Assembly (NCBI GenBank): GCA_964550485.1
Contig: CAZJZM010000003.1
Location: forward strand, 1-37,849
DNA from: Candidatus Micrarchaeota archaeon
GTDB taxonomy: Archaea > Micrarchaeota > Micrarchaeia > Micrarchaeales > CABMGC01
Direction: 5' to 3'
DNA length: 37,849 nucleotides
In this document: in pieces, positions 1 to 37,849 of the stretch
Layout of the letters: each line of letters starts with the position of its first letter
Numbering within the stretch: the stretch's first letter is position 1
Made by a program: the position numbers and the translations under genes
Notes under the pieces: model-generated
What the model saw: only the letters and a program-made list of their open reading frames with translations
What the model was told of the DNA's origin: nothing
Database searches by the model: none

Positions 1-1
1 G

Positions 2-553
2 ATGCTCAACACCTACCTTACCAACGAGGAAACAAATTTCCACGAGATGAGGATAAAAGACGTCAGTTCTTACCTTTCCACGTACAAGATGGACTATATC
101 AAGCTGAAAAACGCTAAGGCGGAGTCCCTCAGCATGATGAGGACATGGATTCTCCCATCGCTTCTTAAGAACATAGCAATTTCCAGGCACGAGAAGATGC
201 CCCAAAAGCTCTTCGAGCTCGACATGGTCTTCTACCTCTCCAAGAAGATCGCAATGGAAGAATATCATCTCGCTGGAGTGTCCGCCGATCCGAAATCCAA
301 CTTCAACAACATGAAAGGCGTCATCAAGTCCCTAGGATATTTCCTTCGCCAGGACTGGAAGATAACGAGATATGAGCATGAGAGTTTCATCAAAGGCAGA
401 TGCGCGAAGATAATCTTGGGGAAAGAGATGATAGGGCTGTTCGGCGAGCTGCACCCTGAAGTACTCAGCAATTTCGGCATAGAGGAGCCCACAGCCGCAT
501 TCGAAATCGATTTAACAAAAGTTGTCGGTACAATCACTTCGACAAGTGATTAG
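2..553 (+). CDS. pheT: Phenylalanine--tRNA ligase beta subunit, C-terminal part (5' end lies outside the window)
   Basis: ORF is open to the window start. The C-terminal motifs RTWILPSLLKNI, HESFIKGRCAKI and GELHPEVLSNFGIEEPTAAFEIDL match the archaeal PheT C-terminus. Confidence 0.8.
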   Translation: MLNTYLTNEETNFHEMRIKDVSSYLSTYKMDYIKLKNAKAESLSMMRTWILPSLLKNIAISRHEKMPQKLFELDMVFYLSKKIAMEEYHLAGVSADPKSNFNNMKGVIKSLGYFLRQDWKITRYEHESFIKGRCAKIILGKEMIGLFGELHPEVLSNFGIEEPTAAFEIDLTKVVGTITSTSD

Positions 554-1459
554 TTGTCAAGCCTAAGGATTCAAAGTGCAATGGAGTACCTGATGACCTA
601 CGGTTGGGCAATTCTGATTATAGCGATTGTCTTAGGTGCAATCTTTGAACTAGGATTTTTCAACACTGCAAATCTTGCACCTAAAGTTGCTGCAGGATCT
701 TGCCAAGTCTACAGGCCCCAAGGTCCTGGAACTACTTCATTCATCAACACCGAAGGAGTCTGCAACAATGAGTTTCCGCAGTACGTCGCGCAGTTCAATG
801 GAGCTGGTAACACCTATATCAATTTGGGAACTCCCGCAAGCCTCGAAGGATTGCAAGTTCCTGTAACAATAACGGGATGGTTTTATCAAAAGAGCCTTAG
901 CGGAGGTGATGGTGATCAACCCATATATGCCGCATACCAAGTAGCGAGCGCCAACCAACTTTGGTCTATGGTAAGGATTGATTCTGGTACTCTGAAATAT
1001 TATGCTTCAACTAGTTCCGGAAGTTTTCAAGGCCCTGGCAGTTTCAAACCAAGCCTTAATTCTTGGCATTTCTTCACTGTTGTTATAAGTGGAAGTATCT
1101 CTTCACCGGCCATAACTATCTATCTAGATGGCAGTTCCCAAAGTCTGGGCATTTCTACGCTTTCTAGCACGCCTAATCTAAATGTACCCATATATATTGG
1201 CGGGGACGCATCATCAAGCTCTGAACGATTTAACGGACTAATCTCCGGCGTCCAAATCTACAACACCTCCCTCTCGGCTAACGAGGTGACTGTACTGTAC
1301 GATGAAGGAATAGGCGGAGACCCTCTACTCATCAACAATCTGGTGGGCTGGTGGCCCCTCAACGGCAATGCGAACGACTACTCCGGGAACCTCAACAACG
1401 GAGTTCCCATAAGCATGGTCTTTACAAGCTCTTGGACTTCAGGCTACACGGCCCCCTAA
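554..1459 (+). CDS. Class III signal peptide (archaeal type IV pilin-like) protein with a LamG-type jelly-roll domain
   Basis: TTG start directly abuts the pheT stop. N-terminus is LRIQSAMEYLMTYGWAILIIAIVLG (pilin-like QSAMEYL plus hydrophobic helix). LamG_3-like motifs: FNGAGNTYINLG, WHFFTVV, ITIYLDG, FNGLISGVQIYNTSLSANEV, WWPLNGNANDYSGNLNNG. Confidence 0.7.
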   Translation: MSSLRIQSAMEYLMTYGWAILIIAIVLGAIFELGFFNTANLAPKVAAGSCQVYRPQGPGTTSFINTEGVCNNEFPQYVAQFNGAGNTYINLGTPASLEGLQVPVTITGWFYQKSLSGGDGDQPIYAAYQVASANQLWSMVRIDSGTLKYYASTSSGSFQGPGSFKPSLNSWHFFTVVISGSISSPAITIYLDGSSQSLGISTLSSTPNLNVPIYIGGDASSSSERFNGLISGVQIYNTSLSANEVTVLYDEGIGGDPLLINNLVGWWPLNGNANDYSGNLNNGVPISMVFTSSWTSGYTAP

Positions 1460-1480
1460 TCTATAATATATTTTGAAATC

Positions 1481-2704
1481 CTACCTGCCAATTATAAATT
1501 CAATATCATCCTGGCTCAAACCCAGCAATCCTCCTATCTGCATCATCGCAGTTTCCTCTCCGAGGTCCTTTATCGATTTCTCGAAAACAATCTTCAACAA
1601 GGGCAGGTAGTCTCGTATTATCTTCCTTTTGTTTGTGTGGAGCTTATCCGAGAGTTTTTCCGCAATCTCGTTCAACGAGGTCCTGTCAACCTTTGTACTA
1701 CCCATGTACCTTATCTTGGAGGGAAAGTTGTAGGGCTTGAGCATTCTCACATAGCCATCGTTCGACATCGCAACTCCCGAAGCGAGAAGCACGCTTACGT
1801 ATCTCAAATAGCCCCAGTAATTCGTCCTGTTGGCCTTCTCATAGAATCTGCTCGCCTTGGCAAGGTTCTGATAGGCATCGTTCACTCCCTGTTTTGAAGT
1901 ATACCTGTTCGGTATGTTCTCGTCCACCCAGTTAAGCACCATTTCGGTATCTACATTGCTTTTGGCAAGCGCATTTCTTGATATGTCGAAGTTTGCAGAA
2001 AGGAAAATCTTGTCCAGTACGCCAAATATCTCCATCTTGGTGTCCCTTATCCCTATATTTTCCATGAGCTCCTTAGGCGCACCTATCATTGCCTCCATAT
2101 CATTCATGGCCCCTCTCACGTCACCGTTGGACCTCTTGGCTATAATCTCTATAATCCCATTGTCCATCTTTGCGTCCTCCTTCACCGCGATGCTTTTCAG
2201 GAGCCTCGATATGGTTTCCGTATTCACCTTCTTGAATTCTATCTTGTCAACAGCCCCTCTCAGGAAACGTATGTGCGGATCCCAGTAATCCTCGGCTGTG
2301 AATATCACCGGCTGCCTCGAGCTCTTCAGCAGCTGTCCTATCACCTTCTCAACCCCAACGTCATATTTCTTTGAAAGTTCGTCTATTTCATCGAGCAGTA
2401 TCAGTATCGTTTTTCCAAAGAGCCCCTTGCTCCTGCTGGCAGGGATCACCGTCTTATTCAGGTTCTCTGCGTCCCTATAGTCGCTTGCCGTCAGTTCGAG
2501 CAGTTCGTAGCCATTGCTGTAAGCCAATGCCCTTGCCGCAGCCGTCTTTCCCACCCCAGATGGCCCTACTAGTATGATCGCCTTCCTATTCTCTCCCTTA
2601 TGTATCTTCTCGGCAAACTTGCTTAGCGAGGCTATGGCGGAATCGTTTCCAACTATTCCATTCAATGTAGTAGGCGCATATTTTTCTGAGAGCAGAATAA
2701 CCAC
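1481..2704 (-). CDS. rfcL: Replication factor C large subunit
   Basis: Motifs SEKYAPTTLNGIVGND, Walker A GPSGVGKT, LLDEIDEL and NGDVRGAMNDME. The track ORF (to 2902) runs over a tRNA gene, so the start is trimmed to in-frame GTG 2704 (or TTG 2707), just before the conserved EKY-x-P motif. Confidence 0.85.
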   Translation of the reverse strand: MVILLSEKYAPTTLNGIVGNDSAIASLSKFAEKIHKGENRKAIILVGPSGVGKTAAARALAYSNGYELLELTASDYRDAENLNKTVIPASRSKGLFGKTILILLDEIDELSKKYDVGVEKVIGQLLKSSRQPVIFTAEDYWDPHIRFLRGAVDKIEFKKVNTETISRLLKSIAVKEDAKMDNGIIEIIAKRSNGDVRGAMNDMEAMIGAPKELMENIGIRDTKMEIFGVLDKIFLSANFDISRNALAKSNVDTEMVLNWVDENIPNRYTSKQGVNDAYQNLAKASRFYEKANRTNYWGYLRYVSVLLASGVAMSNDGYVRMLKPYNFPSKIRYMGSTKVDRTSLNEIAEKLSDKLHTNKRKIIRDYLPLLKIVFEKSIKDLGEETAMMQIGGLLGLSQDDIEFIIGR

Positions 2705-2710
2705 CAATAA

Positions 2711-2720
2711 GATATAAATA
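2711..2720 (+). promoter_or_regulatory. TATA box (GATATAAATA) for tRNA-Glu
   Basis: A/T box lies about 27-35 nt upstream of tRNA position 1. It sits in the 40-nt gap between the divergent rfcL and the tRNA. Confidence 0.55.
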
Positions 2721-2746
2721 GGGAAGCAAACAATAAAATGCTTGCT

Positions 2747-2821
2747 GCTTCGATCGTCTAGCTCGGTCAAGGACGGAGCCCTCTCACGGCTCAAACTCGG
2801 GTTCAAATCCCGATCGGAGCA
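2747..2821 (+). tRNA. tRNA-Glu (anticodon CUC), 75 nt, no encoded CCA
   Basis: Folded by hand. Acceptor GCTTCGA/TCGGAGC (one G-U pair). D stem GTCT/GGAC. Anticodon stem GAGCC/GGCTC with loop CTCTCAC. T arm TCGGG-TTCAAAT-CCCGA. Discriminator A. Confidence 0.85.
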
Positions 2822-3012
2822 AATACTAGTTCCCCATATCCTAATTTTATCTTTGTGGCTATATTTCAAGTAAAACTGGAGGAAATTCAAATTTATAGCC
2901 ACAATGACATTTACTCACTAAGCTTACAATGAGAGATTAATGCTCTTTCAAAGATGGAATCTGAAACTATCCTTAACAAAAAGGTAGCCTTTCTTCTTTC
3001 CCACAGGGAGGA

Positions 3013-3621
3013 TCAGAACCCCAACGCTTCCTTAACAAGTACTATGGTTATCCTGCCGGGCCTTTCCTTCTGCATGATTAGCACCTTGCTGACCGAGCTT
3101 CCAGGAATGTGGTAAACCTTCTTCACCCTCTCATCCTCCAACGGAAGTACATGCTCATAGATTCTTTTGAAGCCTTGATCAAGGTCCTTGACTATCTTCT
3201 GCGTGCCAACTACCCAGATCACATGTTGTGATCCATAGGAATATCCTGGAAGCTGGCTGCCTGAGGCAGACACTATCATCACTTTTCCGTCTTCGGTTAC
3301 CGCATGTACGCTTCCCACTATCCATTCCGGAGCAGAGCCTATCTTGCTCATCTGCATGTGTTCCTTGTTCCTATCCATGGACATGAGCTTCTTTCTCACC
3401 GAATTATATTTTCCCGATTCATCAAGTTCGCTCGCAAGCCCTATCGCACTGGTAGTAGCCGAAGTAGCTGCAAGCACTTCAGCACCTTTTGGGATCAATC
3501 CGAGGGTTTTCCTCATGGCATCTTCGCCATTATCAGCTATGATAACTTCGAATCCGTTTTCCTTCAGTGCCTTCACAGTTTTTTCTACTGTCTCGTCATC
3601 CGCCAACTTCGTCCAATCCAT
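3013..3621 (-). CDS. LUD-domain protein (LutC/YkgG-like, DUF162)
   Basis: About 200 aa, with GSVHAVTEDGKVMIVSASGSQL and HVIWVVGTQKIV typical of the LUD family. ATG at 3621 is preferred over the GTG at 3630 used by the track. A TATA-like box (revcomp of GATATAAATA, 3651-3660) lies about 30 nt upstream. Confidence 0.6.
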   Translation of the reverse strand: MDWTKLADDETVEKTVKALKENGFEVIIADNGEDAMRKTLGLIPKGAEVLAATSATTSAIGLASELDESGKYNSVRKKLMSMDRNKEHMQMSKIGSAPEWIVGSVHAVTEDGKVMIVSASGSQLPGYSYGSQHVIWVVGTQKIVKDLDQGFKRIYEHVLPLEDERVKKVYHIPGSSVSKVLIMQKERPGRITIVLVKEALGF

Positions 3622-3695
3622 GATTATCACAATATAACCTTGTAACTAAGATATAAATAATAGAATAAAAATAAAAAAAAAGAAAAAGAAACCGA

Positions 3696-3860
3696 TTAAT
3701 TGTTCTTTTCCAGCTGTTTTATTCTTTCAGAGACCCCCTTTGCCTCCTTCTCAAGCTCTTCTTTGTAGCCCTTCAGGATCTCCAATTTTTCTTCCTTCGT
3801 AAGGAAGTTTCTCATTCCGCTTCTCATTCCACCGCATTCGCTTCCATTGCATTCGTACAT
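3696..3860 (-). CDS. Small DUF5320-like protein (54 aa; Cys/Gly/Met-rich N-terminus plus coiled coil); not in the ORF track
   Basis: Hand translation: MYECNGSECGGMRSGMRNFLTKEEKLEILKGYKEELEKEAKGVSERIKQLEKNN. ATG to TAA is 165 nt. It is divergent from a PadR gene, a pairing I recognise for DUF5320-type proteins. Confidence 0.5.
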   Translation of the reverse strand: MYECNGSECGGMRSGMRNFLTKEEKLEILKGYKEELEKEAKGVSERIKQLEKNN

Positions 3861-3875
3861 TTTTACACCTGTCCA

Positions 3876-3931
3876 TATAGGACATCATATATTACGCAAG
3901 ATAAGTATTTAAATATATAGTATGTCCTATA
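3876..3931. promoter_or_regulatory. Divergent promoter region: 10-bp inverted repeat flanking a TATTTAAATATATA box
   Basis: TATAGGACAT (3876-3885) and ATGTCCTATA (3922-3931) are exact reverse complements. The TATA-like tract 3906-3919 lies between them. The region sits between the DUF5320-like and PadR genes. Confidence 0.5.
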
Positions 3932-3970
3932 CATACTGATGATGCTGTGAAGGAGAACTACGGATGCGAT

Positions 3971-4249
3971 ATGCGAGGGCTGCTATCGTTCCAGATACTC
4001 TGGTTGTTATCGAAGAAAAAGATGCACGGGGAGGAGATAGCACAGGAGATAGCAAAGCGAAGGGGGGACAAACCCAAACCCGGAACGCTTTATCCCGCAC
4101 TCAAGGAGTTGAAGGAGCTTGACCTTATACGCGGAGAGCAGAAGGGCAAGCTTATCACCTACACATTGACAGAAAAAGGCAAGAGATCATTGACTAACGC
4201 AACAAGATATTTCTGCAAGGCATTCGGGGACATATTCGAAGGCGGATAG
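3971..4249 (+). CDS. PadR-family winged-helix transcriptional regulator
   Basis: LSFQILWLLSKKKMHGEEIAQEI...GTLYPALKELKELDLI...YTLTEKGK is the PadR wHTH signature. ATG 3971 is preferred; the track uses GTG 3947. Confidence 0.75.
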   Translation: MRGLLSFQILWLLSKKKMHGEEIAQEIAKRRGDKPKPGTLYPALKELKELDLIRGEQKGKLITYTLTEKGKRSLTNATRYFCKAFGDIFEGG

Positions 4250-4291
4250 CTACTTTTAATAAACTGCCTAGCTTATTACTAATGTGAGCAA

Positions 4292-4843
4292 ATGAATCTG
4301 ATCTATGTCTACGGCCCGCCCGGAGTCGGAAAGTTCACGGTCTCCACAGAGCTTTCAAAGATCACAGGATACAAACTCTTTCACAATCAGCTAAGCATAG
4401 AATTTGTGAGGTCCGTTTTCCCATTCGGCGATTCCTCATTCAACAAGCTTGTCCTGAAATTCAGGGCGGAAACCATGGAGGAGGCCGCTCGCACGGGCGT
4501 CTCGGTGATATTCACATCCCTCTATGCGAAGGGACCCGGAGACAAGATAGTGAAGGATATAGAAAAAAGGGTGAAAAAACACGGGGGCAGAGTCTGCTTC
4601 GTCAGACTTTACTGCGACAAGGAGGAGCTCTTTAGACGGGTAAACAGCAAATCCAGACGTGGCTTTTACAAGATACACTCTTCTAGGCAACTGGAAAATC
4701 TCTTGAAAAGATACAATCTTCTCTCCCCAATGTCTTTTGAAAACAGCTTTGCGATAGACAACACAAGAATTCCGCCAAAGAAAGTCGCGAAGATGATAAT
4801 CAAACATTATAATCTGAAGAAAGCAGACAAAAAAGATAAATAA
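4292..4843 (+). CDS. P-loop NTPase / kinase-like protein (AAA_33-type)
   Basis: N-terminal Walker A YGPPGVGKFTV. About 180 aa, kinase-sized, with a Lys-rich tail. Confidence 0.55.
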   Translation: MNLIYVYGPPGVGKFTVSTELSKITGYKLFHNQLSIEFVRSVFPFGDSSFNKLVLKFRAETMEEAARTGVSVIFTSLYAKGPGDKIVKDIEKRVKKHGGRVCFVRLYCDKEELFRRVNSKSRRGFYKIHSSRQLENLLKRYNLLSPMSFENSFAIDNTRIPPKKVAKMIIKHYNLKKADKKDK

Positions 4844-4872
4844 TTTCATCTACATATTAAATTGGTAATGCA

Positions 4873-5526
4873 ATGGAACTTGATTTTCTAAAGTGGATAG
4901 GCCATGCCTCATTCCTGATCAAAGTCGGAAACAAGAACGTCTACATAGACCCCTTCAGGCTTACAACCGTCAAGGAAAGGGCTGATGTCATATTGATAAC
5001 CCATCCCCACTTCGATCATATGAACACGGAAGACATAGCCAAAATCGCAGACTCGAAAACCGAGATCTTCGTCACAGAGGACAGCGTGGACAAAATAAAA
5101 GTTGGAAAGGTAAAGGGAACCGAGCCGAACAGGGAATACTCATCAAGCGTGATAAAATTCAGCACAATCCCCGCATACAATGTGGTAAAGGAGAGGCTTG
5201 ACAAGCACCCCAAGAAGAACAATTGGGTTGGATACATTCTCGAAGCGAACAACATGAAGATTTACCATGCAGGAGACACGGACTTCATACCAGAGATGGA
5301 GGAGATAAATGTAGACCTAGCACTAATACCGATGAGCGGTACTTATACTATGGATCCGGACCAGGCAATCGAAGCGGCAAATAAAATAGATGCCAAAGCG
5401 GTGGCTCCCATGCATTACCGAGCTGTCCTGGGCCTAGAAAAAGCAAAGGCCGCCGAAGAGAAGTTTAGAAAAAATGTAAAGAACGGGATTATACTGAAAG
5501 AGGTTCAAGAACCTTTAGTATTCTGA
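4873..5526 (+). CDS. Metallo-beta-lactamase-fold hydrolase (UPF0173-like)
   Basis: HxHxDH motif (THPHFDH), later HAGDT and PMHY. About 217 aa. Confidence 0.7.
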   Translation: MELDFLKWIGHASFLIKVGNKNVYIDPFRLTTVKERADVILITHPHFDHMNTEDIAKIADSKTEIFVTEDSVDKIKVGKVKGTEPNREYSSSVIKFSTIPAYNVVKERLDKHPKKNNWVGYILEANNMKIYHAGDTDFIPEMEEINVDLALIPMSGTYTMDPDQAIEAANKIDAKAVAPMHYRAVLGLEKAKAAEEKFRKNVKNGIILKEVQEPLVF

Positions 5527-6293
5527 AGTTTTATCGCCTTATCTGCTAATTCCAATAATTCTGCAGGGCTAAGCGTGAAGACCCTCTTTTCTGCAGATCC
5601 TATCTCTCTGGCGATTTCGTCCATTCTCTCCTTGGTCTCGCCGAAGTGGGCCCTTGAGTCTATGAAAGCTTTCCTGACTGTCCTCTTCTTGTGCTGCATC
5701 AGCACGCCTATCACTCCTTCCTGCTCCTCGGTGAGCCTGATTCTCTTTGGCTTTACATAGATGACCTCTGAATCTATCTTCGGCACAGGGCTGAAGTTCC
5801 CCTTGGGCACGTCCATTATCTCGCTGATGCTCAGCGAAAGCGCCGAGAAGACGCTCAGCTTGGAGTAGTTCCTGGTTCCCTCCTTTGCCAGCATATGTTC
5901 CACGAATTCCTTCTGCAGGCAGAGCACCGCCTCCTTGCCCTTCTCGCAGAGCCAGCCTATCACCTCGCTCGAGATGTTGTAGGGGATGTTGGCTATCACT
6001 ATGCCTATCTCGTCGGGATCGAGCTGCTCGTCGGTGAGCTCGAGGAAGTCTGCGTGAATGAGCCTGAGATTGGGGAAGTCGAGGCTCCGCTTCAGCTCGT
6101 CATAGAGAAGGCCATCCTTCTCGACTGCTATGACCTTCTTTGCCCTCGTGCAGAGCTCCTTCGTCAGTATGCCGTGGCCGGGGCCTATCTCCAGCACGAC
6201 CTTCTCGTTGGCGTGCTCAGCCTCACTGCAGGCCACGTCCCTGTTCATCAGGAAGACCTGGCCTAGCTTCCTGGCTTTGAATTTTCTAAGCAT
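5505..6293 (-). CDS. rsmA: 16S rRNA (adenine-N6)-dimethyltransferase
   Basis: LGQVFLMNRD, SAM motif LEIGPGHGILT, ANIPYNISS. Start trimmed to ATG 6293 (MLRKFKARKLGQ). The 3' end overlaps the convergent MBL gene by 22 nt. Confidence 0.85.
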   Translation of the reverse strand: MLRKFKARKLGQVFLMNRDVACSEAEHANEKVVLEIGPGHGILTKELCTRAKKVIAVEKDGLLYDELKRSLDFPNLRLIHADFLELTDEQLDPDEIGIVIANIPYNISSEVIGWLCEKGKEAVLCLQKEFVEHMLAKEGTRNYSKLSVFSALSLSISEIMDVPKGNFSPVPKIDSEVIYVKPKRIRLTEEQEGVIGVLMQHKKRTVRKAFIDSRAHFGETKERMDEIAREIGSAEKRVFTLSPAELLELADKAIKLQNTKGS

Positions 6294-6403
6294 GCTTCTA
6301 CTATGCTCCTGACATTTATAACGGTTTCTCAACTGACGGCACGAAGCCGGAATCAGCATGTATTTATAAAGAGAGTATCCCATTATTTGATTGGCGAATC
6401 CCG

Positions 6404-7432
6404 ATGAAAGCCCAATCAGCGGTCGAATTCCTGACCACCTACAGCTTCGTTCTGATAATCCTAGCTGCGGCCATCCTGATAATCTTCACCTTGGTTGGAA
6501 CCACAAGAACCGAGATAAAATCGCAATGTGTCTCGTTCAGCACGGTCGCGTGCAATTTCATGGACTTCTACTCGAACAAGGCGGCCGGCTATTCCATCGC
6601 AACGTTTTCAATCACAAATTCGCAGAACGCGCCGATAAGCGTGGCAAACATCATCGTGACACTCAACCAAGTCAACTTTACAGGTATATGTGCCCCAAAT
6701 TTTCTCTACCAAGGAGAGGAGGGAACCTGCATATCCAACCTTACCGGAACCCTCGCGACGGGAGCTCCCGTTCAGGGGTTCTTCGCAATAAATGCGGGAT
6801 TCTGCAACTCGCTGATCAACTCTAGGACCTTCAACTGCACCCAGGGCGTCTCCTATTCCGGTTCTTTCTATGCCTATTCCGAGCCCTTTCCCACAACAAT
6901 ATACAGCGTGGTTGCTGGGATAAGCAATTCAAGCAGCCAGCTGGCGTCCTACAACAGCGTACCGGGCTTCCCGCTCAGCAACTTTATAATCAACAACGGG
7001 GACTGGGTACCGAAGATGAACAGCACTTCGATAGCATATGCCTACGGAACCACCGGATGGACCGGCAATTACTTCGGGATCGGCGCCTCCGCCTTTCCAC
7101 AGAGCCTGTATTCTATGAATAACAACGTGATCTCCTGTTCCCCAAGCTACAATTCAATCCTATCCTTCGCCTATACTGGGATATACCTGCCTTCTGCCAC
7201 TTCGCTGACCTTCAACGCCTATGCGGACAATGCCATAGCGGCATGGTATCTGCCACAGGGTTCGAGCACATGGAACAGCATATACGGAAGCAGCTACTGG
7301 CCCGCGAGCTCAAACGGTCTTGATACCGCCAGCGCGACCTTGGGAAAGGGCCTTGACAGCATAGCCGTAGAGTGGGCAAACACCTGCGGCCCTGGGCTTC
7401 AGGCCTTCCAGATCTCCGGCAACAACGTATGA
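6404..7432 (+). CDS. Class III signal peptide (type IV pilin-like) secreted protein with a possible PA14-like C-terminal domain
   Basis: N-terminus MKAQSAVEFLTTYSFVLIILAAAILII (KA|Q cleavage-type motif plus hydrophobic helix). The C-terminal part (TFNAYADNAIAAWYL...IAVEWANTCGPGLQAF) resembles a PA14/lectin beta-sandwich. Confidence 0.65.
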   Translation: MKAQSAVEFLTTYSFVLIILAAAILIIFTLVGTTRTEIKSQCVSFSTVACNFMDFYSNKAAGYSIATFSITNSQNAPISVANIIVTLNQVNFTGICAPNFLYQGEEGTCISNLTGTLATGAPVQGFFAINAGFCNSLINSRTFNCTQGVSYSGSFYAYSEPFPTTIYSVVAGISNSSSQLASYNSVPGFPLSNFIINNGDWVPKMNSTSIAYAYGTTGWTGNYFGIGASAFPQSLYSMNNNVISCSPSYNSILSFAYTGIYLPSATSLTFNAYADNAIAAWYLPQGSSTWNSIYGSSYWPASSNGLDTASATLGKGLDSIAVEWANTCGPGLQAFQISGNNV

Positions 7433-8470
7433 TCACTTAAGGAGCGACTTTTCGATTGCGGCTATGTCCTTGAAGGAGCTCAGCTGCCTTCCGGCTTCAT
7501 CATCGGAATTGAAGATCTCTATTCTGACTCCGCTCCTGTCTGCGCTGTCCAGCAGTGCCTTTATCTCCTCATTGTTCAGGACGGAATCGTTGACCAGTAT
7601 CACGCCAACCCTGTACTCACTGAGCGCGGCCCTTATCTTCTCCAGTCCCGACACGGCTCCGCTGGTCCTTATTCCCCTGAAGAAAAGGTCAAGGTACTCG
7701 AACTCCTTCTTGACATGCTCGCTCTCGAGAAGCTTTGAGACCGCCTCGCTTTTCATCACCTCCCTTATTCCAGACCTCTCGGCATCGGCCGCCGCAACGT
7801 AGACAAGCCTCTTCTGGATATGGATCTGGTTTGCTTCTATGAACTTCTTTATGTCGTCTTTCATGAAGCCTGGCCCTGCTATTATTACGATCTCGACATC
7901 CATCCTCTCAATAGTGGCAATTATATCCTTGAAATAGAGCTCCAGCTGCTTGCCGAAATCCTTCTCCTTCATCTTCTTGCTCAGATTGCTGTAGAGTTCT
8001 CCTGTAAGGTCGATGCCGTACCCTCTCACATAAGCGATGGTCGCCTTCTCGTCGTCCATGGCTATTATTCCGAGCCTGGGCCTCTTGGCTTCGACCACCG
8101 CTTGCTTTATCCTGCGTATTATGAAATCGCTCCACGCCCCCTTCTCAATCTCGATCATGTCGCCGGGGCCTATGCTCAGGGTGTGGTAGCTGTTTATCCT
8201 TATGTACTGCTCCGGTCTTCCCTCGAGTATCTTGCCCATCAGCCTCAGTTTTCCGGCTCCCTTGTCAAGCTCCGTTTTCTCGACTCCGAGTTTTATGAAA
8301 ACCTCCTTCTGCTCTCCCACATCACCCTCGTCGGCCTTGAAGCGTCTGTAGCTCTTGGAACTGACTTTGTCTCCCACCGAGATGATCATCGCAAGAAGGT
8401 AGAGGTCCTCGAACGACTCCGGCACTAGCTTTACGACGTTTACCGCTTCGTAGAACTTTACCGATTTCAT
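7433..8470 (-). CDS. pelA: mRNA surveillance protein Pelota (Dom34 homologue)
   Basis: 345 aa. LVPESFEDLYLL, IIAGPGFMKDD and an eRF1-like three-domain layout. Confidence 0.85.
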   Translation of the reverse strand: MKSVKFYEAVNVVKLVPESFEDLYLLAMIISVGDKVSSKSYRRFKADEGDVGEQKEVFIKLGVEKTELDKGAGKLRLMGKILEGRPEQYIRINSYHTLSIGPGDMIEIEKGAWSDFIIRRIKQAVVEAKRPRLGIIAMDDEKATIAYVRGYGIDLTGELYSNLSKKMKEKDFGKQLELYFKDIIATIERMDVEIVIIAGPGFMKDDIKKFIEANQIHIQKRLVYVAAADAERSGIREVMKSEAVSKLLESEHVKKEFEYLDLFFRGIRTSGAVSGLEKIRAALSEYRVGVILVNDSVLNNEEIKALLDSADRSGVRIEIFNSDDEAGRQLSSFKDIAAIEKSLLK

Positions 8471-8527
8471 GGGATGGCCTTAAGCAATTGGATGCTATTT
8501 ATTAAGCATTGTCAGTTATATTAAATT

Positions 8528-9184
8528 ATGTCACTGCCTGCCAACCTGGTATCCCTATTACAGGGGATAATGACCGGTGCCGGAACAATAATCACAAGCT
8601 TCATGTACAGCTACGGCTATCTTTCATTATTTGTTTTGATGACACTCGAATCGGCTTCGTTTCCGATACCAAGCGAAATCGTTCTTCCATTGGCAGGGCT
8701 TCTCGCGGCGAAGGGCGTTTTCAACGTTTACCTCGCATTTGCGATAATCCTTTTTGCCGGGATAGTTGGGATAACGATCGACTATTATCTTGCCTACTGG
8801 CTGGGAAAGGACGTGGTCTACAAGCACCTCAGGAGTTTTCATATCAAAAAGGAGCATCTGGACGCCTTTGACGAATGGTTCAACAGAAATGGGACATTCA
8901 CGGTCTTCATCGGAAGGCTTCTCCCTGAGATCAGGGGCCTCGTAAGCCTTCCCGCAGGGTTTGCGATGATGCCCAAGAAAAAGTTCTATGCCTACTCAAT
9001 AGCGGGAATGGGAATCTGGGACGCAGCCCTCCTCACATTTGGGTATTATGCACTAAACGCGCATAACGCCTATGTGGTGATGGTAGCGATTGCAATATTC
9101 GCAATAGTGATATACGCATTGTATAAGTTAGGTACTAGGACAAGAAAAATCAAGCCTGCTGCTGTTGCTGCTTCCCTATCTTGA
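8528..9184 (+). CDS. DedA-family (SNARE-associated) membrane protein
   Basis: YGYLSLFVLMTLESASFPIPSEIVLPLAG and GRLLPEIRGLVSLPAG are DedA signatures. Multi-TM. Confidence 0.8.
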   Translation: MSLPANLVSLLQGIMTGAGTIITSFMYSYGYLSLFVLMTLESASFPIPSEIVLPLAGLLAAKGVFNVYLAFAIILFAGIVGITIDYYLAYWLGKDVVYKHLRSFHIKKEHLDAFDEWFNRNGTFTVFIGRLLPEIRGLVSLPAGFAMMPKKKFYAYSIAGMGIWDAALLTFGYYALNAHNAYVVMVAIAIFAIVIYALYKLGTRTRKIKPAAVAASLS

Positions 9185-9530
9185 GCCGCTGGGCCTCGAG
9201 CTCCTCCTTGGTCTCGGGCTTCCTCACTATTATGTACTTCTGCACCGTCTTTATCATTATGGCTATGGCGCGGTGGATGTCTGCCTCCGTCTTAGAACCC
9301 GTGCAGATGACCTTGCCATTCTTGAAAAGCAGGAGGGCCGTCTTCGGGTCGTGTATCTTGTAGATCGCTCCGGGAAACTGCTCAGGCTCGTAGTCGACGT
9401 CAGGCGATGCCTTCGCTATCGCGTAAAGGTCCAATTCTACACCGAGTGCTGCGCTTGCGACTATGTTCTCAATCTTGAAATCTGGCCTAAGCATTATCTT
9501 CCTTCCTTTCTTGGCTGTACTTTTAGGCAT
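9150..9530 (-). CDS. TATA-binding-protein homologue with a single TBP repeat (126 aa)
   Basis: IENIVASAALG...DLYAIA...DYEPEQFPGAIYKI..PKTALLLFKNGKVICTGSKTEADIHRAI equals one TBP repeat. It has a basic N-tail and a Q-rich C-tail. The stop lies inside the convergent DedA 3' end. Confidence 0.75.
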   Translation of the reverse strand: MPKSTAKKGRKIMLRPDFKIENIVASAALGVELDLYAIAKASPDVDYEPEQFPGAIYKIHDPKTALLLFKNGKVICTGSKTEADIHRAIAIMIKTVQKYIIVRKPETKEELEAQRLKIGKQQQQQA

Positions 9531-9559
9531 ATAATCACTCTTTAGATATGCGGTGAAGG

Positions 9560-9569
9560 TATTTAAATG
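9560..9569. promoter_or_regulatory. Shared, nearly palindromic TATA box TATTTAAATG between the TBP-like gene and rpl21e
   Basis: The box lies 31 nt from the TBP-like ATG (9530) and about 49 nt from the rpl21e ATG (9617). Confidence 0.5.
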
Positions 9570-9616
9570 TGTTTCTCCTAAAGATAAAGTGATTCAATAG
9601 AGTTAATGTGAATACT

Positions 9617-9904
9617 ATGAGCTCGTCAAAAGGACTCTTCTCAAGGAGGACAAGGAAGCTTTCAAGACATATCAAGCCATCTGAGATGGGGATAAGCATG
9701 AGGATCAAGGAGTTCGAGAACGGAAGCAAGGTAATAATCATGCCCAGGAGCACCTACAACAGGAGCGTGCCCCATCCGAGGTACAAGGGAAGGACTGCGG
9801 TGGTTTTGGGAAAGAGGGGAGACGCCTATGTTGTCGAGATGGAACTGAGCAAGTCGACGAAGAGAAGGCTGGTAGTCCCGCAGATGCATCTCCAAAGAGC
9901 CTAA
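9617..9904 (+). CDS. rpl21e: 50S ribosomal protein L21e
   Basis: SRRTRKLSRH..., PHPRYKGRTAVVLGKRGDAYVVEM and LVVPQMHL match L21e. ATG 9617 is preferred over the track GTG 9608. Confidence 0.85.
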   Translation: MSSSKGLFSRRTRKLSRHIKPSEMGISMRIKEFENGSKVIIMPRSTYNRSVPHPRYKGRTAVVLGKRGDAYVVEMELSKSTKRRLVVPQMHLQRA

Positions 9905-9924
9905 GCTACATACTCATTAATAAT

Positions 9925-10872
9925 TTATTTACCTGCTCCTGTTATGAATATCTCTTGATGGTCATTGTTTAAGATAAATCCTATCTGCTCAATACTAAAG
10001 TAGAAATTTGGCTCCATTACTTTATTTTCAACTGAAATCCTTGAAGAATAACCTCTTTCTGCCCTTCTTTTATTCGTATCCGGTTGCAACTCAAATTTCC
10101 ATTGGAAAAAAGTTAAATTATCTTCATGTAACTTATAAGGAAGCATGTTGTAATATTCTTGACGTGGCAGTGCCTGAATTATCTTAGTATCTGAAATTAC
10201 CTCAGTCATTACGCCGGTGAACCTGCCTCTGTCATTACTCCAGATAAATCCTGTTCCCTGTGCACTAAAAGTGACCCTTGCCAAAGCCCCCGTATCTAAG
10301 TCTGTAGCTATCATATATACGCTGTCATCTCCCAGCTTGAGATTTCCTAGCTTAAGCTCAATCAGAATCCTGTCTCCCTCATTAACCGGCCCATTAAACT
10401 CCTTGTATTCAAAACCTTTTCTTCCACCAAAATCCAGAACATTTTTGTTTTTGTCATCCCATATCTGGAAAACAAGTTTAAACTTGCCATCTGCTATAGT
10501 ATATGCAAGGCCGGCCTGGTACCACCATCTTTCTTCTGTAAGACCATTTACTTCATATGCTATCAGACGGACATCCGCCTTTAATGCTTTAATCTGATAT
10601 TTTAAATCTTGGATTTTGAATGTTGGATTATTTGCATATTCGTATCCCTGTTGTACATAATATAAATCTCTGTCATTTTCCCTAGAGGTCGGACTACTTA
10701 CTACCAACACACTTCCTAAGATAGCGACTCCGATTGCTGCCTTTCCTAAATATCTCTTAATCTTATCCGAATACCTACTTCTGCTCCGTATCGCTTCTAT
10801 CTTTTGGCCATAACTTATATTACTAACGTTAAGATTAGATGGTTCTGCTTCTTTTCTCCCCTTTGCAATCAT
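9925..10872 (-). CDS. Hypothetical membrane-anchored protein (one N-terminal TM helix, beta-rich ectodomain) in an AT-rich island
   Basis: Long ATG-initiated ORF. TM segment AAIGVAILGSVLVVS. I recognise no family. Confidence 0.5.
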   Translation of the reverse strand: MIAKGRKEAEPSNLNVSNISYGQKIEAIRSRSRYSDKIKRYLGKAAIGVAILGSVLVVSSPTSRENDRDLYYVQQGYEYANNPTFKIQDLKYQIKALKADVRLIAYEVNGLTEERWWYQAGLAYTIADGKFKLVFQIWDDKNKNVLDFGGRKGFEYKEFNGPVNEGDRILIELKLGNLKLGDDSVYMIATDLDTGALARVTFSAQGTGFIWSNDRGRFTGVMTEVISDTKIIQALPRQEYYNMLPYKLHEDNLTFFQWKFELQPDTNKRRAERGYSSRISVENKVMEPNFYFSIEQIGFILNNDHQEIFITGAGK

Positions 10873-11036
10873 ATACTCTTACACTAATATTAATACTCAG
10901 ATATTTAAGTCTTGATTGGCATAAGGCCTTCGCAGTCCAAATCCAGAAATAATCAGATCCTTTTATCCAAACAATAGACATGTATTTCGAAGCTCCAACT
11001 TTCTATTTTCTTCTTTTCAATTAGATGTTTGATCTA

Positions 11037-11243
11037 CTATGAGCTTTTTTCAGGAATATTATATATCATATCCACAAACCTTTTCTGCTCGCTACTCCAC
11101 TCTTTGTTGCTCTTTTTCTTTATATAATCAGCATAGAATTTTATAAATTCAAGGTTACTTCTATGGTTTCTCCTTTTCTCTTTTCTTAGTTCTTTCAGCG
11201 ATATCTTAGGTCTCAAGGTCTTCACCAAGGCTTTCTCTGACAA
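11037..11243 (-). CDS. Small, very basic hypothetical ORF (68 codons, non-ATG start); possibly a frameshifted continuation of the upstream gene
   Basis: TTG-initiated in the track. It overlaps the preceding nucleotidyltransferase-like ORF by 38 nt in another frame. Lys/Arg-rich. Confidence 0.3.
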   Translation of the reverse strand: MSEKALVKTLRPKISLKELRKEKRRNHRSNLEFIKFYADYIKKKSNKEWSSEQKRFVDMIYNIPEKSS

Positions 11244-11832
11244 CTGATTTCTTTATCTTCATTGCCTTTATATAATACTTAAGCTCTTCAGGATTTAAAT
11301 ACTCTTTCAATACTCTGTAAAGGTGCGCCGCATCGTCCAAGTCCTTATCGCTACCCAAGAACAATTTGTAAGCGATCTGTGATTCTAATTCGGAAGTGTT
11401 TATGATTCCATGATCAAAAGCCACCTTTATCTTGTTTATTAATGCCAGTTCTCCTAAAGTTTCTTTAGGAAATTTCAGTTCGAAGTTTGGGAAGATATTC
11501 CCATGAAAAATTATACGTAGAGAAGAACCCTCTCTAAGTAGTTCATAAGCATCCTCATTGTTTTCTGCATTCATTATGCTAAAATCTTTAGTTTTCAAAG
11601 AGTCGAAGAAATCAAACAATTCCTGTTTATTCCTTGGATTTATGAACAGATCCACGTCCTCCGTAGTTCTGCTTCTTCCGAAAAGTATTGCAACATAGCC
11701 GCTTATGATAACATAATCAAATTTTATCAAGCTTACGAAATCCAATACAAGCTTGTCTAAGGCATTCAGCTCTTTGTTCTTTAAATAGATTGTCTTGCCT
11801 TTTCTTTCTATTTCCACAGTATCCCCTCCCAA
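11206..11832 (-). CDS. Nucleotidyltransferase-fold protein (MNT/AbiEii/DUF6036-like)
   Basis: SGYVAILFGRSRTTEDVDLFI fits the G-x(n)-G-x-x-R-x-T-x-D-x-D polymerase-beta-like NTase motif. The start is TTG 11832 or GTG 11817; there is no early ATG. Confidence 0.5.
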   Translation of the reverse strand: MGGDTVEIERKGKTIYLKNKELNALDKLVLDFVSLIKFDYVIISGYVAILFGRSRTTEDVDLFINPRNKQELFDFFDSLKTKDFSIMNAENNEDAYELLREGSSLRIIFHGNIFPNFELKFPKETLGELALINKIKVAFDHGIINTSELESQIAYKLFLGSDKDLDDAAHLYRVLKEYLNPEELKYYIKAMKIKKSVVRESLGEDLET

Positions 11833-11873
11833 AGATATAATCAGTTAATCTGTATACTAAATAATCTGAAATA

Positions 11874-12455
11874 TCATCTGATTTGCGGATGCATCGGCCT
11901 TGTGAGAATATAGAATCTGCTTTCCCCTTTCAATTCCATAAGTACTCGTTCCATCAGGAGTTTTACTGGATCCTGGAGCAGCGCGACCCTTTGCGAAATG
12001 TCCGCAAAGCTCTCGAAGGGCTTCTCCTCCCTCGCCTCGAGTATCGCCTGGAGGTGCTTCTTCCCTATTCCCGGGAGAAGTTCCAGCGTGTGCATCCTTA
12101 TGTTGAGGGGCGAGGCGTTGTTGAAGAAATCCACAAACCTCTTCTCGTCTCCCCTTATTATCGAGGCTATTGAAATCGGAAGCTCGCTCCTCGAACCTTC
12201 AGTCAGGTTTTCGTACGCGAGCCTTGATTTTATGAGCGAGATCTTGTCCCTGACTCCCTTCCCTATGTAAATCCGCTCCTCGGTGCGTATGTCGGTGACC
12301 TTTGGAACCGCCTCAAGAAGGGTGAACCTTGTCTCTCCTATCAGCTGCACTATAGGCTCAGACCTTACAGAAAAAGACTTTCCGGTTGGGAGGTAGTCGA
12401 GAACGTGGGCATATTCTTCCAAATCTCCCCCTGTTCTCTGTTCCATCTCTTGCAT
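11874..12455 (-). CDS. DUF655-family RNA-binding protein
   Basis: EEYAHVLDYLPTGK...IGETRFTLLEAVPK...RIYIGKG plus a C-terminal HhH-like segment. It sits immediately downstream of rpoF, as in many archaea. ATG 12455 is preferred; the track uses TTG 12467. Confidence 0.75.
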   Translation of the reverse strand: MQEMEQRTGGDLEEYAHVLDYLPTGKSFSVRSEPIVQLIGETRFTLLEAVPKVTDIRTEERIYIGKGVRDKISLIKSRLAYENLTEGSRSELPISIASIIRGDEKRFVDFFNNASPLNIRMHTLELLPGIGKKHLQAILEAREEKPFESFADISQRVALLQDPVKLLMERVLMELKGESRFYILTRPMHPQIR

Positions 12456-12477
12456 GCTATTACCCAAATCCGCACAT

Positions 12478-12828
12478 TTACCCCTTGCTTCTGCTGCTTT
12501 CTACTATCGCGAATGCCTTGTCCGCTATCTCAGGCTCCAGCGCCTTCTTCTCGTTCGCAAGTATGTGCTTGACCTGAACGACGTCCATCGGCATAACGTT
12601 TATTATTGAAACGGCGATCTTCTCGCTTATCCCGAGCTCCTCCAATTGCTTCTTCATCTTTTCCGCCGCGTTTACGGTAACCTTTGAGAACTTCTTCGAG
12701 TAATCAAGCGCCAGTGTCTGCTCGTATCCGAATTCCCCTTCCTTCTCCCTTTTCTCAAGGATCTCAAGGGCTTCGGAGAGCGGCACTATCTTCACCGTCT
12801 TCTCGTTCTTCACTGCCATAAATATCAT
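12478..12828 (-). CDS. rpoF: DNA-directed RNA polymerase subunit F (Rpo4)
   Basis: About 115 aa. LSEALEILEKRE...EQTLALDY..KFSK...AEKMKKQLEELGISEKIAVSIINVMP is the Rpb4/RpoF pattern. A TTTATATT box (revcomp of 12851-12858) lies upstream. Confidence 0.8.
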   Translation of the reverse strand: MIFMAVKNEKTVKIVPLSEALEILEKREKEGEFGYEQTLALDYSKKFSKVTVNAAEKMKKQLEELGISEKIAVSIINVMPMDVVQVKHILANEKKALEPEIADKAFAIVESSRSKG

Positions 12829-12994
12829 TCACTATATATCTGAAGGGTAGAATATAAACCTTTTGTTTGGACCGATGATATCGGTTTTCAGGAGGAGTTT
12901 GATTACGGTCCGAGCTTGGCCTCATGCGTATAAGGCACTAAGCAAGATATAAATTAATGTGCAGTCAATCCAATACGGTGCAACTTTGGAAGGA

Positions 12995-13906
12995 ATGGAC
13001 GCCCATACTGCCTATCAGAAAATACTCTTCGAGCTTAAAAAGCATATCTCCGGAGACGAGGCGGTCTTGGAGCTGATGTTCATCACCGTGGTGGCCGACG
13101 GCCATGCGCTCCTCGAGGGGGTTCCCGGAGTCGCGAAGACTACGATAACAAAGGCGCTTGCGGACACCATACAAGCCGATTTCAAGAGAATACAGGGAAC
13201 CCCGGACATAGGCCCGAGCGACATAGTCGGATACACCTACCTCGATTCGAAGAACGAGACCGAGGTAAGCAAGGGTCCCGTTTTCACCAATATCCTCCTT
13301 TTCGACGAATTGAACAGGACCCAGCCTAGGGTGATGAGCGCGCTCCTCGAGACGCTTGAGGAAAGGCAGGTGACTCTGGGCGGCCAGACAATGCAGCTTC
13401 CAAAGCCGTTCAACGCCTTCGCCACGCAGAACCCGCTCAGGATAGAGGGAACCGAGCCGCTTCCGAAGGTGCTCGCAGACAGGTTCATAATGCGCATACC
13501 GGTCGATTATCCTTCAAGGGAAGACGAGGGCATGATGCTCAGGCTCAAGGAGGCCGAGGCCAAGGTGGTGGTGAACAAGGTAATAGACACTGAAGACATT
13601 GTTAGGATACAGAACGAGGCCAAGGCGGTGACCCTTCCCGATGATGTCAAGGACTACATAACCGGACTGGTCGATGCCACCAGAAAGGACATACACGCGG
13701 TGATGGGCGCAAGCCCCAGGGCCGACATAGCCTTCATGAACTGCGGCAAGGCCAAGGCGCTCATAGAGGGAAGGAAGGAGGTCAAGTGGGAGGACATAAC
13801 CTTCCTCGCAAGGCCGGTTCTCAGCCACAGGATGACGGTCAGGTCCACTGGAGGAATCGGGGTGCTCGGGATAATAGATGGAATAGTGGCGATCTATGGC
13901 AAATGA
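12995..13906 (+). CDS. MoxR-family AAA+ ATPase
   Basis: GHALLEGVPGVAKT (Walker A), LLFDELNR (Walker B), ATQNPLRIEGTEPLPKVLADRF. ATG 12995 is preferred to the track GTG 12959 because the TATA-like ATATAAATTA is at 12946-12955. Confidence 0.85.
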   Translation: MDAHTAYQKILFELKKHISGDEAVLELMFITVVADGHALLEGVPGVAKTTITKALADTIQADFKRIQGTPDIGPSDIVGYTYLDSKNETEVSKGPVFTNILLFDELNRTQPRVMSALLETLEERQVTLGGQTMQLPKPFNAFATQNPLRIEGTEPLPKVLADRFIMRIPVDYPSREDEGMMLRLKEAEAKVVVNKVIDTEDIVRIQNEAKAVTLPDDVKDYITGLVDATRKDIHAVMGASPRADIAFMNCGKAKALIEGRKEVKWEDITFLARPVLSHRMTVRSTGGIGVLGIIDGIVAIYGK

Positions 13907-13970
13907 CTGCTCTTTGTGCCTAAAACAATCCATTCCGGAAAACATCTCCAAACGACAGGAACACACTAAG

Positions 13971-13980
13971 ATTTAAATAT
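13971..13980 (+). promoter_or_regulatory. TATA box ATTTAAATAT of pilin-like cassette 1
   Basis: About 34 nt upstream of ATG 14013. The same box and following 5' leader are repeated at 14633. Confidence 0.6.
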
Positions 13981-14012
13981 CTGAGCTTAGTTACTACTAA
14001 CTGGGAATTAAT

Positions 14013-14438
14013 ATGATAGGAATCTTCAAGTACCTAAACAAGATAAAGACTGCGGTTTTTGTAGCTACGCTATTTGGCATCATCGCAAGCGTTCTGATAC
14101 CTGGAGTGCAGGCTGTTAACGGCGGCGGCTCGGAACTTCAGGATGTGCTCTGCGGGATCATAGCGGCAATCGCAACAGTAATAGGCGTGCTTGCAATCTT
14201 CATGTTCGTACTGGGCGGAATTCTCTACGCATTCGCACACTTCCTACCGGCGGCAGGAAACCTCAAGGGTTCCATGCAGGGTTGGGGAATGGGAGTGCTC
14301 ATGGGTGGAATAATAATGATCATACTCTACGTCCTGGCGCCTTTCATCGTTGGTACCATACTTGGGTTCAGTACAATAGGCAGCACCAATGCTTCCCTGC
14401 CTAGCGTCGGAGGAGCAACTTGTGCATCAGGGGCATAA
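14013..14438 (+). CDS. Small secreted two-helix membrane protein, VirB2/TrbC/CedA1-like pilin architecture (copy 1, 141 aa)
   Basis: Sec-type signal peptide (KYLNKIKTAVFVATLFGIIASVLIPGVQA). The mature part has two long hydrophobic helices (LCGIIAAIATVIGVLAIFMFVLGGILYAF and MGVLMGGIIMIILYVLAPFIVGTILGF) joined by a short K-containing loop. Confidence 0.55.
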   Translation: MIGIFKYLNKIKTAVFVATLFGIIASVLIPGVQAVNGGGSELQDVLCGIIAAIATVIGVLAIFMFVLGGILYAFAHFLPAAGNLKGSMQGWGMGVLMGGIIMIILYVLAPFIVGTILGFSTIGSTNASLPSVGGATCASGA

Positions 14439-14481
14439 GAAGCATACCTATGCCATTCCAAGATATCGATAGAGAAATTAT

Positions 14482-14510
14482 TGCCGCTTTTTAGCGGCAT
14501 TTGTTTTTAT
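14482..14510 (+). terminator. Hairpin plus T-run terminator of cassette 1
   Basis: TGCCGCT-TTTT-AGCGGCA followed by TTTGTTTTT. Confidence 0.6.
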
Positions 14511-14632
14511 TCTCTTTTTATTCTCTTCTTCTTTCTTACGGGCCATTTTACCGATAATGAATTCGTTTAATGAAAGAAAGAAGGAAATATCCTAGTTCTA
14601 GAAAAGTTCTTTAAATGGCGATTTTGGATAAG

Positions 14633-14642
14633 TTTAAATATC
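14633..14642 (+). promoter_or_regulatory. TATA box TTTAAATATC of pilin-like cassette 2
   Basis: About 33 nt upstream of ATG 14674. Confidence 0.6.
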
Positions 14643-14673
14643 TGAGCTTAGTTACTACTAATTGGGAATTTAC

Positions 14674-15135
14674 ATGATAGGAATCTTCAAGTACCTAAGC
14701 AAGATAAAGATGGCGATTTTTGTAGCTATGCTATTGAGCATTACTGCAAGCGTTCTGATACCTGCAGTGCATGCTGGTACTACGAACGGCGGCGGCGAAG
14801 AACTTCAGGATGTGCTCTGCGGGATCATAGCGGCAATCGCAACAGTAATAGGCGTGCTTGCAATCTTCATGTTCGTACTGGGCGGAATTCTCTACGCATT
14901 CGCACACTTCCTACCGGCGGCAGGAAACCTCAAGGGTTCCATGCAGGGTTGGGGAATGGGAGTGCTCATGGGTGGAATAATAATGATCATACTCTACGTC
15001 CTGGCGCCTTTCATCGTTGGTACCATACTTGGGTTCAGTACAATAGGCAGCACCAATGCTTCCCTGCCTAGCGTTGGAGGGGCAAGCTGCTCGTCTAACG
15101 GCAATCTCGGCAACCTGAACAACGGGCCAGCATAA
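14674..15135 (+). CDS. Small secreted two-helix membrane protein, VirB2/TrbC/CedA1-like pilin architecture (copy 2, 153 aa from the ATG)
   Basis: Paralogue of 14013-14438. The core ELQDVLCG...ASLPSVGGA is identical. The signal peptide and the C-terminal tail (SCSSNGNLGNLNNGPA) differ. ATG 14674 is preferred to the track TTG 14662. Confidence 0.55.
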   Translation: MIGIFKYLSKIKMAIFVAMLLSITASVLIPAVHAGTTNGGGEELQDVLCGIIAAIATVIGVLAIFMFVLGGILYAFAHFLPAAGNLKGSMQGWGMGVLMGGIIMIILYVLAPFIVGTILGFSTIGSTNASLPSVGGASCSSNGNLGNLNNGPA

Positions 15136-15171
15136 CCAACAATCGCCGATCTGCTCAACAATGAGGGATTC

Positions 15172-15200
15172 TGGCCATGATGAATGGCCATTTGTTTTTA
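15172..15200 (+). terminator. Hairpin plus T-run terminator of cassette 2
   Basis: TGGCCAT-GATGA-ATGGCCA followed by TTTGTTTTT. The stem sequence differs from cassette 1 but the structure and T-run are conserved. Confidence 0.6.
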
Positions 15201-15279
15201 TTTCCTTTTTCTCTTTACTCTCATAGGGGCTAATAAATACATTTTTATTACTTAACGTGCACATCATTAGCGTGAATTC

Positions 15280-16011
15280 ATGGGAAGCGTAATCGAGGAC
15301 TCATACGAGACATACTTGTCCAATCTCAACCTTGTTCTGCTCTTTTCTATACCATTCATAATAGCATTTGTGATACCCCTATTTGCCCCACTTCCCACAT
15401 ACATCAGTCTGGGAGGGATCTTTCTCAGGAGCGCGAGCATCTTCACCAACCTAAATTTCCTAGGCCTTGCGGTCATCATAGTGGCGTTCTTCTTCTCACT
15501 CCTCTTCATAAGCTTCGCCTTCGTAGCCATAAGCCTCATAGTCAAGTCCAGAAGGACTAGGCTGAAGATAGGGCAGAGGGCGATACAGGGCATAGAGAAG
15601 TACATAGGAAAGGTCTTTCTGGTATTCCTTTTATATGCCATAATCCTCTCCGTAGCAAACATACTGGGCTATTACCTAGGCATCGAGGCGCTTCTTACAG
15701 GAATAGTAGGGTTCTTCGGATTCATACCATTTTTCTACGCGCCGAGTGCCATAGTGGTTGACGAACAGAAGATCGGAAGGGCATTGAAAAACAGCATCAA
15801 ACTGGTTGCGAAGGAGCCGCAATACTTCATACTCTGGTTCATTCTCATAAGCATAATCCTTTCTGTAATCTCAGTAGTCTTCATAGCCCTTGCCGGAACC
15901 TTCTGGTCAAGGTATATAATCCTGGTCATAAGCTCGCTTTTTGTATTGCCATACTTCGTAATCTTCCAGGCGGAGGCCTATATGAAAAGATTCGCGATTC
16001 TCAGGCATTAG
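15280..16011 (+). CDS. Polytopic membrane protein (about 6 TM), unknown family
   Basis: Hydrophobic throughout, with a central amphipathic segment (VVDEQKIGRALKNSIKLVAKEP). No cysteines. It has its own A/T box near 15232-15248. Confidence 0.6.
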   Translation: MGSVIEDSYETYLSNLNLVLLFSIPFIIAFVIPLFAPLPTYISLGGIFLRSASIFTNLNFLGLAVIIVAFFFSLLFISFAFVAISLIVKSRRTRLKIGQRAIQGIEKYIGKVFLVFLLYAIILSVANILGYYLGIEALLTGIVGFFGFIPFFYAPSAIVVDEQKIGRALKNSIKLVAKEPQYFILWFILISIILSVISVVFIALAGTFWSRYIILVISSLFVLPYFVIFQAEAYMKRFAILRH

Positions 16012-16053
16012 AACAACGAGCCATTCAAGAATATACAGTACTATTTGTGGAAT

Positions 16054-17454
16054 TCACGGCCTTGGCGTGTATACATTCCATCCGTATTCACTGTAATTTA
16101 AGAAATAATATTCGTCCGTGGCATTTATTATATCAGGATAGTTGGAAAGCCTTCCTTCAGAGGAAGAGTAATTAGGAAATACTACCGCTGCAAACTTATG
16201 CGTGGAGATATCAGATATTATCTGCGCATCGTTCCATACTCCCTCATTTTTCATCACCCAGAACATGCTAGGCTCAAAGAGAACGGTTTTATTGGCAAAG
16301 ATGGCAACATCAGGGGTTTCCGCAAGCATGGGACCATCTAAATTTCTAAGGCTCAGCCCTACGAGTGAGGAACCACTAGGCGTTTCTGAAAAGAAGGCAT
16401 GCATTGAGATGGATGCAAGGCCGTAGATAAGAAGAAGGGTCACAAACGTGTTGAAGGCTACTATTGGGATTGGCTTGTGTCTACTCGAAATAAGTTCGGT
16501 AAAGGCCACCGCAGAAGTTATACAAGAGATACAAAAGACCGGAACAAAGTAGATATAATCGGAGCCTATTTTGAAGGCGGACAACGAAAAGACAGAGAGC
16601 ACAACCAGGGTTATCGAAAGCAAAGACTTCGGTCTTTTGTATATATAATAAAGGGAAAGTGGAATCAAGAGCATTATTGGTGTCTCGAAGAAGAAGTTTT
16701 CTACATTGGTCAAAAATATATACAATGATGGGGGCGTTATGAGTGGAAGTACGAAGACAGAGAATACAAAGCGGCCATCCGTAATGAGATTAAGCGGCAA
16801 CACGATAAGAATGAAAATTACGGAGAAAATCGCCGCAAAAAACATACAATCCTCAAATCTCCTGTTTATCAGGAGGTATGCTACTATCGCCGCGAATATC
16901 TCAAGTGCACTCTGTCTAAAGAGAAATGCTAATCCAAGGGCCACTGCCGCATAAAGAAGAGATTTCCTATCCTTAGAATAGATGATGAAAAAGAGCGCCA
17001 CAAGATCGAACAAAAGCTCAAACATTATCGGATTCGGACTGATTCCAAAATAAAGAACCAGAGTAGAGGAGAGGAAGAGCAACGGCGCAAAGATGCCAAA
17101 TAATTTATCTGAGCCTATGGTCCTCTTTGTTATTAAGTACATAAAGGCTCCGATAAGCATCGTAGCAAAGAAGGTAAGTGACCTAGAGTAAAGATAAGGC
17201 AGGCTTGATGGCAACAGGTCCCTGAATAAGTCTATCAAAAGGTAAAACAGGGGCGGGTAGTATGTTATCAGATAAGGATAGGTGCTGAAGCTTTTGTAAA
17301 GATAGCTGATCTTCATTATCGAGACTACGCCTTCGCTGTAATCAATGCTATAGGGCCAGAATATGCTCTTGACCAGAAAGAAAATATTCAGAAGCGCAGC
17401 TATTCCAAAAAGTAGTAGAAGCCCAATCAACAATTTTCTATCACTTTCCTTCAT
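16054..17454 (-). CDS. GT-C-fold membrane glycosyltransferase (ArnT/PMT-like)
   Basis: 466 aa with more than 10 TM helices. An early acidic loop motif (IDYSEG) and a C-terminal soluble domain, as in GT39/GT83-type enzymes. Confidence 0.55.
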   Translation of the reverse strand: MKESDRKLLIGLLLLFGIAALLNIFFLVKSIFWPYSIDYSEGVVSIMKISYLYKSFSTYPYLITYYPPLFYLLIDLFRDLLPSSLPYLYSRSLTFFATMLIGAFMYLITKRTIGSDKLFGIFAPLLFLSSTLVLYFGISPNPIMFELLFDLVALFFIIYSKDRKSLLYAAVALGLAFLFRQSALEIFAAIVAYLLINRRFEDCMFFAAIFSVIFILIVLPLNLITDGRFVFSVFVLPLITPPSLYIFLTNVENFFFETPIMLLIPLSLYYIYKRPKSLLSITLVVLSVFSLSAFKIGSDYIYFVPVFCISCITSAVAFTELISSRHKPIPIVAFNTFVTLLLIYGLASISMHAFFSETPSGSSLVGLSLRNLDGPMLAETPDVAIFANKTVLFEPSMFWVMKNEGVWNDAQIISDISTHKFAAVVFPNYSSSEGRLSNYPDIINATDEYYFLNYSEYGWNVYTPRP

Positions 17455-17528
17455 TGTTACACATTTTAGCGTACTAAGGCTAAAAATGGATACGAAATGT
17501 TATTATACCACCATATCCATATTTTATC

Positions 17529-18587
17529 ATGGATAAAAATATGCTAGGGCTTACATACGAAGCCTTCAAAAGCAACATCACTCATCTTAATAAGCCCTAC
17601 AAATTAAACTTTGCAATAACCATGAAGTGCCAATCAAGGTGTCTGACCTGCAACATATGGCAGCTAAAGCCCGAGAACGAACTTACCCTTGAAGAAATAG
17701 GGAAATTCGCGCAGAAGAACAACTTCTTTAGATGGATAGGAATAACCGGCGGGGAACCATTCCTTAGAAACGATATTGTGGAAATAGTAAGGGCCTTCAA
17801 GGAGAATTCAAAAGGCCTTTTTCTCTTGACGATACCCACCAACTCACTATGCAGGGAGGAGAAAATACTGGAGAGCGTGAGGGAAATGGCCAAGATGAAG
17901 ATACCTAAGATAGTCATAACGGTGAGCCTGGATGGCCACAAAGAGATGCACGATAAAATAAGGGGGGTGCCTGGAAATTACGAAAAAGCAATAAGCGTTT
18001 TTAGGGCGCTGAAAAAAGTCTCCAAAGAGTACAGGAACATCTCCACCGTCTTTGGGTACACGATAAGCGGCATGAATAATGGCAACTTCATGGAGAACTA
18101 CAAGAAACTCAAAGTGGACGTGCCTGATCTAGAGTTCAACGACTTCCACATAAATCTTGCCCAGACCTCAAGCAACTACTACAGAAACGAGGGCAATACA
18201 ATGGACTTCAACAGAGAAGCCGTGCTGAAGGACCTGAATGACGCCTATTCCGGCAGAAGCCTCAGTCTAAATCCGATGGAACTGGTTGAAGCGTCCTTCC
18301 TCAAGAACCTCATCAAGTTTGTCGAGACCTCAAAGGCGCCGATAAAGTGCAGGAGCCTCGATTCCTCCCTCTTCCTTGACAATTGGGGCAATGTCTATCC
18401 GTCCATAATGTGGGACTACAAGATAACCAACATAAGGGAGATAGATTACGATCTATCGAAGGCCTGGAACAACGAGAAGGCGCTTGAGGCGAGGAGAATA
18501 ATAAGGAACGGAAACGACCCGCAGCACTGGACATCATGTGAAGCCTATCAGTCAATTCTGGGCAGTGCCTACAAGATATTTGGATGA
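17529..18587 (+). CDS. Radical SAM enzyme (COG0535-like, with C-terminal auxiliary Cys residues)
   Basis: CxxxCxxC cluster motif CQSRCLTCNIW, GGEPFL glycine-rich SAM motif, later C-terminal Cys residues. Confidence 0.75.
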   Translation: MDKNMLGLTYEAFKSNITHLNKPYKLNFAITMKCQSRCLTCNIWQLKPENELTLEEIGKFAQKNNFFRWIGITGGEPFLRNDIVEIVRAFKENSKGLFLLTIPTNSLCREEKILESVREMAKMKIPKIVITVSLDGHKEMHDKIRGVPGNYEKAISVFRALKKVSKEYRNISTVFGYTISGMNNGNFMENYKKLKVDVPDLEFNDFHINLAQTSSNYYRNEGNTMDFNREAVLKDLNDAYSGRSLSLNPMELVEASFLKNLIKFVETSKAPIKCRSLDSSLFLDNWGNVYPSIMWDYKITNIREIDYDLSKAWNNEKALEARRIIRNGNDPQHWTSCEAYQSILGSAYKIFG

Positions 18588-18634
18588 GACGATAGGTCCG
18601 CAAACAATAGGCATATTAATGGCATGAGCATGGT

Positions 18635-18643
18635 ATTTTATAT
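18635..18643 (+). promoter_or_regulatory. TATA box ATTTTATAT for tRNA-Met
   Basis: About 28 nt upstream of tRNA position 1. Confidence 0.5.
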
Positions 18644-18666
18644 CTCACGAACTTATAGTCTAAGAG

Positions 18667-18788
18667 GGCGGAGTAGCTCAGCCCGGTTAGAGCGCTAGGC
18701 TCATACGCTAAGCTTTATGAGCGACGAGCATTTATGCGATGACTGCTAAGAAATCTAGAGATCGCGAGTTCAAATCTCGCCTCCGCCA
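18667..18788 (+). tRNA. tRNA with anticodon CAU (elongator Met, or Ile2 if modified), carrying a 47-nt intron at the canonical 37/38 site (18706-18752)
   Basis: Folded by hand. Acceptor GGCGGAG/CTCCGCC. D arm GCTC-AGCCCGGTTA-GAGC. Anticodon stem CTAGG...TCTAG is interrupted after CTCATA. T arm GCGAG-TTCAAAT-CTCGC. G1-C72 argues against an initiator. The mature length is 75 nt. Confidence 0.85.
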
Positions 18789-18794
18789 AACAGC

Positions 18795-18800
18795 TTTTTT
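18795..18800 (+). terminator. Oligo-T (T6) tract after the tRNA
   Basis: TTTTTT lies 7 nt after the discriminator base. Oligo-T is the usual archaeal termination signal. Confidence 0.5.
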
Positions 18801-18804
18801 GTCG

Positions 18805-19476
18805 CTAGACAGTGCCCGAGACAATCTGCGCAAGCTCGGTCTGATTTATGGTGAAGTTGTTCGCTTCTATTTGTACAGATAGGACATAGCCGTCCTTCCA
18901 TCCTATCAAGGCTTGGTAGCTCTGCGTGCTGTTCTGCTGGCTTTCATAGGTGTAGTTCAGTCCACTCGCAACTCCATGGGTGATGTCCGGAAGTGTTGGA
19001 AACGTGGATTCGATCGCAGAAGCCATAAGCGTAGACATGTTTGACGCATTATTGGTCTGGATGGCCGCATAGATGATGCTGGCGTTGTTTGTGCCTGAAC
19101 CGAAGGCGAAGGTCGTCCAGCCATTGGTCACATTTCCGGCAAATGCCGGAACCATCGACTCCAGGAAGGTCAGGTTGTAAGGGGACGAGTAGTTGTATAT
19201 GCTCGCCGTGCTGTAGTTAGCGGTGTAGTTGACTATTGTGGTTCCCAGAAGCTCCTGTGCGTTCGAGACGCTGAGGTAAACCGGCGAGGCGTTTGACTGT
19301 GGCAGGTTTGTAGCAGGAAGATTGCTTCCGCCTGATCCGGCCAAAAACAAAACACCGATTATTACTACAACAACAATCAGCGCAGCTAGGTAAATCATCA
19401 TGTGGCTGTTCTTTTTGCCAGATGCCTGGGACTGCTGTGTGGAACTCTGGTCGGACTGTGCTGCGGAAGTTGCCAT
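18805..19476 (-). CDS. Membrane-anchored, sequon-dense extracellular protein (likely glycoprotein)
   Basis: Q/S-rich cytoplasmic N-tail and a TM helix (MMIYLAALIVVVVIIGVLFLAG). I counted 13 N-x-S/T sequons in the roughly 170-aa ectodomain. Confidence 0.6.
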   Translation of the reverse strand: MATSAAQSDQSSTQQSQASGKKNSHMMIYLAALIVVVVIIGVLFLAGSGGSNLPATNLPQSNASPVYLSVSNAQELLGTTIVNYTANYSTASIYNYSSPYNLTFLESMVPAFAGNVTNGWTTFAFGSGTNNASIIYAAIQTNNASNMSTLMASAIESTFPTLPDITHGVASGLNYTYESQQNSTQSYQALIGWKDGYVLSVQIEANNFTINQTELAQIVSGTV

Positions 19477-19518
19477 GGAAACAATACTAATTGCACTATA
19501 TTGCTTAAAAACGCATCG

Positions 19519-21474
19519 TTATGTTTCGGTTTTAATCAGATCTACACTGACCGGACTTGAGTAATAAATGTAGTTCTTGTTGTAGATCATCAGCTGCGAG
19601 ACCGTAACCGAGTCGTTTATGTCTGTTTCTAGTTTTATGCTGACAGGATAGGTGGAATTGGATGGATTTAGGTAAATCCGGTTGGTATTCACCTCGCAGG
19701 GGTAGACCTCTCCTTTGCAATCGACCGCATTGCCTATAAAACTATAATTATAGGCTCCTAGGAAGCCTGAACCCTCCTTGCTTGTTTCAAACAGCAATAA
19801 AGACAGGGTGCCGTTTGCCAGATTGTGGTAATTGATAACGGCGGTGTAGCTCTCCACGCCGGTGCTGTTGTTTAGCGATAGTTTCTCATTGGTTACCGAG
19901 AGGCTGAAAGCCTTCGAGTACTGATAATGGGAATATAAGACAAAGCCAGCGGAAGAGACCAAGATCAACAGTGTTAGGGCGTACAATACTAACTTATTGT
20001 CCTGCAGCCAATTGCCAATCAGCCCTCTGCCCGTAGGTTTTTTCTCCTTCAGGAAATAAGTCACGAATAATAGTGCAACAAAGAAGCCAGTGTATACCAG
20101 TATCGGTCTGGTGATAAACACGAGCGGTAGCATGCTTAGCGGTGCTATCAGTTTTTTGTTATTTGTATAGAGAAGGGCCAGGCAGCCGAGAAGCATGGTC
20201 GCGATCATTAAGACCGCAGCCGCTCTGAACGTCCCTCCGTAGACTACAGTTACAAGATACCCGAGGGGTCCTCCCGAATCTGGGAGTATGTTGCCCAGAG
20301 GGCTTGCCAGCGCATGGATGAACACAGAAGGCCCGATTATGATGAAATACGAATTCAAAAGAAGGAAGACCAAAAGCGCTCCTAGGGCGTCGCCCAAGCC
20401 CTTTTTCCAGCCATAATTATTGATCGAATAGAAGACAAGGAGCAGTACCGGAAACCAGATCAATTCCTGCAGCGAGGCGCATAATCCGAGCAGCAGCCAA
20501 GAGTATTTGCTTTCCAGCTTTACATACGCCAGGATGAGCAGCGCAAGCATCAGGAGATCCACCCCTGATGAGAGCTCGTTCAGTATGAGGACTGAGAAAA
20601 ACGCGATGGTAAATATCGGTCTTCTGTAATAATCCTTGCATGCATACCTCGCAATCACAACAAAGAGGAAGCTAAGGAAGACACCTATCTGCAGTTTTGT
20701 AGCAAGTGAAAACGCATGCGAAGCCCTACTTGAGAGAAGATAGAACGGCACCGAGACAAAGAGGGAGAGCGCAGGATAGACGAACTTTCCAACAACCTGG
20801 TTTGTCATCATAAATGTGGGTGTGCCCACATTTCCTGAAGTGAAATTTGATACTATAAGATTTGCTATATCCAGGCTGTAGGGATTGACTCCGTGGAGCA
20901 GCGGCCTCACGTCAAAGAAATTAATGAATACCTCGTCCGATACGGTTATCTGCGTCTTAAGGATGGTATAATATGGGATAAGAAAGACCAGTATGGCCAG
21001 TATCATGAAGACATATCCAAATACCCTATACTTGCCTTTCCTTGCAAATATCCCTATGGAGAATGTGAGAAAGAACAATATCAAAAAGATGGCGTAGAGA
21101 AAGACGGGAGAGAGAAAAGTCAGCATGGAAATGATCAAGGTCAATACCGCAATAACAAAGGGCTTGTTAAAAAGGCCATAAAGCGGAAAGACCGCAAGAA
21201 AACTGGCAAGAGCAATCACGAACGAAACTTTCAGGACTATCCTTGATCTCCTGCCTAAGTTATTGTCTGATCCGATGAAGACGATGCAATAGGAAAAGAA
21301 AGATATCAGCTCCACAATGCCGCAGAATTCAATGGCGGGGTAAAGGCTGGACCAGTAATTTATTATACTCTGGAAAAGAATCAAGATCAAAGACATTACT
21401 ACTAATCCGCTATGGTAAGGTTTACCCACCACAAGTTTTTTGAGGCGTGAATACGGGTTCTTTCCAGTCTCCAT
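19519..21474 (-). CDS. Large polytopic membrane protein (651 aa) with a C-terminal extracellular domain; possibly a GT-C-like glycosyltransferase
   Basis: More than 12 hydrophobic helices, then a roughly 140-aa sequon-containing soluble tail. It lies 42 nt upstream of, and on the same strand as, 18805-19476. Confidence 0.55.
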   Translation of the reverse strand: METGKNPYSRLKKLVVGKPYHSGLVVMSLILILFQSIINYWSSLYPAIEFCGIVELISFFSYCIVFIGSDNNLGRRSRIVLKVSFVIALASFLAVFPLYGLFNKPFVIAVLTLIISMLTFLSPVFLYAIFLILFFLTFSIGIFARKGKYRVFGYVFMILAILVFLIPYYTILKTQITVSDEVFINFFDVRPLLHGVNPYSLDIANLIVSNFTSGNVGTPTFMMTNQVVGKFVYPALSLFVSVPFYLLSSRASHAFSLATKLQIGVFLSFLFVVIARYACKDYYRRPIFTIAFFSVLILNELSSGVDLLMLALLILAYVKLESKYSWLLLGLCASLQELIWFPVLLLVFYSINNYGWKKGLGDALGALLVFLLLNSYFIIIGPSVFIHALASPLGNILPDSGGPLGYLVTVVYGGTFRAAAVLMIATMLLGCLALLYTNNKKLIAPLSMLPLVFITRPILVYTGFFVALLFVTYFLKEKKPTGRGLIGNWLQDNKLVLYALTLLILVSSAGFVLYSHYQYSKAFSLSVTNEKLSLNNSTGVESYTAVINYHNLANGTLSLLLFETSKEGSGFLGAYNYSFIGNAVDCKGEVYPCEVNTNRIYLNPSNSTYPVSIKLETDINDSVTVSQLMIYNKNYIYYSSPVSVDLIKTET

Positions 21475-21612
21475 CTAATTTCCTATTTGAATATTGAAAG
21501 CAAGGTATAAATCATCTGCCTTAAACCCGTTTGCCTTATCCATTCCCCATCATGGGATGCAGAACAGGGTTAAATTATTAGAGTTCGCCTTATATTATAA
21601 ATTGGTGTCAAT

Positions 21613-22185
21613 ATGCCAAAAGTATTCATCATCCACGGTGCCTACGGAAATCCAAATGAAAACTGGATACCCTGGCTCAAGGAAGAGCTTGAGAAGATAG
21701 GATGCGAGGTCTTTGTGCCACGTTTTCCCACTCCTGAAAACCAGAGCCTGGAGACTTGGCTCAAGGTCTTCGGACCATTTCAAAAGCAGGTGGACGAGAA
21801 TTCCATTCTCATAGGGCACAGCATCGGTGCAAACTTCGTACTGCACATTCTGGAGAAGAGCGACAGGAAGATAAGGGCGGCATTTATTGTGGCTGGAGCT
21901 ATCTCTCCGGTAGTGGATCCAAAGAACCAGGTGAATGAAATAAACAAGACCTTCTACAAAAAGAAGTTCAACTGGAAGCGAATCAGGGAAAACTGCAAGG
22001 ACATCTACACAATAATCTCAGATAACGATCCATATATCACCATGGCACTTGCGGAGGAAATCTCAAAACCCTTGGGAGTGACGCTCACGCTTATCGAAGG
22101 AGGAGGGCATTTCAACAGGAAGGCTGGCTATGAAAAATTCCCGCAGCTTCTCGAGATGGTGGAAGACGTCCTCACGGCCGACTGA
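21613..22185 (+). CDS. Alpha/beta serine hydrolase (YdeN/RBBP9-like)
   Basis: VFIIHGAYGNPNENWIPWL and nucleophile elbow GHSIG. About 190 aa. Confidence 0.7.
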   Translation: MPKVFIIHGAYGNPNENWIPWLKEELEKIGCEVFVPRFPTPENQSLETWLKVFGPFQKQVDENSILIGHSIGANFVLHILEKSDRKIRAAFIVAGAISPVVDPKNQVNEINKTFYKKKFNWKRIRENCKDIYTIISDNDPYITMALAEEISKPLGVTLTLIEGGGHFNRKAGYEKFPQLLEMVEDVLTAD

Positions 22186-22202
22186 AAGCAAGAGATCCCA
22201 GC

Positions 22203-23033
22203 TTACTTGGGATAGACGAATCTCACGAACAGGTATGAGGCGAACACTATGCTCGTTATGAAGAAACTCACTGGGTAAGGCTCGTAGAACGAGATGAAGA
22301 GGCCTATCCATGTTGCAAGCAGGGCGACCAGTACGGAAATCGCTATGGCGTACACAGGTTTCTTTGTAAGCCTGATGGCTATCGCGGCTGGGGTTACCAT
22401 CAACGCAAAGATAAGCAGCACTCCGACCACCTGGATGGCTATCGAAACAGCCGCGGCGAGCAGGACCATGAAGATGACTCCTAGCAGAAGGGTCGGCATC
22501 CCCTTGGCCTCGGCCACCTCCTCGTCGAGCGAATCGAAGAGGATAGGACGATATACGACCGCAGCCGCGGCAAGGATTATCAAGCTTACCGCAAGCGTCA
22601 GGAGTACGCTTCCGCTGCTAATGCCCAATATTTCTCCGAATAGAATGGAATAGGCCTCGGTGGCGTAGCCAGTGTAGAGGCTGATGAACAGCAGGCCAAG
22701 GCCCAGCGCGAAGGCCAGAACCGAGCCTATCTCAACATCGCGCTGGGAAGCGCTTCTGCCAAGCACCGCGATTGCAGACCCACCTATGATCGAGGCTGAG
22801 AGAAGGCCTATAAGCGGATTGATTCCAAGCAGGACGGATCCGGCGGCGCCGGCAAACCCTATCTCGGCGTAGGCATGGGCTGCGAACGAGGTACGGCGCA
22901 GGACCACAAGATAGCCTATTATGCCTGCGACTATGGCGATAACGGTTCCAGCCTCGAACGCATGCTGCATGAACGAATACCGAAAGACGGACTCCAGTGC
23001 TGAAAACAGATTAATATTTATCATGGTCTTCAT
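22203..23033 (-). CDS. Metal (Zn/Mn/Fe-type) ABC transporter permease, ABC-3 family
   Basis: Multi-TM ZnuB/TroC-like sequence (FMQHAFEAG..., SILFGEILG, LVALLATWIG). Start trimmed to ATG 23033. It overlaps the ATPase gene's 3' end. Confidence 0.75.
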   Translation of the reverse strand: MKTMININLFSALESVFRYSFMQHAFEAGTVIAIVAGIIGYLVVLRRTSFAAHAYAEIGFAGAAGSVLLGINPLIGLLSASIIGGSAIAVLGRSASQRDVEIGSVLAFALGLGLLFISLYTGYATEAYSILFGEILGISSGSVLLTLAVSLIILAAAAVVYRPILFDSLDEEVAEAKGMPTLLLGVIFMVLLAAAVSIAIQVVGVLLIFALMVTPAAIAIRLTKKPVYAIAISVLVALLATWIGLFISFYEPYPVSFFITSIVFASYLFVRFVYPK

Positions 23034-23823
23034 CCCTGCGCGGTTCCTCCTGGATTCCATAGAGCGTATGTATCAGAATGTGCCCCATCGAGTCCTTGAG
23101 GACCTCCACGTGCGTTCCGTAAAGCCTCGTAAGGCTTTCAGAAGTCAAAACCTCCTCTGGCTTGCCGATCGCAACCCTGCCGTTGGCTATGTATATCACC
23201 TTGTCCAGAGACTGGATGAGCGGGTTGATGTCGTGGGCCACCAAAAAGGTTGTAACCTTCCGAGAACTCACTATGCCGTTGATCAGCTCCACCAGTTCCT
23301 TGGCCCTCCTGATGTCGAGGTTTGAGAGAGGCTCGTCCAGCAAAAGCATCTCAGGGTTGCTCACCAGCGCCTCAGCAAGGAATATCCTCTGCAGTTCGCC
23401 TCCAGACAGCGAAGCAAGCGACTTATTCGCCAGCTCTGTTGCACCTACTGCGGCAAGAGCTTCGTCTGCGGCTTTTTTCTCTTTGCGCGAAGAGAGGCTG
23501 AAACCCCACCTGTTGCCTGAAAAGGCGAGTCGCACCAACTCCACGCATTCAATGTTCGTATCGTTGTCGATCGTATGGCGCTGAGGCACGTACCCAATCT
23601 TCGGATTTCCTCTCCTCGGGTCGGCGTCGAATATCTTTATGGTGCCTTTGTCGGGCTTCTGGAGACCGAGTAGCATGCGGAAGAGGGTCGTCTTTCCCGC
23701 GCCGTTAGGGCCGATGACCGCCACAAACTCGCCGCGCCTGACACTGAAGTTCGCATTCTTCCAGACTGATTTGTTTTTGTAGCTAACCGCCAGATCCTTT
23801 GCTACGACTATCTCGGATTGCAT
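23011..23823 (-). CDS. Metal ABC transporter ATP-binding protein
   Basis: Walker A GPNGAGKTT, signature LSGGELQR, Walker B LLLDEP. Confidence 0.85.
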   Translation of the reverse strand: MQSEIVVAKDLAVSYKNKSVWKNANFSVRRGEFVAVIGPNGAGKTTLFRMLLGLQKPDKGTIKIFDADPRRGNPKIGYVPQRHTIDNDTNIECVELVRLAFSGNRWGFSLSSRKEKKAADEALAAVGATELANKSLASLSGGELQRIFLAEALVSNPEMLLLDEPLSNLDIRRAKELVELINGIVSSRKVTTFLVAHDINPLIQSLDKVIYIANGRVAIGKPEEVLTSESLTRLYGTHVEVLKDSMGHILIHTLYGIQEEPRRDEDHDKY

Positions 23824-23832
23824 CTATCTTCC

Positions 23833-24879
23833 TCAGTTTCCTAGCGCATTGGCGTTGAGCCCGTTCTGCAGCTGCAGCAATTCTCCATTCATCCAGACCT
23901 GGAACGGAACATCTGGCGGCTGGATGGTCTCCGTCACTGGAACTATCGTGATGTTGTTTTCGGTGGCTATCAGCTTCATCTGCTGCGTTATGGGTGTCAC
24001 AGTCTGCTCATTATAAACCAACAGGGTAACGGTTCCGTTCTCAAGCTGGTTCTCAAACTGCACGACGCTCTGTGTCGGCGGGTCGTTCCCCTCGGCTACG
24101 GCTTCCATAAACGCGGGCGGCGAAACCAGGTCAAGGCCTGTGGCATTTGCCAGATAGACAAAAATGCTCTCCGTGGCACCCACCTTCGTGCCCCCGAATT
24201 GTTCCCTTATCTGCGTCATTCTATTGTCAACCTGTGCCAGTGAGGCAGTTACATTCTCATAGCGCACCTTATAATAACCAGCATCCTGCGGGTTTATCGC
24301 AACAAGATCCAGGTACATCTGCCTTACGGTCTTATTCACATAGGCGGGGTTATACCAAAGGTGCGGGTTTGAACCATTAGCCACTCCTAGGAAGTTTGCC
24401 ACATTCAGTACGGTCTGGTTTGGATTGTTGTCTGCTGATATAAGCTTGAGCGCCCAATCATCGTATCCAACCCCATTGACTATGATAAAGTTCGCATTCG
24501 CGATTGCCCTGGCATCTGCGGCATTGCTCTCATACTCATGGGGGTCTGCGTTAGGATCGGTGACAATGCTTGTCACGTTCACAGTCATTCCCCCCAGCTG
24601 CTGCACCAAGCTTCCCCAGAAGTTTTCTGCTGCAACTATCTGTATCTGCGGACCAGGAACCGGAATGGACTGATTTGTATTCAAGGCATTATTGTAACTG
24701 TAATTGGATGCCTGCTGGCCAAGCGGCGGTTGCGTATTGGCCACCACCTGCTGCGTGCCGCTTTGTGAGCCGCTACCTTTCTGAGTCAAGACAAAAGCCG
24801 CCGCTCCTATTACCAGAATGGCTATTACGACTGCCACCGCACCTTTCATCAAGTTCCTGTTTTTCTTATCTTCCCCCAT
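23833..24879 (-). CDS. Metal ABC transporter substrate-binding protein (ZnuA/TroA cluster-9 family), membrane-anchored
   Basis: N-terminal TM, then AENFWGSL..., DPHEYE, NPHLWYNP and a GTVTLLVYNEQ pattern typical of the TroA/ZnuA fold. Confidence 0.75.
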   Translation of the reverse strand: MGEDKKNRNLMKGAVAVVIAILVIGAAAFVLTQKGSGSQSGTQQVVANTQPPLGQQASNYSYNNALNTNQSIPVPGPQIQIVAAENFWGSLVQQLGGMTVNVTSIVTDPNADPHEYESNAADARAIANANFIIVNGVGYDDWALKLISADNNPNQTVLNVANFLGVANGSNPHLWYNPAYVNKTVRQMYLDLVAINPQDAGYYKVRYENVTASLAQVDNRMTQIREQFGGTKVGATESIFVYLANATGLDLVSPPAFMEAVAEGNDPPTQSVVQFENQLENGTVTLLVYNEQTVTPITQQMKLIATENNITIVPVTETIQPPDVPFQVWMNGELLQLQNGLNANALGN

Positions 24880-24896
24880 TCTATCACGAGATTAAT

Positions 24897-24955
24897 TATT
24901 AAGATTATTACAATAACTTAATAACTATTAAGTATTTATACCTTTCTACTTAATA
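24897..24955. promoter_or_regulatory. Four TATTAAG/CTTAATA half-sites (candidate operator) in the SBP / NikR-like intergenic region
   Basis: TATTAAG 24897-24903, CTTAATA 24917-24923, TATTAAG 24926-24932, CTTAATA 24949-24955. The central pair forms a 16-bp palindrome, CTTAATA-AC-TATTAAG. Confidence 0.5.
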
Positions 24956-24972
24956 AGCTATATCAGGATAAA

Positions 24973-25356
24973 ATGCCGATCGTCAGCCTCTCACTGAATG
25001 AAAAGATATTGGAGGAGATAGACCAACTTGAGAAGTCTATGGGTTTCTCCGGAAGATCTGAGGTCATGCGTGCCGCCATAAGGCACTTCATCGTCGAAGA
25101 ACAGGGAACAAAAGCGATTGTAGGCAAGATCCATGCGGTCTTGCTTGTGACTCATTCCGAGCGCGTCGATGAATTAATAGCAGGAGCCATGCATCAATTC
25201 GATGATATAATAATGACGCATCTCCATAACAAGGCCAAAAACGAAAAATGCCTTGAGACATTCATCATCGTGGGCGACGCAGGCAGGGTAAAGATGATGT
25301 TCAAGGCACTTCAGTCAAACAAAAAGGCCGACTACGTAAAACTGCTTGTAATCTGA
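24973..25356 (+). CDS. nikR: NikR-like ribbon-helix-helix metal-responsive regulator
   Basis: N-terminal RHH (VSLSLNEKILEEIDQL...GRSEVMRAAIRHFI) plus an ACT-like C-domain with His/Cys (THSERV, MTHLHNKAKNEKC). 127 aa. Confidence 0.65.
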   Translation: MPIVSLSLNEKILEEIDQLEKSMGFSGRSEVMRAAIRHFIVEEQGTKAIVGKIHAVLLVTHSERVDELIAGAMHQFDDIIMTHLHNKAKNEKCLETFIIVGDAGRVKMMFKALQSNKKADYVKLLVI

Positions 25357-25358
25357 TT

Positions 25359-26732
25359 TCACTCTGTCCTTAGGGCCTTGATAGGGTCCACTGTCGATGC
25401 CTTCCAAGCAGGATAGAGGCTCGAAAGGACGCTCACCACTATCGCTATCAGTATCGCGCCGACAATTATTGTCGGACTCACCTGCGGAGTCAATGAGAAG
25501 CTTGACGCACTGCTGCTTGAGGAAGAACTTGCAATTACCGCCGCTCCGCCTCCTGCAGCTGCACCGCTGCGGCCGCCTGTAAATCCTCCACCGCCCGCCG
25601 CTCCGCCTCCAGTGAATCCTCCGGTTCCGGCCCTGGAGGTTCCAGAACTCGCAGCCGTTGAGGTAGTGGCGGTTGTGCTAGAAGTAGATGAAGCATGGGA
25701 AAGTATTGCGGGAAGGAGATACGCGCCTCCTCCACCCAATGCCACTCCGAAAATCCCGCCGACAAGGCCTATTACCACCGCCTCTGCTAGGAAGAGCGTC
25801 AGGACCTCGCCATTCTTGAATCCTATCGATTTGAGTATCCCTATCTCCCTTGTCCTCTCGGTCACCGAGACCATCATTATGCTGAGTATGCTTATACCCG
25901 CAACTATCAGCGAGATTCCGGCGATCGAGCCGAGAAGCAGGCTTATGGATCCTATCACAGATGAGACTGTTGCGGCTAGCGCCTGGACCGAGAGGATCTC
26001 GGCGTCGCTGCCGTAGATCGTGGTAAGCAGGGTATCAACTGCCGGTGCCGTTGTGGTGTTGGTTGCCTGGACAAGGACCACATTGTAGGAGTAAGTGTTT
26101 AGCAGACTCTCCGCCTCTGGGAGCGAGACGAAGATCGAGCTGTCAGGAGAGATGAAGAGCGAGGATCCATAGGTGTTGAGTATGCCTGAGGTGACTACTG
26201 TTATGCTCTTAGTGTTCGATCCGGAGCCCTGCGTTAGGTATATGGGCTGGTTCAGGAGTACCGAAGAAGTGCTCTGCCCAGTGGTGGGGAAGGCTATGTC
26301 ATGCCCCACAAGTGCCAGGGGAAGGGCCGAATTGTTGAAGCTGGTGCCTTCGTAGATGTTCAGGCTGCCCAGCGCCTTCGTTATGCTGTAGTTGTTCACG
26401 CCTATTATGGTGGCGCTAATGGACTGGCCGTTTATCGAGAGCGTGCCGCTGGACTCCACCATCGGTATTACAGAACTGACGTTGGGCAGCGACTGTATCA
26501 GGGCTATATCAGCGCCAGTGAAGATATGTCCAGGCCGAGGTACTATATAGATCGATGCCGGGCCTATGGTTTCAAGCGACTTGGTGATGCTAGCCGAGCT
26601 TCCTGCCACAAGGGAGATGAGGGCGACTATGGCTGCCACTCCTATCGCTACGCTTAGAATTGTAAGCGCGGTACGGAATTTGCGCTCGGTTATCCCCTTG
26701 ACTCCCAACCAGAGTGTATCTCGCAGTTTCAT
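25359..26732 (-). CDS. MacB/FtsX-type ABC transporter permease with a low-complexity insertion
   Basis: TM1, then a roughly 230-aa extracytoplasmic domain, then the FtsX region (ERTREIGILKSIGF...). A 77-aa S/T/G-rich insert precedes the last TM helix. Confidence 0.8.
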   Translation of the reverse strand: MKLRDTLWLGVKGITERKFRTALTILSVAIGVAAIVALISLVAGSSASITKSLETIGPASIYIVPRPGHIFTGADIALIQSLPNVSSVIPMVESSGTLSINGQSISATIIGVNNYSITKALGSLNIYEGTSFNNSALPLALVGHDIAFPTTGQSTSSVLLNQPIYLTQGSGSNTKSITVVTSGILNTYGSSLFISPDSSIFVSLPEAESLLNTYSYNVVLVQATNTTTAPAVDTLLTTIYGSDAEILSVQALAATVSSVIGSISLLLGSIAGISLIVAGISILSIMMVSVTERTREIGILKSIGFKNGEVLTLFLAEAVVIGLVGGIFGVALGGGGAYLLPAILSHASSTSSTTATTSTAASSGTSRAGTGGFTGGGAAGGGGFTGGRSGAAAGGGAAVIASSSSSSSASSFSLTPQVSPTIIVGAILIAIVVSVLSSLYPAWKASTVDPIKALRTE

Positions 26733-26740
26733 AAATACAC

Positions 26741-28486
26741 TTAGTGGTGCGCAACCTTCGCCTTTTCCTTAGCCGCCTTCTTTTTCCTATGGAGGTAGTA
26801 TGCCACTCCTCCCACAATTACAATTATGACAACGGCAGCCACGGCTATGTAAATTACAAAGTTACCTCTCTTTCTTACATATATTCCCGTACTTGTAAAG
26901 TTGCCATGCCTGTAACTCGTTGAATTATATGTTCCTGTCACTGCACCGCTACCTATTCCAGATGTCGAAGTTCCAACTTCTACATTATAGTAGAAGGTCT
27001 TGTTTTGCCTCTGGTTGAGGTTGTTCAGGTATGAGAGCACTACCGGTATGGTATACTCTCCTGATTTTGCCGAAGGTGAGACTGTGAAACTGACAGTCAT
27101 CGCAGTAGGTGTATCGACAGCTATGCTTCCCAGGAAGGTGGTGTTCTCTCCAAGTATAGTAATCCCTGCTGGAGGCTTAGGCGCGACAGATGCTGCAGTT
27201 GCGGATTGCGATCCGGTATTCTCTATGGTTGAGGTTATGGAGAATATCTCGCCCTGGGTGGGATTTGAAGGTGAGACTACCGTGCTTACCAGCGTCGTGT
27301 TGACATTGCCAGGATTCAGGAAGCTTATGGTCCTCGAATCCGTGACCTGCTGGTTGTCAAGGACGTAGGAAAGGCTTATGTCCAAGGTGGAAACCGCGCT
27401 TGTGGAAGACTGTACATAAAGAGTTATGGGAAGGTTGACGCTCTTTCCGGGGAGGACCTCAGGTACTGCATTCAGGTTGTCTGACCCTATTATGCTAAGC
27501 GGAGAGGACGGGGTAAGGACCACCGAAAGGTTTGTTATCGGATCGGTGCCAGAATTCGAGACGGTCAGATTCATGTTGGTGATCCTTCCGGATACGAGGG
27601 TCTGATTCAGTACCGAAACCAGCACCGATGACTGTGAAGGCAGCGATGCGAACAAACCTAGATTATTGTTAAGGGTTGTATTGTAGCCGTATGGATTTAT
27701 GTAATGTGTATCCAGATTCAGGATCACTGAGGAGCCCGCCTGCGAATTGCCCGCCTGGCTGGGCGCTATGTAAAGCTTGACTGTAACGTTCTTTGTCTGG
27801 CCAGGTGTCAGCGATGATATTGTCTGGGGCTGTCCCAGCAGGCTGACTCCCGAAGACGAGGAGACCATGGTGCTTATGTCTGAAGCTACTCCGCTGCCGG
27901 TATTCGAGACGGTGATGGTCACATTGCTGACCTTTCCTGCGGTTATGTCCGGCGTGGGGGTCTTGAATGAGAGGTTTGCTGCTCCCTGAAGCGGCACCTG
28001 GACGTTCAATTGCTGCTGGACGTCTGTAGAACCGTTATTCGAATCCCAGGAGATTACAAGAGGATACGTGACTATGGTGTAAGGCCCCATGCTGACATTG
28101 CTTCCAATGTTCAAATGGAAGACCATGTTGATTATCGATGGTGGCTGTATGTCCTGCAGATAATATGCAGAGGTCGATGCTCCTGTGAAATCGGTTATCC
28201 CGCCGTATGGGCTCAGGGTAGCCACCACATTCTGAAGTTCGCAATTTGTATCGTAGCTTTCAAGGGTCACAGTTAACGGCACATCCTTGTTTCCCGGAGC
28301 AGCGGAGATGGGATGAGTCGAGTTTCCCCAAGTCACGCTTATCACTTTCAGATTAGGCGTGGACCAGGTCTGGCATCCGACTGACGCAGCGCCTACCACT
28401 CCTATCGTAAGCATCATTATCGCAACTGTGAGCAGCGATGTCCTCAGTATTCTAGTTTCCATTGTTATTCCTCTAAACATGATCAT
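26741..28486 (-). CDS. Large surface protein with repeated CARDB/COG1361-like beta-sandwich domains and a C-terminal TM anchor
   Basis: Signal/TM at the N-terminus. Repeated motif x-V-x-N-T/S-G-S/T (VTITVSNTGSGVASDIS, NLTVSNSGTDPITNLS, TIENTGSQSATAASV). C-terminal helix IYIAVAAVVIIVIVGGVAYY plus a KKK tail. The start may be ATG 28486, 28480 or 28462. Confidence 0.65.
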   Translation of the reverse strand: MIMFRGITMETRILRTSLLTVAIMMLTIGVVGAASVGCQTWSTPNLKVISVTWGNSTHPISAAPGNKDVPLTVTLESYDTNCELQNVVATLSPYGGITDFTGASTSAYYLQDIQPPSIINMVFHLNIGSNVSMGPYTIVTYPLVISWDSNNGSTDVQQQLNVQVPLQGAANLSFKTPTPDITAGKVSNVTITVSNTGSGVASDISTMVSSSSGVSLLGQPQTISSLTPGQTKNVTVKLYIAPSQAGNSQAGSSVILNLDTHYINPYGYNTTLNNNLGLFASLPSQSSVLVSVLNQTLVSGRITNMNLTVSNSGTDPITNLSVVLTPSSPLSIIGSDNLNAVPEVLPGKSVNLPITLYVQSSTSAVSTLDISLSYVLDNQQVTDSRTISFLNPGNVNTTLVSTVVSPSNPTQGEIFSITSTIENTGSQSATAASVAPKPPAGITILGENTTFLGSIAVDTPTAMTVSFTVSPSAKSGEYTIPVVLSYLNNLNQRQNKTFYYNVEVGTSTSGIGSGAVTGTYNSTSYRHGNFTSTGIYVRKRGNFVIYIAVAAVVIIVIVGGVAYYLHRKKKAAKEKAKVAHH

Positions 28487-28493
28487 TTCAATG

Positions 28494-29201
28494 CTAGTGC
28501 CTGTTTTTAACCTGCTTTTCTATAAGGCCGTCCTTCATGTATATGCTTCTTTCCGACAACGCCGCAACATCGGGATCGTGAGTCACTACCAATATGGTGG
28601 TGTGTTTCTCCTCGCACTCCTTGATTATCAGATTCAATACCGATTCAGCAGTCTTCGAATCCAGGTTTCCAGTAGGTTCGTCGGCAAGTATTATTTGCGG
28701 ATTATTTATCAGGGCCCTTGCGATTGCAACCCTCTGCTGCTGCCCACCGCTAAGCTCGTTCGGTTTCTTGTCAAGCTGTGTGCCCATGCCTATCTCGGTG
28801 AGCAGGCGCTTAGCATCCTCTATCTTTTCAGGAGTATCCCTTCCATTCACCATCAGGGAAAGAACGACATTCTGAAGAACGTTGAGGTAAGGAACCAGGT
28901 TGTATGACTGGAAAATGAAGCCTATCTTTATATTTCTTATATTGGCAAGTTGGTTGTCATTTAACGAGGAGACATCGATGCCGTCAAGCAATATTCTTCC
29001 GTGCGTAGGTCTGTCAAGCGTTCCTATCAGATTCATAAGGGTCGTCTTTCCGCTTCCCGAGGGTCCCAGCACAGAGACGAATTCACCTTTCTTCAACGAA
29101 ATTGAAACGTCCTTGATCGCCATATACTCTATATTTTTAGTCGTATAGACCTTCCTGATATGGTCTACCTCTATTACATTACCTTCTGGCTTGGTCTTCA
29201 T
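28494..29201 (-). CDS. MacB/LolD-type ABC transporter ATP-binding protein
   Basis: Walker [11 protein letters not shown]-loop, signature [15 protein letters not shown], Walker [12 protein letters not shown]. Confidence 0.9.
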
Positions 29202-29218
29202 TATTGATCCCTATTCTT

Positions 29219-30961
29219 CTAACTGACAGAGACATTAGATTCAGCGTATGCGCCTTCGCTACCTATTACATCTATTCTATATTTAGTTCCGCTTGTGAAA
29301 TTCGCATTAACTAAATTTCCGCCCAGTCCCACCGTACCATTAAAGGCCAAGGCAACACTCTGTCCTGGACTTAATACATAGTCCTGCATCTTCGGAGGAG
29401 GCGGCATTAGGTAATTGGATTGGCTGAGGGTTCCGTTGCGATTTACTGCAAAGTTTATCACCCCAAGACTCTGCTTGGCCAATCCTGTTGAGTAAGCCCG
29501 GTCTACATCATCTTCAATCTGCGGACTCGATGAAGGATTGGTGATGATGTTTCTTGGGACATTGAAGAACCCTCCCACTTCCATCCATTGCCCGTTCGGC
29601 ACTGGCGGCGGCATTCCCCCAACAGTCCATGAAGAATTGATCTTTCCTGAGGTCCAATTATATGCATTGGTGAAATTAATCCCCATCTTCATACCGCCTG
29701 GACCGCCTTGCCCTACACCATAGACTGGCATGGCTGGCATCTGATGGATAAAGTTACCGTTTGAGAAATTGCCCCTTCTTTCGTCAGGAGTCCTGTTGTA
29801 TCCACCTCTTCCGCCTGTCCTGTTTGCATAGGGAAACTGCCCTTCATTCATACCATTCTGGGGTTGTGGAAACGGTGCCCCTCCAACATTACCGATCTCT
29901 CTATTAATCAAAGTTGGATTTAGATAGAGCGATTCGTTTCCGAAAATCAAGACATGCTCAAGTTCTATACTCTTGTTTGAGGTATCCTTGATCACAATTC
30001 CGATCTGCGTATAATTACCAGAAGAAGTTATCTTGCTATAAGTTATGTTTATTCCTCCGCACAGAGCCTTCAGCCCTTCGGAGGTGTTGACATCGAAAAG
30101 GAATTGCTGGGGATTGCCTCCTGGTTGCTGGGAGAGATGATATTTGTCGACCATCACCGCTGTTGCAGAAGGCACAAGCCCGAACACAGTCGAATTGTCG
30201 TTGTACAATGTCAATACTGTTGGAGAAAAGTCGACAAGCAAATCTGAACTTCCGTTAAAGGAGCTGCTGTCGCTTACCTGCCCTGTTACTCTGTTATTGG
30301 TTATATAAATAGGGTAGCTTTGGTTTTCTATTTCTATCTTGGCGTTGGTTATATTGAATGCGACCATGTCTATTATGGAGTTTGAAGGCACTTGGACTGA
30401 TCCTATTATTTTGCTTATGTTTACCAGGGAGAGCAAATCCAAGGTGCCTGTCGAATTTAACGTAATCCAATTATTGGAAGCGGAATTTGCAAGATGTACC
30501 TGCACAGAAGAGTAGGTTATGTTAAGCATCCTGGTTCCCATCGGCACATGCGGAGGATCAGTAAGCAATATGTTAAGTGTACTAGACTGCGATCCTAGCT
30601 GCGTTGCCTGTTGCGACTTTGATTGTGAAAAGATTGGAGAGTAGCTGGAAAAAAGCGCCAATACCACAAGAACAAGAGCTATCCCGATGACGCCAAGACC
30701 GAACTTCGGGAAAGTCTTTTTGGCTGTCTCGTTTGTAACATAATTGTTTTCTGCATAGCCTTGATTAATAGAGTAATATTTTTCGTTCTTGAAATGGGAG
30801 TTGTCAAGTTCTGCGATGAGATTCAACTCCTTCATTTCCTTCAGGTGCTGGCTTACAGTAGCAGGAGAAAGTCCAAGTACAGGATAAATGTCAATAAGCC
30901 TCTTGTTCCCTCCCTTTAGCAGTTCTAATATCTTGTTCTTTGTTTCAGAAGTCTTGCTCAT
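29219..30961 (-). CDS. Membrane-tethered winged-helix (ArsR-like) regulator with a DUF4382-like extracellular domain
   Basis: N-terminal NKILELLKGGNKRLIDIYPVLGLSPATVSQHLKEMKELNLI. One TM helix (FGLGVIGIALVLVVLALF). LNILLTDPPHV...VQVHLAN...WITLNSTGTLDLLSLVN resembles DUF4382. ATG 30961 is preferred; the track uses TTG 30970. A TTTATATT box lies about 35-42 nt upstream. Confidence 0.65.
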   Translation of the reverse strand: MSKTSETKNKILELLKGGNKRLIDIYPVLGLSPATVSQHLKEMKELNLIAELDNSHFKNEKYYSINQGYAENNYVTNETAKKTFPKFGLGVIGIALVLVVLALFSSYSPIFSQSKSQQATQLGSQSSTLNILLTDPPHVPMGTRMLNITYSSVQVHLANSASNNWITLNSTGTLDLLSLVNISKIIGSVQVPSNSIIDMVAFNITNAKIEIENQSYPIYITNNRVTGQVSDSSSFNGSSDLLVDFSPTVLTLYNDNSTVFGLVPSATAVMVDKYHLSQQPGGNPQQFLFDVNTSEGLKALCGGINITYSKITSSGNYTQIGIVIKDTSNKSIELEHVLIFGNESLYLNPTLINREIGNVGGAPFPQPQNGMNEGQFPYANRTGGRGGYNRTPDERRGNFSNGNFIHQMPAMPVYGVGQGGPGGMKMGINFTNAYNWTSGKINSSWTVGGMPPPVPNGQWMEVGGFFNVPRNIITNPSSSPQIEDDVDRAYSTGLAKQSLGVINFAVNRNGTLSQSNYLMPPPPKMQDYVLSPGQSVALAFNGTVGLGGNLVNANFTSGTKYRIDVIGSEGAYAESNVSVS

Positions 30962-31021
30962 AGCAATCAATACATACTACTTAGATGGGAATTAGAATAT
31001 AAATACCTGATTATGCGTTTA

Positions 31022-31049
31022 GGTTTTGCTTCGGTTTTGTTTTGGTTTT
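31022..31049. repeat. Three phased GGTTTT repeats at exact 11-bp spacing
   Basis: GGTTTT starts at 31022, 31033 and 31044. They lie 60-90 nt upstream of the regulator/ABC operon start. Confidence 0.7.
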
Positions 31050-31121
31050 AAGAGATTTGATATTTAAGGCTATTCCATTCCGGCTAGTTATCTTAAGCCC
31101 ATATACTTGGAAGTTACCAGC

Positions 31122-31286
31122 TCATTTTGGTATCTTCTTTCCGTTCTTTATATACTCCAGTACTTTCTCCGGGATCGGCCTGCAGCCACAATTTTCATGA
31201 TGAGATAGATGCCATTCTGCTTTTTGGCGCATCGTAGCGCCTTCTGGCATTTTGTTCTTAGCATGCCACTTTTTGTTTATCTCCAT
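31122..31286 (-). CDS. Small conserved-looking Cys/His protein (54 aa); not in the ORF track
   Basis: Hand translation: MEINKKWHAKNKMPEGATMRQKAEWHLSHHENCGCRPIPEKVLEYIKNGKKIPK. The WH...N-x-MP...WH...H...C-x-CRPIP pattern looks like a widespread small bacterial/archaeal family. Confidence 0.45.
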   Translation of the reverse strand: MEINKKWHAKNKMPEGATMRQKAEWHLSHHENCGCRPIPEKVLEYIKNGKKIPK

Positions 31287-31372
31287 AAATACATCAGCCA
31301 AGGCAGCTTCCTTACTAAACCTACTTCAGGAGCAAATATAATCCTTTAGGACAATTTTTAAGTAGTGGTTAA

Positions 31373-31681
31373 ATGGCAAAAAATGGTTTTGAAGTATTCC
31401 AGTCTGAGTCGCCCAAGGTTGCTGCAGCCTTCAATGCATTAATCGAATCGCTTTCGGCGCCTTCAGCCTTGGATCCGAAGACGAAGCATCTTATTTACAT
31501 AGGGATGAAAATCGCGAATGGTGACCAGAGCGCTGTGGTCGCACACGTTCCGATGGCGAAAAAGCTAGGAGCGACAAGGGAAGAGATTCGGGAGACGGTC
31601 CTTCTGACCCTGACAGTATGCGGGCTAAAAGGGATAAATTCGAGCCTGGGTCCTGCGCTCGAAACGTATGATAAAGCCTAA
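31373..31681 (+). CDS. Carboxymuconolactone decarboxylase (AhpD-like) family protein
   Basis: About 100 aa. LDPKTKHLIYIGMKIANGDQSAVVAHVPMAKKLGATREEIRETV is a typical CMD-domain pattern. Confidence 0.6.
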   Translation: MAKNGFEVFQSESPKVAAAFNALIESLSAPSALDPKTKHLIYIGMKIANGDQSAVVAHVPMAKKLGATREEIRETVLLTLTVCGLKGINSSLGPALETYDKA

Positions 31682-31755
31682 GCTCATTCCATAAGGGAGA
31701 AGCCCTAACACTAACCTGCTATTACACTATTACTTGGCAGAGATTTCGAGAAGAG

Positions 31756-32844
31756 CTACTGGTTCCTGGGACTTTTTCTTAAGATTTTCCTAAATGCCCC
31801 TACAACTTCTACAATGGCTAGTCCTGCAAGCGCACTTCCTAAAAGGGCTAAACCCGAAGGCTCTGGCGTAGTTTCTGTTATGATGGGGCATGGAGGGGGA
31901 ATGTATTTTCGCCAATCTTTGCACTCTTTACTGTGGCCATCTCCGTCTTTGTACTTGTCGCAATACTGTTTCAGTCTCTTCGGGAATATTTGTTCGGGTA
32001 TTATAAATATATCCAAAGGCACTAAAGGTGTCACCAAGCCACTCCAGTTTGGCGTTCCTGTGTCGAGGCTGAGTTGATAATCCCAGGGCCAGACCTGTAC
32101 TGTGGGATCATTTCCATCTAGAGTTGTGCCCCAGGGACCGAGGTCGCTGTTGTTTGGGATGTATGCAGGAAGGCTGTCGTCTGGTCGGAGGGCGACGTTT
32201 AAAGCAGGGTCTTCATCGGCATAGTTCTTGCAGACATCTATGAATTCAAGCTCGACTGTCCGCCTGCCGTTTAGAACTCCGGAGCAACGGCGGACTTTTG
32301 TGCTGAGTCCCTTGGCCTCCAGGTCCGGAGCAATTAAATTTTCTGACAACTCACCAGTCCCTCCGAGCATGTTTGTGAAGCGTTCGCCTTCCCTGATCCT
32401 CCCATCGAAGCATATAACTCCAGGCACTTCATGTCCGGCCATAGCATCGAACAGCTCCCCAGGCACGCCTACACGCGCCATGATTTTCCTGGCGGTTTCA
32501 GGAGTACCTGTGTAGGGATTGCAGGCAGGGCACCAAACATGCCACATACCTGCCGATGCCGAGGTTGTAGACGTATTGAATGGGGTGTGCATGGCTTTCT
32601 CGGACTGGCTTGCGAATGAATCGCCGTAGGGATCAACGTTAGGAAGCACTGCGTTAGCCGAAGCCCATGTTGGAATTATGCTTAGCGCCAAAGCTAAAGC
32701 CATAGCACGTGGTTTGGATGAAAGTTGAGAACTGATGTCGGACCTCATTAACTTAGTTAGGTCTGCCGGACTGTCTGTCCTCCTCCAAATTTTCAACATT
32801 CTGTCACAGTAGGTTCTCTGTTTTTGTGATATATATGTGTTCAT
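31756..32844 (-). CDS. Secreted hypothetical protein with a PEP-CTERM-like C-terminal sorting signal
   Basis: The C-terminus TPEPSGLALLGSALAGLAIVEVVGAFRKILRK has a PEP motif, hydrophobic helix and basic cluster. An internal signal peptide (MALALALSIIPTWASANA) suggests the true start is downstream (ATG 32748 or 32703). Confidence 0.6.
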   Translation of the reverse strand: MNTYISQKQRTYCDRMLKIWRRTDSPADLTKLMRSDISSQLSSKPRAMALALALSIIPTWASANAVLPNVDPYGDSFASQSEKAMHTPFNTSTTSASAGMWHVWCPACNPYTGTPETARKIMARVGVPGELFDAMAGHEVPGVICFDGRIREGERFTNMLGGTGELSENLIAPDLEAKGLSTKVRRCSGVLNGRRTVELEFIDVCKNYADEDPALNVALRPDDSLPAYIPNNSDLGPWGTTLDGNDPTVQVWPWDYQLSLDTGTPNWSGLVTPLVPLDIFIIPEQIFPKRLKQYCDKYKDGDGHSKECKDWRKYIPPPCPIITETTPEPSGLALLGSALAGLAIVEVVGAFRKILRKSPRNQ

Positions 32845-32894
32845 TTTTCAGAAAACTATATAAATTATAACTCAGTTATATTTATTGTGATTCC

Positions 32895-33236
32895 ATGAAG
32901 AAATATCTGTTGTTGATGTACAACAAGGAAATGCGAATGCCAAGGAAACCGACTAAACAGCAAATGGAGGAAGGCATGCGGCCATGGAGGGAGTACCTAA
33001 ATCCTCTCATGAAAAAAGGCGCCCTTGAAACGGCGTTGCCAGTGCAATGGAAAGGCAAAACAGTTACCTCCACAGACACTAAAGATTACAAGCCACAAAA
33101 AGTGGATCTCGGAGGCTACATGATAGTAAAAGCGAAAAACATGGCAGAAGCGGTGAAAATAGCGAAGAAATCGCCCCATGCAATGACACGGATGGGGCCT
33201 ACAACTATTAGGGAATGCGTGGAAATGCAGATGTGA
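32895..33236 (+). CDS. YCII/DGPF-related small protein
   Basis: MKKYLLLMY start and a roughly 110-aa size with a GGYMIVKAKNMAEAVKIAK pattern typical of the YCII-like dimeric alpha/beta barrel superfamily. Confidence 0.45.
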   Translation: MKKYLLLMYNKEMRMPRKPTKQQMEEGMRPWREYLNPLMKKGALETALPVQWKGKTVTSTDTKDYKPQKVDLGGYMIVKAKNMAEAVKIAKKSPHAMTRMGPTTIRECVEMQM

Positions 33237-33240
33237 TCTA

Positions 33241-33609
33241 ATGGCGAACTATGAAGTCAAGAGCATGTCCAAGTCCGGAGAGATCAAGGAAATGAAGCGT
33301 GCTAAACTTGAAGCGGTAAGCATCGGAGAGGCAAAAGTTGCACGGTTTGTATTGAAAAAAGGGTGGAAATGGTCAACAGACATCAAACCATTGGTCAATA
33401 CGGAATGGTGTGAGGCTCCCCAATTCCAATATGCGATCTCAGGCAGATTACACATGAAACTCCGGGATGGAACTGAATTTGAGATAGGGCCTGGAGACGT
33501 GTCTTCCGTGCCTCCTGGACACGATGCATGGGTTATCGGCGACGAACCTGCCATAGGCATTGAATGGACTGCGACTGAAATTATGAAAGAATTGTCAAAG
33601 AAAGACTAG
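33241..33609 (+). CDS. Cupin-domain protein
   Basis: About 120 aa. GPGDVSSVPPGHDAWVIGDEP resembles cupin motif 1/2 spacing. Confidence 0.5.
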   Translation: MANYEVKSMSKSGEIKEMKRAKLEAVSIGEAKVARFVLKKGWKWSTDIKPLVNTEWCEAPQFQYAISGRLHMKLRDGTEFEIGPGDVSSVPPGHDAWVIGDEPAIGIEWTATEIMKELSKKD

Positions 33610-33706
33610 GCAACTTTGACTTAGATGTCTATGGAATTCTCCGATTTTAACCGAAACAAGGCAGATGCCCTAGTGCGTCTAATTGACACGAAGGATGTTC
33701 TGGATG

Positions 33707-35224
33707 CTATGATTGCCTCACGAGCTTCATGACCATGGTAGTGCCGCAGTATTCGACGCATTGGCCGGCTGAGGCGCCGGAGGGAGCGGAGGCCGGGGGA
33801 GGATGGCTGTCCAGAGTCATGAGATCGGTAGTCATTCCGCCGGTATAGGTGGTGCCGTCAGAACTGGAGAGGGATATCGCACTGCTGCTGATGGTCCCTT
33901 GGACCTGGATGGTTTCCGAGCCGGTGGGCAGATAGCAGGGGTTGCTCGGGTCCGGATCCGTGATCACTTTGGTATTGTAGAGGGTGTAGTTGCCCGCCAG
34001 GCTTGTACCTGACTTCGTTAACGTCAATGTCGTTGCGCTTTCGTATACGCAACCGGGTGCGCCTATGTCACTTGTAATGGTAGAACCTGTCCATGTGCTG
34101 TTGTTAACGCCCCCTAAGTTCTCATCGCTGGTTTGTGTCTCTCCGGTGTTGTTCGGCTGTTGACCGTTGCCATTCGGCTCTTGGCCTGTAGGAGTCTGGT
34201 TGTTTGGCTGCTGGTAGTTAGGTTCGTATCCTGGGTCATAGCTGAATACGATCGGATTGGTTATTGTCAAGTCGTCAGTGGAGTTGCCAGGATAATAAAA
34301 TATCATGTAATAAGTCCCGGCTGCCAGCTGCGTGTCTATTGTACTGCTTTGGATATATGTGAAGTATTCGACGTTGCCTTGGCCGGTAAGCCAGGTGATG
34401 GCAGGGGGAGGTTGGGGCCGGATAGTTGAAACGTTCATTTTCGTCTGGGCCCAGGCAGAAGAGGAGGGGCTTGAGGTTTGGTTTACATAGATAGAGAGCA
34501 TGTAGTTGCCGTAGGTTACATTGACTCCGTTAAATGGACGTATTGTAAGGTTGGAATAGCCCCGGATGGGAGTGACATTGTAATACAAACTGTATACTGC
34601 AGAGAGGGGAAGGGATTTGGCTGAGAGCCCAGTCAATACCGCGACAAACTGGTCGCATGTGTCGTTTTTGCCAGACGCCACTTTTGTAAGGATGTTGCAT
34701 CCTTTTCTAGACGCAGAATTATTTAACCGGTTGAGAGTTGCAAACTGGAGAGGCGTGAGTATCGCCATCGCCAGATCAGATTGGGCGCTGTAGGATCCGG
34801 TTATAGATGCTCCTGTCCAGTTGGAAGGTATCGTGAACTCCTGATAATACAAGTTCCCGCATTGGGGAGGTTGGCATTGGGGGGAGATCGCTGTGAATTT
34901 GACCGGAGCTGCGCTCGAATTGAATATGGTGTAGGCTTTAATCGAAGGGGTTGTTGCGGGATTATTCCGGTTTGCCAAACCGATCAGATACAAAAGGAAA
35001 AAGATGACTATCACAACAGCTGCTATCCTCACAACATAGGAACCCATTGAGGTTTTCCCTACGGGAGCTGAAGACGATGATCCTGCCTTTCCGGTCCAGT
35101 TATTGCCCGTGGGCTTGTTTCCCTCTCCGCCTAGTTCCGCCTTCATTTCCAGATACTGTTTTCTGGTTATCTTCCCTTTGGCATAGCGCTCCTTGAGCAC
35201 CTCTGTGCTGTCCTTTTCGCCCAC
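33707..35224 (-). CDS. Surface protein A: N-terminal cytoplasmic SHOCT domain, TM helix, large sequon-rich ectodomain
   Basis: GTG start. LKERYAKGKITRKQYLEMKAEL is the SHOCT signature. TM helix VVRIAAVVIVIFFLLYLIGL. The C-terminal half is paralogous to 37018-37849. Confidence 0.65.
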   Translation of the reverse strand: MGEKDSTEVLKERYAKGKITRKQYLEMKAELGGEGNKPTGNNWTGKAGSSSSAPVGKTSMGSYVVRIAAVVIVIFFLLYLIGLANRNNPATTPSIKAYTIFNSSAAPVKFTAISPQCQPPQCGNLYYQEFTIPSNWTGASITGSYSAQSDLAMAILTPLQFATLNRLNNSASRKGCNILTKVASGKNDTCDQFVAVLTGLSAKSLPLSAVYSLYYNVTPIRGYSNLTIRPFNGVNVTYGNYMLSIYVNQTSSPSSSAWAQTKMNVSTIRPQPPPAITWLTGQGNVEYFTYIQSSTIDTQLAAGTYYMIFYYPGNSTDDLTITNPIVFSYDPGYEPNYQQPNNQTPTGQEPNGNGQQPNNTGETQTSDENLGGVNNSTWTGSTITSDIGAPGCVYESATTLTLTKSGTSLAGNYTLYNTKVITDPDPSNPCYLPTGSETIQVQGTISSSAISLSSSDGTTYTGGMTTDLMTLDSHPPPASAPSGASAGQCVEYCGTTMVMKLVRQS

Positions 35225-35316
35225 ATTGATCCCGATAGCACGTAGAAGAGGAAAGTATAATAATTTGCCTTTTTTCTATAACCGAATTATAATATTCTTG
35301 GCGTTCCGAAATTGCA

Positions 35317-36936
35317 CTAGCTTTCCAGGTCCTCCTTCATCCTCTCGTACTGCGCCTTTGTTATCTGCCCTTTGGCGTATCTCATCTTCAGCGTCTTCAT
35401 GGAGTCATTCTCCCCTTTTTCCTTTGTGGACTCCTCGCTATTTTGTGCGTTTTTCTTAGTTGCTGTAGCGGACCTGCTTTTGGCAAACTTGTAAATTCTG
35501 TATATGATGTAGAAGAAAGCGGCGACCAATAGAAGGAAAATGATGCCTCCCCCTATCACATGACTGAGCGGCGGCGGAGGCTGGCTTGCTTGCGCTGTTG
35601 TGTTTATTGCAGTTGTCTGGTTTGGCGGTGGCTGCGGAGTGGTTACCTGAGTTGTCTGGTTGCTGCTTGTGGTGTTCTGTATGGGGAGACTTACTGAGCT
35701 TTGGTTTGTCGTAGTTGCATTCTGTTGAGGGTTCTGCTGACTGGCCTGGGTCTGGTTTCCTGGGATATAATCGCTATAGCCGGCGAGGACCTCAGTCAGT
35801 TTACCCGTGGCGAGGTTTTGTACCAGAACGTTTCCGCTTATAACCCGGACGGTGGTATTGCCATTTGAAGCTGATATTGTGTAATTTGTGCCAAAGTCGC
35901 ATATCATCACCTGATACACCATATCGCAATTGAGCTGCTTGTTGCCTACGCCGTTCTCATTTTCGTTGCCAATGGCATTACTGTAAGTAATTATGGCGGA
36001 ACTGAGTGCGAATATGGTATATGAGGTAATCACGACCGGGCAAGCTACTGTACAACCGGCAGCGGCTCCGAGGGCGATTAGGGCTTTATCCAATGTAAAC
36101 TCTTTGACGTATTCGTCTATGGCTGTTTCTTCTGGGGAGCTGGTCGGCTTGCTAGGGATATAATATAGCGTGCCTCCGTTCTGCTCAGCCACCCACTGCT
36201 CTAAGGTCACCTTGCCTGTTGCTTGCACATTGTTCTGGACTCCGGCGCCTTGGATGCTTACAGAAGCGGAATTCAATGTAACCAGGCTGCCTAGCGATAG
36301 GTTGCTAAGTGGTACTGCGTCTCCATCGGCATCCGCCTCGGACGCAGATCCGGTCGATGCTATCTGAAGTCCGCCGTTGGGCACACAGATCTGAATATTC
36401 GGCGAGGGATTGGATAGATGGCTAACTGAAGAACATTCAGGGGAACTCGGTGTTGTGCTTGTTGCACTTCCGCTATTAACCACTACCGAATCAACAAACG
36501 TGAACGTACTGCATGGTGTACCGTCATCCATCTGGCCGCCCTGGCAGCTTATGGTCCAGTCCAACGTGTAATTGCCGCTTGGTGTATCTGCCGGAACGGA
36601 TATCGTATAGCCTCCAAAGGTGCAGCTCCCGAGAGCTACATCACCAAAGTCAATTGAGGATGGAGAGGCCCACGCTCCGGCAGCCCCTGACATTGAACCG
36701 AGCAGGTCTGCCGAGGGGCCACAGTCTCCGTAGGTACAGGTAATGCAAGCCTTCTGGCTCTCCGGCACGCTTGCTCCTGCGTTTACATTGTAAGTGTGGC
36801 CGCTAACAGCCGGAATTGTCGCAAGCATCACAGGAAGAACTAACATTATGAGTATTAATCTTACTAACAGCCTGCTGCGATTAAAGGCATTAGACTTCTG
36901 CGCTTCTTCATCCACAATGACAATCCCATAGTGCAT
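35317..36936 (-). CDS. Surface protein B: signal/TM, Cys-rich ectodomain, C-terminal TM helix and cytoplasmic SHOCT domain
   Basis: N-terminal LLVRLILIMLVLPVMLATIPAVSG. Q/T/N-rich stalk. TM helix GIIFLLLVAAFFYIIY. Terminal LKMRYAKGQITKAQYERMKEDL is SHOCT. Confidence 0.65.
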   Translation of the reverse strand: MHYGIVIVDEEAQKSNAFNRSRLLVRLILIMLVLPVMLATIPAVSGHTYNVNAGASVPESQKACITCTYGDCGPSADLLGSMSGAAGAWASPSSIDFGDVALGSCTFGGYTISVPADTPSGNYTLDWTISCQGGQMDDGTPCSTFTFVDSVVVNSGSATSTTPSSPECSSVSHLSNPSPNIQICVPNGGLQIASTGSASEADADGDAVPLSNLSLGSLVTLNSASVSIQGAGVQNNVQATGKVTLEQWVAEQNGGTLYYIPSKPTSSPEETAIDEYVKEFTLDKALIALGAAAGCTVACPVVITSYTIFALSSAIITYSNAIGNENENGVGNKQLNCDMVYQVMICDFGTNYTISASNGNTTVRVISGNVLVQNLATGKLTEVLAGYSDYIPGNQTQASQQNPQQNATTTNQSSVSLPIQNTTSSNQTTQVTTPQPPPNQTTAINTTAQASQPPPPLSHVIGGGIIFLLLVAAFFYIIYRIYKFAKSRSATATKKNAQNSEESTKEKGENDSMKTLKMRYAKGQITKAQYERMKEDLES

Positions 36937-37017
36937 CGGATGGAAACATTTAATAATCTTGTCAAGACAAGCGCAGCGAAGCTAGGCTAGTTAACAAGAT
37001 TCGATATTCTCAGGCAG

Positions 37018-37849
37018 CTACGAGTCCCTCTCAAGCTTGATGACTACAGTATAGCCGCAGTCTGAGGCGCAGCCGTCGATAGGAGCGGTAGCTCCGTTTA
37101 GGGTCATAAGGTCGGTGGTAGTTCCGCCGGTATAGGTGGTATTTCCCCACCACCAGCCAGGAGTAACGTTTGTGCCTAGGAGGTCCACCCTAGTGCTGCT
37201 GATGGTTCCCTGAGCCTGGAAGATTGCGGGCGACCCTGTGGCATACGAAAGCCCACAATCCATCAGGCCTTCGGAGGCGGAGGCGGCAGCGGCGGCCGTA
37301 TAAGTTTTGATCTGAATATTAGTGAAGTTAAACTGAGCGTCTAGGTCAGAGCCGTCCTGTGCCAGTGACAATGTCACCGGGCTTTGATATGTACAGTCCG
37401 GAGGCCCCACATCAGCAAACACTGCGGTACCCGACCATGTGCCGTTCACACCCCATGGAGTCAGGCCGCCGATGGATGTTCCTCCGTTGTTGCTTGACCC
37501 GCCATTAGACTGGCCGTTCTCCTGGTTATTCTGGTTGTTATTCTGGCTGTTTTGGTTGTTCTGATTATTCTGGTTGTTCTGTTGGTCGTTTGACTGGCCA
37601 TTTGATTGAGCCTGCAGTGTAGAGGTGTAGCTGTCTATTATTGGGTTGGTCATTGTTATGTCGGTTGTGGAGCTACCTGGATAATAAAATACTATATAGT
37701 ATATCCCAACTGTCAGCGACACGTCTATGTTGGTGGTTTCGCTGTATGTGAAATATTCGGTGTTTACGCCGTTACTGAGCCAGGTAAGGGACGGAGTTGA
37801 TGGAGGTTGGCTAGTCGAAACGTTCATTTCTACCTGAGCCCATGCCGAA
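37018..37849 (-). CDS. Surface protein C, paralogue of A (5' end lies outside the window)
   Basis: The frame stays open upstream of the track Met. SAWAQVEMNVSTSQPP aligns with SAWAQTKMNVSTIRPQPPP of protein A. Shared blocks: EYFTY, YY(I/M)(V/I)FYYPG, TYTGG.TTDLMTL. Confidence 0.65.
   Translation of the reverse strand, partial: SAWAQVEMNVSTSQPPSTPSLTWLSNGVNTEYFTYSETTNIDVSLTVGIYYIVFYYPGSSTTDITMTNPIIDSYTSTLQAQSNGQSNDQQNNQNNQNNQNSQNNNQNNQENGQSNGGSSNNGGTSIGGLTPWGVNGTWSGTAVFADVGPPDCTYQSPVTLSLAQDGSDLDAQFNFTNIQIKTYTAAAAASASEGLMDCGLSYATGSPAIFQAQGTISSTRVDLLGTNVTPGWWWGNTTYTGGTTTDLMTLNGATAPIDGCASDCGYTVVIKLERDS
37480..37614 (-). repeat. Degenerate codon-level tandem repeat encoding a Q/N-rich linker
   Basis: Encodes QAQSNGQSNDQQNNQNNQNNQNSQNNNQNNQENGQSNGGSSNNGG. 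The plus strand shows reiterated ctggtt(g/a)tt units. Confidence 0.8.

What the first reader, a model, noticed from the sequence alone, without database searches (positions are those of the whole stretch)
9150..9530. Half-size TATA-binding protein with a single TBP repeat
Seen in sequence: a 126-aa ORF whose core is DFKIENIVASAALGVELDLYAIAKASPDVDYEPEQFPGAIYKIHDPKTALLLFKNGKVICTGSKTEADIHRAIAIMIKTV. That core carries the hallmarks of exactly one TBP repeat (IENIVAS, EYEPEQFPG, LLF-x-x-GK-x-x-CTG-x-K). A Lys/Arg-rich N-tail precedes it, and KPETKEELEAQRLKIGKQQQQQA plus a stop follows it. Established: archaeal and eukaryal TBP cores are about 180 aa, made of two tandem copies of this repeat forming the pseudo-symmetric DNA saddle. 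There is no room for a second repeat here. The 3' end already overlaps the convergent, apparently intact DedA gene by 35 nt (9150-9184), and the minus-strand sequence below 9150 is DedA antisense. The ORF has a TATTTAAATG box 31 nt upstream, shared with rpl21e, so it looks like an expressed gene rather than debris. Inference, three options: a monopartite TBP working as a homodimer (an extant analogue of the hypothesised pre-duplication TBP), one half of a split TBP, or a truncated paralogue with a regulatory role.
Basis: partly seen in the sequence, partly recalled or inferred. Interest (0 to 1): 0.8.

Follow-up and report, generated by a model that had tools for sequence, protein, structure and literature searches.

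The report
One-repeat TATA-binding protein of Micrarchaeota
This archaeon, and at least 80 related Micrarchaeota species, carry a strongly conserved half-length gene where the normal two-lobed TATA-binding protein gene should be, so the key promoter-recognition factor probably works here as a pair of identical halves, as long proposed for its ancestor.

Summary
The ORF at 9150-9530(-) encodes 126 aa with exactly one complete TBP repeat (PF00352, 101 bits).

- **Not an artefact.** The identical protein, with the same DedA overlap, is on three other contigs, each from a different metagenome sample.
- **Widespread.** All 80 best-matching Micrarchaeota species genomes carry one single-repeat gene (94-134 aa). 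The 83-aa core is 75-98% identical to the window protein, and median dN/dS is 0.05.
- **Same locus as canonical TBP.** The gene sits divergent to rpl21e. All six canonical two-repeat Micrarchaeota TBPs I sampled sit in the same place.
- **Functional residues kept.** DNA-contact and TFB-stirrup residues are invariant in my 28-sequence alignment. A conserved TATA-like element plus a Shine-Dalgarno-like motif lies upstream.
- **Re-duplication inside the clade.** One lineage nested within the half-TBP clade has fused two whole 98-codon units into a 196-aa protein. Its model folds as a normal TBP saddle.

Best explanation (about 0.7): this is the organism's general TBP and acts as a symmetric homodimer.

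Main gap: I could not search any whole genome for a second, canonical TBP.

I found no paper describing this. NCBI labels these proteins "hypothetical". The closest prior art is the monopartite TBP-domain proteins of Halobacteria and Thermococcales (Brindefalk 2013). Thermococcales keep a full-length TBP alongside, and the halobacterial copies closely resemble full-length TBPs of the same species.

The parts
9150..9530 (-). Complete CDS of the one-repeat (monopartite) TBP, 126 aa plus stop
   Evidence: ORF list and sequence. PF00352 gives a single full-length hit. The identical protein is on three contigs from three other metagenome samples.
9234..9482 (-). TBP repeat core, aa 17-99 (S1-H1-S2-S3-S4-S5-H2). 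It carries the minor-groove Asn22/Val24, the kink-inducing Phe52 and Phe69, Ile75/Thr77, and the stirrup Y47-EPEQFPG-54.
   Evidence: Pfam stretch. Alignment to both repeats of P. woesei and S. acidocaldarius TBP. AF2 model with core pLDDT 85-91; Foldseek rmsd 0.8-1.7 A for most of the best matches, each to one lobe of a solved TBP. 47 of 83 positions are invariant in 69 distinct orthologues.
9483..9530 (-). Basic N-terminal tail, aa 1-16. Its last 9 residues fit the family motif G-K-[KR]-[VI]-x-L-[HKN]-P-x and align with the inter-repeat linker of canonical TBP.
   Evidence: In the alignment to 1pcz/1ais, query aa 9-16 align with the linker residues from 91 onward that precede the C-terminal repeat. 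The motif is conserved in 80 orthologues. The same segment forms the linker in the re-fused P0003.
9150..9233 (-). Variable Lys/Glu/Gln-rich C-terminal tail (aa 100-126) and stop codon. Its last 35 nt overlap the 3' end of the convergent DedA gene.
   Evidence: In orthologues the tail is 2-27 aa (median 6.5); this one is the longest. Model confidence is low here.
9558..9567 (-). TATA-like promoter element TTTAAATACC, 28-37 nt upstream of the ATG
   Evidence: Sequence. An ATAAATACC-like element (<=1 mismatch) is present in 69 of 78 orthologous upstream regions, starting at a median of -38.
9534..9540 (-). Shine-Dalgarno-like GAGTGAT just upstream of the ATG
   Evidence: Sequence. GTGGT or GTGAT lies at about -5..-10 in nearly all orthologous loci.
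9608..9904 (+). rpl21e, the divergent neighbour that marks the ancestral Micrarchaeota TBP locus. The true start is probably the ATG at 9617.
   Evidence: PF01157. Orthologues are called at 95 aa. rpl21e is divergent upstream in 72 of 80 one-repeat loci and in 6 of 6 two-repeat loci.
8528..9184 (+). Convergent VTT/DedA-family membrane protein gene that bounds the 3' end of the TBP gene
   Evidence: PF09335. DedA is convergent downstream in 64 of 80 one-repeat loci. Other genes are inserted between them in L001 and L003.

Best explanation
This is the organism's general transcription factor TBP, reduced to one repeat. Two identical 126-aa chains are proposed to pair through their S1 strands and H2 helices. 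Together they would rebuild the ten-stranded DNA saddle that a canonical TBP makes from two tandem repeats in one chain. Each chain's basic N-tail would lie where the inter-repeat linker normally lies.

The homodimer would insert four Phe residues (Phe52 and Phe69 from each chain) into a TATA box of the TTTAAATA type. It would offer two identical EPEQ stirrups to TFB. Promoter direction would then depend entirely on TFB-BRE contacts, which is already the rule in archaea.

What is shown:
- one repeat only, conserved across a large Micrarchaeota clade;
- positional orthology to the canonical TBP gene;
- strong purifying selection;
- retention of the DNA-contact and stirrup residues;
- a conserved promoter-like element;
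- natural re-fusion of two such units into a protein whose model is a standard saddle.

What is inferred: dimerisation, TATA binding, TFB recruitment, and the absence of any other TBP in the genome.
For: 1. **Single repeat.** One full PF00352 repeat is present and nothing else is TBP-like in the window.
2. **Spread.** The 80 best genome hits come from 80 different Micrarchaeota assemblies. Each has exactly one repeat within +-6 kb. The 78 complete ORFs are 94-134 aa, median 107. More divergent one-repeat members (56-58% identical) sit at the same locus.
3. **Locus.** rpl21e is divergent upstream in 72 of 80 loci. All 6 two-repeat Micrarchaeota TBPs sampled across the repeat tree sit at the same rpl21e / Rpo4(F) / DUF655 locus. 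The half gene therefore occupies the ancestral TBP slot.
4. **Selection.** Median dN/dS is 0.05 and the maximum is 0.21 over 1510 pairs, with synonymous sites often saturated. Median core identity to the window is 82%, against about 55% for the neighbouring L21e, DedA and Pelota.
5. **Residues.** N22, V24, Y47-EPEQFPG-54, L67, F69, I75 and C76 are invariant in my 28-sequence alignment of one- and two-repeat proteins. The best PDB matches are archaeal TBPs at E about 1e-43, with both repeats aligning. The model superposes on one TBP lobe.
6. **Re-fusion.** P0001-P0004 are 195-196 aa, and P0003 is exactly 2 x 98 codons. Unit 2 begins SAKR where the half gene begins MAKR. The two repeats are 87% identical at the nucleotide level, with dN 0.045 and dS 0.63. 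Flanking proteins place that genome inside the one-repeat clade: 70-79% identity to one-repeat genomes, 56% to the window, 38-43% to other two-repeat genomes. The P0003 model is a full saddle, TM 0.83-0.88 to archaeal TBPs.
7. **Expression signals.** A conserved TATA-like element and an SD-like motif lie upstream.
Against: - No whole genome could be searched, so a canonical two-repeat TBP elsewhere in these genomes is not excluded. The indirect checks were weak: accession ranges, contig-length coincidence and locus sampling.
- No multimer prediction or experiment was possible, so dimerisation is inferred.
- Known monopartite TBP-domain proteins of Thermococcales occur alongside a full-length TBP, and the halobacterial ones closely resemble full-length TBPs of the same species (PMC3597702). 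This is a precedent for accessory half-TBPs.
- The P0003 model was made from a single sequence and has only moderate confidence (pLDDT 74; the other four models scored 31-40).
Confidence: 0.7

Rival explanations
1. Accessory or regulatory paralogue. A canonical two-repeat TBP exists elsewhere in the genome. The half-TBP modulates transcription, for example by capping TATA boxes, titrating TFB, or forming mixed assemblies, as proposed for other monopartite TBP-domain proteins.
For: There is precedent. The monopartite TBP-domain proteins of Thermococcales co-occur with a full-length TBP. Halobacterial TbpA is reported as functional but non-essential and closely resembles full-length TBPs of the same species (PMC3597702). 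I could not scan any complete genome.
Against: - The half gene sits in the ancestral TBP locus, where 6 of 6 sampled two-repeat TBPs sit. No two-repeat TBP was seen at any other locus.
- It is far more conserved than its ribosomal-protein neighbour.
- It retains every DNA-contact and stirrup residue checked.
- A nested lineage turned it back into a two-repeat TBP at the same locus.
- Unlike the Thermococcales proteins, it is not diverged from TBP (E about 1e-43 to P. woesei TBP).
Confidence: 0.17
2. Split TBP. The protein is one half of a heterodimer whose other, distinct half is encoded elsewhere.
For: Split genes are known in some DPANN archaea (my own knowledge). Genomes could not be scanned in full.
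Against: - The 80 best genome loci come from 80 different assemblies, so no genome shows a second close copy.
- The more divergent one-repeat proteins P0231 and P0254 are themselves at the rpl21e locus of other genomes, so they are orthologues rather than partners.
- The natural fusion P0003 joins two copies of the SAME unit, which suggests self-association is sufficient.
- The protein is about equally similar to N- and C-terminal repeats of reference TBPs.
Confidence: 0.06
3. The single TBP domain has been recruited to a different job (nucleic-acid binding unrelated to transcription initiation), acting as a monomer. Single TBP-like domains do this in RNase HIII and in DNA glycosylases.
For: Single TBP-fold domains function in other contexts (PMC3597702; PMC12917281).
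Against: Its sequence is that of a bona fide TBP repeat (44-47% identical to archaeal TBP lobes in the structural alignments). The TFB stirrup motif and both Phe residues are invariant. It is orthologous by position to TBP. The reversal to a two-repeat form argues for an unchanged function.
Confidence: 0.05
4. Artefact or decaying pseudogene: a truncated TBP produced by misassembly, frameshift or recent deletion.
For: None, beyond the short length and the overlap with DedA.
Against: - The identical gene is on three contigs from three other metagenome samples.
- Eighty species share the one-repeat architecture, with different downstream neighbours.
- No repeat remnant is present in any frame.
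- Median dN/dS is 0.05.
Confidence: 0.01

Closest known systems
Canonical archaeal TBP (e.g. Pyrococcus woesei TBP, PDB 1PCZ/1AIS/1D3U; M. jannaschii 2Z8U; S. acidocaldarius 1MP9)
   Same: - Same repeat family (PF00352) and same lobe fold (rmsd about 1-1.7 A to the archaeal TBPs).
- Same DNA-contact Asn/Val/Phe/Phe/Thr positions and same EPEQFPG stirrup.
- Same genomic slot as the TBP gene of other Micrarchaeota.
   Different: It has one repeat per chain instead of two (94-134 aa against about 180-200). It fails all NCBIfam TBP models (about 94 bits against cutoffs of 181 or more). The saddle can therefore form only between chains and would be perfectly, not pseudo-, symmetric.
Halobacterial TbpA-type monopartite TBP (Brindefalk et al. 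2013, PMC3597702)
   Same: It is a single TBP domain whose sequence clusters with genuine TBP repeats rather than with diverged TBP-fold proteins.
   Different: As reported in that paper, TbpA is very similar to full-length TBPs of the same species and is not essential. The present family is conserved across at least 80 species, sits in the primary TBP locus, and shows no sign of being a side copy.
Thermococcales monopartite TBP-domain proteins (e.g. P. furiosus NP_578195, 82-136 aa; PMC3597702)
   Same: They are stand-alone proteins of one TBP-fold domain and about 100 aa.
   Different: Those proteins are strongly diverged from TBP and coexist with a full-length TBP. This protein is 44-47% identical to archaeal TBP lobes in the structural alignments, matches them at E about 1e-43, and is the positional orthologue of TBP.
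Hypothetical pre-duplication homodimeric proto-TBP
   Same: It has one repeat per chain and a presumed symmetric homodimer. A nested lineage has undergone whole-unit tandem duplication and fusion, the step postulated for the origin of TBP.
   Different: This family is most likely secondarily derived from a two-repeat ancestor, because other archaea and other Micrarchaeota have two repeats. It is an analogue of the ancestor, not a relic. The polarity of the change was inferred by parsimony and not rigorously tested.
Single TBP-like domains inside RNase HIII and DNA glycosylases
   Same: They show a single-copy TBP fold acting without a tandem partner.
   Different: Those are N-terminal modules of multidomain enzymes with very low sequence similarity to TBP. 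Here the whole protein is a canonical TBP repeat.

Membership tests
TBP (archaeal/eukaryal TATA-binding protein, PF00352 / NCBIfam PRK00394 models) | Contains the TBP repeat (PF00352) above Pfam's gathering score | tested here: met
   101.4 bits against a cutoff of 22.9, covering profile positions 1-85 of 85. The orthologues P0121, P0140 and P0160 score 104-108 bits, with one stretch each.
TBP (archaeal/eukaryal TATA-binding protein, PF00352 / NCBIfam PRK00394 models) | Two tandem repeats in one polypeptide forming the pseudo-symmetric saddle | tested here: not met
   There is one Pfam stretch. No second repeat exists in any frame of the window or within +-6 kb in 80 orthologous loci. The protein is 126 aa.
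TBP (archaeal/eukaryal TATA-binding protein, PF00352 / NCBIfam PRK00394 models) | Reaches the curated full-length score of an NCBIfam TBP model | tested here: not met
   The best score is 94.4 bits, against cutoffs of 181-347. This explains NCBI's 'hypothetical protein' labels.
TBP (archaeal/eukaryal TATA-binding protein, PF00352 / NCBIfam PRK00394 models) | DNA-contact residues (S1 Asn and Val, two intercalating Phe, S5 Thr) and the acidic stirrup that binds TFB/TFIIB | tested here: met
   N22, V24, F52, L67, F69, I75 and Y47-EPEQFPG-54 are invariant in alignment A1, and most are also invariant across the one-repeat family. T77 is present in the window protein and nearly all orthologues. All align with the equivalent residues of both repeats of 1pcz/1ais/1mp9. 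Assigning roles to these positions rests on published TBP structures (my own knowledge).
TBP (archaeal/eukaryal TATA-binding protein, PF00352 / NCBIfam PRK00394 models) | Orthology to the organism's TBP gene (same conserved locus) | tested here: met
   The locus lies divergent to rpl21e, next to Rpo4(F) and DUF655. It is shared by 72 of 80 one-repeat loci and 6 of 6 two-repeat loci.
TBP (archaeal/eukaryal TATA-binding protein, PF00352 / NCBIfam PRK00394 models) | Binds and bends TATA DNA and recruits TFB and RNA polymerase | not testable with these tools
   This needs EMSA or FRET, in vitro transcription, or at least multimer-plus-DNA structure prediction.
Accessory monopartite TBP-domain proteins (Thermococcales group, Brindefalk 2013) | Strong sequence divergence from genuine TBP repeats (a separate cluster) | tested here: not met
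   E about 1e-43 to P. woesei TBP, 44-47% identity to archaeal TBP lobes in structural alignments, and 55-77% identity to two-repeat Micrarchaeota TBPs.
Accessory monopartite TBP-domain proteins (Thermococcales group, Brindefalk 2013) | Co-occurrence with a full-length TBP in the same genome | not testable with these tools
Only indirect evidence is available (and locus sampling).

The most novel reading that the evidence does not exclude
Across a large clade of Micrarchaeota the ONLY TBP is a one-repeat protein that works as a perfectly symmetric homodimer. Within that clade evolution has also run the other way: a whole-gene tandem duplication and fusion re-created a two-repeat TBP. This would be a living, genetically paired model (half, fused, and canonical forms at one locus) of the duplication that created TBP. 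It would also be a natural test of whether TBP asymmetry is needed for archaeal transcription at all.
Probability: 0.65. Interest if true: 0.9.

Novelty: new variant of a known kind. Interest (0 to 1): 0.85.

Why it matters
TBP is the textbook case of a pseudo-symmetric protein thought to have arisen by duplication and fusion of a homodimeric ancestor. No natural TBP orthologue working as a homodimer has been described in the literature I could search.

If the Micrarchaeota one-repeat protein is the sole TBP, three things follow:
- The two-lobe covalent architecture and any N/C-lobe asymmetry are dispensable for archaeal transcription initiation.
- Promoter polarity can rest wholly on TFB-BRE contacts.
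- The origin hypothesis becomes directly testable with natural proteins: the half form, its re-fused 2 x 98-aa descendant, and canonical relatives at the same locus.

There is also a practical point. NCBI's pipeline names these proteins "hypothetical" because they fail the full-length TBP models. Surveys that rely on those full-length model names would score these genomes as lacking TBP. JGI's pipeline does name them TBP.

Tried and rejected
1. **Assembly or truncation artefact.** Rejected: the identical gene is on three other contigs from different samples, and 80 species share the architecture.
2. **Hidden second repeat.** I looked in other frames, downstream, and elsewhere in the window. 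None was found.
3. **Same-contig coincidence.** I suspected that two-repeat P0097 (contig 89,549 bp) lay on the same contig as the one-repeat L015 (89,543 bp). It belongs to a different assembly and sits at its own rpl21e locus.
4. **Co-occurrence through NCBI accession ranges.** I compared accessions of one-repeat and two-repeat proteins. There was no overlap, but the sets come from different submissions, so this is uninformative.
5. **Literature searches.** I searched for a Micrarchaeota, DPANN or homodimeric one-repeat TBP. Only Brindefalk 2013 is relevant. The 2016 dDR paper and the 2017 TBP review do not mention it.
6. **Biopython neighbour-joining.** It timed out on 318 repeats and was replaced by my own NJ code. 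That tree has no bootstrap values, so I relied on flanking-gene identities for the nesting argument.
7. **Representative-library search.** It could not settle exclusivity, but it revealed more divergent one-repeat members (P0224, P0231, P0254).
8. **Homodimer prediction.** Not possible: the structure tool takes single chains and accepts only natural sequences. The natural fusion P0003 was used as a proxy.
Full report
**Observation.** Pfam finds one TBP repeat and only one. It spans aa 17-99 and covers the whole PF00352 profile (E 2.5e-29, 101 bits). The convergent VTT/DedA gene (8528-9184) overlaps the last 35 nt. rpl21e lies divergently upstream, and Pelota lies beyond DedA. TTTAAATA sits 30-37 nt before the ATG, and GTGAT sits at -8..-4. 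tblastn with the repeat and with six two-repeat TBPs at E<=10 finds nothing else TBP-like in the 37.8-kb window. Pfam scans of 42 of its larger ORFs find no other TBP domain.

**Not an artefact.** The identical 126-aa protein, with the same DedA overlap and the same neighbours, occurs on three other contigs from three different metagenome samples. In the orthologous locus of GCA_027314605.1 the 110-aa gene is followed by a different, co-directional gene. The short length therefore does not depend on the DedA overlap.

**A large conserved family.**
- The genome-collection scan returned 422 relatives. The best 80 are 80 different Micrarchaeota assemblies, a few of them mislabelled.
- In every one, tblastn finds exactly one repeat within +-6 kb.
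- The 78 complete ORFs are 94-134 aa, median 107.
- The 83-aa core is 75-98% identical to the window protein, median 82%. Of 83 positions, 47 are invariant in 69 distinct sequences.
- The flanking L21e, DedA and Pelota proteins are only about 55% identical.
- Nei-Gojobori estimates give a median dN/dS of 0.05 and a maximum of 0.21 over 1510 pairs, with synonymous sites often saturated.
- The exhaustive representative search shows further one-repeat proteins at 56-69% identity. Two of them (P0231 in GCA_028866905.1, and P0254) sit at the same rpl21e locus.

**It occupies the TBP locus.**
- 72 of 80 one-repeat genes lie divergent to rpl21e, with a median gap of about 99 nt. 64 of 80 have DedA convergent downstream.
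- I looked up six two-repeat Micrarchaeota TBPs chosen across the repeat tree: P0003, P0097, P0076, P0024, P0025 and P0012. All six sit divergent to rpl21e, next to Rpo4(F) and DUF655.
- The one-repeat gene is therefore the positional orthologue of the canonical TBP, not an extra copy at a new site.

**It is a bona fide TBP repeat.**
- The best PDB sequence matches are archaeal TBPs (P. woesei, S. acidocaldarius, M. jannaschii) at E about 1e-41 to 1e-43. The query aligns to both of their repeats. Its N-tail aligns with the inter-repeat linker.
- In my 28-sequence alignment these residues are invariant: the S1 Asn and Val (N22, V24), the stirrup Y47-EPEQFPG-54 including F52, and L67, F69, I75 and C76. 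In solved TBP complexes the equivalent positions contact the minor groove, kink the DNA and bind TFB/TFIIB (my own knowledge).
- An AlphaFold2 model (core pLDDT 85-91) has the S1-H1-S2-S3-S4-S5-H2 topology. Most of its best Foldseek matches superpose on one lobe of a solved TBP at 0.8-1.7 A over about 80 residues.
- The N-tail motif G-K-[KR]-[VI]-x-L-[HKN]-P-x, just before FKIENIV, is conserved across the family.

**A natural re-fusion.**
- The closest two-repeat proteins (P0001-P0004, 195-196 aa) have two repeats that are 87-93% identical to each other.
- P0003 is exactly 2 x 98 residues. Unit 1 matches the 98-aa half gene of its nearest relatives (MAKR...YILSEKK). Unit 2 starts SAKR, where ATG has become TCG.
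- The two repeats are 87% identical at the nucleotide level, with dN 0.045 and dS 0.63.
- Five flanking proteins place the P0003 genome inside the one-repeat clade. They are 70-79% identical to those of one-repeat genomes L053, L058, L047 and L052. They are 56% identical to the window's and 38-43% identical to those of other two-repeat genomes.
- A neighbour-joining tree of 318 repeats likewise nests only the P0001-4 repeats among the 88 one-repeat sequences.
- By parsimony, this lineage re-created a two-repeat TBP by tandem duplication of the whole half gene.
- The P0003 model matches full archaeal TBP saddles at TM 0.83-0.88. It was made from a single sequence and has only moderate confidence.
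- Two copies of this unit can therefore plausibly form a TBP. One- and two-repeat states have replaced each other at one locus.

**Expression signals.** An ATAAATACC-like element (<=1 mismatch) is present in 69 of 78 upstream regions, starting at a median of -38 from the ATG. GTGGT or GTGAT lies at about -5..-10 in nearly all of them.

**Interpretation.** The most economical reading is that this is the lineage's general TBP and that it assembles the DNA saddle as a symmetric homodimer. Promoter polarity would be left to TFB-BRE, as established for archaea (my own knowledge). I put this at about 0.7.

The main rival is an accessory paralogue alongside a canonical TBP elsewhere, at about 0.17. 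It survives only because I could not scan whole genomes. A split heterodimeric TBP, a monomeric non-TBP role, and an artefact are each unlikely, for the reasons given under the rival explanations.

**What is known.** Brindefalk et al. 2013 (PMC3597702) described monopartite TBP-domain proteins of two kinds. Halobacterial TbpA is TBP-like and non-essential. The Thermococcales proteins are diverged and occur next to a full-length TBP. None of my other searches found a paper on a one-repeat TBP in Micrarchaeota or DPANN, or on a homodimeric TBP orthologue. A DPANN comparative-genomics paper simply scores TBP as conserved in about 89% of genomes.

NCBI annotates these proteins as "hypothetical protein" because they score about 94 bits against NCBIfam TBP cutoffs of 181 or more. 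JGI calls them TBP.

I therefore class the finding as a new variant of a known kind: a TBP orthologue with a different quaternary design. It is probably derived secondarily from a two-repeat ancestor, and it sits in a phylum whose two-repeat TBPs already show high inter-repeat identity (57-93%).

**Limits.**
- Dimerisation, DNA binding, TFB recruitment and exclusivity are all inferred.
- The repeat tree has no support values.
- The direction of change (collapse, then one re-duplication) rests on parsimony and flanking-gene identities.
- The taxonomic extent of the clade was not mapped on a species tree.

Noticed in passing
Proteins P0005-P0120 (two-repeat Micrarchaeota TBPs): The two repeats within each two-repeat Micrarchaeota TBP are 57-93% identical to each other. 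In the NJ tree, N and C repeats cluster by lineage rather than all N together and all C together. This suggests recurrent gene conversion or repeated collapse and re-duplication across the phylum.
   Followed up: partly
L003:8001-8591 (P0003); also P0001, P0002, P0004: P0003 is a 196-aa TBP made of exactly two 98-codon copies of the half gene fused head to tail. The second unit's ATG has become TCG and the first unit's stop codon is gone. The repeats show dS 0.63 and dN 0.045.
   Followed up: yes
window 9531-9616, and the equivalent 80-110 nt upstream of the TBP start in L009-L088: The very conserved upstream element (A)GAAAAACATATAAATACCTTTCA lies in the short rpl21e/TBP divergent intergenic region. 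Many loci carry a second TATA-like box (ATTTAAATAG or TTTATAAA) at -20..-25, near the expected transcription start. I could not tell whether one box serves both genes or whether the second is an autoregulatory TBP site.
   Followed up: partly
L009 (DATJMH010000022.1), L013 (JAKBPE010000013.1), L029/L040/L070: Contigs carrying this Micrarchaeota-type locus are deposited in MAGs labelled 'Candidatus Saccharimonadales bacterium', 'bacterium' and 'Candidatus Marsarchaeota'. This is probably bin contamination or mislabelling.
   Followed up: no
Proteins P0121, P0124, P0127, P0140-P0146, P0155, P0158, P0162: NCBI names the one-repeat TBPs 'hypothetical protein', whereas JGI names them TFIID TBP. The cause is that they score about 94 bits against NCBIfam TBP cutoffs of 181 or more. 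Surveys that rely on the full-length model names would miss TBP in these genomes.
   Followed up: yes
Proteins P0177 (272 aa) and P0209 (257 aa): P0177 is a three-repeat TBP whose first two repeats are near-identical. P0209 is a TBP with an acidic insertion of roughly 80-90 aa between its repeats. So TBP repeat number and spacing also vary outside Micrarchaeota. Their origin and integrity were not checked.
   Followed up: no
window 9150-9233: The window protein has the longest C-terminal tail of the family: 27 aa against a median of 6.5, ending KQQQQQA. Only this extension creates the 35-nt antisense overlap with the DedA 3' end. The tail is not conserved, and the low-confidence model shows it as a helix.
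   Followed up: partly
window 9925-11832: Two genes lie between rpl21e and the DUF655/Rpo4(F) pair (11874-12828), which is adjacent or close to rpl21e in other loci. One encodes a 315-aa protein with no Pfam hit and the other a DUF2204 nucleotidyltransferase-like protein. This looks like a lineage-specific insertion.
   Followed up: no
window 2746-2822 (+) and 1481-2902 (-): A tRNA-Glu(CTC) gene lies inside the 5' end of the 473-aa RFC-like AAA+ ORF on the opposite strand. The true start of that gene is probably further downstream than the GTG that was called.
   Followed up: no
window 18667-18788 (+): Rfam finds a full-length tRNA match spread over 122 nt (58 bits) that ARAGORN does not report. 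It is probably an intron-containing archaeal tRNA.
   Followed up: no
window 9608-9616: The mechanical ORF for rpl21e starts at GTG 9608 (98 aa). Orthologues are called at 95 aa, and the ATG at 9617 gives MSSSKG..., so 9617 is the likelier start.
   Followed up: partly

Follow-up and report, generated by a model that had tools for sequence, protein, structure and literature searches.

Two adjacent genes in a 37.8-kb stretch of Micrarchaeota DNA (the window, meaning here the whole stretch analysed) are paralogues arranged in tandem, and their small, secreted hairpin products belong to a family present across Micrarchaeota. On balance, we lean towards the view that this family is distantly related to the VirB2/TrbC-type pilins of type IV secretion systems (T4SSs), with a similarity that is consistent across the family and sub-threshold for the two window proteins, and that its members feed a T4SS/Ced/Ted-like machine, whose gene cluster would then be a new variant of such systems. 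A preliminary description of the same DNA had proposed pilins for the two genes. The protein architecture, the matches to pilin families and the linkage to an ATPase speak for that proposal, while matches to solved pilins and a VirB6-like fold for the neighbouring 243-residue membrane protein (tm243) were not found.

Organization of the tandem cassettes

The two genes lie in self-contained cassettes, each with a TATA box, an open reading frame (ORF) and a hairpin followed by a T-tract, as had been described (Table 1). The 29-mer that starts with TTTAAATA occurs only at 13972 and 14633, with 0 occurrences expected by chance. Since each TATA box ends 33 nt ahead of its ATG, the leader of about 33 nt attributed earlier to each cassette is the TATA-to-ATG spacing and not an mRNA leader. 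For copy 2, the program-made list of ORFs gives a TTG start at 14662; we adopted the ATG at 14674 because of the homology with copy 1. The terminator stems of the two cassettes are unrelated, in agreement with the preliminary description, and both consist of 7 bp followed by TTTGTTTTTA.

Table 1 Features of the two cassettes and of their neighbours in the window
Feature	Position	Strand	Remarks
MoxR-type AAA+ ATPase	12959..13906	+	Conserved co-oriented upstream neighbour in most loci
TATA box, cassette 1 (TTTAAATA)	13972..13979	+	Begins a 29-nt promoter/leader block that is the same in cassette 2
Copy 1, pilin-like gene, 141 aa	14013..14438	+	Signal peptide-like residues 1-34 (…VQA), Cys47, TM1, conserved loop HFLPAAGNLKGSMQGWG, TM2, Cys137, 4-residue tail
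Exact identity tract, copy 1, 275 nt	14133..14407	+	Codons 41-131 of ORF1, mature hairpin core
Terminator-like element 1	14482..14509	+	7-bp stem TGCCGCT/AGCGGCA, then TTTGTTTTTA
TATA box, cassette 2	14633..14640	+	
Copy 2, pilin-like gene, 153 aa from ATG 14674	14674..15135	+	Signal peptide-like …VHA, Cys49, core as in copy 1, Cys139, 14-residue Asn/Gly-rich tail
Exact identity tract, copy 2, 275 nt	14800..15074	+	Codons 43-133 of ORF2
Terminator-like element 2	15172..15200	+	7-bp stem TGGCCAT/ATGGCCA, then TTTGTTTTTA
tm243, conserved membrane protein, 243 aa, 6-7 TM helices	15280..16011	+	No Pfam family; AlphaFold2 pLDDT 81
GT-C-type glycosyltransferase (PMT_2)	16054..17454	-	Adjoins the module
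651-aa protein, ~12 TM helices, extracytoplasmic C-terminal domain	19519..21474	-	Homologue of the ~640-aa gene of relatives, displaced and inverted here; invariant D180-E181

A Micrarchaeota family with a cysteine-bracketed hairpin

Both proteins start with a Sec-type signal-peptide-like N-terminus, ending in VQA in copy 1 and in VHA in copy 2. The AlphaFold2 model comprises a signal helix (residues 4-34) followed by a two-helix hairpin (42-79 and 86-124), and the hydropathy segments agree with it. Together with the V-Q-A and V-H-A residues at positions -3/-1, this bears out the architecture of a Sec signal peptide and a helical hairpin proposed before; from the same residues, the signal peptide is predicted to be cleavable.

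The family is restricted almost wholly to Micrarchaeota (DPANN archaea), this label being attached to nearly all of the 34 genome loci that we located. Among 36 close homologues, Cys49 and Cys139 are invariant and the loop is near-invariant. Searched exhaustively with a profile, the family extends to 295 cluster representatives. Both cysteines, which flank the hairpin, are present in 156 of 158 hairpin units, making the pair seen in the two window copies a true hallmark of the family, and a lysine or arginine is found in the inter-helix loop of every one of the 158. The tail after the second cysteine varies in length, from 0 residues to more than 40. In many relatives, the hairpin is preceded by large extracellular domains of the Ig-like or PKD-like kind, and some relatives are polyproteins with 4-7 hairpins per polypeptide. 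The gene neighbours of one polyprotein (P0037) were uninformative, as was the neighbourhood of the most distant relatives (P0177 and P0184), which sit on contigs of ~0.5 kb.

Similarity to VirB2/TrbC and T4SS pilins

The T4SS_pilin family (PF18895) aligns with copy 2 across the mature hairpin, over profile positions 3-71 of 71 (E = 0.0044). The scores of copy 2 (17.5 bits) and copy 1 (11.8 bits) are both below the gathering score of 26.6 bits, and neither protein matches TrbC/VirB2 (PF04956). Among the close members, PF18895 is matched by 26 of 36 and PF04956 by 11 of 36. Each of the two families is matched by 26 of 111 wider relatives, with best E-values of 1.4e-6 for PF18895 and 1.3e-7 for PF04956, and no other Pfam family is matched by more than 3 of the 111. 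One relative, P0177, reaches the gathering score of PF18895 (26.8 versus 26.6 bits) and scores 25.9 versus 27.9 bits for PF04956. The relationship to these two families suggested in the preliminary description is thus visible across the family, where they are the only recurrent matches, while the window proteins themselves stay below the gathering thresholds.

Members of PF04956 and PF18895 likewise have a signal peptide, two hydrophobic helices, a short loop with a basic residue and a similar size, and the sequence similarity is weak but consistent, with thresholds reached by some relatives. In a low-confidence alignment, the cysteine just ahead of TM1 aligns with Cys64 of Agrobacterium VirB2. 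In solved pili, the basic loop residue faces the lumen and binds lipid; by analogy, the lysine or arginine of the loop may play the same role here. VirB2 and TrbC are cyclised head to tail, whereas the Micrarchaeota family shows a conserved cysteine pair instead and a variable tail past the second cysteine.

Comparison with experimentally established pilins gave no significant match. With the full-length model, signal peptide included, the best Foldseek E-value in the PDB was 4.3. No pilin came up either when the PDB was searched by sequence or profile, whether the query was the single protein, the close family or the wide family. The family profile did not match the Agrobacterium VirB2 clade significantly either (hhalign probability 2.4%, E = 0.019, against a narrow alignment of 36 annotated proteins with Neff ~3). 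Because short hairpins make poor queries, we regard these results as weak negative evidence. The NCBIfam matches of both window proteins were spurious transporter fragments only and were discarded.

Genomic context in the window and in related genomes

In three related genomes (L050, L051 and L052), the orthologous pilin-like gene heads a tight co-directional operon, which continues with the ~640-aa 12-TM protein, the 243-aa membrane protein, six polytopic paralogues and two ~275-aa proteins and ends in an ATPase of ~500 aa. The intergenic gaps from the ~640-aa gene to the ATPase range from -10 to +55 nt. The ATPase scores above the thresholds of DUF87 (55.5 bits), AAA_10 (44.5) and P-loop_TraG (36.1), and among solved structures it matches HerA (2.8e-12) and VirB4 (1e-7). 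In a further genome (L001), an ATPase block lies 3 kb upstream of the pilin-like gene; we rejected its interpretation as an unrelated defence or mobile insertion because the same genes are contiguous with the pilin operon in L050-L052. The window contains the head of the cluster only and, as had been noted, no VirB4/CedB-type ATPase within its 37.8 kb, so that an assembly ATPase of the VirB4/HerA family is found with the pilin-like gene in relatives and not in the window. Apart from the ATPase, none of the operon partners matched a T4SS family, nor did a relaxase or coupling protein turn up among them.

The block of one or more pilin-like genes, the ~640-aa gene where present, and tm243 is conserved over ~40 loci. 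In 35 of the first 41 loci examined, tm243 lies downstream of the pilin-like gene or genes, adjacent to them unless the ~640-aa gene intervenes, as it does in many relatives. The polytopic proteins found beside the pilin are tm243, the 651-aa protein or its homologue, and the six paralogues. No partner matched VirB6/TrbL in Pfam, and the model of tm243 has no VirB6-like fold. Neither fold nor profile supported tm243 as a VirB6/CedA analogue, the best folds being choline-transporter-like (E = 0.3-0.5). The N-terminal part of CedA has been reported to be homologous to the pilin CedA1. While the channel resembles the pilin in that system, tm243 does not resemble the Micrarchaeota pilin: a comparison of the two families by hhalign gave a probability of 0.5%, that is, no similarity. 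The pilin HMM, run on the operon partners of L001, L045 and L047, likewise detected no hairpin there.

The 651-aa protein had no Pfam or PDB match; it was rejected as an assembly ATPase because it lacks a Walker A motif and has ~12 TM helices. Its invariant D-E motif and its neighbours suggest that it may be GT-C-like. DUF2079, a family of polytopic membrane proteins that may have GT-C affinity, occurs within the operon of relatives, and the PMT_2 glycosyltransferase may glycosylate surface parts of the system. Finally, the idea of the MoxR ATPase as a dedicated motor was not adopted; its functional link to the pilin is uncertain because it stays with Rpo4 and DUF655 when loci are rearranged.

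An identical core between divergent ends

The 100% identity of the two cores described before was reproduced, 275 nt being the maximal exact tract, at an offset of 667 nt. The divergence on the signal-peptide side was found as well: segments 13972-14118 and 14633-14779 differ at 16 of 147 nt, and the 6-nt indel comes after them. The 41 non-coding bases account for three of these differences and the 106 coding bases for 13, which amount to 10 nonsynonymous codon changes and 1 synonymous one. On the other side, the tails are unrelated, as stated in the preliminary description, with the alignment lost within ~15 nt past the tract (GATCASGA versus GASCSSNGNLGNLNNGPA). The flanks as a whole show a divergence of about 11% or cannot be aligned. 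At a flank divergence of 5-11%, the probability of 275 consecutive identities arising by chance is 7e-7 to 2e-14, and it is still ~7e-5 when third positions alone are counted at 10% divergence.

Tandem copies of the pilin-like gene occur in at least nine other loci, and tandem paralogues in other genomes are 53-72% identical. Two of these genomes (L013 and L020) have exact tracts of 87 and 90 nt in the loop-TM2 core of paralogues that are otherwise 59-64% identical. Gene conversion, raised in the preliminary description, is backed by these tracts and by the tract statistics, and the sequence comparison supports homogenisation of the core by this process, with assembly collapse as a rival. In the scenario that we propose, the whole cassette was duplicated from promoter through terminator, after which gene conversion would have evened out the core and the two copies would have diverged in their signal peptides and exposed C-terminal tails. 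The outcome would be two subunits with one packing core and differing surface tails.

Alternative explanations

The perfect identity could instead have been made or inflated by metagenome assembly, with near-alike paralogues or strain alleles collapsed to a consensus within a repeat whose tandem layout is real. Assemblers frequently smooth near-identical repeats, and the window appears to be one metagenomic contig, its proteins being recorded on a single contig of 37,849 bp. We nevertheless consider this improbable: the sequence joining the cassettes (14439-14632) is unique and would not arise from any strain-mixing path, the tract has sharp ends with genuine divergence on both flanks, and both the tandem copies and the exact core tracts recur in other loci, the latter in independent assemblies.

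Regarding function, the hairpin proteins may stay in the membrane as part of an envelope machine specific to Micrarchaeota, either as small integral subunits (compare CedA2 and VirB3-type proteins) or as a scaffold or anchor. The HerA-type ATPase would power that machine, which would serve surface glycosylation, S-layer anchoring or transport. The likeness to VirB2 would then be one generic to two-helix hairpins, or a trace of very old homology without a filament. We regard this as unlikely overall, though it has real weight. A near-invariant, predicted cytoplasmic loop and a fixed chromosomal site beside housekeeping genes are more typical of a core membrane-complex subunit than of a pilin, and polyproteins of 4-7 hairpins fit a simple pilin poorly unless processing takes place. 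The N-terminal Ig-like and PKD-like domains are such as a membrane anchor would carry, and the possible GT-C-type partners (DUF2079, PMT_2 and the D-E motif of the 651-aa protein) as well as the failure of solved pilins to match by structure or profile point the same way. Furthermore, how Micrarchaeota anchor their S-layer is described as unknown in the literature (PMC8975820). Against a membrane-retained subunit, pilin families are the only recurrent matches, with a profile alignment over the full length of the mature hairpin; the predicted cleavable signal peptide, the flanking, putatively extracellular cysteines and the exposed tail that diversifies between copies fit a surface-exposed polymer subunit; and the ATPase is of the VirB4/HerA group and not of a glycosylation pathway. 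Much less credible is that the genes encode secreted hydrophobic antimicrobial peptides of a bacteriocin- or halocin-like kind, possibly circularised or disulfide-closed, with the copies as variant toxins and tm243 as immunity or maturation factor. Small secreted products with hydrophobic helices, a cysteine pair, variable tandem copies and a neighbouring multi-TM protein would suit such a role. Toxin loci are typically sporadic and fast-evolving, whereas this gene has a highly conserved core and is found at one and the same place in the chromosome in essentially all Micrarchaeota lineages sampled. It is also linked to a 13-gene machine that includes the VirB4/HerA ATPase, and no bacteriocin-like family was matched by the window proteins (Pfam, NCBIfam) or their relatives (Pfam).

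Discussion

The gene cluster suggests that these tiny symbiotic archaea have a conjugation-like surface machine not described so far. In the pilin reading that we favour, Sec would export each precursor, which is probably cut after VQA or VHA, as the -3/-1 pattern suggests. The mature protein of ~107-119 aa would consist of two membrane helices with both ends facing outward and the K/R loop in the cytoplasm. The two invariant cysteines probably close the hairpin by a disulfide, as a non-peptide analogue of the cyclisation of VirB2 and TrbC. The subunits would then be used by the membrane machine whose genes follow the pilin in relatives, namely the ~640-aa 12-TM protein, the 243-aa protein, the six polytopic paralogues, the two ~275-aa proteins, which are bitopic, and the HerA-clade/VirB4-like ATPase. 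The cluster appears to be split in the genome studied here, its head alone lying within the window. What the machine builds is likely to be a pilus, or else a short conduit, at the cell surface of this obligate episymbiont, and a role in DNA uptake may be envisaged. The pairing of pilin and ATPase recalls the Ced/Ted DNA-import systems.

In those systems, known from Thermoproteales (Ted) and Sulfolobales (Ced), a pilin (TedC/CedA1) works with a VirB6-like channel (TedA/CedA) and a VirB4-/HerA-clade ATPase (TedB/CedB) (PMC9905601, PMC11868833); CedB and CedD are HerA-clade ATPases with VirB4-like N-termini (PMC11868833), and TedC carries a site for signal peptidase I (PMC9905601), a type of signal peptide also predicted for the Micrarchaeota proteins. 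Both kinds of system are archaeal, chromosomal rather than plasmid-borne and devoid of a relaxase, and both place a small two-helix pilin-like gene beside genes for polytopic membrane proteins. The HerA/VirB4-group ATPase may be apart from the pilin gene in Ted/Ced systems, as would seem to be the case for the window, which holds no such gene. On the other hand, CedA1/TedC and CedA/TedA have no detectable sequence or fold match to the Micrarchaeota proteins, and the Micrarchaeota operon adds ~9 lineage-specific membrane proteins, including the six paralogous polytopic ones. Moreover, two invariant cysteines bracket the Micrarchaeota pilin and a MoxR ATPase is its conserved neighbour, and the host is a DPANN episymbiont where the Ted/Ced hosts are Thermoproteota.

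The T4SSs of Patescibacteria (CPR) include tandem arrays of 2-11 VirB2-like genes, often but not always near virB4, and lack a relaxase, which suggests a role other than conjugation (PMC12102498). Their bearers are likewise ultra-small episymbionts with tandem VirB2-like genes and no relaxase. Unlike the Micrarchaeota cluster, these systems are bacterial, of MPF-FATA ancestry, and have recognisable VirB6, VirB3 and VirB8 homologues. Members of the patescibacterial arrays are ~25% identical, whereas the two Micrarchaeota copies have an identical core, a sign of concerted evolution.

A broader proposal, which we put forward tentatively and as possible rather than probable, is that Micrarchaeota, which are lipid- and nucleotide-dependent episymbionts, possess a phylum-wide, chromosomally fixed apparatus descended from T4SSs. 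It would combine a disulfide-closed VirB2-like pilin, the HerA-clade/VirB4-like ATPase and the ~9 lineage-specific membrane proteins into a filament or conduit to Thermoplasmatales hosts for the uptake of DNA, lipids or metabolites. The pilin would sometimes come as tandem copies with a concertedly evolving core, or as multi-hairpin polyproteins.

DPANN archaea rely on direct contact with host cells, and the route of exchange is largely unknown. Where a micrarchaeon touches its host, filaments have been observed, their molecular identity lacking (PMC8975820). The literature that we searched contained no VirB2-like system from DPANN archaea or Micrarchaeota, consistent with the statement in the preliminary description that none is described in this lineage. 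If the interpretation is true, a VirB2-like subunit and a clustered VirB4/HerA ATPase would provide concrete candidates for the host interface, T4SS-derived archaeal systems would reach beyond Thermoproteota, and the T4SS and pilin arrays of the ultra-small CPR symbionts would have a parallel in archaea. The cysteine-bracketed hairpin would represent a new mode of closure for a conjugative-type pilin, and a core that stays identical while the tails diverge would be a clear example of concerted evolution accompanied by diversification at the surface.

Organization of the tandem cassettes

Each of the two small two-helix proteins of the window, pilin 1 and pilin 2, is encoded in its own cassette. 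The start of pilin 2 was placed at an ATG by alignment with copy 1; the mechanical ORF list gives a TTG at position 14662. Both cassettes carry an identical 29-nt block that is absent elsewhere in the window, and the distance from the end of the TATA box to the ATG is 33 nt in both. Following each ORF lies a 7-bp hairpin, whose stem differs between the cassettes, and then a common TTTGTTTTTA. The terminator stems are followed by a T-rich block, CATTTGTTTTTATTCTCTTTTT, which is 91% conserved between cassettes and partly tandem-repeated after cassette 1; the stems are unrelated. The tandem cassettes with an identical core reported in the preliminary description are thus borne out by the ORFs, promoters, hairpins and base-by-base comparison.

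Features of the window and its gene order
Feature	Position (nt)	Strand	Remarks
473-aa RFC-like AAA+ ORF	1481-2902	-	Mechanical call; true start probably farther downstream
tRNA-Glu(CTC)	2746-2822	+	Inside 5' part of the RFC-like ORF
DUF655, Rpo4		-	Upstream of MoxR
MoxR		+	5' of pilin 1
29-nt block starting TTTAAATA	from 13972 and from 14633		Identical
Compared 5' segments	13972-14118 and 14633-14779
Pilin 1 ORF	14013-14438	+	141 aa; after MoxR
Identity tract	14133-14407 and 14800-15074		Fully identical, 275 nt
T-rich block	14498-14530 and 15189-15210		After terminator stems
Pilin 2 ORF	14674-15135	+	153 aa; after pilin 1
tm243		+	243-aa membrane protein; after pilin 2
PMT_2 glycosyltransferase		-	After tm243
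651-aa polytopic protein		-	Farther on, past PMT_2
MacB/FtsX-ABC group	25359-29201	-	581-aa CARDB/NPCBM-associated surface protein between MacB/FtsX-type permease and ABC ATPase; 583-aa ArsR-HTH protein upstream
505-aa protein	33707-35224	-	SHOCT-type short C-terminal domain, low-complexity regions
539-aa protein	35317-36936	-	Adjacent to the 505-aa protein; same features

The identity tract is the longest exact tract between the copies. The compared 5' segments show 16 differences over 147 positions, with a 6-nt indel following, and 3' of the tract the copies become unalignable within 15 nt. At the flank divergence of 5-11%, 275 consecutive identities would arise with probability 7e-7 to 2e-14; for third codon positions alone, at 10% divergence, that of an identical core is ~7e-5. 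The signal-peptide codons differ by 10 nonsynonymous and 1 synonymous changes, which is compatible with near-neutral drift; the lack of synonymous changes in the core can therefore not be explained by purifying selection on the protein. Since counterparts of the promoter block, the ORF and the T-tract can be recognised in both cassettes, the sequence indicates that the duplication took the whole cassette, after which the core would have been homogenised by gene conversion. In other genomes, tandem paralogues are 53-72% identical overall and have lineage-specific core substitutions in common with paralogues of the same genome. Gene conversion, already proposed in the preliminary description, gains from the improbability of the tract and from loop-TM2 core stretches of 87 and 90 nt that are identical between the tandem paralogues of two other loci, L013 and L020. 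The exact figure of 100% could instead reflect near-identical repeats collapsed at assembly, which we regard as improbable. The sequence between the cassettes is unique, which favours a genuine tandem arrangement.

A family of cysteine-bracketed hairpins

A search of a large protein collection returned 36 relatives at E < 1e-19, on contigs that, where named, belong to Candidatus Micrarchaeota or Micrarchaeia. Scanning one genome per GTDB species gave 34 loci, almost all in Micrarchaeota MAGs, and the family profile, run exhaustively with HMMER, gave 295 cluster representatives, the named members again being Micrarchaeota. One locus, L008 (DATJMH010000022.1), is labelled 'Candidatus Saccharimonadales bacterium' and has archaeal Rpo4, DUF655 and the Micrarchaeota pilin module; the contig is probably archaeal and misbinned.

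The family alignment runs from a variable signal peptide through an invariant Cys, helix 1, a near-invariant loop HFLPAAGNLKGSMQGWG, helix 2 and a variable linker to another invariant Cys, behind which the tail measures 0 to >40 residues. Motif searching recognised 158 hairpin units, of which 156 contain both Cys and all have the loop K/R; 32 terminate in the second Cys, and in 54 others it lies at most 5 residues from the end. In some relatives the hairpin is preceded by large Ig-like or PKD-like domains. The polyproteins P0037 (1071 aa), P0038 (632 aa) and P0040 (342 aa) comprise 7, 4 and 4 tandem Cys-bracketed hairpins, preceded by an extracellular domain (further coordinate L042:2675-5890); these may be processed into subunits or be 8-14-TM proteins of pilin-like repeats.

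Similarity to VirB2-like pilins

The T4SS_pilin profile PF18895 matches the mature hairpin of copy 2 over positions 3-71 of 71 (17.5 bits, E = 0.0044) and copy 1 with 11.8 bits, both under the 26.6-bit cut-off. Among the 36 close members, 26 match PF18895 and 11 match PF04956 (TrbC/VirB2); of 111 wider relatives, 26 match each (best E 1.4e-6 and 1.3e-7, respectively), and no other family is matched by more than 3. The relative P0177 reaches the gathering score of PF18895 (26.8 bits), scoring 25.9 of the 27.9 bits needed for PF04956. An AlphaFold2 model of a pilin-like protein (pLDDT 67) displays a signal helix and a two-helix hairpin.

Against these matches, Foldseek of the model found nothing in the PDB, three PDB sequence or profile searches with the protein or family gave no pilin match, and hhalign of the family against annotated VirB2 proteins, gathered with an Agrobacterium VirB2 query (99% match to annotated virB2 genes), gave a probability of only 2.4%. 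The evidence on the VirB2/TrbC assignment made earlier is mixed, and the assignment is retained in part: the window proteins themselves are likely, rather than established, distant members of the VirB2/T4SS_pilin superfamily.

The operon and its ATPase in relatives

Local HMM searches of all fetched loci showed that the order of pilin (1-3 copies), the ~640-aa polytopic protein where present there, and tm243 is kept throughout the phylum, usually with MoxR upstream. The 651-aa ORF of the window is a displaced homologue of the gene standing between pilin and tm243 elsewhere. The tm243 model (pLDDT 81, pTM 0.78) resembles only choline-transporter-like proteins, weakly (E = 0.3-0.5, TM-score ~0.47), and showed no resemblance to VirB6.

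After tm243, five or six polytopic membrane-protein genes continue the operon in L021, L022, L027, L032, L033, L045 and L047. Its end is visible in L050, L051 and L052, which have enough flank: there, tm243 is followed by six polytopic proteins, two ~275-aa proteins with two N-terminal TM helices each, and a ~500-aa ATPase with DUF87, AAA_10 and P-loop_TraG domains. A candidate assembly ATPase, absent from the window, is encoded in these three relatives, whose orthologous operons end in an ATPase of VirB4/HerA type. In L050, intergenic gaps from the ~640-aa gene through the ATPase span -10 to +55 nt; among its polytopic proteins, four are mutual paralogues. Apart from the ATPase and DUF2079, Pfam gave no family match for the membrane partners.

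The L001 copy of the ATPase exceeds curated thresholds (DUF87 55.5 bits, AAA_10 44.5, P-loop_TraG 36.1) and matches the solved structures of HerA (2.8e-12) and VirB4 (1e-7). The L001 cluster is broken up: its distal half, with the ATPase, has been transferred to a site immediately upstream of DUF655. Such splitting is therefore possible, and the genome of the window evidently shows it as well.

The tightly packed, conserved Micrarchaeota operon of ~13 genes (L050:7703-20732) also occurs in L051, L052, L049, L022, L032, L033, L045 and L047, and may include DUF2079 between the ~640-aa 12-TM gene and tm243. Other insertions and neighbours were observed locally: a DUF192 and PemK toxin pair between MoxR and pilin (L051:4911-5897), a DDE transposase adjoining an inverted MoxR-Rpo4-DUF655 segment (L004:14220-15071), and, on a single 727-kb Micrarchaeota contig, archaeal type IV pilus genes (one T2SSE ATPase, two T2SSF) on the opposite strand directly upstream of the pilin-like operon (L049:1865-6124).

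A proposed assembly pathway

The Ced and Ted systems combine a VirB2-like pilin (CedA1/TedC), an adjoining VirB6-like channel (CedA/TedA) and a VirB4- or HerA-clade ATPase possibly encoded elsewhere (PMC9905601, PMC11868833). A signal peptidase I site is present in TedC (PMC9905601); CedB and CedD belong to the HerA-clade ATPases and have VirB4-like N-termini (PMC11868833). In Patescibacteria, 2-11 VirB2-like genes stand in tandem arrays; virB4 is often close by, and relaxases are lacking (PMC12102498). With these the Micrarchaeota cluster has in common a hairpin subunit, polytopic proteins, a HerA/VirB4 ATPase and no relaxase. It differs from Ced/Ted in having no detectable similarity to their proteins, many lineage-specific membrane proteins, the Cys-bracketed hairpin and a DPANN host. 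In the literature searched, no such system was described for Micrarchaeota or other DPANN; a single related report describes giant surface proteins of nanohaloarchaea with ATPase domains of VirB4/TraG-like type.

Gene structure, family conservation, the Cys pair and operon linkage to the VirB4/HerA ATPase in relatives are observed directly. In the proposed pathway, the precursor would be exported by Sec and cut after VQA or VHA, leaving a membrane hairpin with both termini outside. The two flanking Cys may close the hairpin through a disulfide, which would be functionally analogous to VirB2/TrbC cyclisation. The downstream machine would then extract and polymerise the subunits, or assemble a channel, with the variable tail exposed at the cell surface; the two copies would provide a common packing core with different tails.

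The main rival, that the hairpin protein stays in the membrane and forms no filament, draws on the extreme loop conservation, the possibly GT-C-type neighbours DUF2079 and PMT_2, and the existence of fusion proteins and multi-hairpin polyproteins; we consider it a rather doubtful but serious alternative. The pilin interpretation holds in part, strengthened by operon evidence from relatives that lay out of sight of the preliminary description. On balance, we lean towards the tandem-hairpin cluster being a T4SS-derived, Ced/Ted-like variant rather than a demonstrated member of VirB2/TrbC.
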